Shown here piece by piece: positions 1 to 64,000 of a stretch of DNA of 64,000 nt. The notes below the pieces were generated by a model that was not told where the DNA came from, did not search any database, and saw only the letters and a program-made list of their open reading frames with translations. The DNA comes from Candidatus Heimdallarchaeota archaeon (GTDB lineage Archaea > Asgardarchaeota > Heimdallarchaeia > Heimdallarchaeales > Heimdallarchaeaceae). The DNA lies in contig JAUVXV010000007.1 of the NCBI GenBank assembly GCA_030603365.1, positions 76,616 to 140,615 on the forward strand, in the 5' to 3' direction. Each line of letters opens with the position of its first letter. The stretch's first letter is position 1. The position numbers were made by a program, and so were the translations under genes.

Positions 1-861
1 CTGTTTAAACCATATTTTGGCTTTTGGGTTCTTTTTGAATCTGTACTTTTGAATATTTGAAGCCCTAAAAATCCAAAGAGAGATAAGATAAGCAACACAT
101 AAAAAGATTATAACAAAATTACTGAAAGCGATTTCTTGAGTAATAATGAACCATCCACCTATAGAATAGAAAAATGGCACATAAACTGTATCTCCCCAAG
201 CAAGCATAAATCCAAAATTCTCAGACATTACATCCCAAGTAGAGAGCATAAACTCTTCGAATATGTAATGTGTAAAAAGATACCCCCACCAAAATGCTTG
301 GTATAACCACATCTGAGGAAGAACATACCCTAGATTATTCAGCTGAGTGAATAGAAAACTCCAGTTTAAGATTGACAAACCTATCAATGAGGGCTGATAT
401 GCAAACATTTTCAGATCTACTCCCCACCATGTAGGATTCAATTCAGAACCAAACCAGATGTCATGGAGAATGCCCTTCAAACCTTTTCTTCTATCCTTTC
501 CTTGTTTTCTTCTTCCTAAGAAGAATAGTAAAATTGTCCACAATACAGCATAACAATTAGCCACAATTAGAAGCGACCAAAATCGTATAGTAATATACTC
601 AAGATTCCAAATGAAGGACGATACTTTCTCGTAGAGTACAAAAACAAGTAAAGCTACAAAAGTGAAAAGAAGAAATAAAATAAGACCAGTAAGTTTATAC
701 TCTTTTTTGGTTCCATTTTTTAAGATTTCACCTATTCCTTTGATTCCAGGGAGAAATTTAGCTCCTAGAAACATTATAACAATAAATATGGTAATCATTG
801 CTAAAGCTGTTAGAAGGTTCCAAGGAGTAACAGGAAGCATTAATTCTAGAATACCAGCCAT
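1..861 (-). CDS. ERG4/ERG24-family (sterol C14/C24/delta7-reductase-like) polytopic membrane protein. Only the N-terminal 287 codons are present; the C-terminus lies left of the window.
   Basis: Absent from the ORF track because it runs off the edge. Manual minus-strand translation from the ATG (complement of 859..861) gives MAGILELMLPVTPWNLL... The blocks GSELNPTWWGVDLKMFAYQPSLIGL, ENFGFMLAWGDTVYVPFFYS and LWIFRASNIQKYRFKKNP match the hallmark blocks of the ERG4/ERG24/7-DHCR family. There is no stop in 287 codons of AT-rich DNA. Confidence 0.8.
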   Translation of the reverse strand, partial: MAGILELMLPVTPWNLLTALAMITIFIVIMFLGAKFLPGIKGIGEILKNGTKKEYKLTGLILFLLFTFVALLVFVLYEKVSSFIWNLEYITIRFWSLLIVANCYAVLWTILLFFLGRRKQGKDRRKGLKGILHDIWFGSELNPTWWGVDLKMFAYQPSLIGLSILNWSFLFTQLNNLGYVLPQMWLYQAFWWGYLFTHYIFEEFMLSTWDVMSENFGFMLAWGDTVYVPFFYSIGGWFIITQEIAFSNFVIIFLCVAYLISLWIFRASNIQKYRFKKNPKAKIWFKQ

Positions 862-1203
862 CTTATTCACCTAATAGATAACTAATCTTTCAGAGCTTGC
901 TTAAAATTGTTATCCATGATATCTGTTCTTACTATTATAGCATTAACCTCAATTTCACTTATAAGAAACGAATGAGCTACTTTATTACAAAGTCATGAAG
1001 TTTGTAAGCCAAAGAAGGGTGATAAAATAAAATTGGAAACTGCTCAAGAAGTTTGTTTAGAGATGAGAGAAGGAAAAGCTAAAGGGATATGGAAAATGCA
1101 ATGCTACTTCTGCAATAAAATAGCTAAGAACAATCCCAAAAAATACTGTTATTACAATAAACCTAATTATTCTGGTTGTAACATCATGATGAGTTATTGT
1201 CAT

Positions 1204-1220
1204 CTTGTCATATTGACAAG
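1204..1220 (-). other. Perfect hairpin (7-bp stem, 3-nt loop: cttgtca tat tgacaag) about 28 nt downstream of the tnpB stop. It is a candidate omega-RNA/right-end structure or a terminator.
   Basis: The inverted repeat was read directly from the sequence. Its position relative to the tnpB 3' end fits where TnpB guide-RNA scaffolds and IS right ends lie. Confidence 0.35.
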
Positions 1221-1248
1221 AACAGTTAAATTTCTTTCTTAGAGGTCA

Positions 1249-2508
1249 TCACATAGTACATGAGAGGTGTTCTATGCTCACTCTGAGGGGATACATCACG
1301 TATCCTCCTACCCCGTTCACACTCCTTTTAGGAAGCGCTTTCGGATCGCTTTTAACTAAAATGTTGTAAGCAGCATTCACATCAGCATTGATGAGGTGTC
1401 CTTGAGCAGATTTGAACAATCCCCGTTTGACTCTTTTTCCTGCATACTTCTTTCTAAATTGCGGGAATTCGTTATCAAGAAAACTATTTTTAGAAGTGTA
1501 TTGCTCAGGAATGAGTTCAACCTTTATCCCCCTCTCTGCTGCTTTATATTTCAGCATGTTGATAATCCGCATAAAGGGGATGGAAACAAACATTTGGGTG
1601 ATCTTTTTCCAGAAATGCACTCCTTGCTTCCACTTCTCGTTATAGCCGATGATCACCTCATGAAGCTCTCGTTCCACCCACAGTTCTACCAAGTAATGGC
1701 TGAGCTTATGGATAGCATCTTTGAGTTTCTTCCTCCACTTCTCTCGAAGCGTGTAGAAAACTGTTCCGTACTTCAATTTGTTCTTCGCTTTCAGCTGCTG
1801 TCTTTGCTGTTGCACATATTGTTCTCGTAATTGTGTTTGTTTTTTCAGATAATACTGGGTAATTGATTTTATTCCTTTCCCCTCGTCCTTGATAACAATC
1901 GGCTGATTCCCGAGGTTATCCACAAAGGTTACAAGGTTATGCATCCCTAAATCGATAGCTCCTTTTCTTCTAGGTCGTCTCCTTAGTTTGGGCATATTCT
2001 TCATATAAACTAGTTCGATGGTATATCCTACTCTTCTAGGAACTATTCTCACTTCCCGCAGTTTGGTACCAGCAGTTAATCTTGTTTTATAATGAAAACC
2101 TACTTTCTTAGGCAACACTAGCCAGCTATTCTTAATCCTTGCTTGTTGGTTGGTGAAGATTGCTACCACCTCCCCATCTTTGGTTTTGTAATTGGGTGGA
2201 TGGGGCATGGCAAAAAATGCTGCAGGATTGTTTTTCCACTCCTTCAATGCTTGAAAGTACCCTTTCCAATTCCTAGATAGAAGTTTAAGCGTGTGTTGTG
2301 CAGTGTGAGCAGGAAGCACCTTGTAGCACTCTTCTCCTTTAAGGAGAGTGTTAAGGTCGGAGTAGAAGAGTAGTGTTTTTGTCTTCTTCAGAGAAGTTTT
2401 GATCAGAAAATTCGCTCGATTATAGAGATTTTTGACTCGATGACAGAGCTTGCTTAACGCAGGATGATAAGATACTTCTATACACTCTACACGTAAAGCT
2501 TGCACCAT
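1249..2508 (-). CDS. tnpB: TnpB / IS605 OrfB-family RNA-guided endonuclease-like transposon protein
   Basis: 419 aa. The RuvC-I context is RKGAIDLGMHNLVTFVD and the RuvC-II region is HEVIIGYNEKWKQG. The C-terminal block is EQYTSKNSFLDNEFPQFRKKYAGKRVKRGLFKSAQGHLINADVNAAYNILV, with the conserved TSK and ADVNAA motifs. The usual CxxC...CxxC zinc finger between TSK and ADVNAA has no cysteines here. Confidence 0.9.
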   Translation of the reverse strand: MVQALRVECIEVSYHPALSKLCHRVKNLYNRANFLIKTSLKKTKTLLFYSDLNTLLKGEECYKVLPAHTAQHTLKLLSRNWKGYFQALKEWKNNPAAFFAMPHPPNYKTKDGEVVAIFTNQQARIKNSWLVLPKKVGFHYKTRLTAGTKLREVRIVPRRVGYTIELVYMKNMPKLRRRPRRKGAIDLGMHNLVTFVDNLGNQPIVIKDEGKGIKSITQYYLKKQTQLREQYVQQQRQQLKAKNKLKYGTVFYTLREKWRKKLKDAIHKLSHYLVELWVERELHEVIIGYNEKWKQGVHFWKKITQMFVSIPFMRIINMLKYKAAERGIKVELIPEQYTSKNSFLDNEFPQFRKKYAGKRVKRGLFKSAQGHLINADVNAAYNILVKSDPKALPKRSVNGVGGYVMYPLRVSIEHLSCTM

Positions 2509-2692
2509 CAGTCTTTTACCTAGAATTTCCTATAAAAACTCCAGTAATATCTCGTTCCAAAGTGTCTTTCAAAGTGATCTCTTGTACACATAAGATGACA
2601 GGATGACAAAATTTCTTTATAAATAGTTATCTTAAAAACAGAAAGATTAGATTTGTTACAAGACAGAACAATATTTATAAATTCTCAGTAAA

Positions 2693-3886
2693 ATGAGAAT
2701 TAGATATTGTATTGATGAGAATAAATTAAAGGTTAGAATGATGATAAAAAAAACTTCAATTATGCTTCTTCTAGTTTTCACATCTTTAGTGATTAATCAG
2801 AATTCAATTAGAGGAGAGATTGAGCTCGATTTAATTCCTATAGATTTTAAATTTGTTCATGCAACAAGATCGGATTTAGGAGATCAAGTTCATGTAGAAT
2901 TTAATGATACGCTCATGCCAGATAACCAAGTTTATGGTCCTGATGATGAAGTTTGGTTCAGTTTTACTATGGATGTTGCCGAATTCAGGTTGGATCCTCA
3001 ACAAGAAGTTGATTATAGCCAGGCAGATTATTGGTTCTTTGCCGAAGAAGACGAATTTGGTGTTTATAATGAGACTAGATTCCAAGGTGTTCTTAATTTA
3101 TATCTAGATAGAAATGATTTTGGTTTATCAAATATTCATAACTTCGGTGGAACAATAAACACAACTCAGGATTTATTACAATTCTATTTAACTCCTGGTT
3201 GGCATTTACTAACAGTTTTTGCAGCTGAATACGTTTCTGATCCAACAAGAACTGTAATGTATTGGCAAACATCAAAGGATGAGAAATGGTTCTATATTTC
3301 TGCAGATACGACAAGTGAACCCCCTGTAAGAGAAAGCTCAGAAGACACTGTTACAGTTAAAGCTAATCCTCTTAATAACACTGAATGGAATCCTTCATTT
3401 GATTGGAACTTTCTTAATATCTGGCCACGAGCTGAGAGAACAGATGGAACATCTATAGAACAAACATTAAATCAAGAAGGACAAGTTGCTAGAGTAGAAG
3501 CCAATTATAATGTAACTACAAGCTCATTATGGCTAAATGAAACAAATGAGGAAGGAAGACCACAGGCAGTTTATTATGATTCTACACATATGGGTGAGGG
3601 GGGCATTTTTTGGTGGATAAATGATGGACCTGTTACAAGTGAACTTGAAACAAGTTTCGAGCTCAACAAAGGTGTTAACTTCATTTACTTTGCAGCTGTA
3701 GGTTTTAGAGTTTACTTCACATTGGTCTATGATCCATTACTTCTACCTAGAGCAGATGTAGATAGTAATGTGTTTATTGTAGAGAATAATATTCCACTTC
3801 CATCACCATTTGGATTCGAAAGTTTTGTATTAGCTTTAGCAGTTTTTGCAACAATTAGTCTCTATGTAAAGAGGAAAAGAAATTAA
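2693..3886 (+). CDS. Secreted or surface-anchored hypothetical protein with an N-terminal signal/TM segment and a C-terminal TM anchor
   Basis: The likely real start is MMIKKTSIMLLLVFTSLVINQ at about 2738. The body is acidic and Asn/Thr-rich with several N-x-T/S sequons. The C-terminus is PSPFGFESFVLALAVFATISLYVKRKRN: a PGF-like motif, then a TM helix, then a basic tail. Confidence 0.7.
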   Translation: MRIRYCIDENKLKVRMMIKKTSIMLLLVFTSLVINQNSIRGEIELDLIPIDFKFVHATRSDLGDQVHVEFNDTLMPDNQVYGPDDEVWFSFTMDVAEFRLDPQQEVDYSQADYWFFAEEDEFGVYNETRFQGVLNLYLDRNDFGLSNIHNFGGTINTTQDLLQFYLTPGWHLLTVFAAEYVSDPTRTVMYWQTSKDEKWFYISADTTSEPPVRESSEDTVTVKANPLNNTEWNPSFDWNFLNIWPRAERTDGTSIEQTLNQEGQVARVEANYNVTTSSLWLNETNEEGRPQAVYYDSTHMGEGGIFWWINDGPVTSELETSFELNKGVNFIYFAAVGFRVYFTLVYDPLLLPRADVDSNVFIVENNIPLPSPFGFESFVLALAVFATISLYVKRKRN

Positions 3887-3908
3887 AATCTTTTCTCTTC
3901 AAATTCTT

Positions 3909-4085
3909 TTATTTTTCGTTATTTTTCTTTTCAGATAATTGTAACCAGTTTCCTTCAATATCCTGAAATGTTGCGACAAGAGTTCGACTAACATCTCTTA
4001 TTTTGTTTGAAGCATGTTGAAGCCGATTTAGATTACGACAAACCACCTGATGAAGCACCTTCCCTTTATGTTGAATAAATTTCAT
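3909..4085 (-). CDS. Possible small protein (58 aa), hypothetical
   Basis: Manual translation gives MKFIQHKGKVLHQVVCRNLNRLQHASNKIRDVSRTLVATFQDIEGNWLQLSEKKNNEK. It falls below the ORF-track cutoff and I recognise no homology. It sits in an otherwise empty 322-nt gap. Confidence 0.25.
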   Translation of the reverse strand: MKFIQHKGKVLHQVVCRNLNRLQHASNKIRDVSRTLVATFQDIEGNWLQLSEKKNNEK

Positions 4086-4208
4086 CTCCTGAAACAGTAC
4101 TCAAAACTGAGAATTATGATTAATTTATTCACCTTTTCTTTTTTTTGAAATATTAATCAAAAGAAAAGTCTTAATTATATATTCTTTTTATTGAGGTTGT
4201 GATCATAT

Positions 4209-5345
4209 TTGAAAATCATAGTTTTAGGTGCAGGTTTAGTAGGAAACATAATTGCTTTGGACTTAGCGGAAAATCCTGAAAACAGAGTTGCTGTTGCAGA
4301 TATAAATCAAAATGCACTCAACCAACTGAGTGAAAAAGCTGACATCCAAACAGTATTTGCGGATTTATCAAATAAAGACATGATTAAAGACATAATAGAA
4401 GAGTATGACTTAGTAATTGGTGCGCTTCCAGGTTTTATGGGTTATGAAACACTAAAAACTGTAATTGAAGCTGGAAAGAACACTATTGATATTTCCTTCT
4501 TTGAAGAAGATCCCTTTAGCTTAGATGAACTAGCCAAAGAGAATAATGTGACAGCTGTAGTTGATTGCGGTGTTGCTCCTGGATTAAGTAATATTGTTCT
4601 TGGTCATGTTGATAATCTCCTAGATACTACAGAGAATTTTTTATGCTATGTTGGTGGATTACCTCAAGTAAGAGAATGGCCATTCGAGTATAAAGCACCA
4701 TTTTCCCCGACAGATATAATTGAAGAATATACACGGTTAGCTCGATATATAGAAGATAGAGAAGTCGTTATCAAACCAGCTCTTTCAGATCCTGAATTAA
4801 TAGAATTTCCAGAAATTGGAACTCTTGAAGCTTTCAATACAGATGGATTAAGAACACTCTTGAGAACCATGGATATTCCTAATATGAAAGAAAAAACTAT
4901 GAGATATCCAGGACATATTGAAAAGATGAGAATGTTAAGAGAAACAGGATTTTTCGATAAAGAACCTATAGAAATCAATGGCAAGAAAATAATACCTTTA
5001 GAGTTGACTTCTAGGCTTCTTTTTAAAAGCTGGAAAATGGAGAAAGGAGATAAAGATCTTACAGTTATGAGAATCATAGTAGAAGGGACAAAAGATGACA
5101 AAAATCTAAGATATGTTTATGATATGTTAGATATGTACGATGAGGAAAAAGAAACAATTTCAATGGCCAGAACAACTGGTTATACTTGTACAGCAACAGC
5201 TGAACTTGTTGGAAAAGGAGCTTTTAATAAAAAAGGCATAATTCCTCCTGAAATTGTAGGTAAGAATCTCGAAGCATATGAATCAATAATAGATTATCTC
5301 AAGGAAAGAAAAGTAGTTCTCCATGAAAGAGTAGAAGAGATTTAA
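4209..5345 (+). CDS. Saccharopine dehydrogenase-like NAD(P)-binding oxidoreductase (LYS9/COG1748-like)
   Basis: TTG start. The Rossmann motif MKIIVLGAGLVGNIIALDL is present, along with DCGVAPGLSN and the C-terminal saccharopine-dehydrogenase-type domain. Confidence 0.8.
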   Translation: MKIIVLGAGLVGNIIALDLAENPENRVAVADINQNALNQLSEKADIQTVFADLSNKDMIKDIIEEYDLVIGALPGFMGYETLKTVIEAGKNTIDISFFEEDPFSLDELAKENNVTAVVDCGVAPGLSNIVLGHVDNLLDTTENFLCYVGGLPQVREWPFEYKAPFSPTDIIEEYTRLARYIEDREVVIKPALSDPELIEFPEIGTLEAFNTDGLRTLLRTMDIPNMKEKTMRYPGHIEKMRMLRETGFFDKEPIEINGKKIIPLELTSRLLFKSWKMEKGDKDLTVMRIIVEGTKDDKNLRYVYDMLDMYDEEKETISMARTTGYTCTATAELVGKGAFNKKGIIPPEIVGKNLEAYESIIDYLKERKVVLHERVEEI

Positions 5346-5401
5346 TTACTTTTTTACCAAAAACATTTAACACTTTCCTTTTATTATTATCTTAGTAGAT
5401 A

Positions 5402-6460
5402 ATGAATTCAGTGTCAAATCCTTGTTCTATGGTTAAACAAGGTTTTCCCGCAGGTTCTTGTTTGGTTCAGACTAGTTCTTTAGAGAAAGGAAGAGCTTGT
5501 GATTTAACTTTAAGAATTAATGAAGAAGGGGGTTACGAGAGAGTGATAAAATCTATCCATCTTTCTAGACCTGAAGACTATCTCTCAATTTACCAAAGTG
5601 GATGTAATCATACATGCAAGAAATGCCATTCTCATGAGTTCAGTAAGCATGTTAATGGAGATTGGATGAGTAGTGATGATATTGCAAATAAAGCGATAGA
5701 ATACGCAAGACATGTTACTGTTTATGAACCTAAAGAACGAGCAACCAGCTGGCATGCCCAACAGCTTTGTAAACATTGTGGATCATGTGTCCTTACTGGT
5801 GAGTACTCTCCAAAGTGCCCAAGAAAACTAAAGAAGGAACAAATAGTGTTGAGCCCTCAAGGTTTTGGACCAGCAAGAAACATAATTGCTTTTACTGGTG
5901 GAGACATAATGTGTAAACCAGAATTCTATACTCAAACAGCTGAAAAAATCAAAGCTGAAGAGGAGAATCTATTGATATTATTGGAGACTAATGGGTATGG
6001 TTTAACACCAAAGAATCTAGAGAAATTCGCTTCAGCTGGTATAGATTCCTTCTGGTTGGATATTAAAGCATATTCTGAAAGTATATATCAAAATCTCTGC
6101 GGAACAACAAACAAACATATTTTAGAAAGTGTTCAAAATATCAAAGATTTAGGGTTTACACTCGAAATATTAACTCTTTTTATTCCTTCAATTGTAGAAA
6201 CGGACGAACATAAGAAAATAGCTAAACTAATTGTTGATGTAGATGCAACTATTCCTACAACTTTACTTGCTTTCTTTCCTTGTTTTGAACTTAACAGTCC
6301 TTTATACAGGGGACCTAATGTTTCTGAAATGGCTAAAAGTTTTGAGATTATGAAAGAGATAGGAGTAAAAAACCTTCGAATGGGTAATTTAGGGGTTTTC
6401 ATGAAGAATCAGAAAGATATGGATTTTCTCGAAACAAAATTTGGGAAAAATTTCTACTAA
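5402..6460 (+). CDS. Radical SAM domain protein
   Basis: The CxxxCxxC cluster motif is GCNHTCKKCHS. FTGGDIMCKPEF is a SAM-binding GGE-like motif. The TIM-barrel-like remainder is present. Confidence 0.8.
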   Translation: MNSVSNPCSMVKQGFPAGSCLVQTSSLEKGRACDLTLRINEEGGYERVIKSIHLSRPEDYLSIYQSGCNHTCKKCHSHEFSKHVNGDWMSSDDIANKAIEYARHVTVYEPKERATSWHAQQLCKHCGSCVLTGEYSPKCPRKLKKEQIVLSPQGFGPARNIIAFTGGDIMCKPEFYTQTAEKIKAEEENLLILLETNGYGLTPKNLEKFASAGIDSFWLDIKAYSESIYQNLCGTTNKHILESVQNIKDLGFTLEILTLFIPSIVETDEHKKIAKLIVDVDATIPTTLLAFFPCFELNSPLYRGPNVSEMAKSFEIMKEIGVKNLRMGNLGVFMKNQKDMDFLETKFGKNFY

Positions 6461-6496
6461 ATTGTAAAACAAATTGACAAAACATATAAATTCTTA

Positions 6497-7894
6497 ATGA
6501 ACTCTTCATTGAGTAGCATGATTAAGCCATTAACAGCGATTCTTATTGGGGCTGGAGAGAGGGGGGCTGATGTTTTTGGAGAATACGCTTTGAGAAACCC
6601 AGACGAAATAAGATTTATTGCAGTAGCAGAACCGCTGGATAAACGAAGAAATTCTTTTTCATCAAAACATTTTATCGAACAAAAAAATTGTTTTAAAAGT
6701 TGGGAACAATTATTTGAAAAGGACAAGTTTGCAGATGTTGTCATAGTAACAACACAAGATCAACTACATTTTCAACCAGCTATTTTAGCAATGAAAAAAG
6801 GATATGATGTTCTCTTAGAAAAACCAATGGCCACTACTTTAGAGGAATGTAAGGAATTGGTAAATGTTTCTGAAAAGACTAGTCAAATTCTGCAAATAGG
6901 TCATGTTTTACGATATACTCCTTTTTTCTCTTCTATCAACAACCTGATAGTTTCAGGGAAGATTGGTGATTTAGTAAATATTTCTCTCAGAGAAAATGTA
7001 GCTTCTTTCCACTATTCCCATTCTTTCGCTAGAGGTAACTGGCATAATAGAGATAAATCAAGTCCCATGATCCTAGCTAAATCTTGTCATGATCTAGATA
7101 TTCTATTCTGGTATGCAAACTCCCGTGCAAGCAAAATAAGTTCTTTTGGCTCTCAAGCTCATTTTGGGAAGAGTAACATGCCTGAAGGAGCTCCAGAATT
7201 TTGTATTGAAGGATGTCCCATTTCTAAGAGTTGTCTATATCATGCACCTCGGATCTATCTAGATATAATTCCACTACTTCAGATTGCTAAACAAGGAAGT
7301 AAAGGATTTACAAGATTCATTGCTAAAGCAGTTTTGAGATTTCCTAGGTTGAAAAATATCCCCCCTTTCACCAAAATACGAGATTATTCGGGTTGGCCTG
7401 TAAGTGCAATATCAGATGATTTGTCAGTTGAAGGAAAGAAGAAAGCATTGCAATCAAACAATTATGGTAGGTGTGTTTATAGAATCACTGATCATGATAC
7501 AGTAGATCATCAAGTTGTAAATGTAGAATTTGAAAACAAAGTAACGGCTACTTTCACTATGCAGGGTTTTTCTCATGAAGAAGGTAGAACATTAAGAATA
7601 GATGGAACAAAAGGCACAATAATTGGTGAATTTCTACATTCAGGAGATAAAATCACTTTCAATGATTCTTTGACTGGAAAGGAAGAAGTTATTCGTAAAA
7701 CTGGAATGTCAGATGGTCATGGTGGTGGAGATGAAGGTATAATGAAAGCTTTCATTAGAAATGTTGGTGGGGAGGATAGAACAAAAGTTTTAACAGATGC
7801 AAGAGCATCTTTAGAATCTCATCTTATGGCGTTTGCAGCAGATATTTCAAGATTAGAAGAAAGGGTAGTTAAGATGGATGAAATGAGAAAATAA
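6497..7894 (+). CDS. Gfo/Idh/MocA-family oxidoreductase
   Basis: The N-terminal Rossmann motif is ILIGAGERGADVFGEYA and the EKP motif is VLLEKPMATTLEE. There is a Cys-containing insert, EFCIEGCPISKSC. Confidence 0.85.
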   Translation: MNSSLSSMIKPLTAILIGAGERGADVFGEYALRNPDEIRFIAVAEPLDKRRNSFSSKHFIEQKNCFKSWEQLFEKDKFADVVIVTTQDQLHFQPAILAMKKGYDVLLEKPMATTLEECKELVNVSEKTSQILQIGHVLRYTPFFSSINNLIVSGKIGDLVNISLRENVASFHYSHSFARGNWHNRDKSSPMILAKSCHDLDILFWYANSRASKISSFGSQAHFGKSNMPEGAPEFCIEGCPISKSCLYHAPRIYLDIIPLLQIAKQGSKGFTRFIAKAVLRFPRLKNIPPFTKIRDYSGWPVSAISDDLSVEGKKKALQSNNYGRCVYRITDHDTVDHQVVNVEFENKVTATFTMQGFSHEEGRTLRIDGTKGTIIGEFLHSGDKITFNDSLTGKEEVIRKTGMSDGHGGGDEGIMKAFIRNVGGEDRTKVLTDARASLESHLMAFAADISRLEERVVKMDEMRK

Positions 7895-7956
7895 AGGATT
7901 AGTTTGACGATAAATACAAATAACCAAAAGAAATTATAGTTATAAGGGAAGAATGC

Positions 7957-8568
7957 TTGATGATACAAAATATAATTATAACACATCATAGTGGGCTACC
8001 TCTTTTTGGACGATCGTTAATGTGCCATATAGGAGTGCATTGTGCAGATTTATCAAAGGATAACACATTTACAGATGAAACTTTGTTGAATTCTGCTCTA
8101 TTAAATGCAATGCTTATTTTTGATCAAGCAAATCCTAATGATTTCCATGAATTTGAAATGGAAAAAGCAAAAACGCTAACATTTCCCACAGAAAAAATTA
8201 CTGTTATAATGTATGCAGATCCAGAAGACAATTTAGAACAATATAAGAACAGATTAAGATTGTTTGCTGACTTGTTTACAAAGCAATATGGGTATCTTCT
8301 AGATGATTTCTCCGGAGATGTCAGCCCATTTGGAGATTTTCAGAATATTATTGTAAAGGAAGGCTTACTTGAAGAAGGAGAAAGATTCAGGAAAAATTGT
8401 GTTGAGTGTACTTATGACAAACATTGTGCATTTAGAATCACTGTTGCCGCACCCAATAAAACATTTAAAGAGATTTTTGATTCTATTTATCCAAGTAGCA
8501 TCTTCAAGAAAATGTGGTTGATTCTTATTGGTATGTTTAAGCCAAAATATTTTCCATTATATTCTTAA
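7957..8568 (+). CDS. Hypothetical protein with an N-terminal roadblock/longin-like module
   Basis: The sequence MIQNIIITHHSGLPLFGRSL...LLNSALLNAMLIFDQ...ITVIMYADPEDN follows the same pattern (beta hairpin, SG-x-P, LL-SGL/A-F helix) as the modules at 13906, 16173 and 35741. The ATG at 7960 is an alternative start. Confidence 0.5.
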   Translation: MMIQNIIITHHSGLPLFGRSLMCHIGVHCADLSKDNTFTDETLLNSALLNAMLIFDQANPNDFHEFEMEKAKTLTFPTEKITVIMYADPEDNLEQYKNRLRLFADLFTKQYGYLLDDFSGDVSPFGDFQNIIVKEGLLEEGERFRKNCVECTYDKHCAFRITVAAPNKTFKEIFDSIYPSSIFKKMWLILIGMFKPKYFPLYS

Positions 8569-9569
8569 TTAGCTTTATTCCTTTTGTTAGTTTTCTTATT
8601 CTTTCTATAATAAGGAGAACGAAATATAAGAAATAATTGTGCTAATGGACTAACCAAACCTATGAGGAATCTACGGAATTTTATACGACTTTCGAACTCT
8701 TTTGCAAAGCCTTCCATCGTATATCTTTGATATTGTAAAATTCCTTGAGAATCGTCAGTATACAACCAGTCTGTGTGAAACCAATCTTTATCATGTTGAG
8801 GTTCTTTAAAACATTCTCTGGGGATAGGACCAACTCCAAAAGATTTTAACAATCTTGTTATATATTCACCAGCAAGCATTTGACATTTTTCTCCCCCTGC
8901 TAAATTCATTATTTTGTGATTGATATCTACATTAATTGCATTCACACATGCTAACCCAACATCCCAAGTATGAATAAATTCTAATCGTTGATCGAAAGGT
9001 ACTTCAAACATCAGAGAAGGTATTTTCATTGGCATTCTGAGTGAAGGAACAGCTGTTAATCGCAAAATTATCCAATCTAAGGAACTTGCTTGAAGAATTT
9101 TTTCCATTTCCCATTTCTGAAAAGCATAAAGATCATGAGAGATAGGTACTATTTCATCTGTAACATATCTTGGGGGAGGCATATGCATTTTAGAGCCATA
9201 GATAGCTAAAGAACTAGTAAAGATGATTTTAGGTTTCTTCTCAAGTTTTTCAGCTGCATCAACAAGATTCTTCATACCCCCTGCATTAACCTCGGTAGCA
9301 TAATCTGGATTTTCATCAGCTTCGGGAGGAATAATTGCTGCTAGATGGATTACATAATCCACGTCTTGTACGATTCTTTCTACATCTGTTTTGTTTCGAA
9401 TATCTCCCCAAATAGTCTTAAAATTACCTTTCTTTGACATGATTTTTTGAATTTTTTTAGTATGTTTAGTCTTCTTATCAAAACATCTAACATCATATCC
9501 ACGTTCTAATAGAAGTCCTAGTGTACTCTCACCTACATTCCCAAATGGACCTGTTAATAAAATCTTCAT
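8565..9569 (-). CDS. NAD-dependent epimerase/dehydratase (extended SDR) family protein
   Basis: The N-terminus MKILLTGPFGNVGESTL is a glycine-rich NAD-binding motif. The protein has SDR-like length and layout. Confidence 0.8.
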   Translation of the reverse strand: MKILLTGPFGNVGESTLGLLLERGYDVRCFDKKTKHTKKIQKIMSKKGNFKTIWGDIRNKTDVERIVQDVDYVIHLAAIIPPEADENPDYATEVNAGGMKNLVDAAEKLEKKPKIIFTSSLAIYGSKMHMPPPRYVTDEIVPISHDLYAFQKWEMEKILQASSLDWIILRLTAVPSLRMPMKIPSLMFEVPFDQRLEFIHTWDVGLACVNAINVDINHKIMNLAGGEKCQMLAGEYITRLLKSFGVGPIPRECFKEPQHDKDWFHTDWLYTDDSQGILQYQRYTMEGFAKEFESRIKFRRFLIGLVSPLAQLFLIFRSPYYRKNKKTNKRNKAN

Positions 9570-9865
9570 AAACTAATCCTCTGGCTAGGTTTCAGAGACA
9601 AAAGTTCTTTTATTTAATATTTGCTCTGAAATGATTTTGGTTTTTTAGAATTAGTATTCCAATAAAAGAAAAATGAAGGAAGAATGAATACTCTAGTAGT
9701 GATGGTGTGATAGTTAAATTTCCTTTTTTCTTTTTTTTAGTTTTTTGTTAGACAGTCCCAAACACTTTAATCTCATCATTTTTATCGGATTCCTTCTCCT
9801 GTGCAAAAGATTTAAATTCCATAAGTGTATAGTTTAACGATTCAATCATCTTGATAGGTTAGAAT

Positions 9866-11128
9866 ATGAAAAGGCAATCAAAACAATCCAAAGTTTCAAT
9901 TAGAAGATTTTTGTGTGTTTTATTTTTAATTTTAGGAATAAGTATATTCTCAAGTATGAGAGTAAATTCTACAACTATACCTTCTAACCCACCATCTTAC
10001 TCCTCACTTACCCCACATGATCCTATATCCATTAGTTCTGATAGTTACTTTGCGATTTTTCCAGGAACAGGAACGAAAGAAGATCCTTATGTTATTGAAG
10101 GATATGAAATTATAACATCACAAAATAGAGGTATTTATATCACTGGCACAACGAAACATTTTACTGTTCGTAACTGCTATGTTGAAGCAAGATGGAGTGG
10201 CATTTATATCGGTACTGTAGCTGATGGAACTGCAACTGTCATCAACAACACTTGTAACAACAATGAAAACGGCATCAATCTTCACTCTTCTGATTGTGTC
10301 GTTACTTACAATCTTGTACAAAAAAATATAGACTATGGAATCTGTCTATCTTCTTCTGCTGACAACAACATTATTCACCATAATATTTTCGTAGATAATA
10401 ACTTAGGAAGTTCTTCTCAAGCTATTGATAATGGAAAGAAAAACAAATGGTATGACACTGAGACAAAAGAAGGGAATTATTGGTCAGACTTGGGAGATGA
10501 ATGTACATATAAAATTGATGGTGATGCTCATTCTAAAGATTTATATCCATTAAACAGAGCACAATCTTGCCTAAATCCTATTACTATGACAATACTCACT
10601 ATTGTCCTACCTTTACTAGTTGGAGTTGCTATTCTGGCGTTTGTAGTACCGAAGTATGCCATTCCCTATACTCGAAAAACCATCATACCCTATTTTCGCA
10701 AAAGAAAAGCTGAAAGACAAGATCGAATAGCAAAATTGTTGTTCTGTCCTAACTGCAGGAATAGTGTTAAATTATCTTCAACATTCTGTGAAAACTGTGG
10801 AACAACTCTTCCAAAGAGAAAGAGATTCGTACTCAGCAGAAAAAGAATGTTACTCTATAAAAGTAAATTAATAGAAAGTTCTAATGAAGAATTGATGAAA
10901 CAGCTGATAATTAATATTGTCATAGCTATTCTTTTTGTATTGGTAATCTCTACTGAAATAGTTTTTGTGATAATTCTGGGGGGTTTTTTAGCTGCTCATG
11001 GTGGGCCTGGTTTTTTAATCGGAGGAATTATTTTAGCACCAATCTTGATAATGCCGCTCATCTTTTTCACCATTCCTAGATTTGCTGCTTTATTGTCAGA
11101 GAAAAAGACAAGGAGAAGAAAGAAATAG
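9866..11128 (+). CDS. Membrane protein with an extracellular right-handed beta-helix (PbH1/NosD-like) domain, a TM helix, a cytoplasmic zinc ribbon and a C-terminal TM bundle
   Basis: A signal/TM segment (FLCVLFLILGISIFSS) is followed by PbH1-like repeats (GIYITGT..., NGINLHSS..., YGICLSSS..., NNIIHHNIF). Next come a TM helix (MTILTIVLPLLVGVAILAFVV), a zinc ribbon (CPNCRNSVKLSSTFCENCG) and further hydrophobic helices. Confidence 0.75.
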   Translation: MKRQSKQSKVSIRRFLCVLFLILGISIFSSMRVNSTTIPSNPPSYSSLTPHDPISISSDSYFAIFPGTGTKEDPYVIEGYEIITSQNRGIYITGTTKHFTVRNCYVEARWSGIYIGTVADGTATVINNTCNNNENGINLHSSDCVVTYNLVQKNIDYGICLSSSADNNIIHHNIFVDNNLGSSSQAIDNGKKNKWYDTETKEGNYWSDLGDECTYKIDGDAHSKDLYPLNRAQSCLNPITMTILTIVLPLLVGVAILAFVVPKYAIPYTRKTIIPYFRKRKAERQDRIAKLLFCPNCRNSVKLSSTFCENCGTTLPKRKRFVLSRKRMLLYKSKLIESSNEELMKQLIINIVIAILFVLVISTEIVFVIILGGFLAAHGGPGFLIGGIILAPILIMPLIFFTIPRFAALLSEKKTRRRKK

Positions 11129-11259
11129 TTCCTTTGCTACTCACAATAAGTATCTCTCGAAAAAGACGAAAAATAGAATAAGAAACTACCATTTCTTTTT
11201 TTCCCACTTTTTATTTTTCCTCATTGATTTTTCTTCTGATAAAATACATTAAATAAGAG

Positions 11260-11400
11260 TTAGAAAAGATACTTCACTTTCCACTCTTTTTTAGGAAACA
11301 TGTAATTGAAAGTGAAAACAAGAAGAACTAAGCAGACAGCTTCACAAGTGAAAATTAGCCAATATCCAACAACAGCTGAAAAAATAAACATAACCATCAT
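11260..11400 (-). CDS. Possible 46-aa hydrophobic small protein downstream of the ABC permease
   Basis: Manual translation gives MMVMFIFSAVVGYWLIFTCEAVCLVLLVFTFNYMFPKKEWKVKYLF. It lies 45 nt after the permease stop on the same strand. I recognise no homology. Confidence 0.25.
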   Translation of the reverse strand: MMVMFIFSAVVGYWLIFTCEAVCLVLLVFTFNYMFPKKEWKVKYLF

Positions 11401-11445
11401 TAAAGATATTAGAAGTATAATAAGAACATATTTAGAGAATTTATA

Positions 11446-13014
11446 TTATCCTCTGATTTCTTCAACGACATATTTGTGCTTGAACTTACCAAATAAACGA
11501 ACTTTTAGTAGAAGTCCAGCTACACCAATTATCGGAAAAACAGGTAAGAAGGATAAGGTAAGATACAGTGTTCCAATGAAAATGGGTGTTTTAATCATTA
11601 CTAGAAGAGACAGAAGCATACCAATTACTATTGTTCCGAAGAAATATGGAATTTTAGATTTCATCTTGTCTCTTTCGTTGATTGGTAGAGCTGCCATGAT
11701 TGTTTCTCCTCCCGTTTCTATAGTTGTTGTACTAACAATCATGGCCATTGTATTTGTCAGTACATAAATCATCATGATAATAAAATATGCAGTTACTGTC
11801 GTGTTTCCATAGATTACATGAAAGTCTTCAACATAACCAGTAAGTGCAGTATAAATTGGCATCATAATCGGTAATATGAGAACAACAATTTGTTGCATTT
11901 CTCTTGTGACAATTGAAAGATCACGTTTCATAAAAGCCCTAACTGGAGGAAGATTTTTAGTAGAAATGTCTTCTACTTTTGTTTTTCTTCTTATGATTTC
12001 CTTTCTTTTTATTTCAGGAGATGAAATGTTTCTTAATATAGTAAGAGCTTTTCTAATTACTAAGAAAGTAATTAAACAATAGAATAAAAATCCAATAACA
12101 GAACCAACTATTGTTAGTGGGGCTACACCGTTAAAATCTAAAACAAACATTGATAGTAGATATCCACTTGAGAAAGGATATGGAACAAACGAAAGTATGT
12201 TACTAATTAAGGTTGAATCTTTAATAGATAATCCGTTCAAGCCATAAAAAGCATCTAAATTCTGTATACCAATATTTACTGCTCCTATAATAAACATTGA
12301 CACAAAGAAATAAGCAAACATGGTTCCAATTCGAATAAAACTTGCTTTTTTTGATGCAAAATCATACTCTTCCATCACAATAGCTAGTTTTCGTGATAAG
12401 ATAACCAATATACCAATGTTAAAACATGTGTTAACCAAAGAAAGAACTATACTTATTAGAAGAATAGCAACTATTTTCCAGATACTAATATAAGGTCCAA
12501 TTGTCAAGCTTATAACTACAGTCATTCCAATCGGTAAGACAAGTGTCATGGCAATTAGTTGAACATTGATACTTCTAACGAAAGTTAGTAAACCTATTTT
12601 TTCGATTTCCTTTCTGCTGAATGGGAGTGTGTGTATCCATTCGTAAGGTCCACCAGACATTATTCCCCAAGCTAGCATTAAAGCAAATACAACCAGAATT
12701 ACAAGTTGAACAAAGAAGAAGGCACCATTAACAATACCACTAGCAAAATTAAGCCATTCAAATGAAGAACCTTCAGATAATTGTCGATACATTGAAGAGA
12801 CTGAAACAATAGGGATAAAAGTTAGTGAAGCGATATATATTGTTGCTAGAAATTTATAGATTATATCTGGAGATCTTGCTATTCTATCTTTTTCAATTCT
12901 TTCCAGATATCTCTGCTGATTACTTCCAGCAGATTGAAGTTGAGCGTGAAGCACCGCTTCTTTATAGACTCTTTTAGAAGCTTTGTACAGTTCTTTATTT
13001 CTCAGAAGAATCAC
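11446..13014 (-). CDS. ABC transporter permease (multi-pass, ABC-2-like exporter component)
   Basis: 522 aa, with many hydrophobic helices. It has a 4-nt start/stop overlap with the upstream ATPase gene. Confidence 0.75.
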   Translation of the reverse strand: MILLRNKELYKASKRVYKEAVLHAQLQSAGSNQQRYLERIEKDRIARSPDIIYKFLATIYIASLTFIPIVSVSSMYRQLSEGSSFEWLNFASGIVNGAFFFVQLVILVVFALMLAWGIMSGGPYEWIHTLPFSRKEIEKIGLLTFVRSINVQLIAMTLVLPIGMTVVISLTIGPYISIWKIVAILLISIVLSLVNTCFNIGILVILSRKLAIVMEEYDFASKKASFIRIGTMFAYFFVSMFIIGAVNIGIQNLDAFYGLNGLSIKDSTLISNILSFVPYPFSSGYLLSMFVLDFNGVAPLTIVGSVIGFLFYCLITFLVIRKALTILRNISSPEIKRKEIIRRKTKVEDISTKNLPPVRAFMKRDLSIVTREMQQIVVLILPIMMPIYTALTGYVEDFHVIYGNTTVTAYFIIMMIYVLTNTMAMIVSTTTIETGGETIMAALPINERDKMKSKIPYFFGTIVIGMLLSLLVMIKTPIFIGTLYLTLSFLPVFPIIGVAGLLLKVRLFGKFKHKYVVEEIRG

Positions 13015-13838
13015 TTCTTTTTATCATTATGAAACATCTTCCTAAGATTTTGAATAATATGATTCACTGACTCATCTTGTTGAGTTAGTTTAAGAAAAAT
13101 CGTTTCCAGATCAGCACCTGCCTTATCTGCCAGTTCTGAGAGTTCTTTTACTGTACCTAAAGCAACAAGTTTACCTCTATCCAGGATAGCTATTCTATCA
13201 CACATATCCTCTGCAATTTCAAGAATGTGTGTAGAAAAAATAACTGATCCTCCTCTTTCACTATGAAGTTCTATAATCTCTTTTACGACTTTGGCAGATT
13301 TCGCATCTAAACCTGTAAGTGGTTCATCTAGAATTAGTAAATCTGGATCATGAATTAAAGAGGCTATAACTTGCATCTTCTGTTTATTTCCTCGAGAAAG
13401 TGTAGCTACAAGTTTTTCATAATATTCAACAGCCTCCAAACTCTCTAGATAATAACGAAGCTTTTCTGTGGTTTCAGCTTCATCTAAATTACGTATTGAA
13501 GTAATGAAATCAAATAACATTCGAGGTGTCATTGACTTATAGATTAGAGGATCTTCTGAAACATATCCTAGTCTTTTTTTAATCTCTATTTCTTCTTTCT
13601 CAGGATGGAGTCCGAAAACCTCAATATCACCTTGATCTAATTCCAGAAGCCCTAAAAGCAATTTCACAGTTGTAGTTTTACCTGCTCCATTGGGTCCTAA
13701 CAACCCAAATATTTCTCCAGGTTTGACTTCAAAAGACAAATTATTTACAGCTACAACGTCACCAAAACTCTTAGTAATATTTTGTACTTTAACCATTGGT
13801 TCTAATTCAACATTCATCACAATCTTCCCACAAGACAA
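13011..13838 (-). CDS. ABC transporter ATP-binding protein
   Basis: Walker A is GPNGAGKTT, the signature motif is LSRGNKQKMQV, Walker B is LLILDEP, and the H-loop is STH. Confidence 0.95.
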   Translation of the reverse strand: MSCGKIVMNVELEPMVKVQNITKSFGDVVAVNNLSFEVKPGEIFGLLGPNGAGKTTTVKLLLGLLELDQGDIEVFGLHPEKEEIEIKKRLGYVSEDPLIYKSMTPRMLFDFITSIRNLDEAETTEKLRYYLESLEAVEYYEKLVATLSRGNKQKMQVIASLIHDPDLLILDEPLTGLDAKSAKVVKEIIELHSERGGSVIFSTHILEIAEDMCDRIAILDRGKLVALGTVKELSELADKAGADLETIFLKLTQQDESVNHIIQNLRKMFHNDKKK

Positions 13839-13905
13839 AAGAGGAACATCCCTCTACGATGATTTAGAGAAAGACACTTATTAATATTTACAATCAAAAG
13901 CCCAT

Positions 13906-15315
13906 TTAAATCAGCTTCATTAAAAGAGGATTACGCTTAAGTGCTAATCCTATTGCCTTATTTACAAAACTTTTAGGAAAACCTGAATGCTCGAATAAAT
14001 TTTGAAAAAGTAATTCTGCTTGCTCTTGCGAATAAAGAGAGAATGAAGTGATAATATATGACATTGAAACTAGTTTTCTTAATTCATTAAAGATTTCAAT
14101 TGCAGTTTTATTAATATCTTTATCAATATTCTTCTCATATAATCCAAAAAAGTACTCACTTGCTTGATGACCTTTAACACTACCTTCAATGAGATTGATA
14201 ACAACTATCTCACCAAGCTGATTTTTTGTTAGGATAAGTTTATCAAAGAGTTCTTTGTTCATCCCACATAATCCAACATCAAGTTCTGAAACAATATTAA
14301 TTGCATCTTCTTCATTATCTACCCATCCTTTAACTTTTATTGCGAGGTGTTGGTTGAAAATTGAGAGTGTATCAATTGTTATCTTAACTGTTAATTTATC
14401 ACCTACAACAATCACTTTTTTTCCTGTTGTTACGGAATACAATACTTGATCTAGATTTTTTAATATAGCATTTGAAAGATACGCTAATGATAATTCCTCA
14501 ACATCGGTATGAGTAAAATGGTTCCCAGAATCTTCTATATTTTGAATAAGATCGAGAACATCTAACATTTCAAATCTATAATCTTGATCAGATAGAATAC
14601 GCAGTTTCTCCTCAATCAAAGGAAACAATCTGAAAACTGTATGATCTAACTCTGGAGAAAACCTCAGTATTCCTACGTTTGTCCTCATTTCATCCTTCTC
14701 AATAACTAATAGTTCTGAAGTTTTTTTCTCAGGAACAAATAACAGAAGTCCTGTTAACTGATTTTCAAAATCATATTTGATTCTATGGTTAATAATCATA
14801 TCAAGTGTTTCTTTGGCTTCTACTTTTTTACCAACAGATTCAATTATTTCAGTGTCTGTTTCATCAAAATGAATCAAACTAAACACCTTGGGTTCTGATT
14901 CTCGTAAAGGATTTTTAGAGAAGAATAGAGGTAAATTGTAGATATCATGCAAAATGTGTTCGAGTATTAGAGCTGCTTCTCCTTCAGAAATCAGATTTTC
15001 ATCCCTATCTTCAAGCAAAGGACTTGCACTGAAATGAATTTGTTCCAGGATTTGTTCAAGATGTCGCTCTGAGAATAGAGTTTCTTCTACTTTAGTTTCA
15101 AGAATAAAAATAAAATCATAAACTTCAACAAAGGAGATGTTTTTGTCATGATAAGAAATTGATTGAAGTTCTTGACGGTGAACTTCTTTAGCGAAAGTGA
15201 TAATTGCACTAATCAAACCTGAGGCTAAGATGTGCCTAGTATCATCAGCTGATTCGGGTTTAGTAGCTAACAACAATCCTGAACCTGAAACCAGTGAAAG
15301 TTGCAAGTTTCGCAT
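13906..15315 (-). CDS. Hypothetical protein (469 aa) with an N-terminal roadblock/longin-like module; paralogue of 16173..17579
   Basis: The N-terminus LSLVSGSGLLLATKPESADDTRHILASGLISAIITFAKEV...ISFVEVYDFIFILE has a roadblock/LC7-type pattern. A second beta-alpha-beta segment spans about aa 150-260. The central block is KKVIVVGDKLTVKITIDTLSIFNQHL. Confidence 0.6.
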   Translation of the reverse strand: MRNLQLSLVSGSGLLLATKPESADDTRHILASGLISAIITFAKEVHRQELQSISYHDKNISFVEVYDFIFILETKVEETLFSERHLEQILEQIHFSASPLLEDRDENLISEGEAALILEHILHDIYNLPLFFSKNPLRESEPKVFSLIHFDETDTEIIESVGKKVEAKETLDMIINHRIKYDFENQLTGLLLFVPEKKTSELLVIEKDEMRTNVGILRFSPELDHTVFRLFPLIEEKLRILSDQDYRFEMLDVLDLIQNIEDSGNHFTHTDVEELSLAYLSNAILKNLDQVLYSVTTGKKVIVVGDKLTVKITIDTLSIFNQHLAIKVKGWVDNEEDAINIVSELDVGLCGMNKELFDKLILTKNQLGEIVVINLIEGSVKGHQASEYFFGLYEKNIDKDINKTAIEIFNELRKLVSMSYIITSFSLYSQEQAELLFQNLFEHSGFPKSFVNKAIGLALKRNPLLMKLI

Positions 15316-15409
15316 AGTTATTTCATTTAAAGTATCATTTAAGTAAATTTCTTTAGTGCTAATCCATTGAGAAAGATTTTTTTTTGGAAAGAAAATATCT
15401 TAATCCCGA

Positions 15410-16165
15410 ATGAAAACTAGCACTATCCTCTATCAAGAACTAGTTCATAATGCTTGGGCTGCAGAGCATAATGTTCTCTATAAAGGATGGATATTAAGAC
15501 TATCAGAAGGGATTACACAAAGAGCAAATAGTGTTCTAACAATCAGATATCTGGGAAATGATGTAATAACTGATATTCGTAATATAGAAAATATATTTCA
15601 GAGTAGAAATCTTCCGCCTATTTTTCAAGTAGCAGATTATTTTGAACCTTCTAATCTAATTAAAATTTTGATTGGTGAAGGATATCATGCCAGAGATGAA
15701 ACTATAGTTATGAGTAGAAGTACTGAAATATCACAGAATATTGAAAAAAATGAAAATTTGACTTATTTGATTGAGGAAGGAGTCCCAGATATATGGTTTA
15801 AATCATTAACTAAATTTAGTTCCTCATCTGAAATAAGGATTAAAGGTATCGAGAATATAATTAGCAGATCTTCTGCAGAGAAAATAACATGTTTTGCTCA
15901 AGATGGTAATGAGATAACAGGAATAGTTTTAGGACTTAGGGAAGGAGATTATATTGGGATATATAATCTAACAGTGGATTCCCAAAGAAGAAGAGAAAGA
16001 ATCGGTAAGAGCATAATGTTGAAACTAATGGATTGGGCACACAAAAGCAATATAGGGGTGGTTTATCTTGCTGTAGAAGATGACAATGTAGGTGCTCGAA
16101 AATTATACCAAAAGCTGAATTTTGAAGAGAAATTCAAATACAGATATTTTGTTAGAGAAGAATAA
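15410..16165 (+). CDS. GNAT-family N-acetyltransferase
   Basis: The C-terminal acetyl-CoA-binding motif is RRRERIGKSIMLKLMDWA...VYLAVEDDNVGARKLYQKLNFEE. Confidence 0.8.
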   Translation: MKTSTILYQELVHNAWAAEHNVLYKGWILRLSEGITQRANSVLTIRYLGNDVITDIRNIENIFQSRNLPPIFQVADYFEPSNLIKILIGEGYHARDETIVMSRSTEISQNIEKNENLTYLIEEGVPDIWFKSLTKFSSSSEIRIKGIENIISRSSAEKITCFAQDGNEITGIVLGLREGDYIGIYNLTVDSQRRRERIGKSIMLKLMDWAHKSNIGVVYLAVEDDNVGARKLYQKLNFEEKFKYRYFVREE

Positions 16166-16172
16166 ATGAATA

Positions 16173-17579
16173 TTAGAGCAGATAGTCCAAAAGAGGGTTT
16201 CTTCTTACTGCCATTTCTAATGCTTTCTTAATAAAAGTTGAAGAATATCCTGATTGAGAACTTATCTCTTTCAATTTCTGTTTACCTTTTACTTCATCTA
16301 CTAAACTAATTGATGTCATATCAAGAGAAAGTGCTACTAGTTTTTCCAGATCTAGAGCTATTTTTGTAACTATTTCTGCTATTGATAGTTTCTTTATTGT
16401 ATCAAATAATTTTTTGAAATGATGGCTTGATTTAGCTCCAGTAACTCGACTATTTACTAGATTGATGCATACATCTGTTTCCTTAATTGTTTCACTACTT
16501 AGGAGCGCGTTATAAATTTCTGTAGACATTCCACACATTCTAGCCGAAAGATCACACTTTCCATTTTGAGAAAAATCGTCAGCAGATATCCACAAATTGA
16601 CAGAAGTTTGTAGGTGCTGTGTGAATATGGACATAGAATCAATAACAAGTTTTACTGTTGGTTTATCTCCTACAATGAAAATTGGTTCTCCAATAACTGC
16701 AGAATAAATTGCTTTATCAAGATTACGTCCTACAGTTCTAACTAAGAATGAAGGAGATAAATCCTCTAGATTTATTCTTGATAATCGATTTCCTGGATCA
16801 TCGATGTCTTTTAACGTGTTTAATATGCGTTCCATACTCAAAATTTCTTTGTCTTCTGACATTACTGAAAGCATTCTATCCATCATAGTAAACAGCCTGA
16901 ATAACACCAAATCTAATTCACGTGATATCTTTAAAATTCCTACACGAGAAGTTTTTCCATCTGTGTCAATAACAGTATATGTAGTACTCTTTTCTTCAGG
17001 TATATGTGTTAGTATTCCTTTTAACCCATTAATACATTTTTCATTTGCTTTTAAGGTATCAAGCATCAATGCAATTGTTGGTATAAATGATCCGGAACCC
17101 ACCTTATCTTTAATTTCCCAACCTTTGTCTGTATGAAATAATGTGAAATAAGCACTTTCTGACATTTTTAGAGGTTGTTCAGTGATTGAATAATGTAATA
17201 ATTGAACACCTTGTAGACATTTATCTAGAATTATAGCAGCTTCTCCTTCAGTTATTATATTTGGGTCAACTCCTTCTAGAATTGGTTCTGTACATTCTTT
17301 TAACTGTTGGAGTAATTGTCCAAGCTTTTGTTCAGAAAGTGTTGCTTCTTCATCAATAGTTTCCAAAATTAAGACGAATTCGTGTACTCTTACAAATGAA
17401 ACAGTACGATCATGATAAGAGATAGACTGTAATTCTCTATGATGTACTTCTTTAGAAAAAGAAATCAATGCTGTCATTAAGCCTGTTGCTAAAATCTGTC
17501 TTGTATCATCTACAGCTTCAGGTTTTGAAGCTAGAAGTATACCTGAAGAAGTAACAAGAGATATCTTAATGTTTAGCAT
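16173..17579 (-). CDS. Hypothetical protein (468 aa) with an N-terminal roadblock/longin-like module; paralogue of 13906..15315
   Basis: It is about 60 percent identical, by eye, to the paralogue over the first 75 aa or so (ISLVTSSGILLASKPEAVDDTRQILATGLMTALISFSKEV...). The central block is EPIFIVGDKPTVKLVIDSMSIFTQHL. Confidence 0.6.
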   Translation of the reverse strand: MLNIKISLVTSSGILLASKPEAVDDTRQILATGLMTALISFSKEVHHRELQSISYHDRTVSFVRVHEFVLILETIDEEATLSEQKLGQLLQQLKECTEPILEGVDPNIITEGEAAIILDKCLQGVQLLHYSITEQPLKMSESAYFTLFHTDKGWEIKDKVGSGSFIPTIALMLDTLKANEKCINGLKGILTHIPEEKSTTYTVIDTDGKTSRVGILKISRELDLVLFRLFTMMDRMLSVMSEDKEILSMERILNTLKDIDDPGNRLSRINLEDLSPSFLVRTVGRNLDKAIYSAVIGEPIFIVGDKPTVKLVIDSMSIFTQHLQTSVNLWISADDFSQNGKCDLSARMCGMSTEIYNALLSSETIKETDVCINLVNSRVTGAKSSHHFKKLFDTIKKLSIAEIVTKIALDLEKLVALSLDMTSISLVDEVKGKQKLKEISSQSGYSSTFIKKALEMAVRRNPLLDYLL

Positions 17580-17684
17580 TAGGTGGTTTTAGAAATTAGT
17601 TATATAAATAAATTTACTTTAGACTAAGAGCAGAAAAATCAAGTTAGTATTAATAATAATTGAAGAAAAAGATAGAAAATAAAC

Positions 17685-17792
17685 TTATTTCATGTTCTTT
17701 TCTTGATTTCGTTTATCACGAATCTCATCTAGTACTTCAAGAGTGATGGTAGCTACACCTCTCTCCTTAGCTTGTTCTACTATTTGAGTCAT
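17685..17792 (-). CDS. Small ORF or remnant resembling a PCP_red-type domain (a small alpha-helical domain found C-terminally in protochlorophyllide reductase subunit B)
   Basis: Manual translation from the ATG gives MTQIVEQAKERGVATITLEVLDEIRDKRNQEKNMK. The frame stays open upstream to 17868 (LDSEVYWTDKACAKIVTITRVFLKKA...), with only a TTG as a possible start three codons before the ATG. Confidence 0.25.
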   Translation of the reverse strand: MTQIVEQAKERGVATITLEVLDEIRDKRNQEKNMK

Positions 17793-17886
17793 AGCTTTTT
17801 TCAAGAAAACCCTAGTAATAGTGACTATTTTTGCGCAAGCTTTATCTGTCCAATAAACCTCGGAATCTAGTCACTTGTCAATATTA

Positions 17887-18720
17887 TCAGTTCTTAGTAT
17901 TTTGTTGATATTGCATTTCAAACCAAGATTTCTTTCGTATCAACTTTCTGTACCAAGCTGGCATTACCCACCCAAGATACATTGCAACATAAGCTGTTGC
18001 ATATGAGATTGCTCGAAAAGCTGAAATTGTAATCATCAAAGCTGGAATATTAGGAATACTACCATGCAAAGCTGAAAACAACCACGCTAATAGATATAAA
18101 AACACTCCAACACTAATTGTTTGTAATCCTCTCTTTCTAATAGGGTGATCTGATTTTCTTGCAAGCCTAAAAGCTCTAAATCCTATTCTACCTGTAACAA
18201 AAATTGAGACTACTATTTGGACTAAAAGGATGGGCCAAGTATATGAAATTGCAAATACATTCTTAGTGATGTAGGTTGGTTCAGAATACAATGAATGTGT
18301 ATATATATTATCATAAGCAATTACAGCAGTAACAATACCATAAACTACCATTATTACAGCAAAAATATAGGTTTTGATAATTTCATTATCTTTTAAAATA
18401 TGTCTACAGCCAAAGAAATAGAGAAATGCAAATGCAGGGAGGATAATTAATGGAGTTAAAGACCCTATCTGATAAATAGTATCAGTCATCACACCTTCAT
18501 TGTAAATGAGCGAAATACGGTATGCAATACTAAAAGCTGATGCTAAAGAAAATAGGAAGTAGGATGAAAGTAACATGAATGTGCCTACAGTTTTCTTGCG
18601 AAAGAAGTTGACTAAGAGCGTGATAACTAGTGCTAGACTGAAAGCCATGTTTATTACAGATGTAATAATTATGAAAAATGATGCAGGTTCTATTGCTGAA
18701 AGATCTACCATCATCATCAC
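17887..18720 (-). CDS. Seven-transmembrane membrane protein, hypothetical
   Basis: 277 aa. Seven hydrophobic helices are readable in the translation. The GTG-ATG-ATG-ATG start directly abuts the TAG stop of the upstream GTPase gene. There is no Lys in helix 7, so it is not a rhodopsin. Confidence 0.7.
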   Translation of the reverse strand: MMMMVDLSAIEPASFFIIITSVINMAFSLALVITLLVNFFRKKTVGTFMLLSSYFLFSLASAFSIAYRISLIYNEGVMTDTIYQIGSLTPLIILPAFAFLYFFGCRHILKDNEIIKTYIFAVIMVVYGIVTAVIAYDNIYTHSLYSEPTYITKNVFAISYTWPILLVQIVVSIFVTGRIGFRAFRLARKSDHPIRKRGLQTISVGVFLYLLAWLFSALHGSIPNIPALMITISAFRAISYATAYVAMYLGWVMPAWYRKLIRKKSWFEMQYQQNTKN

Positions 18721-19245
18721 CTAGACAAACTCATCAACAAACCATTTGAAGGCATTGAATATTCCTTCTCCTGTCTTTGCTGAGGTTTCAAAAACTGCCC
18801 ATTTAAAAGGTAAATCCAACAACTTGAATTCTTCAATAAAGAGTGATTTTTCTATAACATCAGATTCATCACTCTTATTGAGTAAAATTAATATTATCAA
18901 ATCTTGATCCAATTGTGCGTGAATGGTTTGTTCAAACACATCCTTTGCCTCATCAAATCTCATAATATTAGATCGATCAATAACGAATACAATTCCATCA
19001 GATTTTTCGTTGATATTGTGCCACATATTTCTGAAATCTTCCTGACCAGCTAAATCAAAAACGTTAATTTGTAAATTTGGTAAGTGTAAGGTTTCTCTAT
19101 TCACACCCATAGTTGGAGTTGTTTCAACGAATTCACCAGTTTCTAGAAACTTTAGTATAGTTGTTTTACCAGCATCATCTAGACCACAGATTGTTATATC
19201 TGCATGTTTTGTTCTGCTTCGAAATAGGTTTAGTAAGAACGACAT
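18721..19245 (-). CDS. Arf/Arl/Sar-family small GTPase
   Basis: G1 is GLDDAGKTT, switch I is TPTMGVN, G3 is DLAGQ, G4 is NKSD and G5 is TSAK. The N-terminal amphipathic segment is MSFLLNLFRS. It is collinear with eukaryotic Arf1. Confidence 0.9.
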   Translation of the reverse strand: MSFLLNLFRSRTKHADITICGLDDAGKTTILKFLETGEFVETTPTMGVNRETLHLPNLQINVFDLAGQEDFRNMWHNINEKSDGIVFVIDRSNIMRFDEAKDVFEQTIHAQLDQDLIILILLNKSDESDVIEKSLFIEEFKLLDLPFKWAVFETSAKTGEGIFNAFKWFVDEFV

Positions 19246-19258
19246 ATTTTTCCCTCAA

Positions 19259-19753
19259 CTAATCCCACAAATCATCAGATAGCTTATCTATCGCATTACC
19301 ATTCTTGTCATTTCCTTGTTTTGGAAAATCAAATTTTATGGTTGACGTAGAAGTTATCTCTATTTTGAACTGTCCTTTGCTAAATCCTTTGTAAAGTTTC
19401 GGTAAAATTCCTTCCAAAGTACTGGTTGCCAATAGATCTTTCTTTTCAAGTTCTGTTACTACCCAAGAGAACACTTGTTTAATAGAAGTAGCATCATAAT
19501 CAGTCGTATTGAATACAGCAACTAATGAAGCAAGATTATCTCTTTGATCAGCAGTAGGTATGCGAAATATATAACTTGTCAAATTTAGATCATTAAAAGT
19601 CGTTGAAGCAAAATCCCCTGGGTTTGATCCCATCGGGATAGTTTTGTAAACAAGCTGACTCATTGAATCAGTAGGTATAACATCGGGGAAAGATTTGACT
19701 AACTCTAATCCCCTTGCGCCCATATTAATTAGACATAAACTTAATGGTTTCAC
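19259..19753 (-). CDS. Longin/roadblock-like (uDENN-like) domain protein, hypothetical GTPase regulator
   Basis: 164 aa with a GTG start preceded by AGGGGA. The pattern LCLINMGARGLELVKSFPD...TSYIFRIPTADQRDNLASLVAVFN...IKQVFSWVVTELEK resembles longin/uDENN folds. It sits 13 nt upstream of the GTPase gene, and a GAGGG lies in that gap. Confidence 0.5.
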   Translation of the reverse strand: MKPLSLCLINMGARGLELVKSFPDVIPTDSMSQLVYKTIPMGSNPGDFASTTFNDLNLTSYIFRIPTADQRDNLASLVAVFNTTDYDATSIKQVFSWVVTELEKKDLLATSTLEGILPKLYKGFSKGQFKIEITSTSTIKFDFPKQGNDKNGNAIDKLSDDLWD

Positions 19754-19790
19754 TCAAATCCCCTTACTATTACTCAAAACAGTTCATCCG

Positions 19791-19798
19791 TTTAAATA
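19791..19798 (-). promoter_or_regulatory. TATA-box-like element (TTTAAATA) upstream of the longin-GTPase-7TM operon
   Basis: The AT-rich octamer lies 38-45 nt upstream of the GTG start at 19753. The same TTTAAATA-type motif recurs upstream of other genes in the window. Confidence 0.35.
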
Positions 19799-20191
19799 TC
19801 TTTTTAAAACTGCAAAACGCTATTTCTAAGGGGTTTATCCGCGATTTCAAGCATTTTCGAATGTGCAGAGAAATGCACAATTGACGTTTTATTGAACGAT
19901 GTTCAGTCTAATGCACAAATTTAATTTTATTGACTTTAAAAAAACAATAAAAAGAATAATGAAATAGCTAATATATTAGCAGATAGCACATTCATTTAAT
20001 TGTTTAGTTAATTTTTTTAGGATTACAGAGCCCACATACTTACAAAATTCTTAGGTTTGAAGTAGTCTGCTGACAAAAAAAATTAGTGCAGTTTTCCTAA
20101 ACAAACTCACGTTGATTGGATAGCTTTATAAATTTCTTAGGAAGAAATGTGTTTGGTTAAAGATTTAATTTTAACTGAATGGTGAAATTAA

Positions 20192-21610
20192 ATGGAAAAA
20201 GATTATGTTTTTGATCTATTAAACAAAGCAGTTGATCAAGGTCATAAACTTGGTGCAGACTTTTTAGAAGCTAGATATGATGATTTACAATTAACTACAA
20301 TAAATTTAACAAATGATATCATTAAACAATCCTCTTCTATAAATAGAAAAGGTATTGGTGTTATGGCTTATTATCAAGGTACACCAGGTTATAGTTTTAC
20401 TCCTGAATTAAGTTCAGAAGGTGTGGCAGAAGCTACAAAGAAAGCAGTAAAACTAGCAAAGTCAACTGATATAAGAAATAAGCTTAAGCTTGATTTTGAT
20501 AAGATTAAACCAATCAAAGATCATATAGAAGTTAAAGCTAAAAAACATCCAAAAGACTATGAATTTGATGATAAACTCGCTATGCTAAAACGAGGAGTTT
20601 CAGCCATCAAAGAACAAGTAGATGCAACAAGTACTACTGGAATGTATGGAGAGATGTATGGTGAAAAGTTCTTCATTAATTCTGAAGGATCTGAGATTTA
20701 TTGGGTTCCAATGATTGTTGACATGAGAATGGTTGCTGTTCTAATTAGTGAAGGACAACAAGCAATGGGTGCAGAAGGAATAGGAGCTTCTAAAGGTCTT
20801 GAGCACTTTGATGAAAAAGGACGTTCTCCAGAAGACTTCGGAACTATTGCAGGAAAAGACTGTAAAGATTCTTTGAACGCTGTTGCAGCTCCTACTGGCA
20901 AAACAACAACTCTTGTATCTCCTCAAATGGGAGGAGTAGTTGTTCATGAATCATTTGGTCATTTATCAGAAGCAGACTTTGTTGTTACTGGTCAATCTCC
21001 AATTGCAGATAGAGTGGGTGAACAACTTGGAAGTGAGCATGTTACAATTATCGATGAAGGCGTTCCTGAACAAGGAGGTTTGTTCTTTCCATATGATGAT
21101 CAAGGAACTAAAACTGGAAAAACCGTTCTAGTTGAAGATGGAATTCTGAAAGGATATCTTCATAATAGAGGTACTGCTAAGAAAATGAACTCTGAATTAA
21201 CTGGAAACTGCAGGGCAATAAACTTCTTGTATAATCCTATAGTACGAATGAAAAATACTTACTTTGGAGCAGGAAATCTAACTTTTGAAGAAGCTCTAGA
21301 AGAAGTAGGTACAGGAATATATGCAGTAGATATGTCTGGAGGACAAGTTGGATTAGATGGAAACTTCATGTTCAATTGTCGCAAAGGATATCTCATCGAA
21401 AATGGAGAGATAACTAAACCCATAAAAAATTCCTCTTTATCTGGAAATATTTTAGAATTACTCAAATATATTAAAGGTGCAACCAAAGATATTGAAATTC
21501 GAACTGGTTATTTTGGTGGATGTGGTAAAAATGGTCAAAATGGTTTACCTGTTGGTTTAGGTGGTCCTAATGTAATTATGGATCAAGTTCTTGTTGGAGG
21601 TGCTCAATAA
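20192..21610 (+). CDS. tldD: TldD-family metalloprotease (copy 1)
   Basis: 472 aa. The metal-binding HExxxH motif is HESFGH. The conserved C-terminus is GGCGKNGQ...PVGLGGP. Confidence 0.92.
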   Translation: MEKDYVFDLLNKAVDQGHKLGADFLEARYDDLQLTTINLTNDIIKQSSSINRKGIGVMAYYQGTPGYSFTPELSSEGVAEATKKAVKLAKSTDIRNKLKLDFDKIKPIKDHIEVKAKKHPKDYEFDDKLAMLKRGVSAIKEQVDATSTTGMYGEMYGEKFFINSEGSEIYWVPMIVDMRMVAVLISEGQQAMGAEGIGASKGLEHFDEKGRSPEDFGTIAGKDCKDSLNAVAAPTGKTTTLVSPQMGGVVVHESFGHLSEADFVVTGQSPIADRVGEQLGSEHVTIIDEGVPEQGGLFFPYDDQGTKTGKTVLVEDGILKGYLHNRGTAKKMNSELTGNCRAINFLYNPIVRMKNTYFGAGNLTFEEALEEVGTGIYAVDMSGGQVGLDGNFMFNCRKGYLIENGEITKPIKNSSLSGNILELLKYIKGATKDIEIRTGYFGGCGKNGQNGLPVGLGGPNVIMDQVLVGGAQ

Positions 21611-22986
21611 TGTCCTTAGATGATCTTAGAAATAAAATTTTGAATATTGCCGATACAACTATTAAACACTCTAGAGACTTAAATATTCCCTCAACAGAAG
21701 TATTTGTTCTAGAACAATCTACAACAAACTTAACCGATAATAAAGGTAAAGTTGATAGTAGAGATGGATTAGTTCAAGGAATAGGTATCAGAGTAGCAGT
21801 AGGTAAGAAACTAGGATTTGCAAGTTGTACAGGATTTGATGAAGAAACAATTAAATCCACTCTTAAACAAGCTCACAGTATTGCCAATGTAAGTCCTGAA
21901 AATCCAATGTTCAATGGTTTTGTAGCTGAAACCAAAATGTCAAAAGAAGGTATTTTAGACCCAGATATCCCACATCTTGATGCAGATGATCTAATCGAGA
22001 AATGCAATATTATGAATCAAGAAGTTGATCTAAGTGACAGAAGGATTATTTCAGGAAGTTTTGGTGCTAATATTGCATATCAGGGATTTGCAATTGCAAC
22101 TACTGAAGGATGCTTAGCTTCTTCTCTTCAAACAACATTTGGAGCTAATTCTTACTTTGTTGTTACTGATGCTGGAGACCGAAAAACAGCTCAAGATTTT
22201 GTAGCAGCAAGGAAAGTAGAATCAGTTGAAGGAATTGCTCCTAAAGCACTCAATAAAGCAATTAGTTCCTTGGGATCCAAAGCTTTTGGAGGATCAGAAG
22301 TTCTACCAACCATTTGGGAACCTCGTGAATCTGCTCCATTTCTAGCATTTGCATTTTTCAATGTTTTCTCAGGATCTGCTTATGTAGAAAAAAGCAATCC
22401 ATGGAAAGAAAAATTGAATGAAAAGGTGGCTGTAAAAGAATTGACTGTTATTGATGATGGTCAAAAACCTGATACTGAAGCTTGTCAATCTATTGATGCT
22501 GAAGGTACTCCAAAACAAACAACTGCTATCATAGAAGATGGAGTATTGAAGACTTTTCTATTTAATAAAATGTACGGAGATGCTGCTGGTTTTAGTACTA
22601 CAGGAAATGCACAGCGAGGAGGAATCTTTGGTGGCACACCTTACGAAAATATACCTGTTGTAGGACCAAATCAGATGATGATTAAAGAAGTCGCAAAAAA
22701 CCTTGAAGAACAGATCTCAGAAATAGATAAAGGAATTCTTATTACTGGAACACCAATTGGGTTGTTTACAGCTAATCCTGTTACAGGTGACTTCAGTGTT
22801 ACATGCAATGATACATTTCTAATTGAAAAAGGAGAAAAAGTTCATCCTCTGAAATCTATAAGTATTGCAGGGAACTACTTTGAGACCTTGAATAATATCC
22901 GTTTCATTGGAAATGACACAGAACAATCTGGATGGCCGATTGATGCTCCAAGTATGACCTTTCTGAACCATACAATCTCAGATTAA
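21610..22986 (+). CDS. pmbA: PmbA/TldE-family protein (copy 1), partner of TldD
   Basis: 458 aa. The ATG overlaps the tldD stop by 1 nt. It has a TldD/PmbA fold without HExxxH. The conserved block is GIGIRVAVGKKLGFAS. Confidence 0.9.
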   Translation: MSLDDLRNKILNIADTTIKHSRDLNIPSTEVFVLEQSTTNLTDNKGKVDSRDGLVQGIGIRVAVGKKLGFASCTGFDEETIKSTLKQAHSIANVSPENPMFNGFVAETKMSKEGILDPDIPHLDADDLIEKCNIMNQEVDLSDRRIISGSFGANIAYQGFAIATTEGCLASSLQTTFGANSYFVVTDAGDRKTAQDFVAARKVESVEGIAPKALNKAISSLGSKAFGGSEVLPTIWEPRESAPFLAFAFFNVFSGSAYVEKSNPWKEKLNEKVAVKELTVIDDGQKPDTEACQSIDAEGTPKQTTAIIEDGVLKTFLFNKMYGDAAGFSTTGNAQRGGIFGGTPYENIPVVGPNQMMIKEVAKNLEEQISEIDKGILITGTPIGLFTANPVTGDFSVTCNDTFLIEKGEKVHPLKSISIAGNYFETLNNIRFIGNDTEQSGWPIDAPSMTFLNHTISD

Positions 22987-22987
22987 A

Positions 22988-23013
22988 TTCTTCTTTTCCT
23001 TTCTTTTTTTATT
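22988..23013 (+). terminator. Oligo-T tract after pmbA copy 1
   Basis: The sequence ttcttcttttcctttctttttttatt follows the stop codon directly. Archaeal terminators are typically T-runs. Confidence 0.4.
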
Positions 23014-23037
23014 ATTTAACCAATCGGTTTTGAATAA

Positions 23038-23048
23038 TTTTATAAATA
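23038..23048 (+). promoter_or_regulatory. TATA-box-like element (TTTTATAAATA) upstream of tldD copy 2
   Basis: It lies about 125 nt upstream of the GTG at 23171 and is followed by three phased direct repeats (see findings). Confidence 0.3.
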
Positions 23049-23170
23049 TCCTAAGCATGAAAATTTCAATCCTAATCATGTTTACAAATATTCTTAACAT
23101 GATAATGTGACCGACTTGTGACCAGTTACTTAAAGTAAAGTGCTCAAACAAGTACTTATAGAAACACAAG

Positions 23171-24595
23171 GTGAAAATAGTGGAAAATGATTATGTTTTT
23201 GATCTATTACATAAAGCAGTTGATCAAGGTCATAAACTAGGTGCAGATTTTGTAGAGGCAAGGTACGATGATTTAACCTTAACAACTATAAACTATACAA
23301 ATGAAAAGGTTCGAGAATCTTCTACTAAACAACGTAGAGGAATAGGTGTTATGACATATGTCAAGGGTTCTCCCGGATATTCATTTACACCAGACATAAC
23401 TTCAGAAGCAATTCAAGAAACCACAAAACGGTCTCTTGGGATAGCAAAAGCTACTGAACCTCTTTTAACTTTTAAGCACATTTATGATGATCGATCTTCG
23501 ATCAAAGATTCAATTGTAAAGAAAGTAAAAATTCATCCTAAGGAAGTTGAATTTGACGAAAAACTTGACATGCTTAAGCGTGGAATAGCTAACGCTAAGG
23601 ATCAGGTTGATGCTCAATCTACAACAGGTATGTGGGGAGAACTCTGGGGAGATAAATTATTTGTAAACTCTGAACAATCTGAGATTTATTGGACCCCACT
23701 CTTGTTTGATCTACGTATAATGGCAGTTGCTATGACTGAAACTTCTCAAGCTCGTGGTTCTGATGGAGTAGGACAATCTCAAGGGATGGAATATTTTGAT
23801 ATTGAAGCTCACAGCCCTGAAACTCTAGGAACCAATGCTGGTAAATGGTGCAAAGAGCAAATTGATGCTGTTTCTGCTCCACCAGGAAAACATAGAGCTT
23901 TAGTAGGACCAAGAATGGCAGGTGTTCTTGCACATGAAAGTTTTGGTCACCTCTCTGAAACTGATTTTGTTATTACTGGTATGTCTCCAATTTCAGATAG
24001 AGTAGGAGAACAACTTGGAACTGAGCATGCGACTATCATTGATGAAGGTATTACAAAAGAAGGTGGATTCTTCTTACCTTATGATGATCAAGGAACTAAA
24101 ACTGGAAAAACCGTTCTAATGGACAAGGGTATGCTACTGGGTTATCTACATGATAGAAGTACAGCTAATAAAATGAATACTGAACCTACTGGAAATTCTA
24201 GAGCTATTACTTTTATGTTCCCATCGATACCAAGAATGAAAAATACTTATTTCAAGCCTGGAAACATAAGTTTTGATGAAGCTGTAGAACAAGTTGGAGA
24301 TGGTCTCTATACAGCTGGAACTTCAGGAGGTCAAACAGACCTTGATGGTACATTTCTGTTCAAATGTAGTCGTGGATACCTGATTGAAAATGGCGAGATT
24401 ACCAAACCTATCAAAGATGCTGCACTCTCAGGTCAAATTCTAGAATTCATTCAACAAATTAGTGGAGTTACAAATGAGATGGACATATTTACTAGTTACT
24501 TTGGCGGATGCGGAAAAGGTGGTCAATATCCTCTTCCAGTTGGATTAGGTGGACCTAGTCTGGTTGTTGATGAGGTTTTAGTTGGTGGTGAATGA
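23171..24595 (+). CDS. tldD: TldD-family metalloprotease (copy 2)
   Basis: 474 aa with a GTG start and the HESFGH motif. It is collinear with copy 1 throughout. Confidence 0.92.
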   Translation: MKIVENDYVFDLLHKAVDQGHKLGADFVEARYDDLTLTTINYTNEKVRESSTKQRRGIGVMTYVKGSPGYSFTPDITSEAIQETTKRSLGIAKATEPLLTFKHIYDDRSSIKDSIVKKVKIHPKEVEFDEKLDMLKRGIANAKDQVDAQSTTGMWGELWGDKLFVNSEQSEIYWTPLLFDLRIMAVAMTETSQARGSDGVGQSQGMEYFDIEAHSPETLGTNAGKWCKEQIDAVSAPPGKHRALVGPRMAGVLAHESFGHLSETDFVITGMSPISDRVGEQLGTEHATIIDEGITKEGGFFLPYDDQGTKTGKTVLMDKGMLLGYLHDRSTANKMNTEPTGNSRAITFMFPSIPRMKNTYFKPGNISFDEAVEQVGDGLYTAGTSGGQTDLDGTFLFKCSRGYLIENGEITKPIKDAALSGQILEFIQQISGVTNEMDIFTSYFGGCGKGGQYPLPVGLGGPSLVVDEVLVGGE

Positions 24596-24596
24596 A

Positions 24597-25964
24597 ATGG
24601 TTTTAGAAAAAATTCGTTCTGAACTCTTAGAAGTTGCTGATTTAGCTTTGAAATATTCTAAAGATCTAGCTGTACCTACAGCTGAAGCTTTCATCATTAA
24701 GAACTCACTTACTGAAATCAAATATTCTAAAGGTAAAACTGAATGCAGAGATGGTATGGTTCAAGGTATCGGTATTAGAGTAGCAGTTGGAAAGCAAGTA
24801 GGTTTCGCAACATGTGCTGGTTTTGCTTCTGAATCACTTAAAACAACAATTGAAAACGCACACAAAATTGCTAAGAATAGTCCAGAAGATCCTAGATTCT
24901 CAGGATTTGTAGCAGAGAGTAAACCTGGTAAAGAAGGTAATCTTGACGTAAACATAGTAAATCTAGAAACGGCTTCTCTAATTGGACAAATGGCTGAATT
25001 AATCAAAGAAAGCAATATAGACGATCAAAGGTTGGTAGGAGCTGATTTAGAAATAGGTACTGAATGGGGAGGTTATGCAGTAGCAACCACAGAAGGTTGT
25101 TTAGTCTCGTCCATGCATACTACTCATTATGGAACTGCATACGCAGTTACTATGGGACAAGATGAAAGATCCACCGCTTTTGGGTTTAAAGCTGGTCTAA
25201 CTCTTCAAGATTTATCTGGAATTGGAACTTCTGCAATCGAGAAAGCTCTCAAGCATCTTGGCTCAAGTCCATTAGGAGAAACTGTTAAAATACCTACAAT
25301 ATGGGAACCAATTTCAGCATCTATGCTCTTGAGTACAACTTTTACTGTTGGATTAAACGGTGGTACAGTAGTCGAAAAAAGAAATCCTTTGATGAGCAAA
25401 CTTAATGAACAAATTGCCAATAAAGATTTTCAACTCTACGATGATGGTACTAATCCAGAAAAACTATCTTGTGAAGCAGTAGATGCTGAAGGATCTACAG
25501 TGAGAAAAACAGAAATCATAAAAGATGGAGTTCTGAAGAATTTCCTCTTCGACAATTTCTATGGCCCAGTCTTTGGTGCAGGTAGTACAGGTAATGCTAG
25601 ACGCAATCCTCCAACTGAATATGAGAGTCTCCCTACTATAGGTCCTAATAAATTGGTAATTCAACCAGGTACAAAGAATCTTGATGAGATAATAGCGGGT
25701 TTTGATGATGCTATATACATTGAAGGTTTCCCAATGGGTATGGGGCATAGTAACATGATCACTGGTGATTTTTCAGTAACAGCTACAAACGCATATCTTG
25801 TAAAGAATGGAGAGATTGTACATCCTCTTAAACCAGTTAGTATAGCAGGTAATTTCTTCAAGTCTCTTAATGATTTAGAACATGTTGGATCAGATACTAT
25901 TGACTTGCCATTCCCACTAGAAAGTTCAACTTTAGCAATTAATAACCACACTATAAGTGGTTAA
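24597..25964 (+). CDS. pmbA: PmbA/TldE-family protein (copy 2)
   Basis: I prefer the ATG at 24597 (MVLEKIRSELLEVAD, which aligns with MSLDDLRNKILNIAD of copy 1) over the track start at 24582. That ATG lies 1 nt after the tldD2 stop codon (24593..24595). Confidence 0.9.
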   Translation: MVLEKIRSELLEVADLALKYSKDLAVPTAEAFIIKNSLTEIKYSKGKTECRDGMVQGIGIRVAVGKQVGFATCAGFASESLKTTIENAHKIAKNSPEDPRFSGFVAESKPGKEGNLDVNIVNLETASLIGQMAELIKESNIDDQRLVGADLEIGTEWGGYAVATTEGCLVSSMHTTHYGTAYAVTMGQDERSTAFGFKAGLTLQDLSGIGTSAIEKALKHLGSSPLGETVKIPTIWEPISASMLLSTTFTVGLNGGTVVEKRNPLMSKLNEQIANKDFQLYDDGTNPEKLSCEAVDAEGSTVRKTEIIKDGVLKNFLFDNFYGPVFGAGSTGNARRNPPTEYESLPTIGPNKLVIQPGTKNLDEIIAGFDDAIYIEGFPMGMGHSNMITGDFSVTATNAYLVKNGEIVHPLKPVSIAGNFFKSLNDLEHVGSDTIDLPFPLESSTLAINNHTISG

Positions 25965-25965
25965 A

Positions 25966-25990
25966 TTTATCTTTTTTTTTCTTTTGTTTT
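25966..25990 (+). terminator. Oligo-T tract after pmbA copy 2
   Basis: The sequence tttatctttttttttcttttgtttt follows the stop codon directly. Confidence 0.4.
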
Positions 25991-26059
25991 AAAGAGCAAC
26001 TAAAGAAAAGATTAAAATTACATAGTAAAACCAACTATTAAGTTTGGTAGGGGTTGCCA

Positions 26060-26968
26060 ATGAGTCTTCAAACAGATTTACACAGAGAAACAATAAGTTA
26101 CCTTTGCAATAATTGTGGAAAGAAAAGAATTGCACTTATACCTCCGACAATGAAAATTAACGTTGATTCAAGGGGTTTATGTGAATTTGTTGATGTTCAT
26201 CTATGTAAAGAAACAGAATTATCTGCAAACATTCTCTTTATTGATTCTAATAGAGCAGTTAGATCACAAGTACCAGTTGCTAGTGAAAGTAAACCAGCTG
26301 AGGATTTTGAGTTTTCTATACCAATGCCTGAAAAGATTTCTCATGCTAAATATGAAATAAAACCAAATGAAAGCTTTAAAGCACGAATTATTAGAGAAAT
26401 GGAAATAAAAGATGAATTTAGGAACATAATCTATATTATAAACACAGATAAACCAAGAGAAAAATTGGAAGTTGAAACATCTTCCGAATTAGGTTTTATA
26501 AAAATAAGTGCTAACATAACACGAAACACAAATGAAGAAAAGGCTCAAGCTTGGTTACAAAAATTAGCAGACTTAGTCGAGAAAACAGCAAATCTTGATG
26601 AAGGAATATTTTCGATACTGATGTATTTCTTAGATGAGAAGATGAAAGAAAACATGAATGATACAAATGCAAAAGCTTTGGACTGTATATTGCAATCCAC
26701 TGTATCTTTACCATTTTCGAAGGATAATGCTCTTAATGACTTCAACCAGCTTAGGAACACTGTTTTCAAAAAACTAACCGTTGTTGAGGTGATTTATTAC
26801 ACCAATCTACTAAAAATATGTACAAATAATGAGAGTAAGACCTTACTAGATGTTTACTCCAATTTAGAACAAAAGTTACCTTTGTTCCTGTTCTTGAATG
26901 CTGTACATGACTTAATATATCACAATTTAATGGAAATAGAAAAATTAGAGTTCATATCTATTGATTAA
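26060..26968 (+). CDS. Hypothetical protein with an N-terminal CxxC motif
   Basis: I prefer the ATG at 26060, which has GGTAGGGG 6 nt upstream. LCNNCGKK lies near the N-terminus. I recognise no family. Confidence 0.6.
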   Translation: MSLQTDLHRETISYLCNNCGKKRIALIPPTMKINVDSRGLCEFVDVHLCKETELSANILFIDSNRAVRSQVPVASESKPAEDFEFSIPMPEKISHAKYEIKPNESFKARIIREMEIKDEFRNIIYIINTDKPREKLEVETSSELGFIKISANITRNTNEEKAQAWLQKLADLVEKTANLDEGIFSILMYFLDEKMKENMNDTNAKALDCILQSTVSLPFSKDNALNDFNQLRNTVFKKLTVVEVIYYTNLLKICTNNESKTLLDVYSNLEQKLPLFLFLNAVHDLIYHNLMEIEKLEFISID

Positions 26969-26977
26969 TATTAAACT

Positions 26978-28171
26978 CTAAGTCTTATGTGATTTTCTTA
27001 ATAACTTTGCTAGATTTTCTTGACAATTGGGACAGCGAGTATTTTTGTATAACCATTTTTCAATATGTTCTGAATGAGCATAAATTCCGCAGCAAGGTAG
27101 TTTCATAACCTTTTCCTTCTCTTGAGGTTTTAAATCCAATAAACAGACTATACAAGTGGGTCTAGGTGCATCACACTTATCACAAAACTCTTCAGCTTGG
27201 TCAAAAGCATCTCCACAATTGTAACACTTCAATTCTTCAATTCTATCAGCATATTCTTCCAATTTATAGGAGGAGTGGAATATGAGATTCGTTAAGTCTA
27301 AAATGTCCTTAAGATTAACAGTTGATTTAAGTAAAGCAAAGAGCTGATCATCCTCATAATACAACCGTTTTATATCATCTGTAATATTAACTAATAATGA
27401 TTTAACTTTCTTATCTTCAAGAATTTTAAATGCAGCATCAGGAATGGAGGAATGCAGTGAAAATTTTCCTTCTAAAATTGTGATTTCTTTAGTAACATCT
27501 GTTGGTTTTCTAATGTCCATAGCTACTGAAAGCTTGTTTTTGAAGAAAGCTACAAATAGCAAATCTTTATCCCTTGTGAAATTTATTCCTGCCCCTCTAA
27601 TGTTAAAATAAGTACTTTTTCTATTATAATCAAATACCAAACCTGGACTATGTTGAAAAGTCTCTATTTTTAGAGGATCAGTATCTGAAATAATTTTATA
27701 CAATGAATCATTCAATTCAGCTATTTTTTCTGGATTTCTCTCAGTTGATAGAATTTCATAATACCTAGTCATTTTATTTCTTACTCTAGAACCTGAGGTA
27801 ATTGAAGATAGAACAGCAGTTGAGGTTCTAGTACGTGATGAATAAGGTTTTTCAGTTATTACTTCATGAATTCCTGGAACTTCATAAGGTACAGAGCTGG
27901 CAACATTACGTGTTGATTTCACACTCACTGGGTAATTTTGAGTTAGATGCTTCTGACTCTGTTTCTTAATATAATCATCTATTTTCTTTCCTTCAGCTAT
28001 TTCTTCTACCGTAACAGCCCTTCTGAAACCAAGTTTGTTATAATATTTGTCTCCCCCAAATTTTTTCCTTACAAAATCTCGAGATGACAACCATAGAAGT
28101 AATACAAGAATTGCCCCTGTTATTAAAATATAAAGTATAATTTCTCCGACTGTAACCATATTCTCCCACAA
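26978..28171 (-). CDS. N-terminally membrane-anchored protein with a C-terminal zinc ribbon and a RING-variant zinc finger
   Basis: The TM helix is VGEIILYILITGAILVLLLWL. The C-terminus is CYNCGDAFDQAEEFCDKC-DAPRPT-CIVCLLDLKPQEKEKVMKLPCCGIYAHSEHIEKWLYKNTRCPNC. Confidence 0.7.
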   Translation of the reverse strand: MWENMVTVGEIILYILITGAILVLLLWLSSRDFVRKKFGGDKYYNKLGFRRAVTVEEIAEGKKIDDYIKKQSQKHLTQNYPVSVKSTRNVASSVPYEVPGIHEVITEKPYSSRTRTSTAVLSSITSGSRVRNKMTRYYEILSTERNPEKIAELNDSLYKIISDTDPLKIETFQHSPGLVFDYNRKSTYFNIRGAGINFTRDKDLLFVAFFKNKLSVAMDIRKPTDVTKEITILEGKFSLHSSIPDAAFKILEDKKVKSLLVNITDDIKRLYYEDDQLFALLKSTVNLKDILDLTNLIFHSSYKLEEYADRIEELKCYNCGDAFDQAEEFCDKCDAPRPTCIVCLLDLKPQEKEKVMKLPCCGIYAHSEHIEKWLYKNTRCPNCQENLAKLLRKSHKT

Positions 28172-28205
28172 TAAAGTAAGATTAAGATATAATAAAACTA
28201 TCCAA

Positions 28206-29276
28206 TCAAAAATTGCTCATTTTTTTCTGTTTCAGTGTTCTAAGCCAAAGGAATAAATCTTGTTTGCAATTTGGGCACTTTGCATTTGTTTCTAGCCAAC
28301 TTATTAAGTGTTCACGATGTGCATAAATTTCACAACATGGTGTTTGTATCACTTTCTTTTTTTCAGATGGCTTTAAATCTAGTAAACAAACAACACATCT
28401 TGGTCTTGGAGCACCGCATTTATCACATTTGTCCTCGTTGGTTTGGAAGATGTCTTCACATTGGTAGCAAGACAAGTGTTCTATTTCTGCTGTCCCAAAA
28501 TCCTTCAACATTAATTCGTCATGTATAAGAGTGAACAGCTCGAACATTGGTTCAATCATCAAATAATTTGAAATTAGTCCTATTATGAATTTACCATTAA
28601 TAGAAAAATTTAGCAGAGAGTCCTTATGATCTATAATCAAATCATTAAATTCTTTCTTAGTGAAAATCTCATCATATGCAATTTGATGGCTAGAATGGAA
28701 AATGAAATATTTACTAGATTTAATTTGATCTTCAGAAGAGGAAGGTTGTTGCTGTTTTAGTCTTCTTTTAATACTTAATGCAATAGGATAATCCACTCTT
28801 AATATTGCACTAAATTTCATTTCTTCTAGATTTAGAATTTCAATCCCGATGTTGTGTAAAAAGCTATATTTGTGATCTTTGTGAAAATCAAAAGCAATTC
28901 GAGGTAAAGAACCTTCTACTTCTTTCATATTAATTGAACCCAATTTATAGAGTAGAGGTTTTATTTGATTTTTTAACAGATGTTCTTCTTCAGAAATTAG
29001 ATCGTTTTGTCGTAACGCTTGAATTTCTCTAATTTTTCGAGGTGACTTTCTTTCTCTTTTTCTTTTGATTGACCAGTAAGTGTAAATCACTATAACGGTT
29101 AAAATAAACAAACCAAAGATATATGCAAGAAACACAACTAAGTCAAATTCTCGCGTAGGACCCATTAAAGAGGCATTATACAGACCAAAACCTATTCCAA
29201 CTAGCACTAAAATAATTAATGTATCCCTAGCTAGTTTCTTCCACATACTTGTCAGAATATTAAGTAATCTGGTCAC
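28206..29276 (-). CDS. Membrane-anchored protein (two N-terminal TM helices) with a C-terminal zinc ribbon and a RING-variant zinc finger; paralogue of 26978..28171
   Basis: The C-terminus is CYQCEDIFQTNEDKCDKC-GAPRPR-CVVCLLDLKPSEKKKVIQTPCCEIYAHREHLISWLETNAKCPNC. The ligand spacing matches the neighbour. Confidence 0.7.
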   Translation of the reverse strand: MTRLLNILTSMWKKLARDTLIILVLVGIGFGLYNASLMGPTREFDLVVFLAYIFGLFILTVIVIYTYWSIKRKRERKSPRKIREIQALRQNDLISEEEHLLKNQIKPLLYKLGSINMKEVEGSLPRIAFDFHKDHKYSFLHNIGIEILNLEEMKFSAILRVDYPIALSIKRRLKQQQPSSSEDQIKSSKYFIFHSSHQIAYDEIFTKKEFNDLIIDHKDSLLNFSINGKFIIGLISNYLMIEPMFELFTLIHDELMLKDFGTAEIEHLSCYQCEDIFQTNEDKCDKCGAPRPRCVVCLLDLKPSEKKKVIQTPCCEIYAHREHLISWLETNAKCPNCKQDLFLWLRTLKQKKMSNF

Positions 29277-29334
29277 ATAAATACATTTCTTAATCTTAGC
29301 AACTAGAAGAAATTTAATGAGAGGAATGTTCTTC

Positions 29335-30138
29335 TCATGAACAATATTTTTCTAGTTCAAAAGCACCTTCCATTAATTCTCCTAGTCTTCTCATGAATCT
29401 TACTGCAGGAGCACCATCTGTGATAATGTGGTCTATTCTTATAGATAAATTCAAGATTTCTCTATTTAATAATTTACCATCAATTAATCTTGGTTTGAAT
29501 GAAATCCCACCAGTCACAATGTTTACAGGATGATGACCAAGATTTACACCCCAACCACTCATTCCTTTTCCAAACATACCTACAGTAGTAACTTGCACTG
29601 AACTATTGAGTTTCTTATGGAGTTTGGGGTTATTCATCACTCTGTTCCAGAAGAAAATTGTCCTGAAGATTTTTGGAATTTTTAGAAGAAGTTTTAACTG
29701 TTTGGTGGAAATATCACTAGAAATATCCTCCTTTGATTTAGGTCTCTGTACTTCTCGTATCTCGTTGTGAATTTGCATGACATCTTTCTCATGAGCTTTT
29801 CTAATATTATAGAGAGTTGGAAAAGGTTTACCATCTATTGTTTTTTCTATTGCAATCGAAACATCTACATCATCGAAGATATACAACTTCTTTCTTTTTT
29901 TGAAAGCGTGAACTTGTGGATTGTCAGCAACAGCAACACTTACGCATCTAACAACCCAGGCAGTGAATGAAAGGGATTTACCATGTTTTTCTTTGTAACT
30001 TCTGAAAAACTCTCTAGCTTTTGTTATATCTAATTCTACAAGACCTTGCATGAAAAGCATGTGACGAGACATAGCAGTAACTTCAGCTTGAAGTTGTCTC
30101 TTGAAAGGAATTACTTTGTATTTTCCAATCTTATCCAT
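29335..30138 (-). CDS. 2-oxoacid dehydrogenase acyltransferase (E2) catalytic-domain-only protein
   Basis: The catalytic DHxxxDG motif is DHIITDGAPAVRFMRRL. It has the length of a CAT-like fold and no lipoyl domain. Confidence 0.75.
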   Translation of the reverse strand: MDKIGKYKVIPFKRQLQAEVTAMSRHMLFMQGLVELDITKAREFFRSYKEKHGKSLSFTAWVVRCVSVAVADNPQVHAFKKRKKLYIFDDVDVSIAIEKTIDGKPFPTLYNIRKAHEKDVMQIHNEIREVQRPKSKEDISSDISTKQLKLLLKIPKIFRTIFFWNRVMNNPKLHKKLNSSVQVTTVGMFGKGMSGWGVNLGHHPVNIVTGGISFKPRLIDGKLLNREILNLSIRIDHIITDGAPAVRFMRRLGELMEGAFELEKYCS

Positions 30139-30216
30139 TATTACTCATGGAAAAACCAATTTAGGTTCTTTATTAATTTTATCTATTATACAAAATAAAG
30201 ACATAAATGGAAGAAT

Positions 30217-30552
30217 TTACCATTCTTCATCTGGTCTTCGTTCTGGAATCATTTCTAAAGGTGTTGTAAAATCGTACTTGGGGTCATAAAATAATGCACA
30301 ATAACATCGTCCATATTCTTCGATATCAGCTTGGGCATAATCACATGGACAGATTATATCCCTATCCATGGTTCTGTCTTCATTAGAATCACGGCAAGGG
30401 CAGTTAAAATAACCTATTCTATTGAAATAATCTTTCAAACCATCAACAAGTATCTCATAAGTTTCATCTCTACTTGGATCAAGAATCCATTCCCTTTTAT
30501 TTGCTACTTGTTTAGCGTATTTTTCAACATCTTTGTAAGTTTTTTCTGCCAT
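30217..30552 (-). CDS. Ferredoxin:thioredoxin reductase catalytic-subunit-like protein
   Basis: The sequence FNCPCRDSNEDRTMDRDIICPCDYAQADIEEYGRCYCALF carries the CPC...CPC...CxC cysteine pattern of the FTR catalytic subunit. Confidence 0.8.
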   Translation of the reverse strand: MAEKTYKDVEKYAKQVANKREWILDPSRDETYEILVDGLKDYFNRIGYFNCPCRDSNEDRTMDRDIICPCDYAQADIEEYGRCYCALFYDPKYDFTTPLEMIPERRPDEEW

Positions 30553-30561
30553 ATTATCAAC

Positions 30562-30876
30562 CTATTCTAACAATATTTCTTTCCAATTATCGATGTTAAA
30601 ACCAGCGTAAAATTTGTTATCATCAACTATTAAAAAAGGATATCTGACCATTGTATTGAAGGACTTACTAACTTCTCTTTTGAATTCTCTTTTTTCGTCA
30701 ATAGGTAATTTATCTACATCTACAAAGCGATAATGGTAATCATTGTCTTTTAACCATTGCTTTCCTTTCTTGCACCAATGGCATGTGCTTAGAGCTAACA
30801 TAAAAATGGAGTTGGTTTTCTTAGTACCATCAACTTCAACAATCTCTCCAGGTATTTTAATATCTTCGAAACTCAT
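30562..30876 (-). CDS. Glutaredoxin/thioredoxin-like small redox protein
   Basis: The CxxC active site is STCHWCKKGKQWL. I prefer the start at MSFEDIK (30876) over the track start at 30933. It lies 9 nt upstream of the FTR-like gene. Confidence 0.75.
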   Translation of the reverse strand: MSFEDIKIPGEIVEVDGTKKTNSIFMLALSTCHWCKKGKQWLKDNDYHYRFVDVDKLPIDEKREFKREVSKSFNTMVRYPFLIVDDNKFYAGFNIDNWKEILLE

Positions 30877-30994
30877 TATGTAATCGAGATACAGATAGAG
30901 AATTGAAATATAAAGTTGTTTTTCATACAACATTTCTAAAGATTAATTTTGGATAGATGTGATGGTTTTTATTCAAAAAAACATATCTTAAATC

Positions 30995-31624
30995 ATGCAA
31001 ATTACTAACTCTAAAGTAGAGAAGTACATGGAAACTCTCTTGGAAAATCGTTCTGAAATTTACAAAGAAATTGAGGAATATGCCCGTAATGTAGGTTTTC
31101 CTATTATCGAACCACTAGTTGGAGTTCTATTAAATCAATATGCTAGAATGATTAAAGCTAAACGGATTCTGGAATTAGGTTCAGGTTTTGGATATTCAGC
31201 TTTATGGTTCTCAGAAGGGATGGATGAAGAAACAGAAATAATCTGTACGGATTTTAAAGAAGAAAATAAAGAGCTTGCTAAAAAGTATTTCAAGAAAGCT
31301 GGAATTAGTACTAAGATTGATTTCAAGTTAGGAGATGCTATGCAAATATTAGAAGAAATTGAAGGGAAGTTTGATATCATCTTTAATGATGTTGAGAAGG
31401 AAGATTATCCAGAAGTATTCAAAAAAGCTATTCCAAAACTCAAAGAGGGTGGGTTACTAATATCTGACAATACCTTGTGGTATGGGAAAGTAGCAGATGA
31501 GAATCAGAAGGATTATCAAACTGAAGGATCAAGAGAATATAACAGATTAGCTTTTACTGATACTAGGGTTTTATCAGTTATTTTGCCTTTGAGAGACGGA
31601 ATAACAGTATCAATGAAGAAGTAA
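30995..31624 (+). CDS. Class I SAM-dependent O-methyltransferase (family 3, COG4122-like)
   Basis: SAM motif I is ILELGSGFGYSALWF, and the downstream block is DIIFNDVEKEDY...GGLLISDNTLWYGKV. Confidence 0.85.
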   Translation: MQITNSKVEKYMETLLENRSEIYKEIEEYARNVGFPIIEPLVGVLLNQYARMIKAKRILELGSGFGYSALWFSEGMDEETEIICTDFKEENKELAKKYFKKAGISTKIDFKLGDAMQILEEIEGKFDIIFNDVEKEDYPEVFKKAIPKLKEGGLLISDNTLWYGKVADENQKDYQTEGSREYNRLAFTDTRVLSVILPLRDGITVSMKK

Positions 31625-31738
31625 ATACTAAATAATTCTGCAAAAAGTAATCTCAAATGAATAGGAAATTGATTCTTTCTAGTTGTTTTAATTTGAATAA
31701 TACTGATAGGATTTTTTCCATCCTTAAATCCATAAACC

Positions 31739-31750
31739 TTTAAATAAATA
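31739..31750 (+). promoter_or_regulatory. TATA-box-like element (TTTAAATAAATA)
   Basis: It lies 37-48 nt upstream of the ATG at 31787. Confidence 0.35.
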
Positions 31751-31786
31751 GGAAACTAACCAATTTGAACAAATAGAGAGATACTT

Positions 31787-33466
31787 ATGTCAAGTGAGAA
31801 AAATATTTTTTGTTCCGAATGTGGTTCTGGAAATCCTGATACAGCTAAATTTTGTAGAGAATGTGGATTCAACCTTGAAAAAAGAAAAGCTCTTCCGTTG
31901 AAATCTTCACTCCTTGTTCAGAACTCTGAAGAAGAAACTGGAGAGGGCAGTGATGTTTTTATTAGTTATGAGTGTTTAAGTTGTAATGCTTTAAATCCGT
32001 CAACAAATGAATATTGTTTTCACTGTGGAATATACGGATTTTACGAACAACTCTTGTGTTCAAAATGTCGTGATATTGTAAAAGAAGAAGAAACTACATG
32101 CGATAGCTGCAATTTACAATTCAGTAAGAGGGATACATCAGAATTAGGAATACTAGAGTTTGATAGGGAAGAAAAAGATAGATTCATGGTTGAAATAATA
32201 AATGCCATTCAAAGAAGTGGATACAGCTTGGATTCATCTTTTTATGAAGGAAGAATGAGAAATTCTTTGAATCACTATACAACAATCAAACTACTAATGT
32301 CACCAGAATGTCCTCAAAAATTATTAGACAAATATACCACACTTCCCACCAAAAAACAAGCGTCACTTAAAGCAGATTCTGCTGCTGTAGAGAAACTACA
32401 AAAAATTTCTGAATTGTATACCAAAACTTTAGCTCTAGCCCCTCTGGCCTTGAAATACTGGGAAAATAGTGTGAGTTTAGTTGCTTACTTTTGGTATTTC
32501 CTGAATGATGAGAAATCTCCAAGTAAAGAACAGGAAATGGTTTCATCAAATCTCATACAGTATTTGAAAAATTCCGATAAGTTAGTTGAATATTTGTTTG
32601 CTATAGCTTCAACAGATAAACAGACTTACATTGTAGCTCAGGAGAAACGACTCAATGATCATCTTTTGTTGAATCTTTTACCAAAATACCAAAAGGAAGG
32701 AATGCCTTTGGCAATTGTAATAAATAGTTTGGGAACAATAGGTAACACTATTGATTCAGATTTCGGGTCTAAGGAAAAAAATAAACTCGATGACTACTAT
32801 AAATCAAAATCTCTAAAGTATTTTGAAGCAGCAGTTATACTTACGGCATGCACTACAAATTTTATGTGGAAGAATAAAATGGTAAAATTAATACCATTAG
32901 TAATGAATAATCAAATAAATCAGACACAAGAAAAAGGTGAGAAAATATCTGTTCGAACTCGTATGCAAATAAACGAGAAATTACTTAAAGCGGCTATAGA
33001 TTCAACTAAAAAATCTCCTAAAATTTTGGATGAGGATTCAATTAAAACTATATTGTATTGTATAGGATTTCTGTATGCAAAAAGTAATTATCAAGAAATT
33101 AAGAAGGAAGGACAAAAAGTTTTGAAACTAATTGATGAATTATTTGAGGAAACTATTTCAAAAAGGATTAAAATCTTTATAGGAGACTTCAATGCAATCT
33201 CAATAGGTTTAGCTTATATTTATGATAATAAAGTATCATTATATACAGATAGAATTTTAGTACTCGCAAAAACGCTAAAAGATTCAGAAGATAGAAACAA
33301 TCTAATTTATAATGCAACGGAAGGCTTAGGATTTTTCTTCAGACAAACCAGACAAATTTGGTCACAAGAAGCTGCAGTCATACTGATAAAGAAATTAGAT
33401 AAAGAATTTGTTGCTAAAATTGCTGAAGAAGAAAGGAAGGATCAACGCGAAAAAATGAATAGGTAG
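31787..33466 (+). CDS. Protein with three N-terminal zinc ribbons and a large alpha-helical C-terminal domain, hypothetical
   Basis: The three ribbons are CSECGSGNPDTAKFCRECG, CLSCNALNPSTNEYCFHCG and CSKCRDIVKEEETTCDSCN. The remaining 430 aa or so are helical and repeat-like. Confidence 0.65.
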   Translation: MSSEKNIFCSECGSGNPDTAKFCRECGFNLEKRKALPLKSSLLVQNSEEETGEGSDVFISYECLSCNALNPSTNEYCFHCGIYGFYEQLLCSKCRDIVKEEETTCDSCNLQFSKRDTSELGILEFDREEKDRFMVEIINAIQRSGYSLDSSFYEGRMRNSLNHYTTIKLLMSPECPQKLLDKYTTLPTKKQASLKADSAAVEKLQKISELYTKTLALAPLALKYWENSVSLVAYFWYFLNDEKSPSKEQEMVSSNLIQYLKNSDKLVEYLFAIASTDKQTYIVAQEKRLNDHLLLNLLPKYQKEGMPLAIVINSLGTIGNTIDSDFGSKEKNKLDDYYKSKSLKYFEAAVILTACTTNFMWKNKMVKLIPLVMNNQINQTQEKGEKISVRTRMQINEKLLKAAIDSTKKSPKILDEDSIKTILYCIGFLYAKSNYQEIKKEGQKVLKLIDELFEETISKRIKIFIGDFNAISIGLAYIYDNKVSLYTDRILVLAKTLKDSEDRNNLIYNATEGLGFFFRQTRQIWSQEAAVILIKKLDKEFVAKIAEEERKDQREKMNR

Positions 33467-33496
33467 AGTAACCTCTGATCAAGCTATAAATTAGAA

Positions 33497-34114
33497 TTAT
33501 ATTGTAAGCAATGTTTTCTGTAGTTTCTTTATCACTACTTTCTTTTTCTTTTCGAGAAATTTTCCTGGAATTTCTGTCTTAGTTACTTTCGAATATTTCT
33601 TAAGCAATACAATGTTTTGCAGCAGAGATAAATCTTCATCCGCTCTTTGATAAAGTTCTCCTAGAGCTTCTTTGAACAACTTCTGATCAACTCCATTTTC
33701 CAAGTCTTCTTTTAGCATTTTATGAACAAATTCTGTAGATCTTTTTTGAAAATAAGCAATAATAACACTTAGGGTTATCATTAATTTGAATTTTCTATCG
33801 CTTTTTTGATCATCTTCTAGGTTAGAAAGTTTATTTTCATAATTATCATAAATTTCTTTTGTTCTTATGTTAAATTTTGTTGCTAGTTGTTTGATGAATT
33901 GCTCATCATTCCCCTCATCGAAAGGAGTTATGTTCTGTCTAACTATATCAATTAATTCTTCTATAACTTCTCCACTACCCTTTATTTTAATTTTCTTTAC
34001 AGCTCTTCTATCAATGATAAAGTTGGGTTTTTCAAAGAATTGTTGAGAAAAGAGATAAGTGACAACTTCAAGGTATTCCCAGTTGTGATTTCTCCCAACT
34101 TCACTCCTTGCCAT
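33497..34114 (-). CDS. Hypothetical protein (205 aa)
   Basis: It has an ATG start and lies 64 nt downstream of the methyltransferase on the same strand. I recognise no motifs. Confidence 0.55.
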   Translation of the reverse strand: MARSEVGRNHNWEYLEVVTYLFSQQFFEKPNFIIDRRAVKKIKIKGSGEVIEELIDIVRQNITPFDEGNDEQFIKQLATKFNIRTKEIYDNYENKLSNLEDDQKSDRKFKLMITLSVIIAYFQKRSTEFVHKMLKEDLENGVDQKLFKEALGELYQRADEDLSLLQNIVLLKKYSKVTKTEIPGKFLEKKKKVVIKKLQKTLLTI

Positions 34115-34178
34115 ACTAACCCATAGTATTGAGATGCATTGTATTTAAAAACTTTAGCCTTCACTTTTGAGATGAAAT

Positions 34179-35681
34179 TTAGCTCAAATTTTCTAGTATT
34201 AAGTCATCAATTTTACTTCTAGATGATGTATCTTTTCCGTTAAAAATCTCTTGAGCAATTTTACTTATCTCATCCTCTATTGATTTGCTAAACTTAGGAA
34301 TTTTGATATTCGCCATTATACGTTGCGTATAAGAGATTCTATGTCCCCTTCTTGCTCCAGCAGATAAGTAATAATCTCTAAAGAAGTGACTATTAAGATA
34401 CCCGAGCAAAAAGAAAGGATCCTTCTTCTGTGGAACAATAGTTAGAACATCACCTGAAGGGAACAGTGGTTTCGATATCAAACTAAACCTATTAGAAGTA
34501 CTTCTATCTAAATTAGGGACGAAAATTTTGGGATCGTCTTTAAAGGTTTTAAGTTTCTCATAATTTCTGAGAGCCTGCCAATGGAACCATTTCTTATTTT
34601 CAGGTAAATATCTTACACTCATACTCTCTTTATAATCAGCAATTTTCAAGTAAATTTGTGGACACTTCTCTTTAAGTTCCTTTTCAGTTAGAATCTTTTT
34701 GTCTAAAAGGACATATTCTGTATAACCTTCTGTCCAAAAACCTTTACAATTTCTAGCCTTGATACAATTTAATAGTAAATTCTTCTCTGTATTGTTTAAA
34801 GTCTTCTTGAAATCTTCAGATACAGTATAAGCCTTCTCAAACCCAGAAACTAAACCTACACCAATCCAAGCAACATTTTTAAGAAAATAATACTCTTTTA
34901 GAATTTTTTCTGGATAGGTGGTCCAAATCACGTTTTCTTCGGAAAACATATCATGCTCATGATAATCAAAATAGGAACTACTCTCGCTAGTTTCCAATGT
35001 TTTTAATGCTTCAGATTTTATTTTCTTTGCATTTAAATTACGATTTTTAATTCTTAAAATTCTTATTTGTGGATGGACTTTCTGCTGGGTTTTCACAAAT
35101 TTAAAGATGATTGTTTCAGGATTTTCTCCCTCAAATAACCTAGATTCATCTAAATCAATTATAATCTCAATATATCCATTTTGTTTTATTTTGTCTCTGA
35201 CCACTTTTGCATATGTATTGAAGAAGAAACCATATGGAACGATGTAAATTAGCTCTCCACCAGTTTTTAAAAGATCAATGGATTTCATGATAAAGGCGTA
35301 ATAGATGTCAGACTCTTTGTTTCCAACAATATCTGCAACTTTTATTTTCATCTGTTTTGGTAAAGAGTTGAAGTGGCAATACGGAGGATTACCTATAATA
35401 ATATCGTATTTTGAGTTTGTTATCCACTCGAGATAATCTAAGTTGTGGATATTCAGATTTGGAAATTTACTCTTTGTATAGTTACATAGATCATCATCCA
35501 ACTCAATTCCTGAGATATTAGTGAAACCTACTTTTTTTAGCATCTCGATAAATATACCTTTACCTGAACCAGAATCTAGAATAGAAATTCTATCATTTGA
35601 TTTCTTATTATCGCTAATTGAACCTATCATTAAGTTTACGATGGGTTCAGGGGTTTCAACAAAAGCTATAGGTCCAACCAT
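34179..35681 (-). CDS. N6-adenine DNA methyltransferase, TaqI/Eco57I-like (gamma class)
   Basis: The N-terminal block is FVETPEPIVNLM, motif I is ILDSGSGKGIF, and motif IV is IIIGNPPY. A C-terminal target-recognition-like domain is present. Confidence 0.88.
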   Translation of the reverse strand: MVGPIAFVETPEPIVNLMIGSISDNKKSNDRISILDSGSGKGIFIEMLKKVGFTNISGIELDDDLCNYTKSKFPNLNIHNLDYLEWITNSKYDIIIGNPPYCHFNSLPKQMKIKVADIVGNKESDIYYAFIMKSIDLLKTGGELIYIVPYGFFFNTYAKVVRDKIKQNGYIEIIIDLDESRLFEGENPETIIFKFVKTQQKVHPQIRILRIKNRNLNAKKIKSEALKTLETSESSSYFDYHEHDMFSEENVIWTTYPEKILKEYYFLKNVAWIGVGLVSGFEKAYTVSEDFKKTLNNTEKNLLLNCIKARNCKGFWTEGYTEYVLLDKKILTEKELKEKCPQIYLKIADYKESMSVRYLPENKKWFHWQALRNYEKLKTFKDDPKIFVPNLDRSTSNRFSLISKPLFPSGDVLTIVPQKKDPFFLLGYLNSHFFRDYYLSAGARRGHRISYTQRIMANIKIPKFSKSIEDEISKIAQEIFNGKDTSSRSKIDDLILENLS

Positions 35682-35740
35682 TGTCTAAGTACACTAAATG
35701 AAAAATATGTGTTCAACATATAAATTCTTGCTAGAAATCA

Positions 35741-37750
35741 TCAAAGATCTACTTGTTCTAAAAGGTCCTCGATTTTACTTGGAACTGTTGAGACAAACTT
35801 AGTAACAACGGGAGGTATTTCTTTGATTCTATTTGCTAATGTCATTGACCACATTCTAATGTCCGAGCTTACTTCTGATGCAATAACTGCTACTAAACCA
35901 TTTTTAATCGCTTGTAATGTTATACAGAAATCTTCGTAGTTTACATCTTTCAGTCGTCCTATCTCATCCCCTTCTAGGATACTTTCAGCGAATTGTGTAA
36001 TTGCCATCAAAAGTCCAGAGAGTAGTAGATCATTAGCTTTGAGTTTGTCTTTTAATTTGGAATAAATTGGTATTCCGCTGTCAGAGATTATTAACAATCC
36101 TAAAACCTCAACAGTTTTCTGCTTTGCCTGTGTAAGTTTAAGTGATAGAAGTGATTTAAATTGTGGTAGAATGAACTCGATAATATTCTGACTTTGAATA
36201 TCAAGTTGCCCTGTTTTGATTGCCTTGTTAATGCTTTCCTCAATAACATCAATATCATTCATTAAATCAAAAATATCAATATCTTTACTCAATTCACGAG
36301 CTTTCTCTAAATCTCTTTTTGAATCTTCATAATCCCCCGTTAATAAGCAAAGCACTGAACAAATCATTAAACTTGTAGCTAAGATTTGTTTATGATTATT
36401 TTCTACAGCTAGTTGTCTAACTGTATCTATATACGACATGGCCAGATTAAGTGATTCTTTTTTCTCAAGTAAACGATAATACCACAAATGAGCTATTGCA
36501 AGCTGTATATTGCAGAATAGAATCAATTCCATATCTTTTGTGTGTTTAGACTGTTCAAGAGATGATTCGAGATAAGCGAGAGCATTGGATAGATTATGAT
36601 TTAACATTTCGTAAAATCCTCTCAGATAATCAACACGAGCATTAATCGATGGAGTTTCTAATTCTTTGGCTAACCCTCTTAACTCCCTGAGATATTTCAT
36701 AGCAGTTTTCAGATTCTCTACTCGTAAATAATAGTGAATAAGTTCATACATGATGAAAGCTTTGTGCATCGATTTTTCTTGTTTCTGAATTTCATAGGCA
36801 TGTAAGAAAGACTCTTCAGCTCTTTGATCACCTAGAAGATAATAGATATTGCCAATTTCTGTCAAATATAGATATGGCCATTTTCCAGTTGATTCTTTAT
36901 AGAGGGCTATTGCTCTCTCCATCATTTCTTTAGCTTTTTGTATTTGACCTAAAACAAGATGAACTTCAGCTAAATTTCCTATTGCAATTGATAATCTATA
37001 ATCGTCTTTAAAATCCTCATGAAGAATTATCAATTTCTCAAAACTTTCCATTGCTTCAATATTATCTCCAATGAAGCTGTTTTTTCCTCCTTTAACATTT
37101 AAATAGCTGGTTTGTACTTTATAGAAATTGTATTTTTCTACAAAAGGTTCTATAAAATTAAACATTTCCTCAAAATTCACCTCAACTCCCGAATGAAGAT
37201 ACCACCAGAGAGAATTCATATATGCTTCTTGCAATCCAAACTGTTCGACTAAATTATCAGTTTTTTGTATTCGTTTTTTCACATACAAATGGATTTCTTT
37301 AATTTTGGCTATATCTCCTTGTTGACCATACATCCAGGAGCTTATCTCTGCTATATTCGCTTTCATTTCTTCTGAATATTCTGGGTGTTTTTCGAGCTTT
37401 TTAATGTTTGATTTCAGATTCTCGAATGATTCCTGATAATTTGTAGGGTTCTCCTCAAAATAAGTGATAAAAGCATCTATGTAAGGATGTTCTACCTTCT
37501 TTAGGAGATTTATGAAATCATCATCAGCTTTCATTTTTTGAGTAAGATAACAGCTGAAAGATGCTATTTCTAATTTATCTCCTTCGCTGTATTTATCAGG
37601 CTTCTCTAAAACTTCCTGTAATGCAATTGCTGCACCTTTTCTTATTCTTTCATTTGGATTTTTATCTTGTTGATCTTCAATCAACTCCTTTAACATCATT
37701 TGAAGTGGATAAGAGAATCTGTTAACAAAAAACTCAAGAAATTCTTGCAT
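35741..37750 (-). CDS. TPR-repeat protein with a C-terminal roadblock/longin-like module
   Basis: The central region has many TPR-like repeats (..AIALYKES.., ..ALAYLESSLEQ..). The C-terminus is VEVLGLLIISDSGIPIYSKLKDKLKANDLLLSGLLMAITQFAESIL...LVAVIASEV. Confidence 0.7.
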   Translation of the reverse strand: MQEFLEFFVNRFSYPLQMMLKELIEDQQDKNPNERIRKGAAIALQEVLEKPDKYSEGDKLEIASFSCYLTQKMKADDDFINLLKKVEHPYIDAFITYFEENPTNYQESFENLKSNIKKLEKHPEYSEEMKANIAEISSWMYGQQGDIAKIKEIHLYVKKRIQKTDNLVEQFGLQEAYMNSLWWYLHSGVEVNFEEMFNFIEPFVEKYNFYKVQTSYLNVKGGKNSFIGDNIEAMESFEKLIILHEDFKDDYRLSIAIGNLAEVHLVLGQIQKAKEMMERAIALYKESTGKWPYLYLTEIGNIYYLLGDQRAEESFLHAYEIQKQEKSMHKAFIMYELIHYYLRVENLKTAMKYLRELRGLAKELETPSINARVDYLRGFYEMLNHNLSNALAYLESSLEQSKHTKDMELILFCNIQLAIAHLWYYRLLEKKESLNLAMSYIDTVRQLAVENNHKQILATSLMICSVLCLLTGDYEDSKRDLEKARELSKDIDIFDLMNDIDVIEESINKAIKTGQLDIQSQNIIEFILPQFKSLLSLKLTQAKQKTVEVLGLLIISDSGIPIYSKLKDKLKANDLLLSGLLMAITQFAESILEGDEIGRLKDVNYEDFCITLQAIKNGLVAVIASEVSSDIRMWSMTLANRIKEIPPVVTKFVSTVPSKIEDLLEQVDL

Positions 37751-37907
37751 AGAGAGATATTTTTATTGTTTTCATATAAATCTTAAGATTCTCCAAGTAT
37801 AGAAGTCTCCTAGATTAGATTTTGTTTATTGTTGAAATTTGGTAGAAGAAAAAGGATTTAAATTAAAGCATAAAAAGCAGAATAATAAGATTAACTGAGG
37901 AATTATT

Positions 37908-38954
37908 ATGTCAGTCGAGGATCACAGAAAAATAGCTAAGGAAAAAATGAGGGGGAAATGTGGAGTCTTTTCTATGTGTGATGGTGCTCCAAACAAAATT
38001 TGTCAAGGGAACAGTTATGGAAAACCTATTGGTTTTGGAGGGGTTGGATCAGGAGCTAGTTTTGTAAATAATGTTCAAGCATTAAAGAAATTAAATCTTA
38101 AGATGCGAGAAATTGGTGAGAATTATACACCTGACACCAAATATGATTTCTTTGGACACGAATTAACTATGCCAATAATGGGGGCTTCAATAACAGGTGT
38201 TAATTCTTTTGGTGGAGATAATGCTATAACTGAACCTGATTTTTGCAAAGCAACTGTTCTTGGAGCTAAAGAGGCTGGTACTATTGGTTGGAGAGGAGAT
38301 ACATACACTTATACTTTTGACTTCATGCCTTGCTATGATGCTATTTGTAATCACGCTGATGGGTGGGGAGTAAAGATTTCCAAACCAAGAGATCAAGAAG
38401 TTCTGAAGAAGGTTTTCAAGATGTATGAAGAGGGAAATGCTATCGCTGTAGGAACCGATGTTGATGGCTGTGGAAGTACAATTATGGCAGCTAACAATAA
38501 ACCAGTTTTTCGCAAATCTCCTGAAGATATTAAAGAATTGGTAAATTACACCAAATTACCTGTAATAATAAAAGGAATTATGTCAGTTGAGGATGCAGTT
38601 GCTGCAACAGAAGCTGGTGCTAAAGCAATAGTGATTTCAAATCATGGTGGAAGAGTTTTAGATCATACACCAGGAACAGCTGATGTTCTTTTCCCAATAG
38701 TAGACGAATTAAAAGGTAAGGTTCGAATAATAATTGATGGTGGAATTAGGACTGGGTATGATGTTCTCAAAATGCTGGCAATTGGAGCTGAATCTGTTCT
38801 TATTGGTAGGGACATTGTGAGAGCAGCTGTTGGTGGCGGAACAGAAGGTGTAAATGTCTACTTTGAGTTCTTACAAAAAACACTTGTTAAAGCTATGTGG
38901 ATGACAGGAGTAGCTACATTGGAAGACATTACACGTGATGTTATTTATAAGTAA
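37908..38954 (+). CDS. FMN-dependent alpha-hydroxy-acid dehydrogenase/oxidase family protein
   Basis: The blocks VISNHGGRVLD and IIDGGIRTGYDVLKMLAIGAESVLIGR are typical of the glycolate/lactate oxidase TIM-barrel family. Confidence 0.8.
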   Translation: MSVEDHRKIAKEKMRGKCGVFSMCDGAPNKICQGNSYGKPIGFGGVGSGASFVNNVQALKKLNLKMREIGENYTPDTKYDFFGHELTMPIMGASITGVNSFGGDNAITEPDFCKATVLGAKEAGTIGWRGDTYTYTFDFMPCYDAICNHADGWGVKISKPRDQEVLKKVFKMYEEGNAIAVGTDVDGCGSTIMAANNKPVFRKSPEDIKELVNYTKLPVIIKGIMSVEDAVAATEAGAKAIVISNHGGRVLDHTPGTADVLFPIVDELKGKVRIIIDGGIRTGYDVLKMLAIGAESVLIGRDIVRAAVGGGTEGVNVYFEFLQKTLVKAMWMTGVATLEDITRDVIYK

Positions 38955-38961
38955 ATACTAT

Positions 38962-40053
38962 CTATTTAGATAGTAATTTTTTCACTTTTTGAATTGATAT
39001 TGCTTCTGATTTATTTTCATCTCGTCCTATAACAGTTTCAGCCGTTAATAAAGAGTTTAAAATTGATTCTTCAGTGGTTTCAACAACAGCTCTTAGAAGA
39101 TTTTTGAATAGTTTGGTTCTTTCATTAACAATTTTCAACTCAATTAATTCTTGCTTATTGTCATGATCAATAGTATTACTTGTTGAAAAAGCTATAACCA
39201 CATCTCCTGAACCATGAGATCCAAAACTTCCAGTTCTAGAAATACCAAGAGGGGCTCGTTTAGCTAATCTGAGAAGTTGTCTTGAATTTAGAGGTGCATC
39301 AGTAGCAATTATAATCATTATTGAACCTTTTACTCTCTCTTCTTCAATGTCATCTATTTCATCGAATTTATGACCCAAAATGCTTAGGTCATTCTTTCCC
39401 CCGAAGTTAGACAACACTAATGTACCTAAATGATAAGAAAGATTTCCTTCTTCAATCATTCTAGAAGAACTCCCAATTCCAGCTTTAAAGCCAAGAGCCG
39501 ACATTCCTGTTCCAGCTCCTACTGATCCTTCTTCAAAAATCTCATTAGCATTTTCTATTGCTTCAAACACATGTTGTTGCTTGACATGCCTACCTTGAAT
39601 ATCGTTTAATTTTCCATCATGACATTCTCCCACAACAGTATTGATTGTAGTTGTTGATATACCAATATCCGGATTTTCTTTGAGGTGAAAATCAATTAGG
39701 GCATCAGCAACTTTCGGAACATTGAGAGTATTTGTTAAGGCAATGAAGGATTCTATACTTCCAAGCTCCTGAACTTGAACAAGACCTATAGTTTTTCCGT
39801 ATCCGTTGAAAACATATGAGCTCGCCCTTACTTTTTCTCTGTAAACATTTCCTGAATGTGGTTTGATGATAGTTACACCAGTTCGGATGGGTCCTTGTCC
39901 AGGAATGAGTTTACCTTCTCCCTCCGTAATAGTACAATGGCCCACCTTCAATCCAGGAACATCTGTAATAAGATTAAGTTTCCCAGTAGGTAAAATTCCT
40001 ACTTGTAACCCTAAATCTCTCAATCTGCACCTTTTATCGCTCATGATAAACAA
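38962..40053 (-). CDS. DmpA/BapA-type aminopeptidase (peptidase family S58/P1)
   Basis: The blocks NLITDVPGLKVGHCTI and GSGDVVIAFSTS are present, with family-typical length. Confidence 0.8.
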   Translation of the reverse strand: MFIMSDKRCRLRDLGLQVGILPTGKLNLITDVPGLKVGHCTITEGEGKLIPGQGPIRTGVTIIKPHSGNVYREKVRASSYVFNGYGKTIGLVQVQELGSIESFIALTNTLNVPKVADALIDFHLKENPDIGISTTTINTVVGECHDGKLNDIQGRHVKQQHVFEAIENANEIFEEGSVGAGTGMSALGFKAGIGSSSRMIEEGNLSYHLGTLVLSNFGGKNDLSILGHKFDEIDDIEEERVKGSIMIIIATDAPLNSRQLLRLAKRAPLGISRTGSFGSHGSGDVVIAFSTSNTIDHDNKQELIELKIVNERTKLFKNLLRAVVETTEESILNSLLTAETVIGRDENKSEAISIQKVKKLLSK

Positions 40054-40090
40054 GAAGAAAGGATCAAACAGTATTATATTTTTTTGGTTA

Positions 40091-41809
40091 TCAAGTATAA
40101 TGAAATGTTTCTAAAACCAATCTTTCGTAAATTTCATCATACATAGCTACTATGGTCTCTTTAGCTATATCCTTTGAGAATTTTCGTGACACTCTATCTT
40201 CAGGCTTTCTTTTCTTCCAGATGTTAGAAATGAGTAAGTAGAAAAGTTTTGAAAAATAGTACAAACTTAAAGGAAGAGCTAGTATAACTTTGAACAGAAA
40301 AAGAAAAATCTTCAAGATCATATTGAGTGATTCTTTAGCCTCGGCTTTTGCAGTTTCATCTAATTCTTCATGAGGTTCGTCGGCTAATAATAGTGAATTC
40401 AACCCTTTCTGAATCTCTATAAATTTTGAGCCGAGATAATTTCCTGATCTTTTGGTCCAGTTTCGTGAAAACATTAACTTGAATCTATTTACAATATGTT
40501 TACCATATGAGTAAAAAATCAGCGCAAACTCAACAAAGGGGACGATGAAACCATAAGAAACATTTCTAAGTTTAATTGCCATTCTCTTGAAAAACTTGTC
40601 CTTACCAAAATGATCTAGAATAAATCGATTGCCTCCTAAGGCTATTGAAAATGCTAACTGATTATATTCTAAATCGCTTATAGGCATATCATATCTTTCT
40701 TCTACTTTGATAATACCCTTTAAGGCTCCATTAAGTAAGATAGAATTGAAAAACGGTTTGGATACAAACTCATCCTTTAGCTTGTCTGTAACAAAAACTA
40801 AGGTATCTTTTGCTTCCTTATAACTCATAGAATTTTCTTGTGCAAAAGCAGCTAATCCAGGTTCTTTTCTCCAAGGAAGAAGATGAGTTTCTTTTTGCCA
40901 TAATAAGAGTGAAAAAACTCTAGAAAGAGAATCTTCAACTTTGTCCATATCGAGTCTGTCTTCGGTATCTGAAGATAGAAATTCCTCAAAAAGCTTCTTG
41001 GATTTTTCAGGTAGTGAAAAAGTTGAAACACTAAGGATATTTGTAAAACGTTTCTGAAGATTTTTTAGATCTCCAACTAAATCTACTTTGAACTCCTCAA
41101 AAGTGGATGCATCCACAGGTGGTGCCTCAAAAAAGGAGAAACTTGCTTTTGAAGCTAAATAGGGTAGTGAAAAAAGATTTTCAATTCTTTGATAGAATGA
41201 CCCCCAACTATATGCTCCAAGTCTGATCATCCTTAAACTCGCATGATGGAATATAGAATAGATAGGACCAAAAATGGTTGCTACAAAGGATAACATACCC
41301 ATTACAGTAGAGCAAACAACCCCAATAGCTGTTATTACCAACCAATGATACTGCTCAGGTACATCTGCTAAATAGGTTGTTTCTATATATTCTAGCAAAA
41401 CTTCAAAACTAGCAGTTTGGCTCTGAATAAGAAGAATAGATGCACCAATAATAACAAATATTATCAGAAGATGATCATATGTTTCTCCGACTCCACGTTG
41501 GATGGGATAAGCTTTGTTGATTCTATCTTCTTTCATAACGATTTCTTCAATTTCTTCCTCAATCTTCACCATTTCTATTTTCTCATGACTAGAAAAAAGA
41601 TTAGATGCATAAAGAAGATAACGTCGCCAAAGATTTAGGATGGGAACTAGTTCTCTCAAACCTCTAGGTATAATTAATTCATAAATGAAAAAGAGAAATT
41701 TAGCAAATATGACCACAAAATAGAGCAAAACTCCAGATATCCATAGAAAAGGAGTTAATACAGTAGTGAGAATCTTGCTGAAACTTTTTTTCATTTGTAC
41801 AAGTATCAA
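40091..41809 (-). CDS. Large polytopic membrane protein, uncharacterised family (paralogue A)
   Basis: 572 aa. It shares blocks with 56340..58367 and 58421..60172: IPRGLRELVPILNLWRRY, AYPIQRGVGE, FGPIYSIFHHAS, FSLPYLASKASFSFFEAPPV, LLLWQKETHLLPW and IVAMYDEIYERL. Confidence 0.7.
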   Translation of the reverse strand: MILVQMKKSFSKILTTVLTPFLWISGVLLYFVVIFAKFLFFIYELIIPRGLRELVPILNLWRRYLLYASNLFSSHEKIEMVKIEEEIEEIVMKEDRINKAYPIQRGVGETYDHLLIIFVIIGASILLIQSQTASFEVLLEYIETTYLADVPEQYHWLVITAIGVVCSTVMGMLSFVATIFGPIYSIFHHASLRMIRLGAYSWGSFYQRIENLFSLPYLASKASFSFFEAPPVDASTFEEFKVDLVGDLKNLQKRFTNILSVSTFSLPEKSKKLFEEFLSSDTEDRLDMDKVEDSLSRVFSLLLWQKETHLLPWRKEPGLAAFAQENSMSYKEAKDTLVFVTDKLKDEFVSKPFFNSILLNGALKGIIKVEERYDMPISDLEYNQLAFSIALGGNRFILDHFGKDKFFKRMAIKLRNVSYGFIVPFVEFALIFYSYGKHIVNRFKLMFSRNWTKRSGNYLGSKFIEIQKGLNSLLLADEPHEELDETAKAEAKESLNMILKIFLFLFKVILALPLSLYYFSKLFYLLISNIWKKRKPEDRVSRKFSKDIAKETIVAMYDEIYERLVLETFHYT

Positions 41810-41866
41810 TAATACTCATTGTGTTTTTAATTTTGTGATACTCTGAATGAAAAGGAAAAAGAGAAT

Positions 41867-42874
41867 TTAGTATTTAATTCTCGGATCGATAAACACATAC
41901 GTGATATCCGTAAGTAACCGCGCTACAAGGAAGAGGAATGGAAATATCGTATTCGTTGCCATCATCATAGGGTAGTCACGAAATAGTGCTCCTTCAAGGA
42001 AATAAGTTCCTAATCCTGGCCATCCAAAAACACTTTCAATCATTACTGAACCTGCTAGTAATCCTGGTAATGAATTTCCTACTATGGTTACTATTGGTAA
42101 TAATCCATTTCTGAATGCATGTTTGTAAATTACTCCTCTATTTGTAACTCCTTTCGCTTTCGCTGTCGTAATATAATCTTGTCTCAAAATCTCCAGTAGT
42201 TGTGATCTAATCAATCTAGCCATGAACACAAGATGACCTAAAGTTAGCGCTAGAGTTGGTAGTATTAGATATTTGTAGAAAGCCGGATTCAATAGAAGAG
42301 GTGTTATAAATGCGTCTTTATTTGTTACTCCTGTAAAATTAAATAATTGAAATGATACATACATTAGCAATTTTGCTATCCAGAATAAAGGCATAGAATA
42401 TCCCAGAAGCATTGCTACTGTTAAAGATCTATCCCAGAACGAATTTCTTCTTGTTGCTGATACTACACCTATAGCAGTTGACAGAACTAGTGATAGCACA
42501 AATGAGATTATGTTTAGTATTAGCGTGTACGGCGCATGATCCGCTATTATTTTCGCGATAGGTATCCCTTGTCCCGCTTGCGTATTATACCAGCTGTTTC
42601 CGAAATCGAAATGCAGTAAATCATTTACATAATCTAGATATCTTGTGAACCATGGTACTGTATAAAGATCAGCATTTAGCAGTCCCATTTCTATTGCTTC
42701 TCTGTTATATGCCGTGTTATAACACGTTGTGGATTCACAATGTATCAATCCAATTCTTACTACAACTGGATCTCCTGGACTTGCATTGATTAAAGTAAAG
42801 TTCATCAAAGTTATTCCCAACATAACTGGAACAATATACAATACTCTTCTAACTATAAAACCTCTTAATGACAA
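41867..42874 (-). CDS. ABC transporter permease, OppB/DppB type
   Basis: The N-terminus is FIVRRVLYIVPVMLGITLMNFTLINASPGDPV. An EAA-loop region is present. No OppA, OppC, OppD or OppF partner lies nearby. Confidence 0.85.
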   Translation of the reverse strand: MSLRGFIVRRVLYIVPVMLGITLMNFTLINASPGDPVVVRIGLIHCESTTCYNTAYNREAIEMGLLNADLYTVPWFTRYLDYVNDLLHFDFGNSWYNTQAGQGIPIAKIIADHAPYTLILNIISFVLSLVLSTAIGVVSATRRNSFWDRSLTVAMLLGYSMPLFWIAKLLMYVSFQLFNFTGVTNKDAFITPLLLNPAFYKYLILPTLALTLGHLVFMARLIRSQLLEILRQDYITTAKAKGVTNRGVIYKHAFRNGLLPIVTIVGNSLPGLLAGSVMIESVFGWPGLGTYFLEGALFRDYPMMMATNTIFPFLFLVARLLTDITYVFIDPRIKY

Positions 42875-43017
42875 ACCATCACTCTTACCTTTCTATGCTA
42901 CAGAATTTCTGTACCTTTATGTTTCTTTCTATGCGTAGAAACCACTTTTTAAAAAGTAACTTCAATGAATAATTATTCATACCTAAAGACTTATTAAATC
43001 AATTAGATAATCATATT

Positions 43018-43317
43018 TTGATGGTTCAACAAAGGAAAGTCCCACGAAATTGTATTAATTATGAAGGCCATATTTTCAAACCAGTATCTATTCCCTTGAA
43101 AGATTTGGAACAGATTAAACTCACTAAGGAAGAGATTACAGCACTTCATTATGCTGATTTCAGTGGTTTTAAACAGCAGGAAGCAGCTCAAAAGATGGGT
43201 ATTTCTCAAGCATCATTCAGTAGAGATCTTGCTTCTGCTCATCAAAAAGTTGCTAGTGCTTTTTTTGAGATTAAAGCGATACTGTTTGAAGAACCATCTG
43301 ATAAAGAAGGTGTATAA
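43018..43317 (+). CDS. DUF134/UPF0251-family predicted DNA-binding protein
   Basis: The sequence is FKPVSIPLKDLEQIKLTKEEITALHYADFSGFKQQEAAQKMGISQASFSRDLASAHQKVASA, which includes a sigma-70 region-4-like HTH. Confidence 0.85.
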   Translation: MMVQQRKVPRNCINYEGHIFKPVSIPLKDLEQIKLTKEEITALHYADFSGFKQQEAAQKMGISQASFSRDLASAHQKVASAFFEIKAILFEEPSDKEGV

Positions 43318-43318
43318 A

Positions 43319-43648
43319 ATGAAAATAGCAATTCCAAGTTCTTCTCAAGAAGAAGACGCTAAGATGTATGAACGATTCGGTAGATGTAATTTTTTCTGTA
43401 TTTTTAATTCAGAAAATGATACTTTTGATTTTGTGAGTAATCCAGCAATAAATGCACGTGGAGGTGCAGGATTTCAAGCAGTTGAATTTCTCATTAATAA
43501 TGAAGTTAACACTGTTATTGTACCTCGACTAGGACCAAACGCAGAAGGTGTTTTAAGACGAGCCAACATAGAAATTTTTCAAGGTGAGAATATTACTATA
43601 AAAGAGCTTGTTGAAAAGTGGAAGAACAATGCACTTTCGAAAATTTAG
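43319..43648 (+). CDS. NifX/NifB-C-terminal-like (dinitrogenase FeMo-cofactor-binding family) protein
   Basis: The start is the ATG at 43319 (MKIAIPSS...), 1 nt after the DUF134 stop codon (43315..43317). The blocks are ERFGRCNFFCIF and GGAGFQAVEFLINNEVNTVIV. The track's longer ORF (43151) overlaps the DUF134 gene. Confidence 0.8.
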   Translation: MKIAIPSSSQEEDAKMYERFGRCNFFCIFNSENDTFDFVSNPAINARGGAGFQAVEFLINNEVNTVIVPRLGPNAEGVLRRANIEIFQGENITIKELVEKWKNNALSKI

Positions 43649-43656
43649 GTGATTAA

Positions 43657-44004
43657 ATGAAATATGCAATACCATTAGATACAAAACAAGATATGGATTC
43701 AGTAGTTGGACAACATTTTGGACATGTTCCATACTTTGGAATATGGGATGATGAAACAGAGAATCTTGAGATCATTGAAAACAGAAGTGATCACAAAGGC
43801 GGAAGAGGTTTGCCTATGGAATTTCTTGCTGACAAATGCGATGGAGTTCTCCTTAAAGGAGCTGGAGCTAGAGCAGTAATGCTGGGTAATCAGCTAGGTT
43901 TAAGAATATTCATGGGAGCAAATGGAACTTTGAAAGAAACAATATCTCGTTTCAAAGCAGGAAGTTTGCATGAAGCTACTAAGGATGATGGATGTCAACA
44001 CTGA
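43657..44004 (+). CDS. NifX/NifB-C-terminal-like (dinitrogenase FeMo-cofactor-binding family) protein
   Basis: The blocks are MKYAIPLD...QHFGHVPYFGIWD and CDGVLLKGAGARAV. Confidence 0.8.
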   Translation: MKYAIPLDTKQDMDSVVGQHFGHVPYFGIWDDETENLEIIENRSDHKGGRGLPMEFLADKCDGVLLKGAGARAVMLGNQLGLRIFMGANGTLKETISRFKAGSLHEATKDDGCQH

Positions 44005-44019
44005 TATGAAGGCTGAAAA

Positions 44020-44856
44020 ATGAAGGTCGCCATAGTATCAGGTAAAGGTGGAACTGGAAAAACTACAGTTGCTGTAAGTATAGCTCTAAGCCATAAAAAG
44101 GTACATCTTCTCGATGCCGATGTAGATGAACCTAATTGTTCTCTTTTCTTAAACATGAGTACTGAAGTGGTTGGAGTAGCAAAAATTCCTATTCCTGTAA
44201 TAGATAAAAACAAATGTACATTATGTGGTATTTGTAGCTCCAATTGTGAGTATAACGCACTAATGAAACTACCTGGAGAAATATTAGTACATGACAAAAT
44301 GTGCCATGGATGTGGTTTATGTACCTATATTTGTCCTGAAGAAGCAATAACTGAATTACCAAGAGAGATTGGCAAAATCTATGAAGCTTCTAATGATAAT
44401 CTACTTTTTCACTTTGGTGAAATAATTGTTGGAGAAGAGCTCTCTACTCCCGTAATAGGTAATTTGATGAAATATATATCACCATCCAAGAGTCTGGTTA
44501 TAGTAGATTCTCCTCCAGGATCAGCATGTCCAATGGTAGAAGTAGTCATAGATTCAGATTTTGTTATTGTGGTAAGTGAACCAACTCCTTTTGGTTTGTC
44601 TGACATGAAAATTGTAATAGACACATTAAGAGTACTTGATAAGAAATTTGGAGTTGTAATTAACAAAGATGGTGTTGGAGATGATGAGTTAGAAAGATTC
44701 TGCGAATCAGAACAAATACCTATACTCATGAAAATACCTTTCGATTTAAAAATTGCAAGAAACTACTCAAAGGGTATTCCTCTAGTTCAAGCTTTTCCCG
44801 AATATACTCAGTCTTTCCAAAATATGATAGGAAAAATCAAGGAGATAGTACAATGA
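44020..44856 (+). CDS. MinD/ParA-superfamily P-loop ATPase with an inserted 2x[4Fe-4S] ferredoxin domain
   Basis: The deviant Walker A is SGKGGTGKTT. The ferredoxin motifs are CTLCGICSSNCEYN and CHGCGLCTYICPEEAI. Confidence 0.88.
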   Translation: MKVAIVSGKGGTGKTTVAVSIALSHKKVHLLDADVDEPNCSLFLNMSTEVVGVAKIPIPVIDKNKCTLCGICSSNCEYNALMKLPGEILVHDKMCHGCGLCTYICPEEAITELPREIGKIYEASNDNLLFHFGEIIVGEELSTPVIGNLMKYISPSKSLVIVDSPPGSACPMVEVVIDSDFVIVVSEPTPFGLSDMKIVIDTLRVLDKKFGVVINKDGVGDDELERFCESEQIPILMKIPFDLKIARNYSKGIPLVQAFPEYTQSFQNMIGKIKEIVQ

Positions 44857-45752
44857 AAGCTGATGATGTAAAACAAGTAACCGTTATATCTGGTAAAGGA
44901 GGAACAGGTAAGAGTTCAATTATCGCATCTCTAGCCAGACTGCTCCAAGACAGTATTATTCTAGCAGATGCTGATGTAGATGCAGCTGATCTTTATCTGA
45001 TTTTTCCACCAAAAAAAACAGAATCCTTTGATTATTTTGGACTAAAAACTGCAGAAACTGATAAGGAGATATGTATAGATTGTGGAAAATGCAGGGACAG
45101 TTGCAGATTTGATGCTATTAATGAAGATTTTACAATAAATCCAATCAAATGTGAGGGTTGTTCATTCTGTTATCATGTATGTCCTGTTTCTGCGATAACA
45201 ATGAAAGACACTTTATCTGGTCAGTATTTCATTTCTAGAACAAGAATTGGAGATATGGTTCATGCAAGGCTAAATCCTGGAGAAGAAAGTTCAGGATTAC
45301 TGGTTGCTGAAGTTCGTAAGACAGCTAAGAGGGTAGCTGCAGAACAGGAAAGGAAACTGGTTCTCATAGATGGTTCGCCAGGAATAGGTTGTCCTGTAAT
45401 TAGCTCTCTAATTGGCACAGACTTTGCTCTTGTAATAGCAGAACCTACAGTTTCTGGACATCATGATCTGGACAGAATCTTGCAGTTGTTAAATGAGTTT
45501 AAAATACCTGGTTTCATTATAATTAACAGAAGCAATATCAATGATGATATTTCAAAGAAAATTGAGGAAGAATTTCAATCAACCTTCCCAGTAATAGGAA
45601 AAATCCCATATAATCCAATATTCGTTAAAGCTATGTTAGAGAAGAAATCAGTGGTAGAAATGGATTCTGATAATGAAGATGTTCTTGCAATTCAAAATAC
45701 ATTAGAAAAATTTAGTAATCTAATTTTAGAAAAACTAAAAATTAGCAAGTAA
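44853..45752 (+). CDS. MinD/ParA-superfamily P-loop ATPase with an inserted ferredoxin domain (second copy)
   Basis: The Walker A is SGKGGTGKSS. The ferredoxin motifs are CIDCGKCRDSCRFD and CEGCSFCYHVCPVSAI. It has a 4-nt overlap with the upstream gene. Confidence 0.88.
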   Translation: MKADDVKQVTVISGKGGTGKSSIIASLARLLQDSIILADADVDAADLYLIFPPKKTESFDYFGLKTAETDKEICIDCGKCRDSCRFDAINEDFTINPIKCEGCSFCYHVCPVSAITMKDTLSGQYFISRTRIGDMVHARLNPGEESSGLLVAEVRKTAKRVAAEQERKLVLIDGSPGIGCPVISSLIGTDFALVIAEPTVSGHHDLDRILQLLNEFKIPGFIIINRSNINDDISKKIEEEFQSTFPVIGKIPYNPIFVKAMLEKKSVVEMDSDNEDVLAIQNTLEKFSNLILEKLKISK

Positions 45753-45781
45753 ACTTATAGATTACTACATTATTTTTCTTT

Positions 45782-46612
45782 ATGGAACATAAGGAAGATT
45801 ATTTTATTGGAGGAAAAAATTACAAGCTTTTCTACCAATCCTGGATACCCGTCAATCCAAAAGCCATTATACAAATCATCCATGGTGGTGTCGAACACGT
45901 TGGGAGATACAAACATCTTGTTGCGTACCTAACATCCAAAGGATTTGCGGTTTATGGAAATGATCATCGTGGTCACGGTAAAAGTGAAGGAAGAAGGAAT
46001 CACATCAAAAGTTTAGATGAGTTTGTAGAAGATTGTTATCTTTTAACAAAAATAATTCAAGACAACCATAAGGGTGTTCTTATTTTTGTAATCGGTCACT
46101 CTATGGGATCATTAGTAGCACAAAGATTTGCTATTAAGTATCAGAATGAATTGAAGGGATTAGTTCTATCAGGATCAGGTACAAGAATACCTCCTTTACC
46201 TGCAATTTTAAATGTTTTTGCCCGAATAATGGCTAAAATTTGGCCAACATTTAAAGGTCCAGCAGGAATAATTCCAGAAGAAATATCTTCGGACCCCGAA
46301 TCTGTAGAGGATTATGTTAATGATCCTTTGATCAATTACAAACAAGCTACTGCGGTATATGGATTGAGTCTAATTGACCATTATAAAGATGTTAAAGATA
46401 AAATTAGTTCAATCAAAATTCCAGTTCTTATCCAAAAGGGAGAATTAGATACTATGGTAATAGATTTGGATGAATTAATTACCGATTTGAAAGGAACAAA
46501 AACTACAGTTAAAATATACAAAGATTCTAAACATGAGATGTATACAGAAACAAAAGATAAGCGTGACGAAGCTTTTTCTGATTTAGTAGGATGGCTTAAT
46601 TCTCTTATCTAA
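45782..46612 (+). CDS. Alpha/beta hydrolase (lysophospholipase/monoacylglycerol-lipase-like)
   Basis: The nucleophile elbow is GHSMGS. The blocks HGGVEHVGRY...NDHRGHGKSEG are present. Confidence 0.8.
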   Translation: MEHKEDYFIGGKNYKLFYQSWIPVNPKAIIQIIHGGVEHVGRYKHLVAYLTSKGFAVYGNDHRGHGKSEGRRNHIKSLDEFVEDCYLLTKIIQDNHKGVLIFVIGHSMGSLVAQRFAIKYQNELKGLVLSGSGTRIPPLPAILNVFARIMAKIWPTFKGPAGIIPEEISSDPESVEDYVNDPLINYKQATAVYGLSLIDHYKDVKDKISSIKIPVLIQKGELDTMVIDLDELITDLKGTKTTVKIYKDSKHEMYTETKDKRDEAFSDLVGWLNSLI

Positions 46613-46619
46613 ATCCTTT

Positions 46620-47792
46620 CTATTCATCTTCAGGACTCGAATATTCTTTTATCAGGAGGCTATCTCCTACATTTATTTTTTCTTCGTCTTTAGGGAAGAA
46701 GAAATACTTACCTTTTTTCATTACAGCTAATATTTGGAAGAAATCATCGGTTTGTTCTGCTTCTTTTACAGATAATCCCACATATGGTGAATCCTTTGTT
46801 ACTGTGAAAGAATCTAAAGATTCAGAAGAGTCATCAACTACTTCTTCAAGTATAGCATATGGTTTATGTCTCATAGTTACATCAAAAGCTATCTTTATTG
46901 CTGCATCAGCTATTTCTTCAAAGGAGTCAGCCATTCTGAGATATGCCAGCAATGTTTTTTCTCCAATTAGATCTTGTTTATAGAGTCGCAAAACTTCTTG
47001 AATTATCTCAAATTGTAATTTGTCAACCTTATCTTCAGTTTGAATAATCAAGGTTTTTACTTCAGGTAAATCTTCAAGAGCATACAAATAAGCCAGATCT
47101 ACAACAAGCTCTGCTGATTCTTTCATAGTTACAAGCAAATCTTGATGGTACTTCAATTTCTCCTTTTTGTGACTTCCTTCATTGGTTATTATGATTTCCC
47201 TAGCTCTTTCAACAGATTCTATATTTCCATTTGCTAACTCGATAAATTGATTAACACTTTCTAATGGTCCGCGGAAAATAAGAAAATCACCAGATTTCAT
47301 AATTTCATCATAGTCCATTAAAAGACCTTCTGTTGGACGGATAATCGCTGCAACATCAATTCCAATCAAATCATGCAAATCAGCTGTAAGTTCTGAAGCT
47401 CCGCATAGCGGAGAACTTTCTTTTAGCTCTACTAAGTCTACTAGTTGATCCATGTGCTGTTGAACAAGTTTGATTTCATCTTCTATGTTTATATCCATAA
47501 GCACTAAGGATGCCATATCAGCCGCACTGTCAGATATAAGATTGTTAGCCTCACCTATGATATAATAAATCCTGAGCTCTTCAGCTTGATTTAGGCTTTT
47601 AATAGACACAGAAAGTCGGTCAAGTAGATTTCTGTATAAACTATCTATCTTTTCTTCTAGCACTAGAACCTGTCTAGCGACAAGTTTATCGGAGTAAAGA
47701 AGAGATGCAAAGGCTAAATCTACACATATCTCAGAGAGCGTTTTCATCTCAATTAAAATATCTTTCACACTAGTTGGTTCACTATCGCTCAT
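46620..47792 (-). CDS. PhoU-like plus TrkA-C (RCK_C) domain regulatory protein (COG3273-like)
   Basis: The layout is duplicated: a helical PhoU-like segment followed by a TrkA-C-like segment, twice. Example segments are ...GDFLIFRGPLESVNQF... and ...VGDSLLIKEYS. Confidence 0.6.
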   Translation of the reverse strand: MSDSEPTSVKDILIEMKTLSEICVDLAFASLLYSDKLVARQVLVLEEKIDSLYRNLLDRLSVSIKSLNQAEELRIYYIIGEANNLISDSAADMASLVLMDINIEDEIKLVQQHMDQLVDLVELKESSPLCGASELTADLHDLIGIDVAAIIRPTEGLLMDYDEIMKSGDFLIFRGPLESVNQFIELANGNIESVERAREIIITNEGSHKKEKLKYHQDLLVTMKESAELVVDLAYLYALEDLPEVKTLIIQTEDKVDKLQFEIIQEVLRLYKQDLIGEKTLLAYLRMADSFEEIADAAIKIAFDVTMRHKPYAILEEVVDDSSESLDSFTVTKDSPYVGLSVKEAEQTDDFFQILAVMKKGKYFFFPKDEEKINVGDSLLIKEYSSPEDE

Positions 47793-47908
47793 TGCTGATC
47801 GAACACTCTTTCATAGAATCATAAAAACTAGATAATATCAAGTTTTCGCTTCTAATGAGAATTGAAGAAAATAGATAAAGTTTTTAAAACAAGGAAATCA
47901 GTTCGATT

Positions 47909-49264
47909 GTGGTTAATCAAGAAAATAAGAAAAAGAGATTTTACTTTGAAAGAAATGAGATTCTTTCACTTTTGGGAATTTTCTTTCTAGGATTTTCCAC
48001 CGCAATGTTTTCACCTTATGCACCTATTTGGCTAGCGAGAATTTTCGACATAGATTCATACTTCATACTGGGATTTGCTGCTATTATACCCAGTTTTGTT
48101 ATTATTATTGGGACTACAGTTTGGGGAATATTTGCTGATAAATTTGGTAATAAACCATTTGTGCTTTTGGGTCTACTTGGATCATCTTTGATGTATTTTA
48201 CTCTTCTTTTTATTACTAATGCAGTATTCTTTTTGATAGTTCTCTTAATTGGTTATGTCTTTATTTCAGCTCAAACATCTAATTTTTATTCCTTTGCCAC
48301 GATAACATCATCGAAGAAAAAAGAGGTCATATTAGGCGAGATTACTGCTACCTTCAGCTTAGCTTGGTTGATTTCAAGTCCTTTAGCAGCTTTTATTCAT
48401 GATAATGCTTTTACATTTAGTTTACAATGGTATTCGAGTATTTCATTTGATCAATTAATAACTCATGGTTCTCTAAATCCGACGAATGCAATAGCAGCAT
48501 TTGCAACAAGTCTTTCTAAATTCTTCTCTCCTGAAATAGCAAATAACCCATCACAAGGAGTGCAACTATTTATTGCTGTTTTGAGTAGTTTGATTGCTTT
48601 CATAATTGTTCTTTTCACAAAAGACAAGAAACAAGAAAAGAAGGAGAAACAAGATGTTGAAGAAAGAAAGCAGAAAGGGAAAATCACTGATTTTAAGTTA
48701 ATATTTCTTATCATCATGGTCATAGCCTTTTTCCAACAAGCAACTTCTGGAGGTTTTTGGGCCTATGCATCATTATATTTTATAGATACTTTACAAACAC
48801 CTGCAACGCATTTTGGTTACTTTTTAATTGCTACAACGTCAATAGGAGTTGTACTTGCTCTAGCGTTGGGTAGGATTATAAAAGTACATAGAGTAGTGTA
48901 TAGTATTATTGCTTGTACAACTATTCAGTTAGTTATTTACACGATAATGGCCCTATTTCCAACTAATTCAACAATAGGATTAATAGTATATAGTTTCCCA
49001 ATGTATGTCACTTCAAGTATCAGTCTATATAGTTTAGTTGGAACATTCTCGAATAAACTTAGAAGATCAACAGCCTATGGGGTTTATAATACTCTAGGAA
49101 TCACAGGATCGGTTTCAATAGTTCTTTTCATGGGATTATCTGCAGATAAACTCCCTCAAGGAATAATGATATTACCTACTTTTGCAATGATAACGTCTAT
49201 TTTTCCGCTTCTATTAGCTATTGTTTTACTAATAATTTTGAAACGTAAGAAAGAATTAATCTGA
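47909..49264 (+). CDS. MFS transporter
   Basis: It has about 12 hydrophobic helices in a 6+6 arrangement with a central basic loop (KDKKQEKKEKQ...). The motif-A-like sequence is GIFADKFGNKP. Confidence 0.75.
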   Translation: MVNQENKKKRFYFERNEILSLLGIFFLGFSTAMFSPYAPIWLARIFDIDSYFILGFAAIIPSFVIIIGTTVWGIFADKFGNKPFVLLGLLGSSLMYFTLLFITNAVFFLIVLLIGYVFISAQTSNFYSFATITSSKKKEVILGEITATFSLAWLISSPLAAFIHDNAFTFSLQWYSSISFDQLITHGSLNPTNAIAAFATSLSKFFSPEIANNPSQGVQLFIAVLSSLIAFIIVLFTKDKKQEKKEKQDVEERKQKGKITDFKLIFLIIMVIAFFQQATSGGFWAYASLYFIDTLQTPATHFGYFLIATTSIGVVLALALGRIIKVHRVVYSIIACTTIQLVIYTIMALFPTNSTIGLIVYSFPMYVTSSISLYSLVGTFSNKLRRSTAYGVYNTLGITGSVSIVLFMGLSADKLPQGIMILPTFAMITSIFPLLLAIVLLIILKRKKELI

Positions 49265-49367
49265 AAAAGTTTAAGAAACATATAAATAAGTGGTCAATAG
49301 TGACCAGCAGTTTAAAATTATGTGACCAATCAAGATTATAATAGAACTAAACTAAGAGGTAAAAAAA

Positions 49368-49712
49368 ATGAACTTAGATAAACTCGGCGAAAAACTCGGT
49401 GAAGAAATCGAGAAAAAAGTTAAAGTTAAAAAAAGCAAAAGCAAGGACATAGACGATCCTGAAGAAATAAGAGAAATCTTAGGGGTGGTAGCTACTGAAG
49501 TTCCTGCCTTGATTAAGAATATATTCACTGCATTATATGATCCTGAAATAGCATCTAGCTATGGACAAGGAATTGTTGAATTGTATGCACAGTTGAAAGA
49601 CAAAGGTATGCCAGAAGATATGGTAAGAGAAATCGTCATGAATTTTTCTAAATCCTTTGATATAGTCGGTAATGCAATGAAGAATATTAAAGTCAGTACT
49701 GACGACGACTAG
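49368..49712 (+). CDS. Hypothetical protein (114 aa)
   Basis: ATG start preceded by AGAGGT. I recognise no motif. Confidence 0.5.
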   Translation: MNLDKLGEKLGEEIEKKVKVKKSKSKDIDDPEEIREILGVVATEVPALIKNIFTALYDPEIASSYGQGIVELYAQLKDKGMPEDMVREIVMNFSKSFDIVGNAMKNIKVSTDDD

Positions 49713-49737
49713 AGTTATCAATATAGAGGTGTAATAG

Positions 49738-50064
49738 TTGACAAGTAAATTCTGGAACATTCTAGTAGTAATGTATTACATCTCCTGTTTGATACTTCTA
49801 TTACCTTTCTTTGGACTTTACATTCTTTTTGCTAATGTGTACAGAAAAGGTAGAAATAAAAGAAAAGTGAAAAGAATTCTCAGACGAGGAGGATTACCTA
49901 AAGAACTTCGTAAAGGGGTCAGTCAATCTTATAAGAGTATGCTGAAGAGCTTTAGTATAAGAAGTGTTATGAAATCACAAGGTCTAACCGGTACTTCTGA
50001 AGAAGAAAAAGAGAAGTTTGGCTTTGTAAAAACTTTCAAATCGTTTACGGTTAAAGCTGGTTAA
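49738..50064 (+). CDS. Small membrane protein, hypothetical (108 aa)
   Basis: One N-terminal TM helix (ILVVMYYISCLILLLPFFGLYILF) is followed by a basic tail. Confidence 0.45.
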   Translation: MTSKFWNILVVMYYISCLILLLPFFGLYILFANVYRKGRNKRKVKRILRRGGLPKELRKGVSQSYKSMLKSFSIRSVMKSQGLTGTSEEEKEKFGFVKTFKSFTVKAG

Positions 50065-50065
50065 T

Positions 50066-50533
50066 ATGCCTGAAGAGGAGCAGAATCTAGAGGATCGAAT
50101 GTCAGATTTAGAAGGCAAGATAAATTATGTCATCCTTCAGATAAATAATCTGCAACATAAGGTTTCCGACAGTAATCCAGAATTGAAACAAATGATGAAT
50201 TTACTCCAGATTCTAACCTCGACTCTTCAAATTTCTAAGGCTCCTTTTTCAATCATTTCTCAAACTTTATCTCTAAAAGATAGGATTTATGACAAGTTCC
50301 CTGATTTGAAGTTTGATGCTATTTCTAAAACCATTGTAAATGTATTAGACTCTAAAGGAAGACTCAATATTTCTCAATTGACAGAGCAGATTAGAAAGGA
50401 AAGAGGTTCTGCTTCACGTCGAATTGTAAGAGAGAGAGTAGACAAGTTAATTGAAACAGGTGTAATTCGAGAAGTTGACGATGGATATGGAAGGCAAATT
50501 GAGCTGATAGAGATAGAAGAAGAAGAAAAATAA
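50066..50533 (+). CDS. Hypothetical protein with an N-terminal coiled coil and a C-terminal winged-helix-like segment
   Basis: It starts 2 nt after the previous stop. The winged-helix-like sequence is LNISQLTEQIRKERGSASRRIVRERVDKLIETGVIREV. Confidence 0.5.
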   Translation: MPEEEQNLEDRMSDLEGKINYVILQINNLQHKVSDSNPELKQMMNLLQILTSTLQISKAPFSIISQTLSLKDRIYDKFPDLKFDAISKTIVNVLDSKGRLNISQLTEQIRKERGSASRRIVRERVDKLIETGVIREVDDGYGRQIELIEIEEEEK

Positions 50534-50536
50534 TTT

Positions 50537-51487
50537 CTATTCCCATACTTCTTTCATAACTCTAAGGAAGTTTTTATGAGTAATTTTATCCAAGTCCTCT
50601 TTACTATAACCATTTAATTCTAAATGTTCAACCAATATTGGAAAGTAGCTAACGTCTTTAACTACATCTGGTACGGTTGCTCCATCGTAATCTGAACCGA
50701 AACTAATATGATTTACTCCCACAAGATCAACGATATAATCAATATGTTTTCTCATATCTTCTAATTGTATTTCTTCTGTTTTCTTTGTTGAATGTAGAAA
50801 TGCTACACAGAAGTTTAAACCAATTGTTCCATTTTTCTCAGCAATTGCTTTGATCTGATCATCTTTCAAATTTCTAAAATGCTCACAAACGGCATAAACA
50901 TTACTGTGCGATGCTATTATGGGTTTATTGGTTTCTTCAATTACATCCCAAAACGAATTGTCATTCAAATGACTGACATCAATAATAATTCCCAATTTGT
51001 TCATTTCATGGACTAATTCTTTACCTTCAGTAGTTAAACCTCTATCTAGATTATACCCTTCTCCTGTAAGATGGTTATAAGTCACTCCAGTTGCAAACCT
51101 ATTCACATTTGACCAACTCAATCCCATACTACGTAAACCTAATCTATAATAATTTCTTAAATTTATGAAATTTGAATCTAAACCTCCACACCCTTCAAAA
51201 TGCAGAATTGCACCTATCTTGTCCTTCTCAAGACACTTTTTAAAATCACTAATATTTTTTATCTGCATCAGTTGATTCTTAGGTTCTTCTATTAGCTTGA
51301 ACCATTGATCTACTCCTCTATAAATATCAAAATCACTACATCCAGGAAAAATTGCAAAGAATGCTGCGTCTACACCACCTTTTCTTAATCTAGGTAAATC
51401 AACATGTCCTCTATCTGTTTCTTCACTAAATGATCGTTCTTGTCTAGTTAAAGCCCATAAAACATCAGTATGTCCATCGATTATCAT
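50537..51487 (-). CDS. Membrane dipeptidase (peptidase family M19)
   Basis: The blocks are IIDGHTDVLW, IIDVSHLND, ASHSNVYAVCEHFRNL and ISFGSDYDG. Confidence 0.9.
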   Translation of the reverse strand: MIIDGHTDVLWALTRQERSFSEETDRGHVDLPRLRKGGVDAAFFAIFPGCSDFDIYRGVDQWFKLIEEPKNQLMQIKNISDFKKCLEKDKIGAILHFEGCGGLDSNFINLRNYYRLGLRSMGLSWSNVNRFATGVTYNHLTGEGYNLDRGLTTEGKELVHEMNKLGIIIDVSHLNDNSFWDVIEETNKPIIASHSNVYAVCEHFRNLKDDQIKAIAEKNGTIGLNFCVAFLHSTKKTEEIQLEDMRKHIDYIVDLVGVNHISFGSDYDGATVPDVVKDVSYFPILVEHLELNGYSKEDLDKITHKNFLRVMKEVWE

Positions 51488-51541
51488 TCTAAAATAGGTT
51501 TTAAAAAGAAGTTAAAAACTTTCTTAAGAAACTTTGAGTGT

Positions 51542-52378
51542 TTAAATCAAATTAAGTCTATTCATTACAAATAAAACAGTTAGTGTTGTAGAAGCATCAA
51601 ATTCTTCTCCATCTTCTGAAGCCCAACGACCATCAGATAGCTGTCTTTTATATAAGGTATCAAGAACCTTTGTAATAAAATCATGATTTCCTAAATCTGC
51701 ATTAATAAAACTTTCAATCATCCAAACTAAAGATGAAGATGGATAATTCTCCAATTGAAACGTTTGAAGCATCTCTAGTCCCCTTTGGGAGATACAGTTT
51801 TCTTTACCTTTTGTTCTTATAAAAGAAGGAATCGCATTCCATAGAGCATGTGGATAGCTCTTAAATCCTGCATCATCTCGCCAGTTCATTGAGAGATATA
51901 AGGTACATCTTTGGATTACTTTATCATATCTTGAATCTCTCAAACCTAGTAAGAAGTTGAGTACTATAGAAGTACAGTATATTCTATTTGGTTCAGTACC
52001 TGGTGTTTCCCAAGGAGAATAATCAAAATTTTTGATGCTGATTGGCTCTTCAAAGAATCCCTCATCTTTCTGATTCTCTAGCAGGAAGTTTACTGCTTTG
52101 TTAAGAAATTCTATTACAATATCAGTTTTTTCTAGTATCAAAAAATCTTTGAAGAATGCTATTGTGGGACCAATTGTACTTAGGCCCCCCTCTCTCATTC
52201 GAAAAGGAATACCACCATCGCTATTCTGTAGTGTTAGATATTCAGCTAGCTGATTCATTGTATCTGAATTTTCTTCTAACATGAGAGCTAATTTCAATTT
52301 ATCAATGCTTTTTCCCTTTAGTTTGATGAATTCGATAGCTTTATCCATATCAATTGAATTTTCATTCATCAATAGCAA
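51542..52378 (-). CDS. Prenyltransferase/terpene-cyclase-repeat (alpha-alpha toroid) protein
   Basis: There are recurrent Q/N-x-x-D-G-G/F/W motifs: LQNSDGGIPF, NQKDEGFF, WRDDAGFKS and RQLSDGRWA. Confidence 0.65.
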   Translation of the reverse strand: MLLMNENSIDMDKAIEFIKLKGKSIDKLKLALMLEENSDTMNQLAEYLTLQNSDGGIPFRMREGGLSTIGPTIAFFKDFLILEKTDIVIEFLNKAVNFLLENQKDEGFFEEPISIKNFDYSPWETPGTEPNRIYCTSIVLNFLLGLRDSRYDKVIQRCTLYLSMNWRDDAGFKSYPHALWNAIPSFIRTKGKENCISQRGLEMLQTFQLENYPSSSLVWMIESFINADLGNHDFITKVLDTLYKRQLSDGRWASEDGEEFDASTTLTVLFVMNRLNLI

Positions 52379-52418
52379 TTATACTCTACAGTACTTAAAC
52401 CTAGTGTGAAAAAGAAAT

Positions 52419-53228
52419 TTAATCAATTTTTAGTTTCTTTGACATCTTTTCAGCTGCTTCCTTTTTAGCTTCTTTTCTACTTCTTCCTTTACCTATAGTA
52501 GTAATTTCCTGAGTTTCTATGCTAACCTTACATTGCATATGAAAAGTTGGTTCATGATCAGTACCTTTCTTTTTAAGTAAACTGTATTCTGGGAGTTCTA
52601 AATCTTTCTTTTGAAAGAATTCTTGAATATGATTAATGGGATTTTTCTCACATACTGTAAGTCTAAGAATCTTTTCTCTTCCCTTTTCATCCTCAATTTC
52701 ATTCTTGAAATGTTGAAGATTTTTTAAGAACAGTTTATTGAAAAAAGCTCTTGTAACATCTCTCCCCTCTGACAGATAAAATGCTCCAAAAAGAGCTTCA
52801 ACAACATCTTCCAGATCAGTTTCCACAACATGATATCTTGGACCTACTCGTAGATATTTAGAAATTCCTAGATCTTTTCCTACTTCTGCAAGAGCGTTTG
52901 TTCTAACTAACAATGAACGTAATTGTGACATTATACCGACTTCTTCTTTCGTTTCTTTATACAACCATTCAGCTGTAAGTAAATCTAAAACAGCATCACC
53001 AAGAAATTCAAGTCTTTCAAAATTTCTAACAGTAAGATCACCTGAGCCAAAATTGGGATGTGTTAAAGCTTCTTCTAATATTTCTTTATCAATCTCCCAA
53101 TCAAGAACACGTCCTTTTTCAAGATCTATTTTCTTCATTTTTGACACGTTGAGAAATCTATCTATGATAGACTTTTTAAATTCATTCATTAGTTGTATCT
53201 GAAATGGAATTTCATAATCCTGTAACAC
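52419..53228 (-). CDS. rnc: Ribonuclease III (class 1: RNase III domain plus dsRBD)
   Basis: The signature is ERLEFLGDAVLDL and the second acidic cluster is DLEDVVEALFGAFY. The C-terminal dsRBD is ...HEPTFHMQCKV...GKGRSRKEAKKEAAEKM. The start may be an internal Met, since M14 or M31 would avoid overlap with 53204. Confidence 0.9.
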   Translation of the reverse strand: MLQDYEIPFQIQLMNEFKKSIIDRFLNVSKMKKIDLEKGRVLDWEIDKEILEEALTHPNFGSGDLTVRNFERLEFLGDAVLDLLTAEWLYKETKEEVGIMSQLRSLLVRTNALAEVGKDLGISKYLRVGPRYHVVETDLEDVVEALFGAFYLSEGRDVTRAFFNKLFLKNLQHFKNEIEDEKGREKILRLTVCEKNPINHIQEFFQKKDLELPEYSLLKKKGTDHEPTFHMQCKVSIETQEITTIGKGRSRKEAKKEAAEKMSKKLKID

Positions 53229-53656
53229 AGTTAGAATGGTTGTATGGAAAGTGGGAAGGGAGAATAGTTAGAGATGAGGAAGAAACAGAATCAGTTTTAA
53301 CTATCAAACCTATAGGGTCAGAAATAATTGAGTTCAACCATACAATTCTCGACAATAAGAAATATACACAGTTTGAGAAGAATATAATTTTTTATGATAA
53401 AACTCACGAAATTGTAAAATTGTTTACTATAAATCATGAGGGTTATATTGAGATCTCAGACATATCATTAAATGATAAAAGCAAAGAAATAATTTTAACC
53501 AGTACTTTTAGTTTAGGATATAACTTACCTCCTAACATGAAAATTAAGAAGAAATGGGTGGTTCAGAAGAACCCAAAACTAATGAATTATGAAGTTAAAA
53601 TGGGTAAAAACGAGAGAATCGTGTTAAAAGCAGAATTTCATTTTTCTAAACATTAG
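53204..53656 (+). CDS. Hypothetical protein, possibly a lipocalin/nitrobindin-like beta-barrel
   Basis: The N-terminal LEWLYGKWEGR resembles the L-x-x-L-x-G-x-W-x-G start of DUF1794/nitrobindin-like barrels. The evidence is weak. Confidence 0.4.
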   Translation: MEFHNPVTQLEWLYGKWEGRIVRDEEETESVLTIKPIGSEIIEFNHTILDNKKYTQFEKNIIFYDKTHEIVKLFTINHEGYIEISDISLNDKSKEIILTSTFSLGYNLPPNMKIKKKWVVQKNPKLMNYEVKMGKNERIVLKAEFHFSKH

Positions 53657-53750
53657 ATGTTTATTAATCTATTCATGAAATGATGAAAAATCCTTGAGAG
53701 TAACATAAAGATTATTAGCAAAAAATCATATCTTAGATATTAGAGTAAAT

Positions 53751-54242
53751 TTGCCAAGAGATTTTAAAATATTCTATGGAGAAAAAGTGCCTGATGAGAT
53801 ATCAGATCATATTGAATGGCACCTAAAAGATATCTATGGAATCCAATTTAGGTCTGTTGGTTTAAGGCTTCCAAGCAAAACAGCTTGGGATTCAGAACAT
53901 AATTCTTTTAATGCAAAGAGATTAGTAGAAAATCTTAATTCTGATAGTATTACTTTCTGTTTATGGTTGATAACTGATCCAATTATTACAGATGGAGAAT
54001 CAGCTTATGGTTATGCTGAACCATTAAAAGGGTCAGTAGTGTCTTCTATGAAGATGGCAACAAGAACTTTGGTAGCAAAAGAAGTTGTATATTTTGTAGG
54101 AATTGTATTAGGACTCAAAAGCTGTAAAGAGAATTGTGTAATGAATGAGTCTGAGAGTTTCGAAAAATTAGTACAAAAACCATCGACTTTATGCAATTCT
54201 TGTAAAGCCAGATTTCAAAGATTAAAGTTTAGGTACATGTAA
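53751..54242 (+). CDS. Archaemetzincin-like (peptidase M54-like) protein lacking the catalytic HExxH histidines
   Basis: KEVVYFVG occupies the position of HExxHxxG. It is followed by C-x3-C-V-M (CKENCVM) and CNSC, similar to the archaemetzincin Cys4 module. Confidence 0.55.
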   Translation: MPRDFKIFYGEKVPDEISDHIEWHLKDIYGIQFRSVGLRLPSKTAWDSEHNSFNAKRLVENLNSDSITFCLWLITDPIITDGESAYGYAEPLKGSVVSSMKMATRTLVAKEVVYFVGIVLGLKSCKENCVMNESESFEKLVQKPSTLCNSCKARFQRLKFRYM

Positions 54243-54318
54243 TTAACTACTATCTTGAAATACTAAAGTTTTTGAATACTCAGACTATTAAAGATTTAGT
54301 ATATTTCAGGAGAGTGAA

Positions 54319-56276
54319 ATGGAATTTTAAATCACCTTGAAAGCATTCTACTAAAAATCGATAGAATACTACTAAAGCAAGGTCTCAAGGAAAATGAGAT
54401 TTTTCGTGAAGGCTTTAAAATTCTAGGAGAACTATATCTCCTTTCTAGTTTAGAAAAAACAAATCTACTTAATTCAAATGATTCTTTTAGTAAGAAACAA
54501 GAAATCGCACGCAGATCATTTCCTACAATTCTATCTGGTTCATTAAACAGTTCCTGGAGTTCTATTTACACTAGATTGCTACAATTACAAAGAGATATTT
54601 CAGTAAACTACCATTCAGATATTCTGGGGTCCTTATATCAACAAATCCTCACTTCTTCTTACAAACAGGATAAGGGTGTTGTATTCACCCCATTACCAAT
54701 AGTAGAGTACTTGTTATCTCAAATTGGTTATCAATTAGAAAAGTTTCAGGAAAAAGCTAGGATTATTGATTTAGCATGTGGTTCAGGTTTGTTCCTTAGT
54801 ATGAGTGCAGAAAAAGCTATCAATGCAGCATTAGCTCAAAATCTAAACAGTGGGGAAATACAGGATTATATAAGCAAAAACATAATCGGTTTCGATATAG
54901 ATCCAGAAGCAGTATTTATTTCTCATATCAATCTAGCAAATCAGGTTATTCGGCAGTTGGGCAAGGATTATGAACTAGATTCAGTATTCACTCCTAATAT
55001 TCATCAGACCAATTCTTTAATTAGAAACTGTAGAACTGATTCAGCTGAAGTTAAACAATTAAAGAAATCCAAATACTCTTTTGTAATTGGCAATCCACCT
55101 TACATCGAAGCAAAAATAATGGATAAAAAAACCAAACAAATTTGCTTGAAACATTTTCCTGATGCAGCTACTGGTCATTTTGATGTATACTCATGCTTTC
55201 TTTCATTAGGTTCGAATATTCTAACTCCGGATGGAAAATTAGGTTACATTATTCCAAATAAATTTCTTAGTTCTAGATATGCTAGGAAACTTAGAGAGAA
55301 ATATCTTCTAGAAAATCGGATATCACAGATTGTAGATCTTGCTCATCAAAATGTTTTCCAACCAGCTGTCTACCCTATAATATTAGTTCTAGATAACCAA
55401 AACCCGCTAAAGAATCAAATGAAAATTACTAGAGTAAATCATTATAATGAATTACTTGATACTAGTTTTTCAGAAAGATTGAAGAAAATTGAAGTTGGTA
55501 ATTTTCTTAAAACAAAAAATAGAACCATTTTCCTTCCAGATAATTTAGTGTTAGAAATGATTAATAGAATTTTTGCTAATAATTCTCTGAATTTAGGTGA
55601 TCTTATTAGATTCAGATGGGCTATCTCATTTCATAAGAAAGGATTAAGAGATCAGTTTGTTTTTGAAGAACCTATAGGAGTAAATCCTGTTCGTTTTATA
55701 GGAGGGAAGGCTTTTGGTGGAAATAGAGAAGTTAATCGGTATAATATTAATTGGAGAGGTTACTGGATAGATTATAATCACAATAAAGCTAAGAGTTTTA
55801 GCAATAATTTCCCTAATTACAAGTATTTTGGAGACAAAAAAATAATTATCTGCCAACATGCACTTAGAATTCGAGCTACAATAGATACAGAAGGATACAC
55901 ATGCAAAGATATTTTTCTGCTTGGACACCTAAAAAATAAAGCAAAAGAGGAGGGAATAAATCTGGAATATATTTTAGCTCTTCTAAATTCAGAGCTATAT
56001 AGTTTTCTTTATTCCAGCATGTATTCAAGTACTGAAATTATGGGAAAATATTTGCATTATCTACCAATGTATCTACATGATTTACCTGTGATTATTCCAT
56101 CAAAGGAGGATTTAGTATTTCTCGAAAAACAAGTAAATCTAAGATTATTAGAAAAAACTAATGAATTTACCGGTATAGATGAGATACTAGACAACAAAAT
56201 CTATGAAATATACCAATGTACTAAAGAAGAAGAAGAAATAGCAAAAACACATATAAGAGAATATTTAATCAAATAA
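54319..56276 (+). CDS. N6-adenine DNA methyltransferase, Eco57I/TaqI-like. The annotated start requires a 1-nt frame change in a T4 run; the conservative uninterrupted ORF is 54576..56276.
   Basis: Motif I is IIDLACGSGLF and motif IV is FVIGNPPYIEAK. The frame is open for 83 codons upstream of the TTG at 54576 with no in-frame ATG, GTG or TTG. An ATG at 54319, preceded by GGAG, is out of frame by one base. Confidence 0.8.
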
Positions 56277-56339
56277 TGTTAGAGAAAATAATTGAAAGAA
56301 AATTGATTGTTATAATAGTCATACTTCACGGTTGAGGAA

Positions 56340-58367
56340 ATGGATAGAACTAATCAAGAAGAAGGAGTAAGTGCATTTACAAAATTCATAAACAAATATC
56401 CTAAGCTTCAGAAGTCATATGAAAATTCAAGATTGTATCTTAAAAAGAAGAGCAGTGAAGGAAGTAAAGCTTTCAAGCATGGGATGAATAAATCTTGGAT
56501 TTTTACTAGAGAAAATATTATTCCTTATTTTGCACCATTAGCATTCATATTTCTATTTTTCTACTACATTTTTATCCATCCTTTTGTAAAGTTATTTTCA
56601 TGGTTATACAAAACAATCTTACCTCCTAAAGCAAGAACTATTATTACAAAAATCTCTTTAATCATTTTAGCAGGTATATTTACACTTGTATCAGTCATTG
56701 GTAAGATACTACTCATAATATTTGACATTCTTGTACCAACTGGATTAAGAGAACTTGTTCCTCTCCTACAACTTTACAGAAAATATTTTCTTGTAGCAGC
56801 TAATATCCTATCTGGTGAAAAATCTAAAGAAATTATGGAAGTGTCAGAGGAACTTGATGAGTTAGTGTTAACAGAACAAAAAATGATTAAAAACTATCCA
56901 ATTCGAAGAGGAGTTGGAGAAGTAATCAATCTTGCAGTAACACCTCTAGTTTTTATTGCTATTCCAACTTTAATCGTCCGAATTTTTAGAATTGGTTATG
57001 CTACAATATTCTATACATTTGACCTCCTACCAACTCTTGGTCCCCTTGGGTCACCAAATTATCTCAAATATTTCGATTTGTTAAGATTAATTGAAGACTT
57101 AACAGGATTAGGTCCAATATATTCTGTAGCTCTTTTTGGTACAGGACTTCTTATTGCCAGCTGGATCGCAACAATTTTTGGTCCAATTTATGCGATTTTT
57201 CACAGTTGTAGTGTAATATTAATGAGATATGGTGGTTATAGATGGGCTAATATATACATGAGTTTGGAAAACTTTTTCTCACTTCCATATCACGCTGCTA
57301 AATCTTCTTTCAGTTTCTTTGATGCGCCACCTATATCAGCTGAAACGTATAAAGATTTTAAACTTGAGATTGTAGAAGAAGTTGACATTATAAAAAAGAA
57401 AGTACAAAATCTAATAGCCTTGGATCCCAAGAAAGTTCCAGAGCGATCTAAAGAGATGTTAGAAGAGCTTCTAGGCAAAGCAGAACTTACATTAAACGAA
57501 CTCGATATTTCAAGAATTGAACAAGAAACAGCGAGAACTTTTGCGCTGTTAATATGGAGCAAAGAATCGTCTATTCTGCCATGGGTTACTAATGAAGCTA
57601 AGATTAAATTTGCAAAAAATAATGAAATGTCGACAGAAGAAGTTAGAAAGTCATTTCGTATCATTCTTAAGAAAATTGAAGAAGGATATCTTACTGATGA
57701 TTTATTCTCATCAGTTCTAATAACTGGTGCTTTGAAAGGTATAAATGATCAACAGAAGAAATACAAACAACTATTGGACGATATTGAATATAACAAACTA
57801 GCAATTTCCTTGGCTCTGGGAGCTCGACAGTATTTGAAAGACCAGTTTACAAAGAAACCTTGGTACAAGAAAATTGGAAAGAAAATATTGATTTCACTAA
57901 TAGCACCGTTCATGCCTGTAGGTGTGTTTTTCCAAGCTCTCTACAATTATTTCAAACATGTTGTTCTATCAACCTTACGAACAATTGTAGCTCTTGTAAC
58001 TACCAGAGTTGGTAGATTTATCTCTAGCAGGTTTCTTGAAATCAGAGACACAATTATCACTACTTTCAATAATGTATCTTCTAGAGGAAAGAGATTCAGT
58101 TTTAAAGAAGACTTAAACATAGATTTCAACAAATATCTCAGATTGTTTGGAAAGTTTATTTTTGGAGTTATTTTATTAGCTCCAATCCTATTGATTTCTC
58201 TATTTAAAGCTCTAAAACGTAACTTTCAAAGAATTTGGAAGAGAAGAAGTACTGAAGAAAAAATGAAAAGAATGTTTGAGAAAGAATTAGCTACAGCTTC
58301 CTTAGTAGCAATGTATCAAGAAATTTATGATAAAATGCTTATTTCAGACATTTTAATTACAGATTAA
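56340..58367 (+). CDS. Large polytopic membrane protein, uncharacterised family (paralogue B)
   Basis: 675 aa. The shared blocks are VPTGLRELVPLLQLYRKY, NYPIRRGVGE, FGPIYAIFHSCS, FSLPYHAAKSSFSFFDAPPIS, ALLIWSKESSILPW and LVAMYQEIYDKM. Confidence 0.7.
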   Translation: MDRTNQEEGVSAFTKFINKYPKLQKSYENSRLYLKKKSSEGSKAFKHGMNKSWIFTRENIIPYFAPLAFIFLFFYYIFIHPFVKLFSWLYKTILPPKARTIITKISLIILAGIFTLVSVIGKILLIIFDILVPTGLRELVPLLQLYRKYFLVAANILSGEKSKEIMEVSEELDELVLTEQKMIKNYPIRRGVGEVINLAVTPLVFIAIPTLIVRIFRIGYATIFYTFDLLPTLGPLGSPNYLKYFDLLRLIEDLTGLGPIYSVALFGTGLLIASWIATIFGPIYAIFHSCSVILMRYGGYRWANIYMSLENFFSLPYHAAKSSFSFFDAPPISAETYKDFKLEIVEEVDIIKKKVQNLIALDPKKVPERSKEMLEELLGKAELTLNELDISRIEQETARTFALLIWSKESSILPWVTNEAKIKFAKNNEMSTEEVRKSFRIILKKIEEGYLTDDLFSSVLITGALKGINDQQKKYKQLLDDIEYNKLAISLALGARQYLKDQFTKKPWYKKIGKKILISLIAPFMPVGVFFQALYNYFKHVVLSTLRTIVALVTTRVGRFISSRFLEIRDTIITTFNNVSSRGKRFSFKEDLNIDFNKYLRLFGKFIFGVILLAPILLISLFKALKRNFQRIWKRRSTEEKMKRMFEKELATASLVAMYQEIYDKMLISDILITD

Positions 58368-58420
58368 GATTGGAATGATACATTCGGAATGTTAAAATTC
58401 TTCTTTGTGAATGTTTTCTA

Positions 58421-60172
58421 ATGTCTTCTACTGCTAATAATACAGATTCACATGAGGAAGTAGCTGAAAACAAAGAAGAGGAAATTGAAGAGTTAAAACA
58501 TGAAGAAACTATAGAGAAAGAAATGAAAAAAAGAGGAAAATTCACTTTTGTTGTACTTTCGGTTCTAATTTCTATAATCTCAATAGGAACAAAATTCCTA
58601 ATGGTAATTTATGACATTTTAATACCTAAAGCACTTAGGGAGTATGTTCCTATTCTCAATATGATTCGTAAAATAGCATTACCTATTTCTGAAATATTAG
58701 CAGGGAAAAAATCAAAAGAAATAACTGAAGTAGCTAATGAGTTGGATGAACTTGATCTTAAAAAAGAAAAGGTGATGAAAGCTTATCCACTCAGGAGAAC
58801 TATAGGTCAAGCTTTGAGTATGGGTGTGTCTCCACTCATATTAATTGTAATTCCTACTATTATTTGGAGAGATGATTTAATCCATATAGTTCAAACAATC
58901 TTTCTAGATGCTTTCAATTGGTCAGTTCCTCCTTGGTTAGTATTCATGATTTTAGGAACTGTTATGCTGATTTTATCCTGGATAGTTACACTCTTTGGTC
59001 CTTTATATGTTATTTTTCATAATTCAAGTAATTATATGCTAAAATTAGGTGCTTATCGATGGGCATCTATATTCCAGGATTTAGAGAATTTGTTTGCAAT
59101 CCCATATTATGCAGCAAAGTCGTCATTCTCATTTTTCGATGCTCCACCTATATCTAGTGAAACATTGAAAGAATTCAAGCTTGACATAAAAGAAGAATTG
59201 GATGCAGTAAAACAAAAAGTTGAAGGACTATTAGCTCTTGATGCAAATAATGTTTCAGATAGATCGAAAAAACAACTTGAACAACTATTAAAGAAAATTG
59301 AAATACCATTAGAAGAACTCGATCTCTCAAAAATAACAGATTCAACAGCTAGAACATTTGCTTTATTAATTTGGACAAAAGAATCTTCTATGTTACCTTG
59401 GAGAAGAAAAGAAGCTTTTGAAAAATTTGCATTAAGAAACAATTTAACTAATCAAGAAGTAGAAGAAGCTTTTATTCTTCTAAATAAGAAACGTAAAGAG
59501 GAAGGAATTGCAGAAGAAACAGTCAAATCAATTTTAGTTACAGGAGCTCTTAAAGGAATCTCAAAGCAAGAAAAGAAATACAAACAAATTATGACAGACA
59601 TAGAAGCTAACAAACTTGCCATTTCATTAGCCTTAGGAACTGAACAGTATTTAGAAGACATTTACTCAACTCTACCAAAATTCGTTAAAATCATTAGAGG
59701 AATAGGACTATCTATTCTAGCCTTTTTGATGCCATTGTCGCTGATTATTTTTGCAATTTTATTGTATATTAAACACGTTCTTTTTACATTAGCAAAAACA
59801 ATATTCTCAAAACACACAATATTGATTCATAAATACATCTCTAAGAGATATAGAGAAATAAAAACAACTCTCATTGAAACATATCAATCAGTCAAAGCAA
59901 AAGGCAAGAAGTTTAATTTCAAGGAGGATGTCGATATAGATTTCAAAGGATTTTTCAAGATATTGGGTAAAGGATTTCTTTCGCTAATACTTGCTTTAAT
60001 TAAGTTGGCTATCTTATGGCCTCTTTGGAAATCACTGTACATCAGAATCACCAAATTAATTACTAGAAGAAAACCTGAAGCTAAAATGAGAAGAATGTTT
60101 GAAAAGGAACTAACAACAGAATCCTTAGTATTCATGTACCAAGAAGTTTACGACAAAATAATTACAACTTAG
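58421..60172 (+). CDS. Large polytopic membrane protein, uncharacterised family (paralogue C)
   Basis: 583 aa. The shared blocks are IPKALREYVPILNMIRK, AYPLRRTIGQ, FGPLYVIFHNSS, FAIPYYAAKSSFSFFDAPPIS, ALLIWTKESSMLPW and LVFMYQEVYDKI. Confidence 0.7.
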   Translation: MSSTANNTDSHEEVAENKEEEIEELKHEETIEKEMKKRGKFTFVVLSVLISIISIGTKFLMVIYDILIPKALREYVPILNMIRKIALPISEILAGKKSKEITEVANELDELDLKKEKVMKAYPLRRTIGQALSMGVSPLILIVIPTIIWRDDLIHIVQTIFLDAFNWSVPPWLVFMILGTVMLILSWIVTLFGPLYVIFHNSSNYMLKLGAYRWASIFQDLENLFAIPYYAAKSSFSFFDAPPISSETLKEFKLDIKEELDAVKQKVEGLLALDANNVSDRSKKQLEQLLKKIEIPLEELDLSKITDSTARTFALLIWTKESSMLPWRRKEAFEKFALRNNLTNQEVEEAFILLNKKRKEEGIAEETVKSILVTGALKGISKQEKKYKQIMTDIEANKLAISLALGTEQYLEDIYSTLPKFVKIIRGIGLSILAFLMPLSLIIFAILLYIKHVLFTLAKTIFSKHTILIHKYISKRYREIKTTLIETYQSVKAKGKKFNFKEDVDIDFKGFFKILGKGFLSLILALIKLAILWPLWKSLYIRITKLITRRKPEAKMRRMFEKELTTESLVFMYQEVYDKIITT

Positions 60173-60279
60173 ACTTTTAAAAAACATCTGTTTTTCTTTT
60201 ATTACTCAATTTTGGAAAAGAAAACTTAAGAATGGGTTACTAATCTGTTGTTACAACTCATATCCTAATAGGTGAATAA

Positions 60280-61425
60280 TTGACTATAGAAGAACCGTTA
60301 AAAGGGGAGAAATTTGGCCCTGCGGTCGTATCATTAGCAAATGCAGCACGAGCTTTTGATGCACCAGTTAGATACCCACTAATATTTTCATCACCCGATG
60401 TATTCGTAAAACCTATGGCTATGCCAAGGGGATCCTCATTCATAGCATTAGTAGAGCATTTCTTTGGGCTTGTGATACTTCTAACTATTTTAAGTATCAC
60501 TCGAGGATTTAAGAAATTATTCGCTCCACTCAAGCAATTTACAAAACGAGACTGGATTTCCTTGATATTCATTTCTTTCGGTGGTTCAGCGTTAGGTCTC
60601 TTCTTTTACCTAATCTCTTTTGGTTTAGGAAATCCAACAATAGCTATTCTAATTCAAAAAGCTCAACCTCTCATAACATTAATTTTCGCATATGTGATTC
60701 TAAAAGAAAAATTATCAAAAAGATTTTACATAACCTTGTTCTTCGCTCTTGTAGGAATAGGATTAATGGTAACGCCTGATATAATTGATAAAATGCAAGC
60801 TTCTACCACACTTGGTGTTTATGGTATCATTGCAATTCTCTGTTCTCTCTTAGCTGCTGTGTTTTGGGGCGGTTCAACTGTATTTGGTCGTATTTTGATT
60901 GAAAAAGTAGATTTTTGGAATCTTACACTTTTTAGATATATAGGTGGTTTTATTTTTCTTTTATTTCTAAATATCCCCCTTCTAACTTATACTCCTGAAT
61001 ATTTCAATATGCTTGGTTCGGAGATTAATGTTTTTGGTTATTATGACTCCGTAGCAGGAGGTTATGTCCCCGTAGATTGGAAATGGTTTGGAGGTGTAGG
61101 AATACTTTATTCAGCAATTCTTACTGGAGGAATTCTCCCTCTTGGACTATATTATTTTGGATTAAAAAGATCAAAAGCAGCAATAGCAGGTTTAGCAGAA
61201 CTGGCTTTTCCTTTACTTGCAATAGTAATCAACTATGTTTTCTTGGGATTTGGTGTTTCAAGTAATAGAACTTTGGCTATTCTTCAAATTATTGGGGCAG
61301 TTTTACTTCTAATTAGTGTTTCAGTGCTTTCATACGTAAATGCAAGAGAAATGATGAAAGTAAAAACAGAAAACACGAAGTCGAAAGTAGAAGAAACGGA
61401 CAAAGAAGAAGACAATGAAACGTAA
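60280..61425 (+). CDS. EamA/DMT-family transporter
   Basis: It has about 10 hydrophobic helices in a duplicated 5+5 arrangement and an acidic/basic C-terminal tail. The start is uncertain: the track uses a TTG, and the internal MAMPRG is an alternative. Confidence 0.65.
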   Translation: MTIEEPLKGEKFGPAVVSLANAARAFDAPVRYPLIFSSPDVFVKPMAMPRGSSFIALVEHFFGLVILLTILSITRGFKKLFAPLKQFTKRDWISLIFISFGGSALGLFFYLISFGLGNPTIAILIQKAQPLITLIFAYVILKEKLSKRFYITLFFALVGIGLMVTPDIIDKMQASTTLGVYGIIAILCSLLAAVFWGGSTVFGRILIEKVDFWNLTLFRYIGGFIFLLFLNIPLLTYTPEYFNMLGSEINVFGYYDSVAGGYVPVDWKWFGGVGILYSAILTGGILPLGLYYFGLKRSKAAIAGLAELAFPLLAIVINYVFLGFGVSSNRTLAILQIIGAVLLLISVSVLSYVNAREMMKVKTENTKSKVEETDKEEDNET

Positions 61426-61429
61426 TTTC

Positions 61430-61999
61430 CTACCAATCAATTCCAAAAGTAATTTCAAGTTCCTTTGGATCAATAATTTTTCCTTGATTGAAATTGAGTA
61501 AGGTTATACGATTCTTCAAATATGATTGTAGATCATTCATTAGACCGTCATAACCAGCTTTATCTATTTCTTTTTCTAAACGTAAAGTAATTGTAAATAT
61601 CTTAATCGCGCTATCATATTCAGTTTCAACTTCTGCAAAAGTGTGACTGAAGAATTTTGATCTGAACATCTCTTCGATTTCATTGTACCTTTCAGTCAAG
61701 AACCATGCTGGAACAAGTTCTTCTACCTCCTCTGTAACTTCCTCATAAGCTGTTTTCTTCTTCTCATGATAGACACTCAATAGTTTAAAGATGAGTTCAT
61801 CAATTCGAAGTTTGAGATATTCATTAAGGGTTTCACTGGAAAGCAACTTTGATTTTACATTCTCAAAATAGTCAGCAAACATCTGATCGCTGTAATGAAT
61901 CATTTTTGAATCAAACCAATTACCAACAGTTTCAAGAATTGAGTTGAGATCTAGCTCAAATATAAGTGTTTCAACTTTTTCCTCTTCACTCATATACAT
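61430..61999 (-). CDS. Hypothetical protein (189 aa), acidic and alpha-helical
   Basis: ORF only. I recognise no motif. Confidence 0.5.
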   Translation of the reverse strand: MYMSEEEKVETLIFELDLNSILETVGNWFDSKMIHYSDQMFADYFENVKSKLLSSETLNEYLKLRIDELIFKLLSVYHEKKKTAYEEVTEEVEELVPAWFLTERYNEIEEMFRSKFFSHTFAEVETEYDSAIKIFTITLRLEKEIDKAGYDGLMNDLQSYLKNRITLLNFNQGKIIDPKELEITFGIDW

Positions 62000-62067
62000 C
62001 CCTTTAATGAAGTGAAATTAGTTTACTATTAACTAACTTGCTTAAATATTATTCTGTGGATTAACTG

Positions 62068-63438
62068 TTACAGACATATCCAAAAGGTCTCGTAATACAG
62101 TGGAGAGTTTAAAATTCTGAAGTCCTGAGGGATATGGATATGATTTCCTGCAAATCGTTGATAAGTCCAATCTCCTGCTTCGTAGACGAAACCACAGGTT
62201 CCTGATGCTATATCATTATTTATCCCATCTACCCAATAGCTCTTGACAATATCAGCATCATAAATTTCATCATACCAAGATAAGATATAAGTAATTAGAC
62301 CTTGGTCACCAAGACTCATTATTACATCAATAGCAGTGATAATACCATTTTGGAAGGTATCGTTCCTTAAGTCATGAGCAGTAACTAGAACATCTGTAAA
62401 AGTTTCAGTGAATGTTTGACTGTTAATTTTGACGGTAGGAATAATCAAAGATCCTCCATTAGCATTTCTTCTGGAAACTTCGTCAGTGAAGATAGAATAT
62501 ACATTATTGATGAAACTGAAATCTTCTTTAAAAACCCTGAAAACAGTTTTCTCTTTCCATGGATAGTGATCCATACGGAAAACATTTCTCTCCCACCAAC
62601 CGCCTGAATAGTATGCTTGATACCAGAATCCCGTTTCACCATCAATTGAGTCAATCACATGCGTATTCATCTCTGCATCAAAATGATATTCCATATTCAA
62701 TAAATCTGCAGATTCAAGATTAGCAAGAATATCAAACAAAGAGAAAGAACCTTCATGGAATAAGTCAGGACGTACTGATATCATACTTTCTGGATTGAAT
62801 TTGTATGTAATTCCATTCACTTCGATTGGTACATTGCCCTCGGGTGTTGGAGGTGGAGGTAGGTTCTTTGGAATTTGTAGATAAATTGCTCCTGAGATAA
62901 GTGCAATTGTTGTAGCAACAATAGCTATATCCACAATTTTTTTTCTTACTTTTCTTCTCATTAGGAAGAATTTCAAACCGATGCCAATGTGGATTAGAAT
63001 AGCGATATTCATGAACAAGTCTAGTTGTCTATGCCAAGAGAAAGGAACCAAGGTTCCAAAAGTATTAGCAAACCAGACATAACCGTTTAAACCTGATAGA
63101 ATTGTTAAGAAAATAATTACTAAAGTTGACCAACTAGTTACTTTTTGAACTAGTCTAAGGAAATTTATGTAAGTTCCTTTACGTTGTTGTATCTTGGAAA
63201 CTAGTTTTGCTGATTTGATTTTAACTTTCCAGAGTGTATAAACTAGATGATACAATAAAAGACCAATGAAAAACCATTCAAAGATTCTGTGTAACCTTGA
63301 TAATAGAAACTGATCAACAAACCAGTTTTGAGTTTGCCCATACCCAGTGATAATCGTTGCGAAGAAAAACCCTACTAGCAGCCAGGACACGGCTCTGTGT
63401 ATTCTAACACTTATTGAAGCCATTTTGTATGTTAACAT
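62068..63438 (-). CDS. Membrane protein with an N-terminal His-containing 4-5 TM bundle (cytochrome-b/DUF4405-like) and a C-terminal extracytoplasmic domain
   Basis: His residues are conserved in position within the helices (RIHRAVSWLL, LHRIFEWFFIGLLLYHLVY, WHRQLDLFMNIAILIHIG). The soluble domain of about 270 aa follows a PPPPTPEG linker. Confidence 0.55.
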   Translation of the reverse strand: MLTYKMASISVRIHRAVSWLLVGFFFATIITGYGQTQNWFVDQFLLSRLHRIFEWFFIGLLLYHLVYTLWKVKIKSAKLVSKIQQRKGTYINFLRLVQKVTSWSTLVIIFLTILSGLNGYVWFANTFGTLVPFSWHRQLDLFMNIAILIHIGIGLKFFLMRRKVRKKIVDIAIVATTIALISGAIYLQIPKNLPPPPTPEGNVPIEVNGITYKFNPESMISVRPDLFHEGSFSLFDILANLESADLLNMEYHFDAEMNTHVIDSIDGETGFWYQAYYSGGWWERNVFRMDHYPWKEKTVFRVFKEDFSFINNVYSIFTDEVSRRNANGGSLIIPTVKINSQTFTETFTDVLVTAHDLRNDTFQNGIITAIDVIMSLGDQGLITYILSWYDEIYDADIVKSYWVDGINNDIASGTCGFVYEAGDWTYQRFAGNHIHIPQDFRILNSPLYYETFWICL

Positions 63439-63582
63439 TTCCTTCTAAGAATAAAAAGCCTAACATGTTACAAAAAAATGAGTAACTATACAATTCAATT
63501 CACAAAACTGTTAATTTAAATACAAAATAGTTATGAAAATGTTTATTTTAGATTAGTACAACGTTATTATTGGATTGATTTA

Positions 63583-64000
63583 ATGAATTATCTTGATGTA
63601 GAAGATACTACTGAAAAAATTCTCTTCTTGGGATTATCACAATCTGGTAAAACATCTATAATTCAAGTAGTTTTTGAAGGAATTTTACCTGAAGCTACAA
63701 AAACCAATCAAGCTTCTGGCAGAGTAAGACAAAAGAAAGTTGACTTTTCAGGTAAAATCGTAAGTGCATTTGAGGTAGGAGGACAGATATCGTATCTAGA
63801 AGACACTTTTTCACTGTTTAAAGAAAGTGTATATTCAAATGTAAAATACATGTTTTTTATTTTAGATTCTTCACAGACAGATAGTTTCGAAAAAGCTCAG
63901 TATTATTATACACAAGCATGTAATAATGTGATTGAGTTCAATGACTCTGCCAAGATCATTTTATTTGCTCACAAATTCGACTTAGTGTCTGAAGATGAAC
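63583..64000 (+). CDS. Rag/Gtr-family small GTPase, N-terminal 139 codons (continues beyond the window)
   Basis: Manual translation gives MNYLDVEDTTEKILFLGLSQSGKTSIIQVVFEG... G1 is GLSQSGKTS and G3 is EVGGQ. G4 is HKFD (LFAHKFDLV), the HKxD variant characteristic of RagA/Gtr1 rather than NKxD. Confidence 0.8.
   Translation, partial: MNYLDVEDTTEKILFLGLSQSGKTSIIQVVFEGILPEATKTNQASGRVRQKKVDFSGKIVSAFEVGGQISYLEDTFSLFKESVYSNVKYMFFILDSSQTDSFEKAQYYYTQACNNVIEFNDSAKIILFAHKFDLVSEDE

Follow-up and report, generated by a model that had tools for sequence, protein, structure and literature searches.

Background

Eukaryotes switch Rab, Arf and Rag GTPases with the DENN module. The longin-DENN heterodimers C9orf72-SMCR8 and FLCN-FNIP, which are pairs of paralogues, are GAPs for Arf and Rag GTPases, while DENND1A/B and DENND10, which are built from a tripartite uDENN-cDENN-dDENN arrangement, are monomeric Rab GEFs or adaptors; tri-longin pairs such as Mon1-Ccz1 are paralogue heterodimers in which the first longins form the catalytic platform.

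DENN proteins of Asgard archaea have also been published (Liu et al. 2020/2021, bioRxiv 10.1101/2020.10.19.343400). The main text of that work describes expanded paralogous DENN families in the Heimdall, Loki and Hel lineages, some of them FLCN-like and others with architectures unseen in eukaryotes, and proposes that these proteins regulate GTPases, their genes sharing operons with those for a small GTPase and a Roadblock-superfamily protein. No native regulator of Asgard Arf proteins is known from the literature so far.

The present work concerns two paralogues, A and B, encoded in the window, by which we mean the whole 64,000-nucleotide stretch of Candidatus Heimdallarchaeota DNA that was analysed. 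Archaeal DENN proteins are already known, and A and B are a variant of them. Like the proteins in the main text of Liu et al., they are archaeal proteins combining longin and DENN folds, but the operon described there consists of a LAMTOR1-like Roadblock protein, a Rab-like GTPase and the DENN protein, whereas A and B adjoin, with partial linkage, an Arf-like GTPase, a 164-aa protein and a membrane protein. Neither the extra N-terminal longin nor the conserved tandem A/B pair is described in that main text. Because the pair adjoins an Arf-like GTPase cassette, it is a testable candidate for an archaeal regulator of this class.

The paralogue pair

The two genes and the gene between them are as follows.

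13906..15315, (-) strand: paralogue A, 469 aa; probable four-domain layout as in B, by collinear alignment
15410..16165, (+) strand: GNAT acetyltransferase of the Rv0428c type, 251 aa; Pfam PF24553 at 1.5e-16 and PF00583 at 1.6e-12
16173..17579, (-) strand: paralogue B, 468 aa; LD1, longin, cDENN and dDENN

The sequence-only reading had described same-strand ORFs of 469 and 468 aa flanking a GNAT gene, and both are present, the GNAT gene itself lying on the opposite strand. Full-length BLASTP aligns A and B with 178/465 identities (38%), one gap and E = 2e-109, a similarity far above chance expectation. The collinearity and the roughly 60% identity claimed for the first 75 residues hold as well, the measured value being 47/75 (63%), with 61% over aa 1-80. 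By their sequences, A and B are ancient, collinear tandem paralogues.

Domain architecture

B was modelled with AlphaFold2 at full length (pLDDT 83.8) and as a fragment comprising aa 135-468, from which LD1 was removed (pLDDT 91.8, pTM 0.89). Together with Foldseek, the models divide it into four domains.

17184..17579, (-) strand: LD1, the N-terminal longin, aa 1-132; AlphaFold2 order beta-beta-alpha-beta-beta-beta-alpha-alpha
16854..17159, (-) strand: second longin, the uDENN equivalent, aa 141-242; beta-beta-alpha-beta-beta-beta-alpha in both AlphaFold2 models
16389..16727, (-) strand: central DENN-like alpha/beta domain, aa ~285-397; five strands alternating with helices, containing the conserved block IFIVGDKPTVKLVIDSMSIFTQHL
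16176..16388, (-) strand: d-DENN-like helical domain, aa 398-468; two helical hairpins (four helices in all), pLDDT 91-97, included in DENN-module alignments

The roadblock/longin module that had been proposed for the N-terminus thus appears in the model as LD1, whose helix alpha1 has a pLDDT below 50 at full length, and the proposed beta-alpha-beta segment at about aa 150-260 corresponds to the second longin fold, which superposes on the longin lobe of DENN-module structures and is matched by the Lokiarchaeal longin structure 8yqg at TM 0.55. The central block (aa ~298-323, VVGDKxTVK..ID..SIF.QHL), whose supposed resemblance to the core strand-helix of DENN/folliculin domains is borne out by the model, forms the first strand and helix of the alpha/beta domain. 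The AlphaFold2 and Foldseek check recommended for these proteins, as run on B, found DENN and longin folds and no unrelated C-terminal fold, and the predicted topology of the C-terminal part agrees with the published definition of DENN as a five-strand alpha/beta sandwich followed by a helical d-DENN (PMC3521125).

When the fragment aa 135-468 is compared with the PDB, all 11 of the 11 Foldseek matches at E <= 1e-3 are DENN-module proteins, namely C9orf72, DENND10, DENND1A/B, chains of the FLCN-FNIP2 complex and SMCR8, with C9orf72 the best (E 8e-8). DENND1A/B and DENND10 match at E 1e-7 to 1e-6 over ~370-400 aligned columns, but at ~10-12% sequence identity and with a different lobe orientation (TM 0.3-0.38), and the FLCN DENN crystal structure 3v42_B aligns over 208 columns with a TMt of 0.62 and an rmsd of 4.5 A. 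Its domains are oriented differently from those of DENN proteins, which keeps the global TM-scores of the fragment at only 0.3-0.43. The longin, DENN and d-DENN order is that of C9orf72-SMCR8 and FLCN-FNIP, from which A and B differ by their additional N-terminal longin and by the lack of long disordered inserts; LD1 likewise distinguishes them from DENND1A/B and DENND10, as does a candidate client that is Arf-like and not Rab.

Full-length B matches tri-longin as well as DENN-module proteins, with CCZ1, Mon1, BLOC-3 and Fuzzy-Inturned chains at E 5e-6 to 1e-3, which raises the alternative that A and B are tri-longin proteins, a prokaryotic counterpart of Mon1-Ccz1, Fuzzy-Inturned or HPS1-HPS4 acting as a heterodimeric GEF through its first longins. 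Profile matches point the same way: LD1 of B has a sub-threshold match to Pfam Intu_longin_1 (E 9.7e-4), this Intu/CCZ1/HPS4 first-longin profile is matched by LD1 in 14 members of the 36-member family (best E 2.8e-4, all sub-threshold), and one member has a sub-threshold LD1 match to Fuz_longin_1. LD1 is also the most conserved region of the family alignment (entropy 1.60), as would be expected of the catalytic LD1 pair in such GEFs. The Mon1, Ccz1, HPS and Fuzzy matches nevertheless depend on LD1: once it is removed, no tri-longin protein is found among the top 50 Foldseek matches and only DENN proteins are significant, so A and B are to be read as a longin plus a DENN module and not as tri-longin proteins. 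They have two longins only, the third domain being modelled as a five-strand alpha/beta domain followed by a helical bundle where a third longin would stand, and the family carries matches to SMCR8_C and not to the Mon1/Ccz1 C-terminal profiles. Tri-longin membership is thereby contradicted and we regard it as very improbable. Of the earlier suggestion of a multi-longin or longin-DENN-like architecture, the longin-DENN part is borne out by the fragment search and the multi-longin part is not; according to the models, A and B each are an extra N-terminal longin fused to a complete DENN module.

Sequence conservation and catalytic motifs

In the local library no Pfam family matches A or B at its curated threshold, and PDB sequence and profile searches with the two proteins gave no match. 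Precomputed weak matches to Pfam SMCR8_C (PF27109) occur on many family members, that on the A orthologue of locus L005 being unmarked, i.e. at E <= 1e-5. After LD1, the best-conserved stretch is the central block, with the lowest entropy at aa 291-320.

The choice of C9orf72, SMCR8 and FLCN-FNIP2 chains as best structural matches, and the position of the pair beside an Arf gene when C9orf72-SMCR8 is an Arf GAP, suggest that A-B could be a longin-type GAP complex in the style of FLCN-FNIP, C9orf72-SMCR8 or GATOR1, with the Arf-like GTPase or a Rag-like one receiving an arginine finger. The literature, moreover, describes Heimdall-group longins in which a GP motif occurs together with an arginine finger. 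In longin-type GAPs the GP motif is located just ahead of longin strand 2 or where that strand begins, but it is not found in either longin of A and B (LD1 ..TSSGILLAS.., LD2 ..TDKGWEI..), nor is any arginine invariant or nearly invariant across the 36-member family alignment; the sole arginine invariant in the close family is R228, within a helix of LD2. Alignment and motif comparison identified no catalytic residue in A or B, which in lacking the GP and arginine GAP motifs differ from C9orf72-SMCR8 and FLCN-FNIP and resemble DENND1A/B and DENND10. Asgard C9orf72-SMCR8-like candidates are, in addition, without the Arf-contacting regions (Zhu et al.). A GAP complex is for these reasons unlikely. 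Given no GP motif in either longin and no family-wide arginine, a GEF-like or nucleotide-state-sensing role of the DENND or Mon1-Ccz1 kind appears somewhat more likely than a GAP role.

Family distribution and gene order

All family members found come from archaeal metagenome assemblies; of those assemblies that bear a label, nearly all are labelled Heimdall or Asgard. A neighbour-joining tree separates two orthologue clades, A and B. Members of the B orthologue group are 53-80% identical across Heimdall-labelled assemblies. Wherever one contig yielded both genes, they share a strand and B is the upstream one; the two are directly adjacent in L016 (225 nt apart) and L017 (62 nt).

The conserved B-then-A tandem fits, by analogy, the idea of a heterodimer. 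The genes could also have been duplicated into independent monomeric DENN-type regulators or effectors that form no complex and have separate clients, for instance Arf for B and another for A. DENND1-type GEFs work as monomers, and two of their structures, 3tw8 and 6ekk, are among the Foldseek matches; A diverges faster than B between genomes (46% against 59% identity in L017, 42% against 55% in L019); a B-clade gene in L001 and an A-clade gene in L002 each stand alone at their locus; and in the window an antisense gene separates A from B, so co-transcription is not required. Against this, B and A are co-directional neighbours on every contig that holds both, and the two resemble each other most in LD1, typically a dimerisation and platform domain. 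We consider separate monomers unlikely.

The Arf cassette

Upstream of B lie three genes and a remnant.

19259..19753, (-) strand: 164-aa protein, first gene of the Arf cassette; no Pfam match
18721..19245, (-) strand: Arf-like small GTPase, the candidate client, 174 aa; Pfam Arf PF00025 at 8.2e-41, profile positions 5-173 of 174
17887..18720, (-) strand: multi-pass membrane protein, third gene of the cassette, 277 aa; about six to seven hydrophobic segments, no Pfam match
17688..17870, (-) strand: in-frame remnant of the gene for a 286-aa soluble protein, C-terminal ~61 codons; tblastn 75% identity to aa 226-286 of the L006 protein

An Arf-like operon had been placed about 300 nt away, and the gap from the last cassette gene to the start of B is indeed 307 nt. 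The Arf-like protein has a GLDDAGKTT P-loop, an AGQ switch II and an N-terminal SFLLNLFRS helix in its sequence. Homologues of the 164-aa protein occur in Heimdall/Asgard-labelled assemblies only and share invariant MG..GLEL, GDF and R71-x-N-x-ASLVA motifs and a C-terminal DDLW; its gene precedes Arf in all cassette-bearing loci that extend to this end of the cassette, L035 among them. The membrane-protein gene is kept after Arf in 7 related loci and is 28% identical in the distant L035. The remnant is open in frame with no internal stop, its longest ORF with a start codon being 39 aa; in relatives the 286-aa gene is intact between the cassette and B.

The co-directional order 164-aa gene, Arf, membrane protein, 286-aa gene, B is found in 7 distinct related loci (L006 (=L021), L007, L008, L010, L017, L018 and partial L029), with B identities of 57-78% among the complete ones, and the window matches this order except that only the remnant of the 286-aa gene is left. 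In 8 further distinct loci (L004 (=L013), L011, L012, L014, L015, L005, L019 and L020) the cassette was not found upstream of B. The proposed synteny check upholds the B-then-A order, and the Arf linkage only in part. In the more distant genome of L035 the cassette occurs with no DENN-family gene within 8 kb, and it is an independent unit; no GTPase gene adjoins the distant family members L001, L031 and L032. Upstream of its A-clade gene, L002 too has a remnant of the 286-aa gene, which suggests that this locus once had the cassette as well. As the region is broadly collinear among related genomes, unrelated downstream genes (epimerase, GFO_IDH_MocA) included, adjacency alone is weak evidence of function.

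Proposed function

On balance we lean slightly towards the reading, based on the models, that A and B are LD1 plus DENN-module paralogues acting as a heterodimer that controls a small GTPase, with Arf as the most accessible candidate client. A and B would heterodimerise like FLCN-FNIP, C9orf72-SMCR8 and Mon1-Ccz1; the LD1 pair and the first DENN strand-helix may together provide a platform for a small GTPase, whose nucleotide state or membrane recruitment the platform would control; and the GTPase most accessible to it would be the Arf-like protein encoded directly upstream. C9orf72-SMCR8 offers a parallel in that it acts on an Arf-family GTPase, but no WDR41-like partner was seen for the putative A-B heterodimer.

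Other neighbouring genes

The GNAT gene is antisense to both paralogues: it diverges from A across a gap of 94 nt and converges on B, from which 7 nt separate it. Besides the window, 8 distinct related loci carry it between B and A; L016, L017, L005, L019 and L020 do not have it there. The functional link that had been suggested for it, through Arl acetylation, is not supported by an antisense gene of the Rv0428c type that separates the paralogues only in a sub-clade, and the gene is probably not part of the A/B system.

Downstream of A are two transporter genes.

13011..13838 and 11446..13014, (-) strand: ABC ATPase and 12-TM permease; Pfam ABC_tran at 1.1e-26, 12TM_1 weak

The ATPase gene begins 67 nt past the A stop codon. 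The A-ABC-12TM order recurs, with exceptions, in Heimdallarchaeaceae-type loci whose contig extends that far, even in those lacking the Arf cassette, and TldD/PmbA peptidase genes lie upstream in most loci of this type. A and B might accordingly have no GTPase role, their longin/DENN fold serving as an accessory or regulator of the transporter or the peptidases, which we judge quite unlikely. The order is absent around distant relatives, with neither ABC nor TldD neighbours in L001, L031 and L032, and the collinearity of the whole region means that the A-ABC/TldD linkage may reflect shared ancestry only; every structural relative found, moreover, is a GTPase regulator or a coat longin.

Gene content and sequence relationships

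The sequence-only reading described two same-strand paralogous genes, here A and B, on either side of a GNAT acetyltransferase gene, and the ORFs, their lengths and their placement were all confirmed. Upstream of B lie the three genes of the Arf cassette, and the features of the locus are as follows.

Features of the locus in the window
13906..15315, minus strand: A, ORF of 469 aa
15410..16165, plus strand: GNAT gene, 251 aa, matching PF24553 (Rv0428c_C) at 1.5e-16 and also PF00583
16173..17579, minus strand: B, ORF of 468 aa
17887..18720, minus strand, the same as B: multi-pass membrane protein, 277 aa, upstream of B
18721..19245, minus strand: Arf-like GTPase, matching PF00025 at 8e-41 with the full profile covered
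19259..19753, minus strand: 164-aa protein, with no Pfam match

A and B align from end to end with a single gap (178 identities in 465 positions, 38%; E 2e-109), and the identity over the first 75 residues, previously estimated by eye at about 60%, is 63% when computed (47/75). The window is AT-rich (GC about 0.30-0.37), and a scan for promoters and terminators, which relied on a sigma-70 model that is inapplicable to archaea, returned counts at the level of shuffled sequence. Two successive TldD/PmbA peptidase gene pairs (20192-25964, plus strand) run divergently from the Arf cassette, the members of the second pair being 61% and 43% identical to those of the first, and most related contigs likewise have one or two of these pairs beside the locus. 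A Rag/Gtr1-type GTPase gene (63583-64000, plus strand; Gtr1_RagA E 1.7e-25) is incomplete at the window end, and no linkage between it and the A/B pair, 46 kb away, was seen.

Neither A nor B matches any Pfam family above its curated threshold, in a library that was apparently scanned without PF27109, and searches of the PDB by sequence with A, with B and with the family profile returned nothing relevant. Residues 20-94 of B match Intu_longin_1, which represents the first longin of INTU, CCZ1 and HPS4, below threshold, the score being 19.8 bits (E 9.7e-4) where the curated cut-off is 23.7; A matches neither this profile nor Fuz_longin_1, and sub-threshold matches to these first-longin profiles are found in 14 of the 36 family members. 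Precomputed matches to PF27109 (SMCR8_C) occur on many orthologues and distant relatives, most of them weak (E <= 1e-3), with a single unmarked match among the family members (E <= 1e-5).

A word-indexed homologue search found 47 proteins, and all those with a named source come from Heimdallarchaeota, Heimdallarchaeaceae or “Asgard group” metagenome assemblies. In a full HMM search covering 1.84 billion cluster representatives, 98 proteins were found at E <= 1e-3; about 30 of them, 450-520 aa long, are relatives over the full length, and many others, about 345-370 aa long, align only to the C-terminal 190 residues. Most of these proteins carry no source label; those that do are assigned to Kariarchaeaceae, Heimdallarchaeota, Hodarchaeota, Promethearchaeota, Hermodarchaeota and one Bathyarchaeia-labelled assembly, with no eukaryotic source among the labelled matches.

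Predicted domain architecture

The sequence-only reading left two architectures side by side, a multi-longin or tri-longin protein and a longin-DENN protein. An AlphaFold2 model of full-length B, built from a 45-sequence alignment (pLDDT 83.8, pTM 0.73), contains four domains.

Predicted domains of B (AlphaFold2)
aa 1-132: first longin, LD1, with the longin fold beta-beta-alpha-beta-beta-beta-alpha-alpha
aa 141-242: second longin (uDENN), LD2, beta-beta-alpha-beta-beta-beta-alpha in two models
aa ~285-397: alpha/beta domain, five strands (300-303, 327-331, 348-351, 370-373, 378-380) alternating with helices
aa 400-468: helical domain (d-DENN), four helices (400-426, 429-442, 447-460, 462-467; pLDDT 91-97)

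When this model was compared with the PDB using Foldseek, the 21 matches at E <= 1e-3 comprised only longin-based GTPase regulators and the sigma/zeta longins of coats, the best full-length matches being C9orf72 (9.6e-7), DENND10, DENND1B, CCZ1, BLOC-3, DENND1A, a chain of the FLCN complex and SMCR8, with global TM-scores that are low (0.2-0.36). Both DENN and tri-longin proteins thus appear among these matches, and in order to separate the two, residues 135-468 of B were modelled alone from a more diverse alignment of 23 sequences (pLDDT 91.8, pTM 0.89). All 11 matches of this fragment at E <= 1e-3 are DENN-module proteins, among them C9orf72 (8e-8), DENND10, DENND1B, DENND1A, chains of the FLCN-FNIP2 complex and SMCR8; the crystal structure of the FLCN DENN domain (3v42_B) aligns with it over 208 columns (TMt 0.62, prob 1.00, rmsd 4.5 A), and residues 141-242 align with the longin lobe of the DENN-module structures.

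The DENN module has been defined as a longin, a three-layer alpha/beta sandwich with five strands, and a helical d-DENN with two hairpins (Zhang et al. 2012, PMC3521125). In the predicted models of B a longin lies immediately N-terminal to the DENN domain, the central domain is a five-stranded alpha/beta three-layered sandwich, and the C-terminal domain is an all-alpha d-DENN. The topology of the model together with the Foldseek matches therefore indicates the architecture LD1 followed by longin-DENN-dDENN, and the structure predictions support the longin-DENN reading of the A/B family. The “central block” singled out from the sequence, VVGDKxTVK..ID..SIF.QHL (aa ~298-323), proves to be the strand and helix with which the DENN domain begins.

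A tri-longin protein would have three consecutive longins, and B is predicted to have two, after which come the alpha/beta DENN domain and the helical one. CCZ1 and BLOC-3 do match the full-length model, but these tri-longin matches vanish without LD1, and no Mon1, Ccz1, HPS, Fuzzy or Inturned chain is found in the top 50 matches of the fragment; the tri-longin matches of the full-length search came from LD1 and the tandem of two longins. The tri-longin alternative was rejected on these grounds.

Conservation within the longin-DENN family was measured by column entropies over the 36 members.

Mean column entropy and identity of A to B, by region
LD1 core, aa 1-80: entropy 1.60, A and B 61% identical
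DENN strand-helix, aa 291-320: entropy 1.5-1.9
Rest of the protein: entropy 2.1-2.6, A and B 26-39% identical

The most conserved stretch in the family is helix alpha1 of LD1 (B residues ~21-45, window 17444-17519), LATGLMTALISFSKEVH, and its pLDDT is below 50 in the monomer model despite this conservation. The combination is compatible with, and would fit, an interface that depends on a partner.

The A/B pair across related loci

The window proteins were mapped by tblastn onto 36 collected loci, which include duplicates (L021 is L006, L013 is L004, and L003 and L024 are L002); a scan of the genome collection with the family alignment A1 reached only close relatives. Wherever one contig carries both genes, they share a strand and B is the upstream one. 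The two are separated by the antisense GNAT gene in eight distinct loci as well as in the window, are directly adjacent in L016 (225 nt apart) and L017 (62 nt), and are separated by other DNA in L005, L019 and L020. In L005 the slot holds a co-directional 421-aa gene (9479-10744) with no Pfam match, and in L019 and L020 it holds 1.6-2.6 kb of other DNA; the slot between the paralogues seems to accept insertions.

A neighbour-joining tree resolves two clades, A and B, with the lone gene of L002 falling in the A clade and the lone gene of L001 in the B clade, from which it follows that the duplication is old within the group. Between genomes A diverges faster than B (in L017, for example, B is 59% and A 46% identical). 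Transporter genes lie downstream of A, and the order A-ABC-12TM is repeated in a close group of loci; exceptions are L004, with a beta-lactamase gene after A, and L019 and L020, whose ABC match reaches no more than 25-28% identity; because unrelated genes further downstream also keep their order, this linkage probably reflects general collinearity.

A functional link between the GNAT gene and the pair had been put forward as a speculation. The gene is antisense to both A and B, is found between them in a sub-clade only, and is of the Rv0428c type, so that the idea of its acetylating the Arf was set aside; with nothing beyond position in the sub-clade to connect it to the A/B system, the proposed link is unsupported.

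Linkage to the Arf cassette

The proximity of the pair to an Arf-like GTPase, which the sequence-only reading mentioned in proposing that the pair may be a prokaryotic counterpart of eukaryotic regulators, recurs in part of the family. The co-directional order 164-aa gene, Arf, membrane protein, 286-aa soluble protein, B is found in seven related loci (L006, L007, L008, L010, L017, L018 and L029, the last partial because its contig ends there), and the cassette is absent from eight distinct loci (L004, L011, L012, L014, L015, L005, L019, L020), in which TldD/PmbA or other genes abut B. No GTPase is directly adjacent in the distant members L001, L031 and L032 or in the shorter single-longin relatives L033 and L034, and an Arf-like gene lies about 10 kb from the family member in L001 and about 4 kb from it in L033. 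This pattern of presence and absence indicates that the Arf linkage is real but limited to one lineage. L035, a genome at a greater distance, keeps an intact core cassette (identities of 46% for the 164-aa homologue, 52% for the Arf and 28% for the membrane protein), and a search with the family HMM gives no ORF of the DENN family within 8 kb of it, so the three-gene cassette is an independent module.

The locus L029 is a 3-kb contig (JBHLQZ010000269.1) of an assembly labelled Candidatus Thorarchaeota, and it carries a Heimdall-type Arf at 82% identity, the genes for the membrane protein and the 286-aa protein and, at 65% identity, the beginning of B. An error of binning or labelling is the probable cause, not a real occurrence in Thorarchaeota.

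In the window, the Arf cassette and B are 307 nt apart, and the gap contains a remnant of the 286-aa gene (17688..17870, minus strand), in frame and open, which corresponds to its last ~61 codons at 75% identity. A similar stop-free remnant lies upstream of the A-clade gene in L002 (9718-9864, plus strand), a locus without the Arf cassette, and suggests that the cassette was once present there too. Retention of the same C-terminal piece in frame in two independent truncations may reflect a functional mini-ORF, for which a candidate of 39 aa with a TTG start is found at 17685..17804, or an overlap with the DENN gene's promoter or leader.

Possible mechanism and relation to earlier work

In eukaryotes, the paralogous pairs of longin-DENN and of tri-longin proteins function as heterodimers, and the structural relatives found for B are all regulators of small GTPases or coat longins; from these two observations we infer that A and B most likely form a heterodimer. 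In such a complex A and B would pair with a small GTPase bound on the longin platform, and a heterodimer with the Arf as its client is plausible. Indirect support for the A-B complex comes from the constant order of B before A on shared contigs, the two orthologue clades and the 61% identity that LD1 keeps between the paralogues.

The longin-type GAPs FLCN, SMCR8, C9orf72 and NPRL2 have a GP motif beside the arginine finger, located where longin strand 2 starts or immediately ahead of it (PMC12290439). Gly-Pro is present at this position in none of the 36 aligned members (SLVTSSG-ILLAS in LD1, FHTDKG-WEIKD in LD2), and no arginine is found in the invariant or at least 90% conserved columns of the same alignment, which is a negative of moderate strength for a catalytic arginine finger; R228, which lies in a helix, is invariant only in the close family. 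The lack of a GP motif and of a conserved arginine favours a role that is GEF-like or senses the nucleotide state over one as a GAP, a weak preference drawn from the alignment. That the A-B complex serves the adjacent Arf as its native exchange factor (or GAP), acting with the 164-aa protein and the membrane protein, appears unlikely at present.

DENN proteins in Asgard archaea are already published and are not new here. Liu et al. (bioRxiv 10.1101/2020.10.19.343400) report Asgard DENN-domain proteins, including FLCN-like longin-DENN proteins in Heimdall lineages and expanded paralogous DENN families whose architectures are unlike those of eukaryotes, as well as an operon in which a DENN protein is encoded together with a LAMTOR1-like Roadblock protein and a Rab-like GTPase. 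In 2025, longins with the GP motif were described in Heimdallarchaeia, and Zhu et al. 2025 presented two C9orf72-SMCR8-like Asgard candidates, which they judged to be without the Arf-contacting regions. Asgard Arf-family GTPases behave as membrane-binding switches whose native GEFs and GAPs were unidentified in two 2025 studies, and the native Asgard Arf regulators are unknown according to Zhu et al. 2025. No mention of tri-longin proteins together with archaea was found in the literature searched, and in the main text searched no description was found of a CCZ1/INTU-like LD1 preceding a full DENN module, of a conserved tandem A/B pair, or of the lineage-specific adjacency of the pair to the Arf cassette.

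The locus, with its small protein, Arf, membrane protein and two DENN-module paralogues, is a compact and directly assayable candidate set for Asgard Arf regulators; if A-B regulates the adjacent Arf, no earlier regulator of an archaeal Arf would have been identified, and its architecture, a CCZ1/INTU-like longin joined to a DENN module, would then suggest that the tri-longin and DENN regulator families of eukaryotes share an ancestor. The same combination of domains may be informative about the diversification of longin-based regulators in eukaryotes (tri-longin, DENN and FLCN/C9orf72 type) from archaeal precursors.

The 164-aa protein and its acidic-aromatic tail

The 164-aa protein gene always precedes the Arf in the cassette, and its family is found only in Heimdall- or Asgard-labelled assemblies (the L035 copy lies at 8001-8498). 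Its invariant motifs are MG..GLEL, GDF and R71-x-N-x-ASLVA, the invariant arginine sitting in the context P..R-x-N-x-ASLVA. Profile-profile comparison with the A/B family reveals no similarity (hhalign probability 0.2%), and sequence searches of the PDB give no match. Judging from its motifs and position, the protein is possibly an alternative candidate partner or GAP, or a longin.

Its C-terminus is an acidic-aromatic tail, DDLWD/K. Many of the distant family members in the alignment A2 (P0052-P0073) have a C-terminal extension of ~15-20 residues, absent from A and B of the window, which ends in an acidic-aromatic motif (…AEDYLxxF or …DxDWI) and resembles this DDLW tail; it could be a docking peptide common to the distant members and the 164-aa protein.

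Follow-up and report, generated by a model that had tools for sequence, protein, structure and literature searches.

The 64,000-nt window considered here (the whole stretch of DNA that was analysed) derives from Candidatus Heimdallarchaeota archaeon, an Asgard archaeon of the Heimdall type. On its minus strand, at 17887..19753, lies a unit of three genes, hereafter the triad, encoding a longin-domain protein, an Arf-family GTPase and a seven-transmembrane (7TM) protein. The features of this unit and its surroundings are as follows.

19791..19809, minus strand: AT-rich stretch TTTTAAAAAGATATTTAAA (coding strand), candidate archaeal TATA/BRE region of the operon, from sequence reading only
19259..19753, minus strand: 164-aa longin-domain protein with a predicted NPRL2-like, GAP-type longin fold (AF2 model and Foldseek); GTG start
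19246..19258, minus strand: spacer of 13 nt containing GAGGG, a ribosome-binding-like element (direct reading of the sequence)
18721..19245, minus strand: small GTPase of the Arf family, ArfR-type, 174 aa, carrying an amphipathic helix at its N-terminus (Pfam Arf); ATG start
17887..18720, minus strand: 277-aa protein with seven transmembrane helices, from an orphan Asgard family (AF2 model); GTG-ATG-ATG-ATG start
16173..17579, minus strand: 468-aa neighbour, possible multi-longin protein, one of two paralogues (weak Pfam matches)
15410..16165, plus strand: divergent GNAT acetyltransferase gene between the 469- and 468-aa genes (gene reading)
13906..15315, minus strand: 469-aa protein, 38% identical to its 468-aa paralogue (sequence comparison)

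An earlier note on this DNA had described three minus-strand reading frames packed head to tail; their coordinates, the gaps of 13 and 0 nt, and the GAGGG ahead of the GTPase ATG were all confirmed by reading the sequence. At the longin/GTPase junction a TAG is followed by the 13 nt ttgagggaaaaat and an ATG, while the GTPase TAG (18721..18723) is contiguous with the GTG at 18720 that opens the GTG-ATG-ATG-ATG start of the 7TM gene, again as first described. Homologues of the 164-aa protein begin MKP, which supports its GTG start. For the 7TM gene, an alternative automated call (P0001, 253 aa) starts later and would truncate TM1; conservation among homologues extends ahead of this later start and speaks for the long form.

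We infer that the three genes are co-transcribed. The AT-rich stretch at 19791..19809 lies 38-56 nt upstream of the longin GTG. The letters that the earlier note quoted for a promoter box at 19791..19798, TTTAAATA, are the plus-strand reading, the coding strand being TATTTAAA. A second AT-rich stretch, TTTTAAAAA at 19801..19809, adjoins TATTTAAA, and either could be an archaeal TATA box. A promoter and terminator scan stayed at background level, its models being those of bacterial sigma-70 and not applicable to archaea.

Conservation and duplication of the triad

Conservation of the gene order in other genomes was a check set beforehand, and synteny proved strong. Every core 7TM-family locus with upstream DNA has longin, Arf and 7TM genes in this order and on the same strand; these are some 20 loci, drawn from Heimdallarchaeota-labelled MAGs, a few otherwise-labelled MAGs and metagenome contigs, the metagenome scan being run with the closer alignment. 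The distribution is narrow and patchy, and the order is kept even at loci where all flanking genes differ. The distance from Arf stop to 7TM start falls within -20 to +8 nt in all 16 aligned triads, making this the tightest junction of the operon, and the gap between longin and Arf spans 3 to 69 nt across 16 related triads.

A single genome may carry as many as three paralogous triads (three in MAG_147, two in HM7_B34), the paralogues consistently falling into different clades. Longin, Arf and 7TM proteins all yield the same clades, and their pairwise identity matrices correlate at r = 0.91-0.94. Since the paralogous triads of one genome co-cluster consistently for all three proteins, the unit was evidently duplicated whole. 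The three genes are a co-inherited module, conserved and duplicated as a block, within which the 7TM protein evolves fastest (mean identity 32%, against 51% for the longin and 57% for Arf). Some remote relatives of the 7TM protein stand alone (loci L021, L022 and L036/37); in others, longin and 7TM genes lie 1 nt apart at loci with no Arf gene. These pairs argue for a direct link between longin and 7TM protein, and this link, rather than that of the 7TM protein to the GTPase, may be the deeper core of the unit.

In the clade containing the window, peptidase (TldD/PmbA) genes and two possible multi-longin paralogues adjoin the triad. At all clade-A loci a member of the 468-aa family follows downstream of the triad, and in L015 it comes immediately after the 7TM gene; the family is absent near the triads of clades B, C and E, and the arrangement of 468-aa, GNAT and 469-aa genes recurs in L003/L008, L005 and L009. 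The 468-aa gene is an accessory of one clade, outside the core triad. Its product may be a multi-longin protein, judging by the weak matches of the 468/469-aa family to first-longin profiles of the CCZ1/HPS4 and MON1/HPS1 families. A match to Pfam Intu_longin_1, the profile for the CCZ1/HPS4 first longin (E=1e-3), is seen in 6 of 12 members, one member matches Fuz_longin_1, and the homologue at L003 gave a faint SMCR8_C match. The 468/469-aa profile found no matches among PDB sequences, and hhalign found no relation between this family and that of the 164-aa longin.

The GTPase and its longin neighbour

The Arf/Arl-like identity previously proposed for the GTPase stood, and every motif quoted in its favour (GLDDAGKTT, TPTMGVN, DLAGQ, NKSD, TSAK and MSFLLNLF, the last extending to an N-terminal MSFLLNLFRSR) is present in the translation. 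The Pfam Arf family (PF00025) matches residues 5-172 at E=8.2e-41, its 139.8 bits exceeding the cut-off of 22.3, while G-alpha (E=3.6e-9, sub-threshold) and SRPRB (E=3e-8) match more weakly. The best match among PDB sequences is 8OUN, the Asgard ArfR protein GerdArfR1 (E=1.6e-29), followed by Arf1, Arl1 and Arf6. In all 16 triads the G1-G5 motifs are intact, as is the catalytic Gln (DxxGQ), clades B and D carrying HKxD instead of NKxD. The N-terminal helix, too, has a conserved motif, M[SGA]F[LFI]xx[LI]F[KR]. Triad GTPases form a conserved subgroup of their own with the signatures DITICGL, TPTMG[VI]N and FKWA.[FY]ETSAKTG. By its motifs the GTPase is a competent Arf-type switch, and it has no intrinsic Arg finger. 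It resembles the Asgard ArfR/AArf proteins (Vargova et al., 10.1101/2024.02.28.582541; Zhu et al., PMC11914678) in being a full-length Arf that begins with an amphipathic helix and lacks Gly2; the main texts of both studies nowhere speak of operons, neighbours, synteny or genomic context, or of anything transmembrane. An interswitch toggle and nucleotide-dependent membrane binding have been experimentally shown for HodArfR1 and GerdArfR1 only, GerdArfR1 binding membranes via its amphipathic helix.

No sequence family in Pfam or NCBIfam was found for the 164-aa protein. Its AF2 model (pLDDT 75, pTM 0.72) comprises E5-12, E15-22, H28-38, E48-53, E56-65, E73-81, H88-104 and H110-126; this order, bb-a-bbb-a-a followed by a C-terminal hairpin, is that of longins. 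The best Foldseek match in the PDB was NPRL2 of GATOR1 (9o5a_H; E=1.4e-6, query TM 0.71, 162 aligned columns). Further NPRL2 chains (7t3b_B, 6ces_N) were also matched, the identity of these chains as NPRL2 being verified, and next came yeast Npr2 and NPRL3, then a Loki longin dimer, FLCN and Lst4. The earlier note had staked part of its reading on the fold of this protein, which it called longin/uDENN-like and compared with MglB-type roadblock proteins. Model and Foldseek agree on a longin fold; with a longin element order and NPRL2/NPRL3 as its best structural matches, the protein is not best described by the uDENN label or the roadblock comparison.

Twelve residues (R71, G12, G15, E17, P23, P40, G46, P66, N73, Y86, P118 and G123) are invariant in 16 of 16 triad longins, and the disordered C-terminal tail ends in an acidic-Trp motif (DDLWD) in 15 of 16 triads. 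Arg71 is located in the beta4-beta5 loop and may be equated with NPRL2 Arg78 by secondary-structure register only. The longin profile had no matches among PDB sequences, hhalign against NPRL2 residues 1-167 gave a probability of 0.3%, and the global pairwise alignment with NPRL2 a z of 1.7; as all three are insignificant, the link to NPRL2 is structural only.

NPRL2 is the catalytic GAP subunit of GATOR1, and eukaryotic GAP longins work as heterodimers; many other longin modules are GEFs. Longin GAPs use an Arg finger on Rag and Arf GTPases (PMC8213707). The 164-aa protein is probably, on its modelled fold, a GAP for the Arf-type GTPase, to which it would supply Arg71. Fusions of longins with Arf or other GTPases exist in other Asgard proteins and offer Rosetta-stone support for the module as a whole. 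GAP activity seems the better reading of the fold, with GEF activity a live alternative. The protein shares with GATOR1 (NPRL2-NPRL3-DEPDC5), FLCN-FNIP and C9orf72-SMCR8 the longin fold (TM 0.71 to NPRL2) and a conserved Arg in the loop before beta5. A Rag- or Arf-type client at a membrane site beside a multi-pass protein (PQLC2, SLC38A9) is a candidate further parallel. It has no sequence similarity to the GATOR1 class, and it lacks the GP motif by which eukaryotic GAP longins are marked where beta2 begins (PMC12290439), having there M11-G12-x-x-G15-L16, whose Gly residues are invariant and followed by no Pro. It consists of longin, hairpin and disordered tail, with no NPRL2-specific C-terminal or DENN domain. 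It is stand-alone, where members of the GATOR1 class form large heterodimers; the operon encodes no second small longin as partner. It is operon-linked to its presumed client.

The seven-transmembrane protein

The AF2 model of the 7TM protein (pLDDT 86.7, pTM 0.81) has seven helices, a beta-hairpin between TM4 and TM5, short helices after TM7 and a helix-8-like C-terminal segment. Its predicted topology is N-out/C-in, with 17 Lys and Arg residues on the cytoplasmic side (ICL and C-terminus) against 1 outside (N-terminus and ECL). The count of seven helices and the want of a Lys in helix 7, from which it had been argued that the protein is not a rhodopsin, were borne out. Arg236 is found in TM7 instead, and microbial rhodopsins, which also gave no Pfam match and do not appear among the top 50 fold matches, were rejected. 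The protein is, on its sequence relationships, a member of a tiny orphan Asgard family: a profile search found 71 representatives among 1.84 billion sequences, all of the same type, and a third homologue search with a broad 7TM alignment added nothing. Pfam gave no consistent family for 48 members. The sole family match, NCBIfam NF042915 (MAB_1171c family putative transporter), scored 22.6 bits against a cut-off of 100, with weak matches in 12 of the 48 and with NF042915 itself uncharacterised. A match to a known transporter or enzyme family, which the earlier note had named as counting against its reading, was not found.

Conservation is concentrated on the cytoplasmic side (0.88 in cytoplasmic loops vs 0.47 in external loops), even at a mean identity of about 21%, and indels fall in the external loops and ECL2. 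A conserved, strongly basic cytoplasmic face is made up of the ends of TM3, TM5, TM6 and TM7 and the helix-8-like segment. Foldseek returned GPCRs alone among its top 50 PDB matches (E 2.8e-4 to 3.5e-3, TM 0.43-0.55, rmsd 6-11 A, about 290 aligned columns), scores to be read in the light of a GPCR-rich PDB and of the GPCR-like packing that AF2 may favour from a shallow alignment (24 sequences). GPCRs also led in a viral structure library. The likeness to GPCRs is seen only at fold level in the model, and is marginal (TM ~0.5, rmsd ~7 A).

These features bear on the idea that the triad follows receptor-G protein logic, the 7TM protein being a ligand-activated GEF for the Arf-type GTPase and the longin an RGS-like GAP. 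GPCRs are the best structural matches over the full length in both libraries, and the N-out/C-in topology, the hairpin in ECL2 and the helix-8-like segment agree with them. Conservation is highest where GPCRs contact G proteins, including an invariant Arg106 in the motif CRHILKDNE at the end of TM3, and the external side is variable, as expected from diversifying ligand specificity. The tight translational coupling of Arf to 7TM and the sub-threshold G-alpha match of the GTPase point the same way. However, no GPCR Pfam family was matched at E<=1 in any of the 48 members, and DRY, CWxP and NPxxY are absent from the family, in which CRHILKDNE and YLGWxMPxW are found instead. The fold scores are marginal, and the remote longin-7TM pairs fit a longin anchor or partner better than a GEF. 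We are aware of no earlier case in which a 7TM protein serves as GEF for an Arf-family GTPase. We consider this idea unlikely, and would say the same, a shade more firmly, of the related claim that the protein is an archaeal GPCR-fold receptor which, with the longin GAP, directly controls the nucleotide state of Arf. The receptor, G protein and regulator function suggested by the earlier note is not established by the architecture, conservation pattern and fold-level GPCR likeness (Foldseek E ~3e-4, TM ~0.5) on which it rests.

A role in nutrient sensing, in which the 7TM protein would be a small-solute transporter whose conformation brings in the longin GAP and so controls the Arf GTPase, would find parallels in lysosomal PQLC2, which recruits the Arf GAP C9orf72-SMCR8-WDR41, and in SLC38A9 with GATOR1 and Rag GTPases. 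The NPRL2-like fold of the longin is in keeping with such a transceptor, as is the action of longin GAP complexes at lysosomal membranes together with 7TM or other multi-TM transceptors (PMC7039192, PMC8213707, PMC12290439). So are the weak NF042915 matches and the possible multi-longin paralogues and TldD/PmbA peptidase genes adjoining the triad in the window's clade. On the other side, no PQ-loop or other transporter family of Pfam was matched in the 48 members; no PQ-loop, SWEET or cystinosin structure is among the top 50 fold matches; and no internal 3+1+3 repeat was detected (hhalign of TM1-3 vs TM5-7, probability 2.4%). Few membrane-embedded polar residues are conserved, and the NF042915 score is far under the cut-off of an uncharacterised family. 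A transceptor is in our judgement distinctly improbable.

A proposed membrane-platform GTPase switch

The reading we prefer, to which we give a probability of somewhat under one half (about 0.45), is that the unit is co-transcribed as well as co-inherited and makes up a membrane-platform GTPase switch. The ArfR-type GTPase would be the switch proper, its GTP form held on the membrane by the N-terminal amphipathic helix, and the 7TM protein an integral-membrane platform or sensor whose conserved basic cytoplasmic face would bind soluble partners. The NPRL2-type longin would act as cognate regulator, most likely a GAP supplying the invariant Arg71, and would probably be docked to the 7TM protein, possibly via its acidic-Trp tail. 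The state of the 7TM protein, whether set by ligand, lipid or substrate, might then fix the lifetime of ArfR-GTP at the membrane site. All physical contacts among the three proteins, and the direction in which a signal would flow, are our inferences.

Two other accounts may be dealt with briefly. In an SRP-receptor-like arrangement for protein targeting, the longin would correspond to SRX of SR-alpha, the Arf-like protein to SR-beta and the 7TM protein to a membrane anchor. SRX does have a longin-like fold and binds SR-beta-GTP, and SRPRB matches the GTPase at E=3e-8, but the Arf profile matches it far better (E=8e-41), SRX structures are missing from the top 50 fold matches of the longin, and up to three triads per genome with a narrow, patchy distribution do not fit a core targeting function; we regard this account as very improbable. 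Genomic hitch-hiking of three unrelated genes, to which the reported placement of most Asgard GTPase, longin and roadblock genes outside conserved operons (PMC10933270) might lend colour, is least probable of all, given that order, strand and near-zero spacing persist among unrelated flanks at some 20 loci, that the unit has been duplicated whole and that its members diverge congruently.

The preferred reading, a membrane-platform switch, has partial counterparts elsewhere. In GPCR-heterotrimeric G protein-RGS systems, the likeness lies in the N-out/C-in topology, the predicted fold, marginally GPCR-like by its scores, the conserved cytoplasmic ends of TM3, TM5, TM6, TM7 and H8, and the pairing of a GTPase with a candidate GAP; the triad differs in having no GPCR sequence family or motif, in a GTPase that is a small Arf-type protein and not a G-alpha with helical domain and beta-gamma subunits, in a longin as candidate GAP where those systems use an RGS domain, and in remote 7TM relatives paired with a longin alone. 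In Sys1-Arl3p/ARFRP1 and Sec12-Sar1, an integral membrane protein is the site-specific receptor or activator of an Arf-family GTPase that binds via its N-terminal helix. The folds of Sys1 (4 TM) and Sec12 (a single TM and a beta-propeller) are unrelated to that of the 7TM protein, and neither system contains a longin. MglA-MglB and the Asgard operon of a LAMTOR1-like roadblock protein, a Rab-like GTPase and a DENN protein (Liu et al., 10.1101/2020.10.19.343400) likewise join, in prokaryotic operons, a small Ras-superfamily GTPase to a regulator of the roadblock/longin superfamily. Unlike them, the triad has an Arf GTPase in place of an MglA or Rab-like one, a longin-fold regulator in place of a roadblock one and an obligatory integral-membrane 7TM partner; membership of the MglA/MglB class was rejected, the GTPase being of Arf type and its partner having the longin and not the roadblock order.

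The earlier note knew of no account of such a triad, and we likewise found no published description of the longin-Arf-7TM unit. Small GTPases are numerous in Asgard genomes, as are longin and roadblock proteins; their genes are stated to lie generally outside operons, so that regulators cannot be matched to GTPases (PMC10933270), and which GTPases the GAP-like longins of Heimdall archaea serve is an open question in the literature (PMC12290439). The triad names specific partners of an archaeal Arf and makes a directly testable assignment, in which one ArfR subgroup is matched with one NPRL2-like longin and with a single integral membrane protein; being small, all three are suited to reconstitution. 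Should the 7TM protein act as a sensor, archaea would for the first time offer a case of a multi-pass membrane protein coupled to an Arf-family switch, and this would bear on the pre-eukaryotic rise of membrane identity, nutrient sensing or 7TM-receptor signalling. Were the GPCR-like receptor reading true, the triad would be a prokaryotic 7TM receptor-G protein-GAP unit in the lineage closest to eukaryotes, ancestral or parallel to the coupling of 7TM receptors with G proteins, or to lysosomal nutrient sensing by transceptor, longin GAP and Arf or Rag GTPase.

Gene layout and conservation of the triad

The longin, Arf-family GTPase and seven-transmembrane (7TM) genes lie packed on the minus strand as the earlier note had claimed, with coordinates and junctions that can be read off the sequence exactly:

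19259..19753, minus strand, longin ORF of 164 aa, GTG start
18721..19245, minus strand, GTPase ORF of 174 aa
17887..18720, minus strand, 7TM ORF of 277 aa, start codons GTG-ATG-ATG-ATG

A 13-nt spacer containing GAGGG separates the longin and GTPase ORFs, and the GTPase stop codon, TAG, immediately adjoins the GTG-ATG-ATG-ATG of the 7TM ORF. The GTG start of the longin is supported by the MKP N-terminus of its homologues. A shorter gene call for the same contig gives a 7TM protein of 253 aa, and conservation of TM1 in homologues supports the long form. The octamer proposed as a TATA box, TATTTAAA on the coding strand with a second AT-rich stretch adjoining, is a plausible candidate; a promoter scan of this archaeal sequence, using a scanner limited to bacterial sites, returned background counts.

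The longin, Arf, 7TM order on one strand was found in every core member of the 7TM family for which upstream DNA was available, giving about 20 full triads (14 loci of species-representative genomes, the divergent locus L025, a JGI contig, three to four metagenome contigs and the window), and additional contig-end fragments agree with it. L025 retains the order in spite of a 7TM profile match of only E=2.8e-4, and in L001/L014 the triad is intact among genes wholly unlike those flanking the window triad. The distance from the Arf stop to the 7TM start is -20 to +8 nt in 16/16 triads, and the gap between longin and Arf spans 3 to 69 nt in the same set. Chance adjacency of the three genes is disfavoured as an explanation.

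Paralogous triads occur within single genomes, with three in MAG_147 (L012, L016, L020) and two in HM7_B34 (L014, L019). Each of the three proteins recovers the same clades, A to E, with correlations of r = 0.91-0.94 between their identity matrices, so the whole triad duplicated and diverged together. On average, pairwise identity is highest among the Arf proteins (57%), followed by the longins (51%) and the 7TM proteins (32%). Two contigs with triads bear other labels, Thorarchaeota (L006, QM1B.68) and Bathyarchaeia (L018, SMAG_U14241), which could reflect wrong binning or labelling, or a genuine presence of the triad beyond Heimdallarchaeia.

Identity of the three proteins

The GTPase is Arf-like, as had been read from its motifs, every one of which is present in the translation. 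Pfam Arf covers its whole length (E=8.2e-41), and its closest solved relative is GerdArfR1 (8OUN/8OUM), of the Asgard ArfR group proposed as the source of eukaryotic Arf-family proteins; an interswitch toggle and helix-dependent membrane binding have been demonstrated experimentally for GerdArfR1. All 16 aligned triads keep the G1-G5 motifs, the catalytic Gln and an N-terminal helix, M[SGA]F[LFI]xx[LI]F. In clades B and D (L012, L013, L014, L017, L020) the G4 motif reads HKxD as opposed to the canonical NKxD, the remaining G motifs being intact.

The 164-aa protein belongs to no Pfam or NCBIfam family and has relatives in only about 23 clusters. Its longin-like character, as first proposed, is borne out by its AlphaFold2 (AF2) model (pLDDT 75, pTM 0.72), which shows the longin order bb-a-bbb-a-a with a hairpin and a disordered tail at the C-terminus, and by its structural matches. 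NPRL2 chains of GATOR1, whose identity we verified, lead the Foldseek search of the PDB (E=1.4e-6, TMq 0.71, 162 columns), ahead of yeast Npr2 and NPRL3, a Lokiarchaeal longin dimer, FLCN, Lst4, DENND10 and the small and medium AP subunits. On this ranking, the protein is a stand-alone longin, of the kind from which eukaryotes build GTPase-activating proteins (GAPs) for Rag and Arf. Arg71, directly ahead of beta5, is invariant in 16/16 triads, and the finger Arg78 of NPRL2 likewise directly precedes beta5. Their putative equivalence follows from secondary-structure register only, as NPRL2 and the 164-aa protein yielded no significant sequence or profile alignment. The protein lacks the 'GP' motif that has been reported in GAP longins from eukaryotes and in some of those from Heimdall. 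Its C-terminal tail (window 19259..19330), predicted to be disordered, ends in an acidic-Trp motif, [DE][DE][LM]W[KRD], in 15/16 triads, which looks like a short docking motif.

The 7TM family is tiny: a search of 5.8e9 proteins yielded 28 clusters and one of 1.84e9 representatives yielded 71, from sources labelled Heimdallarchaeota or metagenome. No Pfam family was found across 48 members; the sole recurrent match, in 12/48, is to NCBIfam NF042915 ('MAB_1171c family putative transporter'), a family without biochemical characterisation, scoring 22.6 bits where the cut-off is 100. The confident AF2 model (pLDDT 86.7, pTM 0.81) upholds the seven helices that had been counted, and adds a beta-hairpin in the loop from TM4 to TM5 and, past TM7, a pair of short helices. 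The best 50 PDB matches are all GPCRs over about 290 columns, at marginal scores (E=2.8e-4 and upward, TM 0.43-0.55, rmsd 6-11 A). GPCRs lead again in the viral structure library BFVD, where Hemolysin III first appears at rank 37 and no rhodopsins occur among the top 50 matches. The Gordonia-phage membrane proteins A0A7G9UZD0 and A0A7G8LIL3 are among the best-fitting BFVD matches (TMt 0.56-0.63) and, with the weak MAB_1171c match, hint at a wider prokaryotic 7TM superfamily. We treat the predicted fold as a 'GPCR-like 7TM bundle' and claim no membership of the GPCRs. An internal 3+1+3 repeat was looked for and not found.

A positive-inside count of 17 K+R versus 1 indicates an N-out/C-in topology. 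Conservation is concentrated on the cytoplasmic loops, at 0.88 versus 0.47 for external loops among close homologues and 0.52 versus 0.25 in a set at about 21% mean identity. Conserved motifs comprise KKTxGT (ICL1), CRHILKDNE (TM3 end/ICL2), RKSDxPxRKRGLQ (TM5-6 loop) and YLGWxMPxWxRKxIRxKxWFExQY (TM7 end and helix 8). Arg236 (window 18013..18015), embedded in the membrane mid-TM7, is one of few conserved polar residues within the bundle, invariant in the 24 close homologues and in the majority across the 48-member alignment. In rhodopsins, TM7 is the helix that bears the retinal-binding Lys.

Flanking genes and remote 7TM relatives

The window triad, a member of clade A, is flanked by the following genes:

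16173..17579 and 13906..15315, minus strand, two paralogues of about 468 aa (38% identical), downstream of the triad
15410..16165, plus strand, GNAT gene between these paralogues
20192..25964, plus strand, four TldD/PmbA metallopeptidase genes in two successive pairs, divergent from the triad

The 468-GNAT-469 layout is kept in clade-A loci, and at L015 a 468/469-aa homologue immediately follows the 7TM gene. Weak matches to a first longin domain occur in this family, to that of INTU/CCZ1/HPS4 in six of 12 members and to that of FUZ/MON1/HPS1 in one, and one homologue has a faint SMCR8_C match. As the size would fit three longin domains, the pair could be a Mon1-Ccz1-like heterodimeric guanine nucleotide exchange factor (GEF). 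The 308-nt gap between the 7TM and 468-aa genes (17580..17886) holds only a 39-aa ORF (17685..17804, minus strand). Relatives have a gene of 263-285 aa here that faintly matches Flavin_Reduct or PCP_red and appears to have been lost from the window. A TldD/PmbA pair upstream of the triad also occurs in clade-A loci L003, L005 and L009 and on the JGI contig.

In the remote relatives L038/L039 (232..1462 and 189..1347) and L040 (3496..4792) a longin homologue (E ~1e-25) lies 1 nt upstream of the 7TM gene, retaining the acidic-Trp tail as EEELW, and no Arf gene is present in the locus. These pairs point to a direct link between longin and 7TM protein, and the pair may therefore be an older core that predates the three-gene unit. 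The 7TM gene stands alone at L021, L022 and L036/37. In a Promethearchaeota MAG (L023), a locus without a longin, a Rab/Ras-like GTPase (6544..7074; 25% identical to Arf) precedes a distant 7TM member (7341..8111) by 270 nt. At the HM7_B34 locus L019, the triad is preceded at a distance of about 200 nt by the gene (5941..6711) for another 7TM protein, of 256 aa, whose relation to the family is very weak (family HMM E=9e-6).

Proposed mechanism and implications

The best-supported reading of the triad is a membrane-platform GTPase switch. ArfR-GTP would be held on the membrane by its N-terminal helix, the 7TM protein would offer its conserved basic cytoplasmic face, and the longin would regulate the GTPase while docked at the 7TM protein, possibly via its acidic-Trp tail. 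GAP activity is favoured for the longin, because NPRL2 is the nearest fold, an Arg is invariant and Arf-family GTPases require an Arg supplied in trans. A GEF is a real alternative, since many longin modules are GEFs. Rival readings cast the 7TM protein either as a true receptor-GEF following GPCR-like logic or as a nutrient-sensing transceptor, as for PQLC2 with C9orf72-SMCR8 and Arf (PMC7039192, PMC8213707). That longin and GTPase form an SR-beta/SRX-like pair is disfavoured. The interpretation of the earlier note is supported in part: it stands as to architecture, protein identities and novelty, the function remaining inferential.

ArfR/AArf GTPases have already been published (10.1101/2024.02.28.582541; PMC11914678), and a term search of both main texts gave no mention of operon, neighbourhood, synteny, transmembrane or genomic context. 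In MK-D1, small-GTPase genes generally lie outside operons with roadblock, longin and TRAPPC3 genes, which makes partner assignment hard (Tran et al., PMC10933270). Liu et al. (10.1101/2020.10.19.343400) found NPRL2-like longins to be abundant in Asgard; as conserved ESP neighbourhoods they describe two operons only, that of ESCRT and one of LAMTOR1-like/Rab-like/DENN genes. No description of the triad was found in open-access papers and preprints, mostly without supplements. A survey of longin GAPs asks which GTPase is served by the Heimdall GAP-like longins (PMC12290439). The triad shares a GTPase and a regulator with known pairs of small GTPase and longin/roadblock protein; in contrast to these, it adds an obligatory orphan 7TM partner with a predicted GPCR-like fold. 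The open problem of the regulator and site of archaeal Arfs thereby becomes a three-protein reconstitution experiment.

Follow-up and report, generated by a model that had tools for sequence, protein, structure and literature searches.

Tandem Membrane-Anchored Zinc-Ribbon and Variant-RING Proteins of Heimdallarchaeia as Candidate Ubiquitin Ligases

Two adjacent genes in the window (the 64-kb stretch of DNA analysed here) encode members of a previously undescribed multi-copy protein family that appears to be restricted to Heimdallarchaeia. We consider it fairly probable that the two products, A and B, are cytoplasm-facing, membrane-anchored candidate RING-type ubiquitin (E3) ligases belonging to a Heimdallarchaeia-specific set of paralogues. 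In such a ligase, the RING would bind a charged Asgard E2~Ub and activate transfer, the middle domain would select substrates at the membrane (probably membrane or membrane-proximal proteins), and the zinc ribbon would either buttress the RING or mediate pairing.

Both open reading frames lie on the minus strand within 26978-29276. Gene A (26978-28159, minus strand; P0001) specifies a single-pass membrane protein of 393 aa, and gene B (28206-29246, minus strand; P0005; AF2 mean pLDDT 84.9) a two-pass membrane protein of 346 aa. The database calls begin at internal ATGs; the frame of A reaches upstream as far as a TTG at 28171, and that of B as far as a GTG at 29276. Pairwise comparison gives 34% identity over 224 aa (E 2e-42), so the two are paralogues, which agrees with the tandem pair described in the original prediction. 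The N-terminal transmembrane helices claimed there for both proteins are also recovered by hydrophobicity scan and AF2. A has a single helix (residues ~4-27; 28079-28150, minus strand) followed by a basic stretch, while B has two hydrophobic helices (residues ~8-29 and ~31-61; 29058-29225, minus strand) that form a hairpin, the second leading into KRKRERKSPRK. Because these basic runs follow the last transmembrane helix, the remainder of A and B is placed in the cytoplasm. The sequencing runs that contain the sequence are all DNA metagenomes, taken from cold seeps and marine sediment; no RNA run is among them.

The family is present in 2-5 copies per genome, frequently in tandem arrays, and genes of the A type usually adjoin a B gene. 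All of the named homologues are from Candidatus Heimdallarchaeota, which fits an Asgard affiliation that had earlier been guessed. The genes that lie near the family away from the ubiquitin operon (Grx, FTR-B, 2-oxoacid_dh and PmbA/TldD) have no evident functional tie to it. A functional linkage with these genes and hyp304 was considered and rejected, since the arrangement is conserved among closer relatives only and is changed in L007 and L009; we read this neighbourhood as general synteny and not as a functional module. A defence-system context was likewise rejected, as searches of NCBIfam and PADLOC returned no matches.

At the C-terminus of each protein, a zinc ribbon is followed by a variant RING finger. 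The ribbon of A is C312-x2-C315-x10-C326-x2-C329 (27173-27226, minus strand; sequence and family alignment), and that of B is C260-x2-C263-x10-C274-x2-C277 (28416-28469, minus strand; sequence). The ribbon had thus been correctly recognised, but its central spacing is x10 in both proteins and not x10/11. The finger of A, located by Pfam, alignment and AF2/Foldseek, reads C336-x2-C339-x16-C356-C357-x4-H362-x2-H365-x10-C376-P-x-C379, with Q380 at the linchpin position (27020-27154, minus strand). That of B, located by Pfam, Foldseek and a survey of fingers, reads C284-x2-C287-x16-C304-C305-x4-H310-x2-H313-x10-C324-P-x-C327, with K328 at the linchpin position (28263-28397, minus strand). The finger strings quoted in the original prediction occur exactly as written, except that the gap it gave as x9 is x10, since 16 residues separate C2 from C3.

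All 12 of the Cys/His ligands of ribbon and finger, and the distances between them, are unchanged across an alignment of 27 homologues with a mean column identity of 38%, and the pattern is therefore far beyond chance; the RING ligand pattern was found again in 133 distinct fingers of the CC type. In HMM alignments, C356 pairs with RING ligand 3 and C357 falls one residue past it, the residue at the canonical His-4 position (Gly in A, Glu in B) is not a ligand, H362 corresponds to ligand 5, and H365 sits at the usual Cys-6 position. These assignments match the shift that had been proposed, namely CC in place of C-x-H and His at the sixth Cys, with eight potential ligands in both copies. A sister variant of the finger has C-P-x-C-x4-HxxH where A and B have CC-x4-HxxH, and we therefore place both cysteines of the doublet at ligand positions 3 and 4. 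The predicted ligand order is the non-canonical C-C-C-C-H-H-C-C, its third and fourth ligands being neighbouring cysteines. Binding of one zinc by two adjacent cysteines is unusual, and the pair is of structural interest for how RING fingers are defined.

Several searches bear on whether such a finger should be called a RING. The Pfam model zf-RING_2 (PF13639) is passed marginally (A, 27.5 bits; B, 28.0 bits; gathering cut-off, 27.3), is the only RING-clan Pfam model that A and B pass, and is matched by each of the 27 proteins of the family at E<=0.01, the best value being 3.7e-7. The models for U-box, zf-C3HC4, zf-rbx1, RINGv and PHD give no match in A or B at E<=1, so that among the four profiles named in the original prediction zf-RING_2 stands, while zf-C3HC4, U-box and zf-rbx1 do not. 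In searches against PDB sequences, the matches were exclusively RING-H2 E3 ligases (RLIM, EL5, RNF38, Arkadia and RNF165), which, with the zf-RING_2 result, backs the collinearity with eukaryotic RING-H2 fingers that had been noted. The canonical C3H2C3 order (C-x2-C...C-x-H-x2-H-x2-C...C-x2-C) is not found in A or B, and they are therefore RING-H2 variants and not canonical members. RING-CH does not describe them either (no RINGv match at E<=1; His at ligand 6; C3-C4 spacing of 0). Identity with the operonic small RING finger protein (srfp) was rejected, as A and B are 346-393 aa long, have transmembrane helices and lie outside any ubiquitin operon.

The AF2 models place the fingers at pLDDT ~87-93, and their last ~50 residues superpose on the RING of RNF165 (5ulk_C; Foldseek TM 0.78 over 49-50 columns), with rmsd values of 1.7 Å for A and 1.4 Å for B. 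Two sequential ribbons lacking a RING topology, the outcome that would have spoken against the original prediction, are not seen. The finger is accordingly predicted, from models built without zinc, to take the cross-brace RING beta-beta-alpha fold.

Judged from sequence, the three positions at which a RING canonically contacts E2 hardly vary. Among the 133 distinct CC-type fingers, V or I occurs at C1+2 in 132, Trp lies four residues past ligand 6 in 126, and Pro follows C7 in 132; the corresponding residues are V338, W369 and P377 in A, and V286, W317 and P325 in B. More variation is seen at the linchpin, the residue after the final Cys: K or R is found there in 61 of the 133 fingers and another residue in more than half, with K (rarely R) in the B type and Q or H in the A type. 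From these residues, the B-type proteins with a K/R linchpin would probably be the active ligases, and the A-type proteins, by analogy with heterodimeric RING pairs, may serve as a partner or regulatory subunit.

No gene for ubiquitin, E1, E2, JAB, the proteasome or Cdc48 was found within the 64-kb window, in line with the earlier remark that no E1, E2 or ubiquitin gene is visible there. The link to the ubiquitin system comes instead from relatives. The last gene of the Ub-(Ub)-E1-E2-JAB operon (in L007/L034, L031, L040, L042/43 and L044-46) encodes an orthologous polytopic membrane protein whose C-terminal finger, the sister variant described above, matches the window fingers at E ~1e-7. This protein (L007, 3098-4204; L040, 9251-10444; L042, 9296-10399; L044, 4100-5245) was found in four Heimdall lineages. 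In L044-46 a TPR_MalT protein adjoins the operonic RING on its downstream side; its similarity to a 669-aa TPR protein of the window (23.6% identity over 339 aa, E 6e-7) was judged repeat-level and uninformative.

The conjugation machinery that the original prediction had considered might be absent was looked for in relatives, and one B-type-bearing genome has Ub/E1/E2/JAB 2.5-7 kb off. A B-type orthologue lies at this distance from the operon, on the same contig, in L007/L034 and in L031. The proximity is limited to one genus (L007/L034 and the closely related L031) and does not occur in L009 or L038, which are of the same clade, and we therefore do not count it as strong evidence. E2 itself is widespread in Heimdallarchaeia, with conserved copies in Heimdallarchaeaceae, Kariarchaeaceae, Hodarchaeales and LC_3. 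Archaeal E1/E2/RING cascades function in vitro, among them one with a Caldiarchaeum RING that has displaced C3/H4 ligands plus an extra Cys (PMC5654768; bioRxiv 10.1101/2023.07.25.550441).

An unlikely alternative is that ribbon and RING are architectural zinc modules, through which the paralogues hetero-oligomerise (A with B; C with D and E) much as the C-terminal domains of GATOR2/SEA do, with no ligase activity and some other membrane role carried by the middle domains. The steadiest Foldseek matches of the helix, ribbon and RING together are the C-terminal domains of GATOR2/SEA and IFT-A, seen in dozens of chains at E values of 4e-4 to 5e-3 (probability >=0.98, 100-125 columns, 20-24% identity), and one family member matches the Pfam model zinc_ribbon_16 at E 7e-4, although A and B themselves reach 13.3 and 12.8 bits, below its cut-off of 27, and have neither propeller nor solenoid. 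The tandem pairs and triplets of paralogues in many genomes, as well as the variable linchpin residue, would also suit such assemblies. A purely structural role, on the other hand, does not need V/I, Trp and Pro to be nearly invariant across 133 fingers; the sequence searches return bona fide E3 RING-H2 domains only, and the sister finger is encoded within a ubiquitin operon.

The middle domain is the basis of a further, improbable explanation. In A it is preceded by an A-subfamily-specific linker of about 85 residues (residues ~35-119; 27803-28057, minus strand), an insertion relative to the B type that is predicted to be disordered (AF2 pLDDT <50). The domain itself is confidently modelled as an alpha/beta unit in both proteins, with a TtfA-like fold. 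In A (residues ~120-300; 27260-27802, minus strand) AF2 and Foldseek give a match to 6t84 at E 5e-6 and TM 0.47; in B (residues ~86-246; 28509-28991, minus strand; AF2 pLDDT ~90) the match has TM 0.52 and an rmsd of 6.0 over 179 columns (E 5e-4). By these AF2 boundaries the folded part is about 180 aa (A, 120-300; B, 86-246), shorter than the ~250 aa first put forward. TtfA (6t84) is the sole significant fold match, at 7-13% identity, and no signal to it was seen at the level of sequence. TtfA, which is anchored by its N-terminus, is an accessory factor of the MmpL3 transporter; how TtfA itself works is not known (PMC7458404).

A and B might be zinc-finger anchors that act outside ubiquitin-like conjugation, for example in signalling or regulation or as TtfA-like transporter accessories, with the RING-like fold used only to bind a protein or ligand. 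An MFS transporter gene lies directly upstream in L001, L006 and L010, and the window has no ubiquitin genes. Nevertheless, the likeness to TtfA is modest, no MFS neighbour occurs in the window or in L004, and neither the conservation of E2-contact residues nor the association of the sister finger with the ubiquitin operon would be explained. It is more improbable still that A and B are E3-like adaptors for another modifier (SAMP/Urm1-type or another Ubl) and not for Asgard ubiquitin proper: Heimdall operons do carry two different genes for Ub-like proteins (one annotated ubiquitin, the other Rad60-SLD), and the A/B family is genomically dispersed and not operonic, but the conserved RING surface is the one that contacts UBC-fold E2s, and SAMP/Urm1 conjugation is not known to need an E2 or E3.

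Ubiquitin attachment at membranes is usually regarded as eukaryotic, and work to date on Asgard ubiquitin systems, reconstitutions included, has dealt with RING proteins that are small and soluble; we found no membrane-anchored RING ligases of Asgard archaea in the literature searched. The likely E3 repertoire of Heimdallarchaeia, a lineage near the eukaryotic stem, looks largely membrane-bound and multi-copy, and in it a zinc ribbon is joined to a distinctive C4H2C2 finger. In eukaryotes, ERAD, ESCRT-dependent sorting and the turnover of nutrient transporters rely on membrane ubiquitylation. If the proteins are active, membrane ubiquitylation would be older than eukaryotic endomembranes, and A, B and the operonic polytopic E3 would be defined targets for finding what archaeal ubiquitin modifies. 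A broader proposal, which we put forward as doubtful speculation, is that Heimdallarchaeia have a dedicated, expanded set of membrane RING ligases (one operonic polytopic E3 plus 2-5 dispersed ribbon-RING paralogues) that ubiquitylates membrane proteins and is a prokaryotic forerunner of ERAD-type or endosomal-sorting-type ubiquitylation, the ribbon and RING being related by descent to the zinc modules of GATOR2/SEA and possibly of HOPS/CORVET and IFT-A.

Of the known systems, the eukaryotic RING-H2 proteins (zf-RING_2; RNF165/Ark2C, Arkadia, RLIM, RNF38 and EL5) are the best matches of the A and B fingers in both sequence and fold. They have the beta-beta-alpha core in common with A and B, and three motifs run collinearly (P-C at ligand 3, HxxH/C-I-x-x-W-L, and C-P-x-C); the V/I, Trp and Pro that contact E2 are shared as well, as is, for the B type, the K/R linchpin. 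A and B differ in their ligand order (C4H2C2 rather than C3H2C3, with His-4 replaced by a Cys beside C3 and Cys-6 by His), in being archaeal and membrane-anchored with a zinc ribbon fused upstream, and in a middle domain that is absent from eukaryotic RING proteins. With the eukaryotic transmembrane RING ligases (Hrd1/gp78, MARCH/Doa10 RING-CH and RNF13-type) they share the logic of a membrane anchor with a cytoplasmic RING, and with RING-CH also a Cys at ligand 4 and a His at ligand 5. The membrane and middle regions have no homology to those of these ligases, RINGv and C3HC4 are unmatched, and the finger departs from RING-CH in its C3-C4 spacing of 0, C4-H5 spacing of 4 and His at ligand 6. 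The resemblance to ER-membrane ligases is an architectural analogy, and the membrane segments are not homologous.

For the whole C-terminal region, the best structural match is to the zinc domains of GATOR2/SEA (WDR24, WDR59 and MIOS; Sea2-4), which likewise combine a zinc ribbon and a RING in one composite module and occur in sets of paralogous subunits. Those domains hold four zinc ions, against three predicted for A and B, and are considered mainly architectural; the sequence similarity is not significant, and A and B lack the beta-propeller and alpha-solenoid. Mycobacterial TtfA resembles A and B in that its N-terminal transmembrane anchor leads into a similarly folded soluble alpha/beta domain of ~180 aa (TM 0.47-0.52), but is bacterial and without zinc domains. 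The RING E3s of archaeal ubiquitin operons (Caldiarchaeum srfp and the Helarchaeial RING E3) are also archaeal RING fingers, with eukaryote-like E1/E2 partners, but these are small, soluble and operonic, whereas A and B are membrane-anchored, multi-domain, multi-copy and outside the operon. The operonic polytopic protein of Heimdall genomes differs in its at least 4-5 transmembrane helices (from hydrophobicity), a low-complexity S/T/R linker, the lack of a ribbon and TtfA-like domain, and a finger whose ligands 3 and 4 form a CxxC (CPHC or CKFC) and which carries Glu in place of His at position 6; like A and B, it is membrane-embedded and belongs to the same lineage, and its finger keeps the C4-x4-H5 spacing along with the Trp and the closing CxxC.

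The interval 26978-29276 contains two co-directional ORFs, both on the minus strand: gene A (26978-28159; 393 aa, P0001) and gene B (28206-29246; 346 aa, P0005), each a database gene call from an internal ATG. The two are paralogues (34% identity over 224 aa, E 2e-42) separated by only 46 nt. This gap includes an A/T-rich TATA-like stretch, with GGGAGA directly 5' of the ATG of A, and from these features A may be transcribed either together with B or separately. Hydrophobic helices are found at the N-terminus (one in A, two in B), and in both proteins a cluster of Lys/Arg residues directly follows the last helix, so that the remainder is predicted by the positive-inside rule to be cytoplasmic. 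E2 enzymes, like Cys-Zn fingers, would work in this compartment.

At the C-terminus, both proteins have the pattern CxxC-x10-CxxC-x6-CxxC-x16-CC-x4-HxxH-x10-CPxC, essentially as in the original prediction of membrane-anchored zinc-ribbon/RING-variant paralogues, whose description of the ribbon and finger needed correction only for two one-residue miscounts. In an alignment of 27 homologues from the sequence search (mean column identity 38%, with B-type members only 23-28% identical to A), all 12 Cys/His residues are invariant and their spacing is constant. The only RING-clan Pfam model matched by A and B is zf-RING_2, whose gathering score is narrowly exceeded (27.5 and 28.0 vs 27.3), and all 27 family members match it. 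Single-sequence and profile searches of the PDB returned RING-H2 E3 ligases only (RLIM, EL5, RNF38, Arkadia, RNF165/Ark2C, RNF24 and synoviolin). In these alignments C356 of A is ligand 3, H362 is ligand 5 and H365 takes the usual Cys-6 position, while the usual His-4 column is a non-ligand and C357 directly follows C3; the ligand order is therefore C4H2C2. A sister form, C-P-x-C, keeps the x4 spacing to His-5, and this shows both adjacent cysteines as the predicted occupants of ligand positions 3 and 4 of a conventional zinc knuckle. AF2 models based on the family alignment give fingers with a strand-strand-helix RING core (pLDDT ~87-93), and the last ~50 residues superpose in Foldseek on the RNF165 RING (TM 0.78; rmsd 1.7 Å for A and 1.4 Å for B), which in the models argues against a topology of two sequential ribbons.

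The family is larger than the 27 proteins found by a word-indexed search. When 1.84 billion representatives were searched exhaustively with a profile, 613 matched at E<=1e-3, of which 106 reached E<=1e-10 and 39 reached E<=1e-30. These 39 are full-length relatives; the weaker matches have the ribbon+RING module alone, in proteins of 90-1687 aa, most of them with 1-7 predicted TM helices. Among the best 150 of the 613, CC-x4-HxxH occurs in 90, C-P-x-C-x4-HxxH in about 33, and the canonical C-x-H...H-xx-C pattern in just four. All named full-length members are from 'Candidatus Heimdallarchaeota', and Hodarchaeales and Freyarchaeum are among the looser relatives. A scan of species-representative genomes located the family at 29 loci of Heimdall-group MAGs, where each genome has 2-5 of its genes. 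B-type members have two TM helices, ~345 aa and K after the last Cys; A-type members have one TM helix, a long linker and Q/H at this position. A-type genes were seen at five loci. The A-type gene directly adjoins the B gene in the window and at L004/L011 (L numbers denote loci of relatives, with positions counted within each), is separated from it by two genes at L010, and occupies B's syntenic position at L008.

With the preceding helix included, the most consistent fold matches of the ribbon+RING unit are the C-terminal zinc domains of GATOR2/SEA and IFT-A proteins (Foldseek probability >=0.98, 100-125 columns, 20-24% identity). The main alternative to ligase activity follows this likeness, namely a GATOR2-like architectural role: paralogues would be joined through their zinc modules into a non-catalytic complex. 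It is also favored by the frequent tandem arrays, e.g., three family paralogues in series at L022 8228-11416 (4-TM, 414 aa; 1-TM, ~310 aa; 2-TM, ~308 aa). It is less likely than ligase activity, and is argued against by the nearly invariant E2-contact residues and the sister finger in the Ub operon (both described below). The likeness to GATOR2/SEA is without significant sequence support in A and B (Pfam zinc_ribbon_16 ~13 bits vs a cut-off of 27). Such arrays are also present at L021, L026, L028, L037, L017 and L019, and are absent from the window; every protein of the L022-type array has the ribbon and CC-HxxH finger of A and B.

The positions that contact E2 enzymes in eukaryotic RINGs, established for c-Cbl as I383, W408 and the CPxC proline and transferred by the RING-H2 alignments, were counted over 133 distinct fingers with the adjacent cysteines. 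They are nearly invariant (V/I in 132, Trp in 126 and Pro in 132). The linchpin, the residue directly after the last RING Cys, locks E2~Ub in active RINGs. Of these fingers, 61 have K/R at this position, 28 have H, 12 have Q and 11 have G, and the residue tracks subfamily, being K/R in B-type and Q/H in A-type proteins. Behind the RING is a conserved amphipathic helix (DLFLWLRxLKQ in B-type). Tails of this kind contribute to pairing in dimeric RINGs, and the helix may do so here.

The original prediction that the window has no E1, E2 or ubiquitin gene agrees with tblastn using Heimdall proteins and Pfam scans of the larger ORFs, which detected no Ub, E1, E2 or JAB gene in the 64 kb. A B-type orthologue does lie 2.5-7 kb from a Ub/E1/E2/JAB cluster in contig JABCTC010000011, and likewise near one in a congeneric MAG (L031), but this proximity is weak evidence for a ubiquitin link because it is absent from L009 and L038. 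The content of the operon itself weighs more. Four Heimdall lineages (L007/L031, L040, L042/43 and L044-46) have a Ub-(Ub)-E1-E2-JAB series followed at once by an orthologous polytopic membrane protein (L007:3098-4204, minus; L040:9251-10444, L042:9296-10399 and L044:4100-5245, all plus), 27-35% identical between lineages. Its linker is of low complexity and S/T/R-rich, and its C-terminus has the pattern CxIC-x13/14-C(P/K)xC-x4-H...W...CxRC, a finger matching (E ~1e-7) those of A and B. From its sequence, then, the Ub operon's candidate E3 in these archaea would itself be membrane-embedded, with a finger of the same lineage as the putative RINGs of A and B. The E2 is strongly conserved across Heimdall families. 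In CP070760.1, just a 103-aa TM remnant follows JAB (L041 9495-9803).

We therefore hold, with moderate confidence, that the most likely reading of A and B is as membrane-anchored RING-type E3 ligases of candidate activity. The RING would recruit E2~Ub, with B as the catalytically competent form and A as a possible partner, and the middle domain would pick membrane or membrane-proximal substrates. This domain (residues 120-300 in A, 86-246 in B) is confidently predicted by AF2 (pLDDT ~90) and is matched by nothing in Pfam, NCBIfam or PADLOC. Foldseek gives it a single significant match, mycobacterial TtfA (E 5e-6 and 5e-4; TM 0.47-0.52; 7-13% identity), which is N-terminally anchored like A and B, accompanies the MmpL3 transporter, and has a soluble domain whose fold is atypical and lacks an obvious ligand pocket (PMC7458404). 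The likeness is only a hint that the domain may be a membrane-proximal protein-binding module. A role unrelated to ubiquitin, e.g., as a transporter accessory factor, or specificity for another Ubl, is less probable than the architectural role.

Convergent with gene A is a gene for a 304-aa soluble hypothetical protein (26054-26968, plus), which exceeds the RING genes in conservation, at 60-75% identity in L001, L004 and L006, and has invariant C18-x2-C21...C43...H49-x-C51; Pfam, NCBIfam and PADLOC gave no match to it. Beyond it are four PmbA/TldD-family metallopeptidase paralogues in a row (20192-25964, plus), two to four of which relatives keep beside the RING locus. A conserved cluster of Asgard trafficking type (13906-19753, minus) lies a few kb away from the RING genes; in it, an Arf-family small GTPase (18721-19245) is accompanied by 164-aa, 277-aa, 468-aa and 469-aa proteins; the 468-aa protein (16173-17579) has a weak longin-domain match, and the L006/L008 counterpart of the 469-aa protein has faint SMCR8_C matches. 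Upstream of gene B is a conserved trio (29335-30933, minus) of a glutaredoxin-like protein, a ferredoxin-thioredoxin reductase catalytic-subunit homologue, and a 267-aa protein whose matches are confined to the catalytic domain of 2-oxoacid dehydrogenase acyltransferases. Two other zinc-ribbon proteins, both without a RING motif, are one of 559 aa with a double ribbon at its N-terminus (31787-33466, plus) and one of 420 aa, of the NosD/beta-helix type, with an internal ribbon (9866-11128, plus). Two Eco57I/N6-methylase-type genes are present (34179-37750, minus; 54576-56276, plus); in relatives, Eco57I and TPR_MalT matches occur in the proteins corresponding to the first (500 aa) and to its 669-aa neighbor, a pair that keeps its synteny in L001-L004. 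A TnpB/IS605 OrfB-type protein with a Cas12f1-like TNB domain (1249-2508, minus) is a sign of a mobile element. The RNase III with a C-terminal dsRNA-binding motif (52419-53228, minus) is of the bacterial/eukaryotic type, which is uncommon in archaea.

This kind of protein is already known, since RING fingers are listed among the signature domains of Asgard archaea (e.g., PMC11291895) and one family homologue is auto-named 'E3 ubiquitin protein ligase' in the database. The literature searched gave no account of a ribbon-fused C4H2C2 'CC' finger, of the TtfA-like domain or the membrane anchoring of these proteins, of their expansion to several paralogues in each Heimdall genome, or of the polytopic membrane protein, a candidate E3, that ends the Heimdall Ub operon. 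An archaeal E1/E2/RING cascade has been reconstituted in vitro with a Caldiarchaeum RING in which C3/H4 are displaced and one extra Cys is present (PMC5654768), and also with a Helarchaeial RING E3 (bioRxiv 10.1101/2023.07.25.550441).
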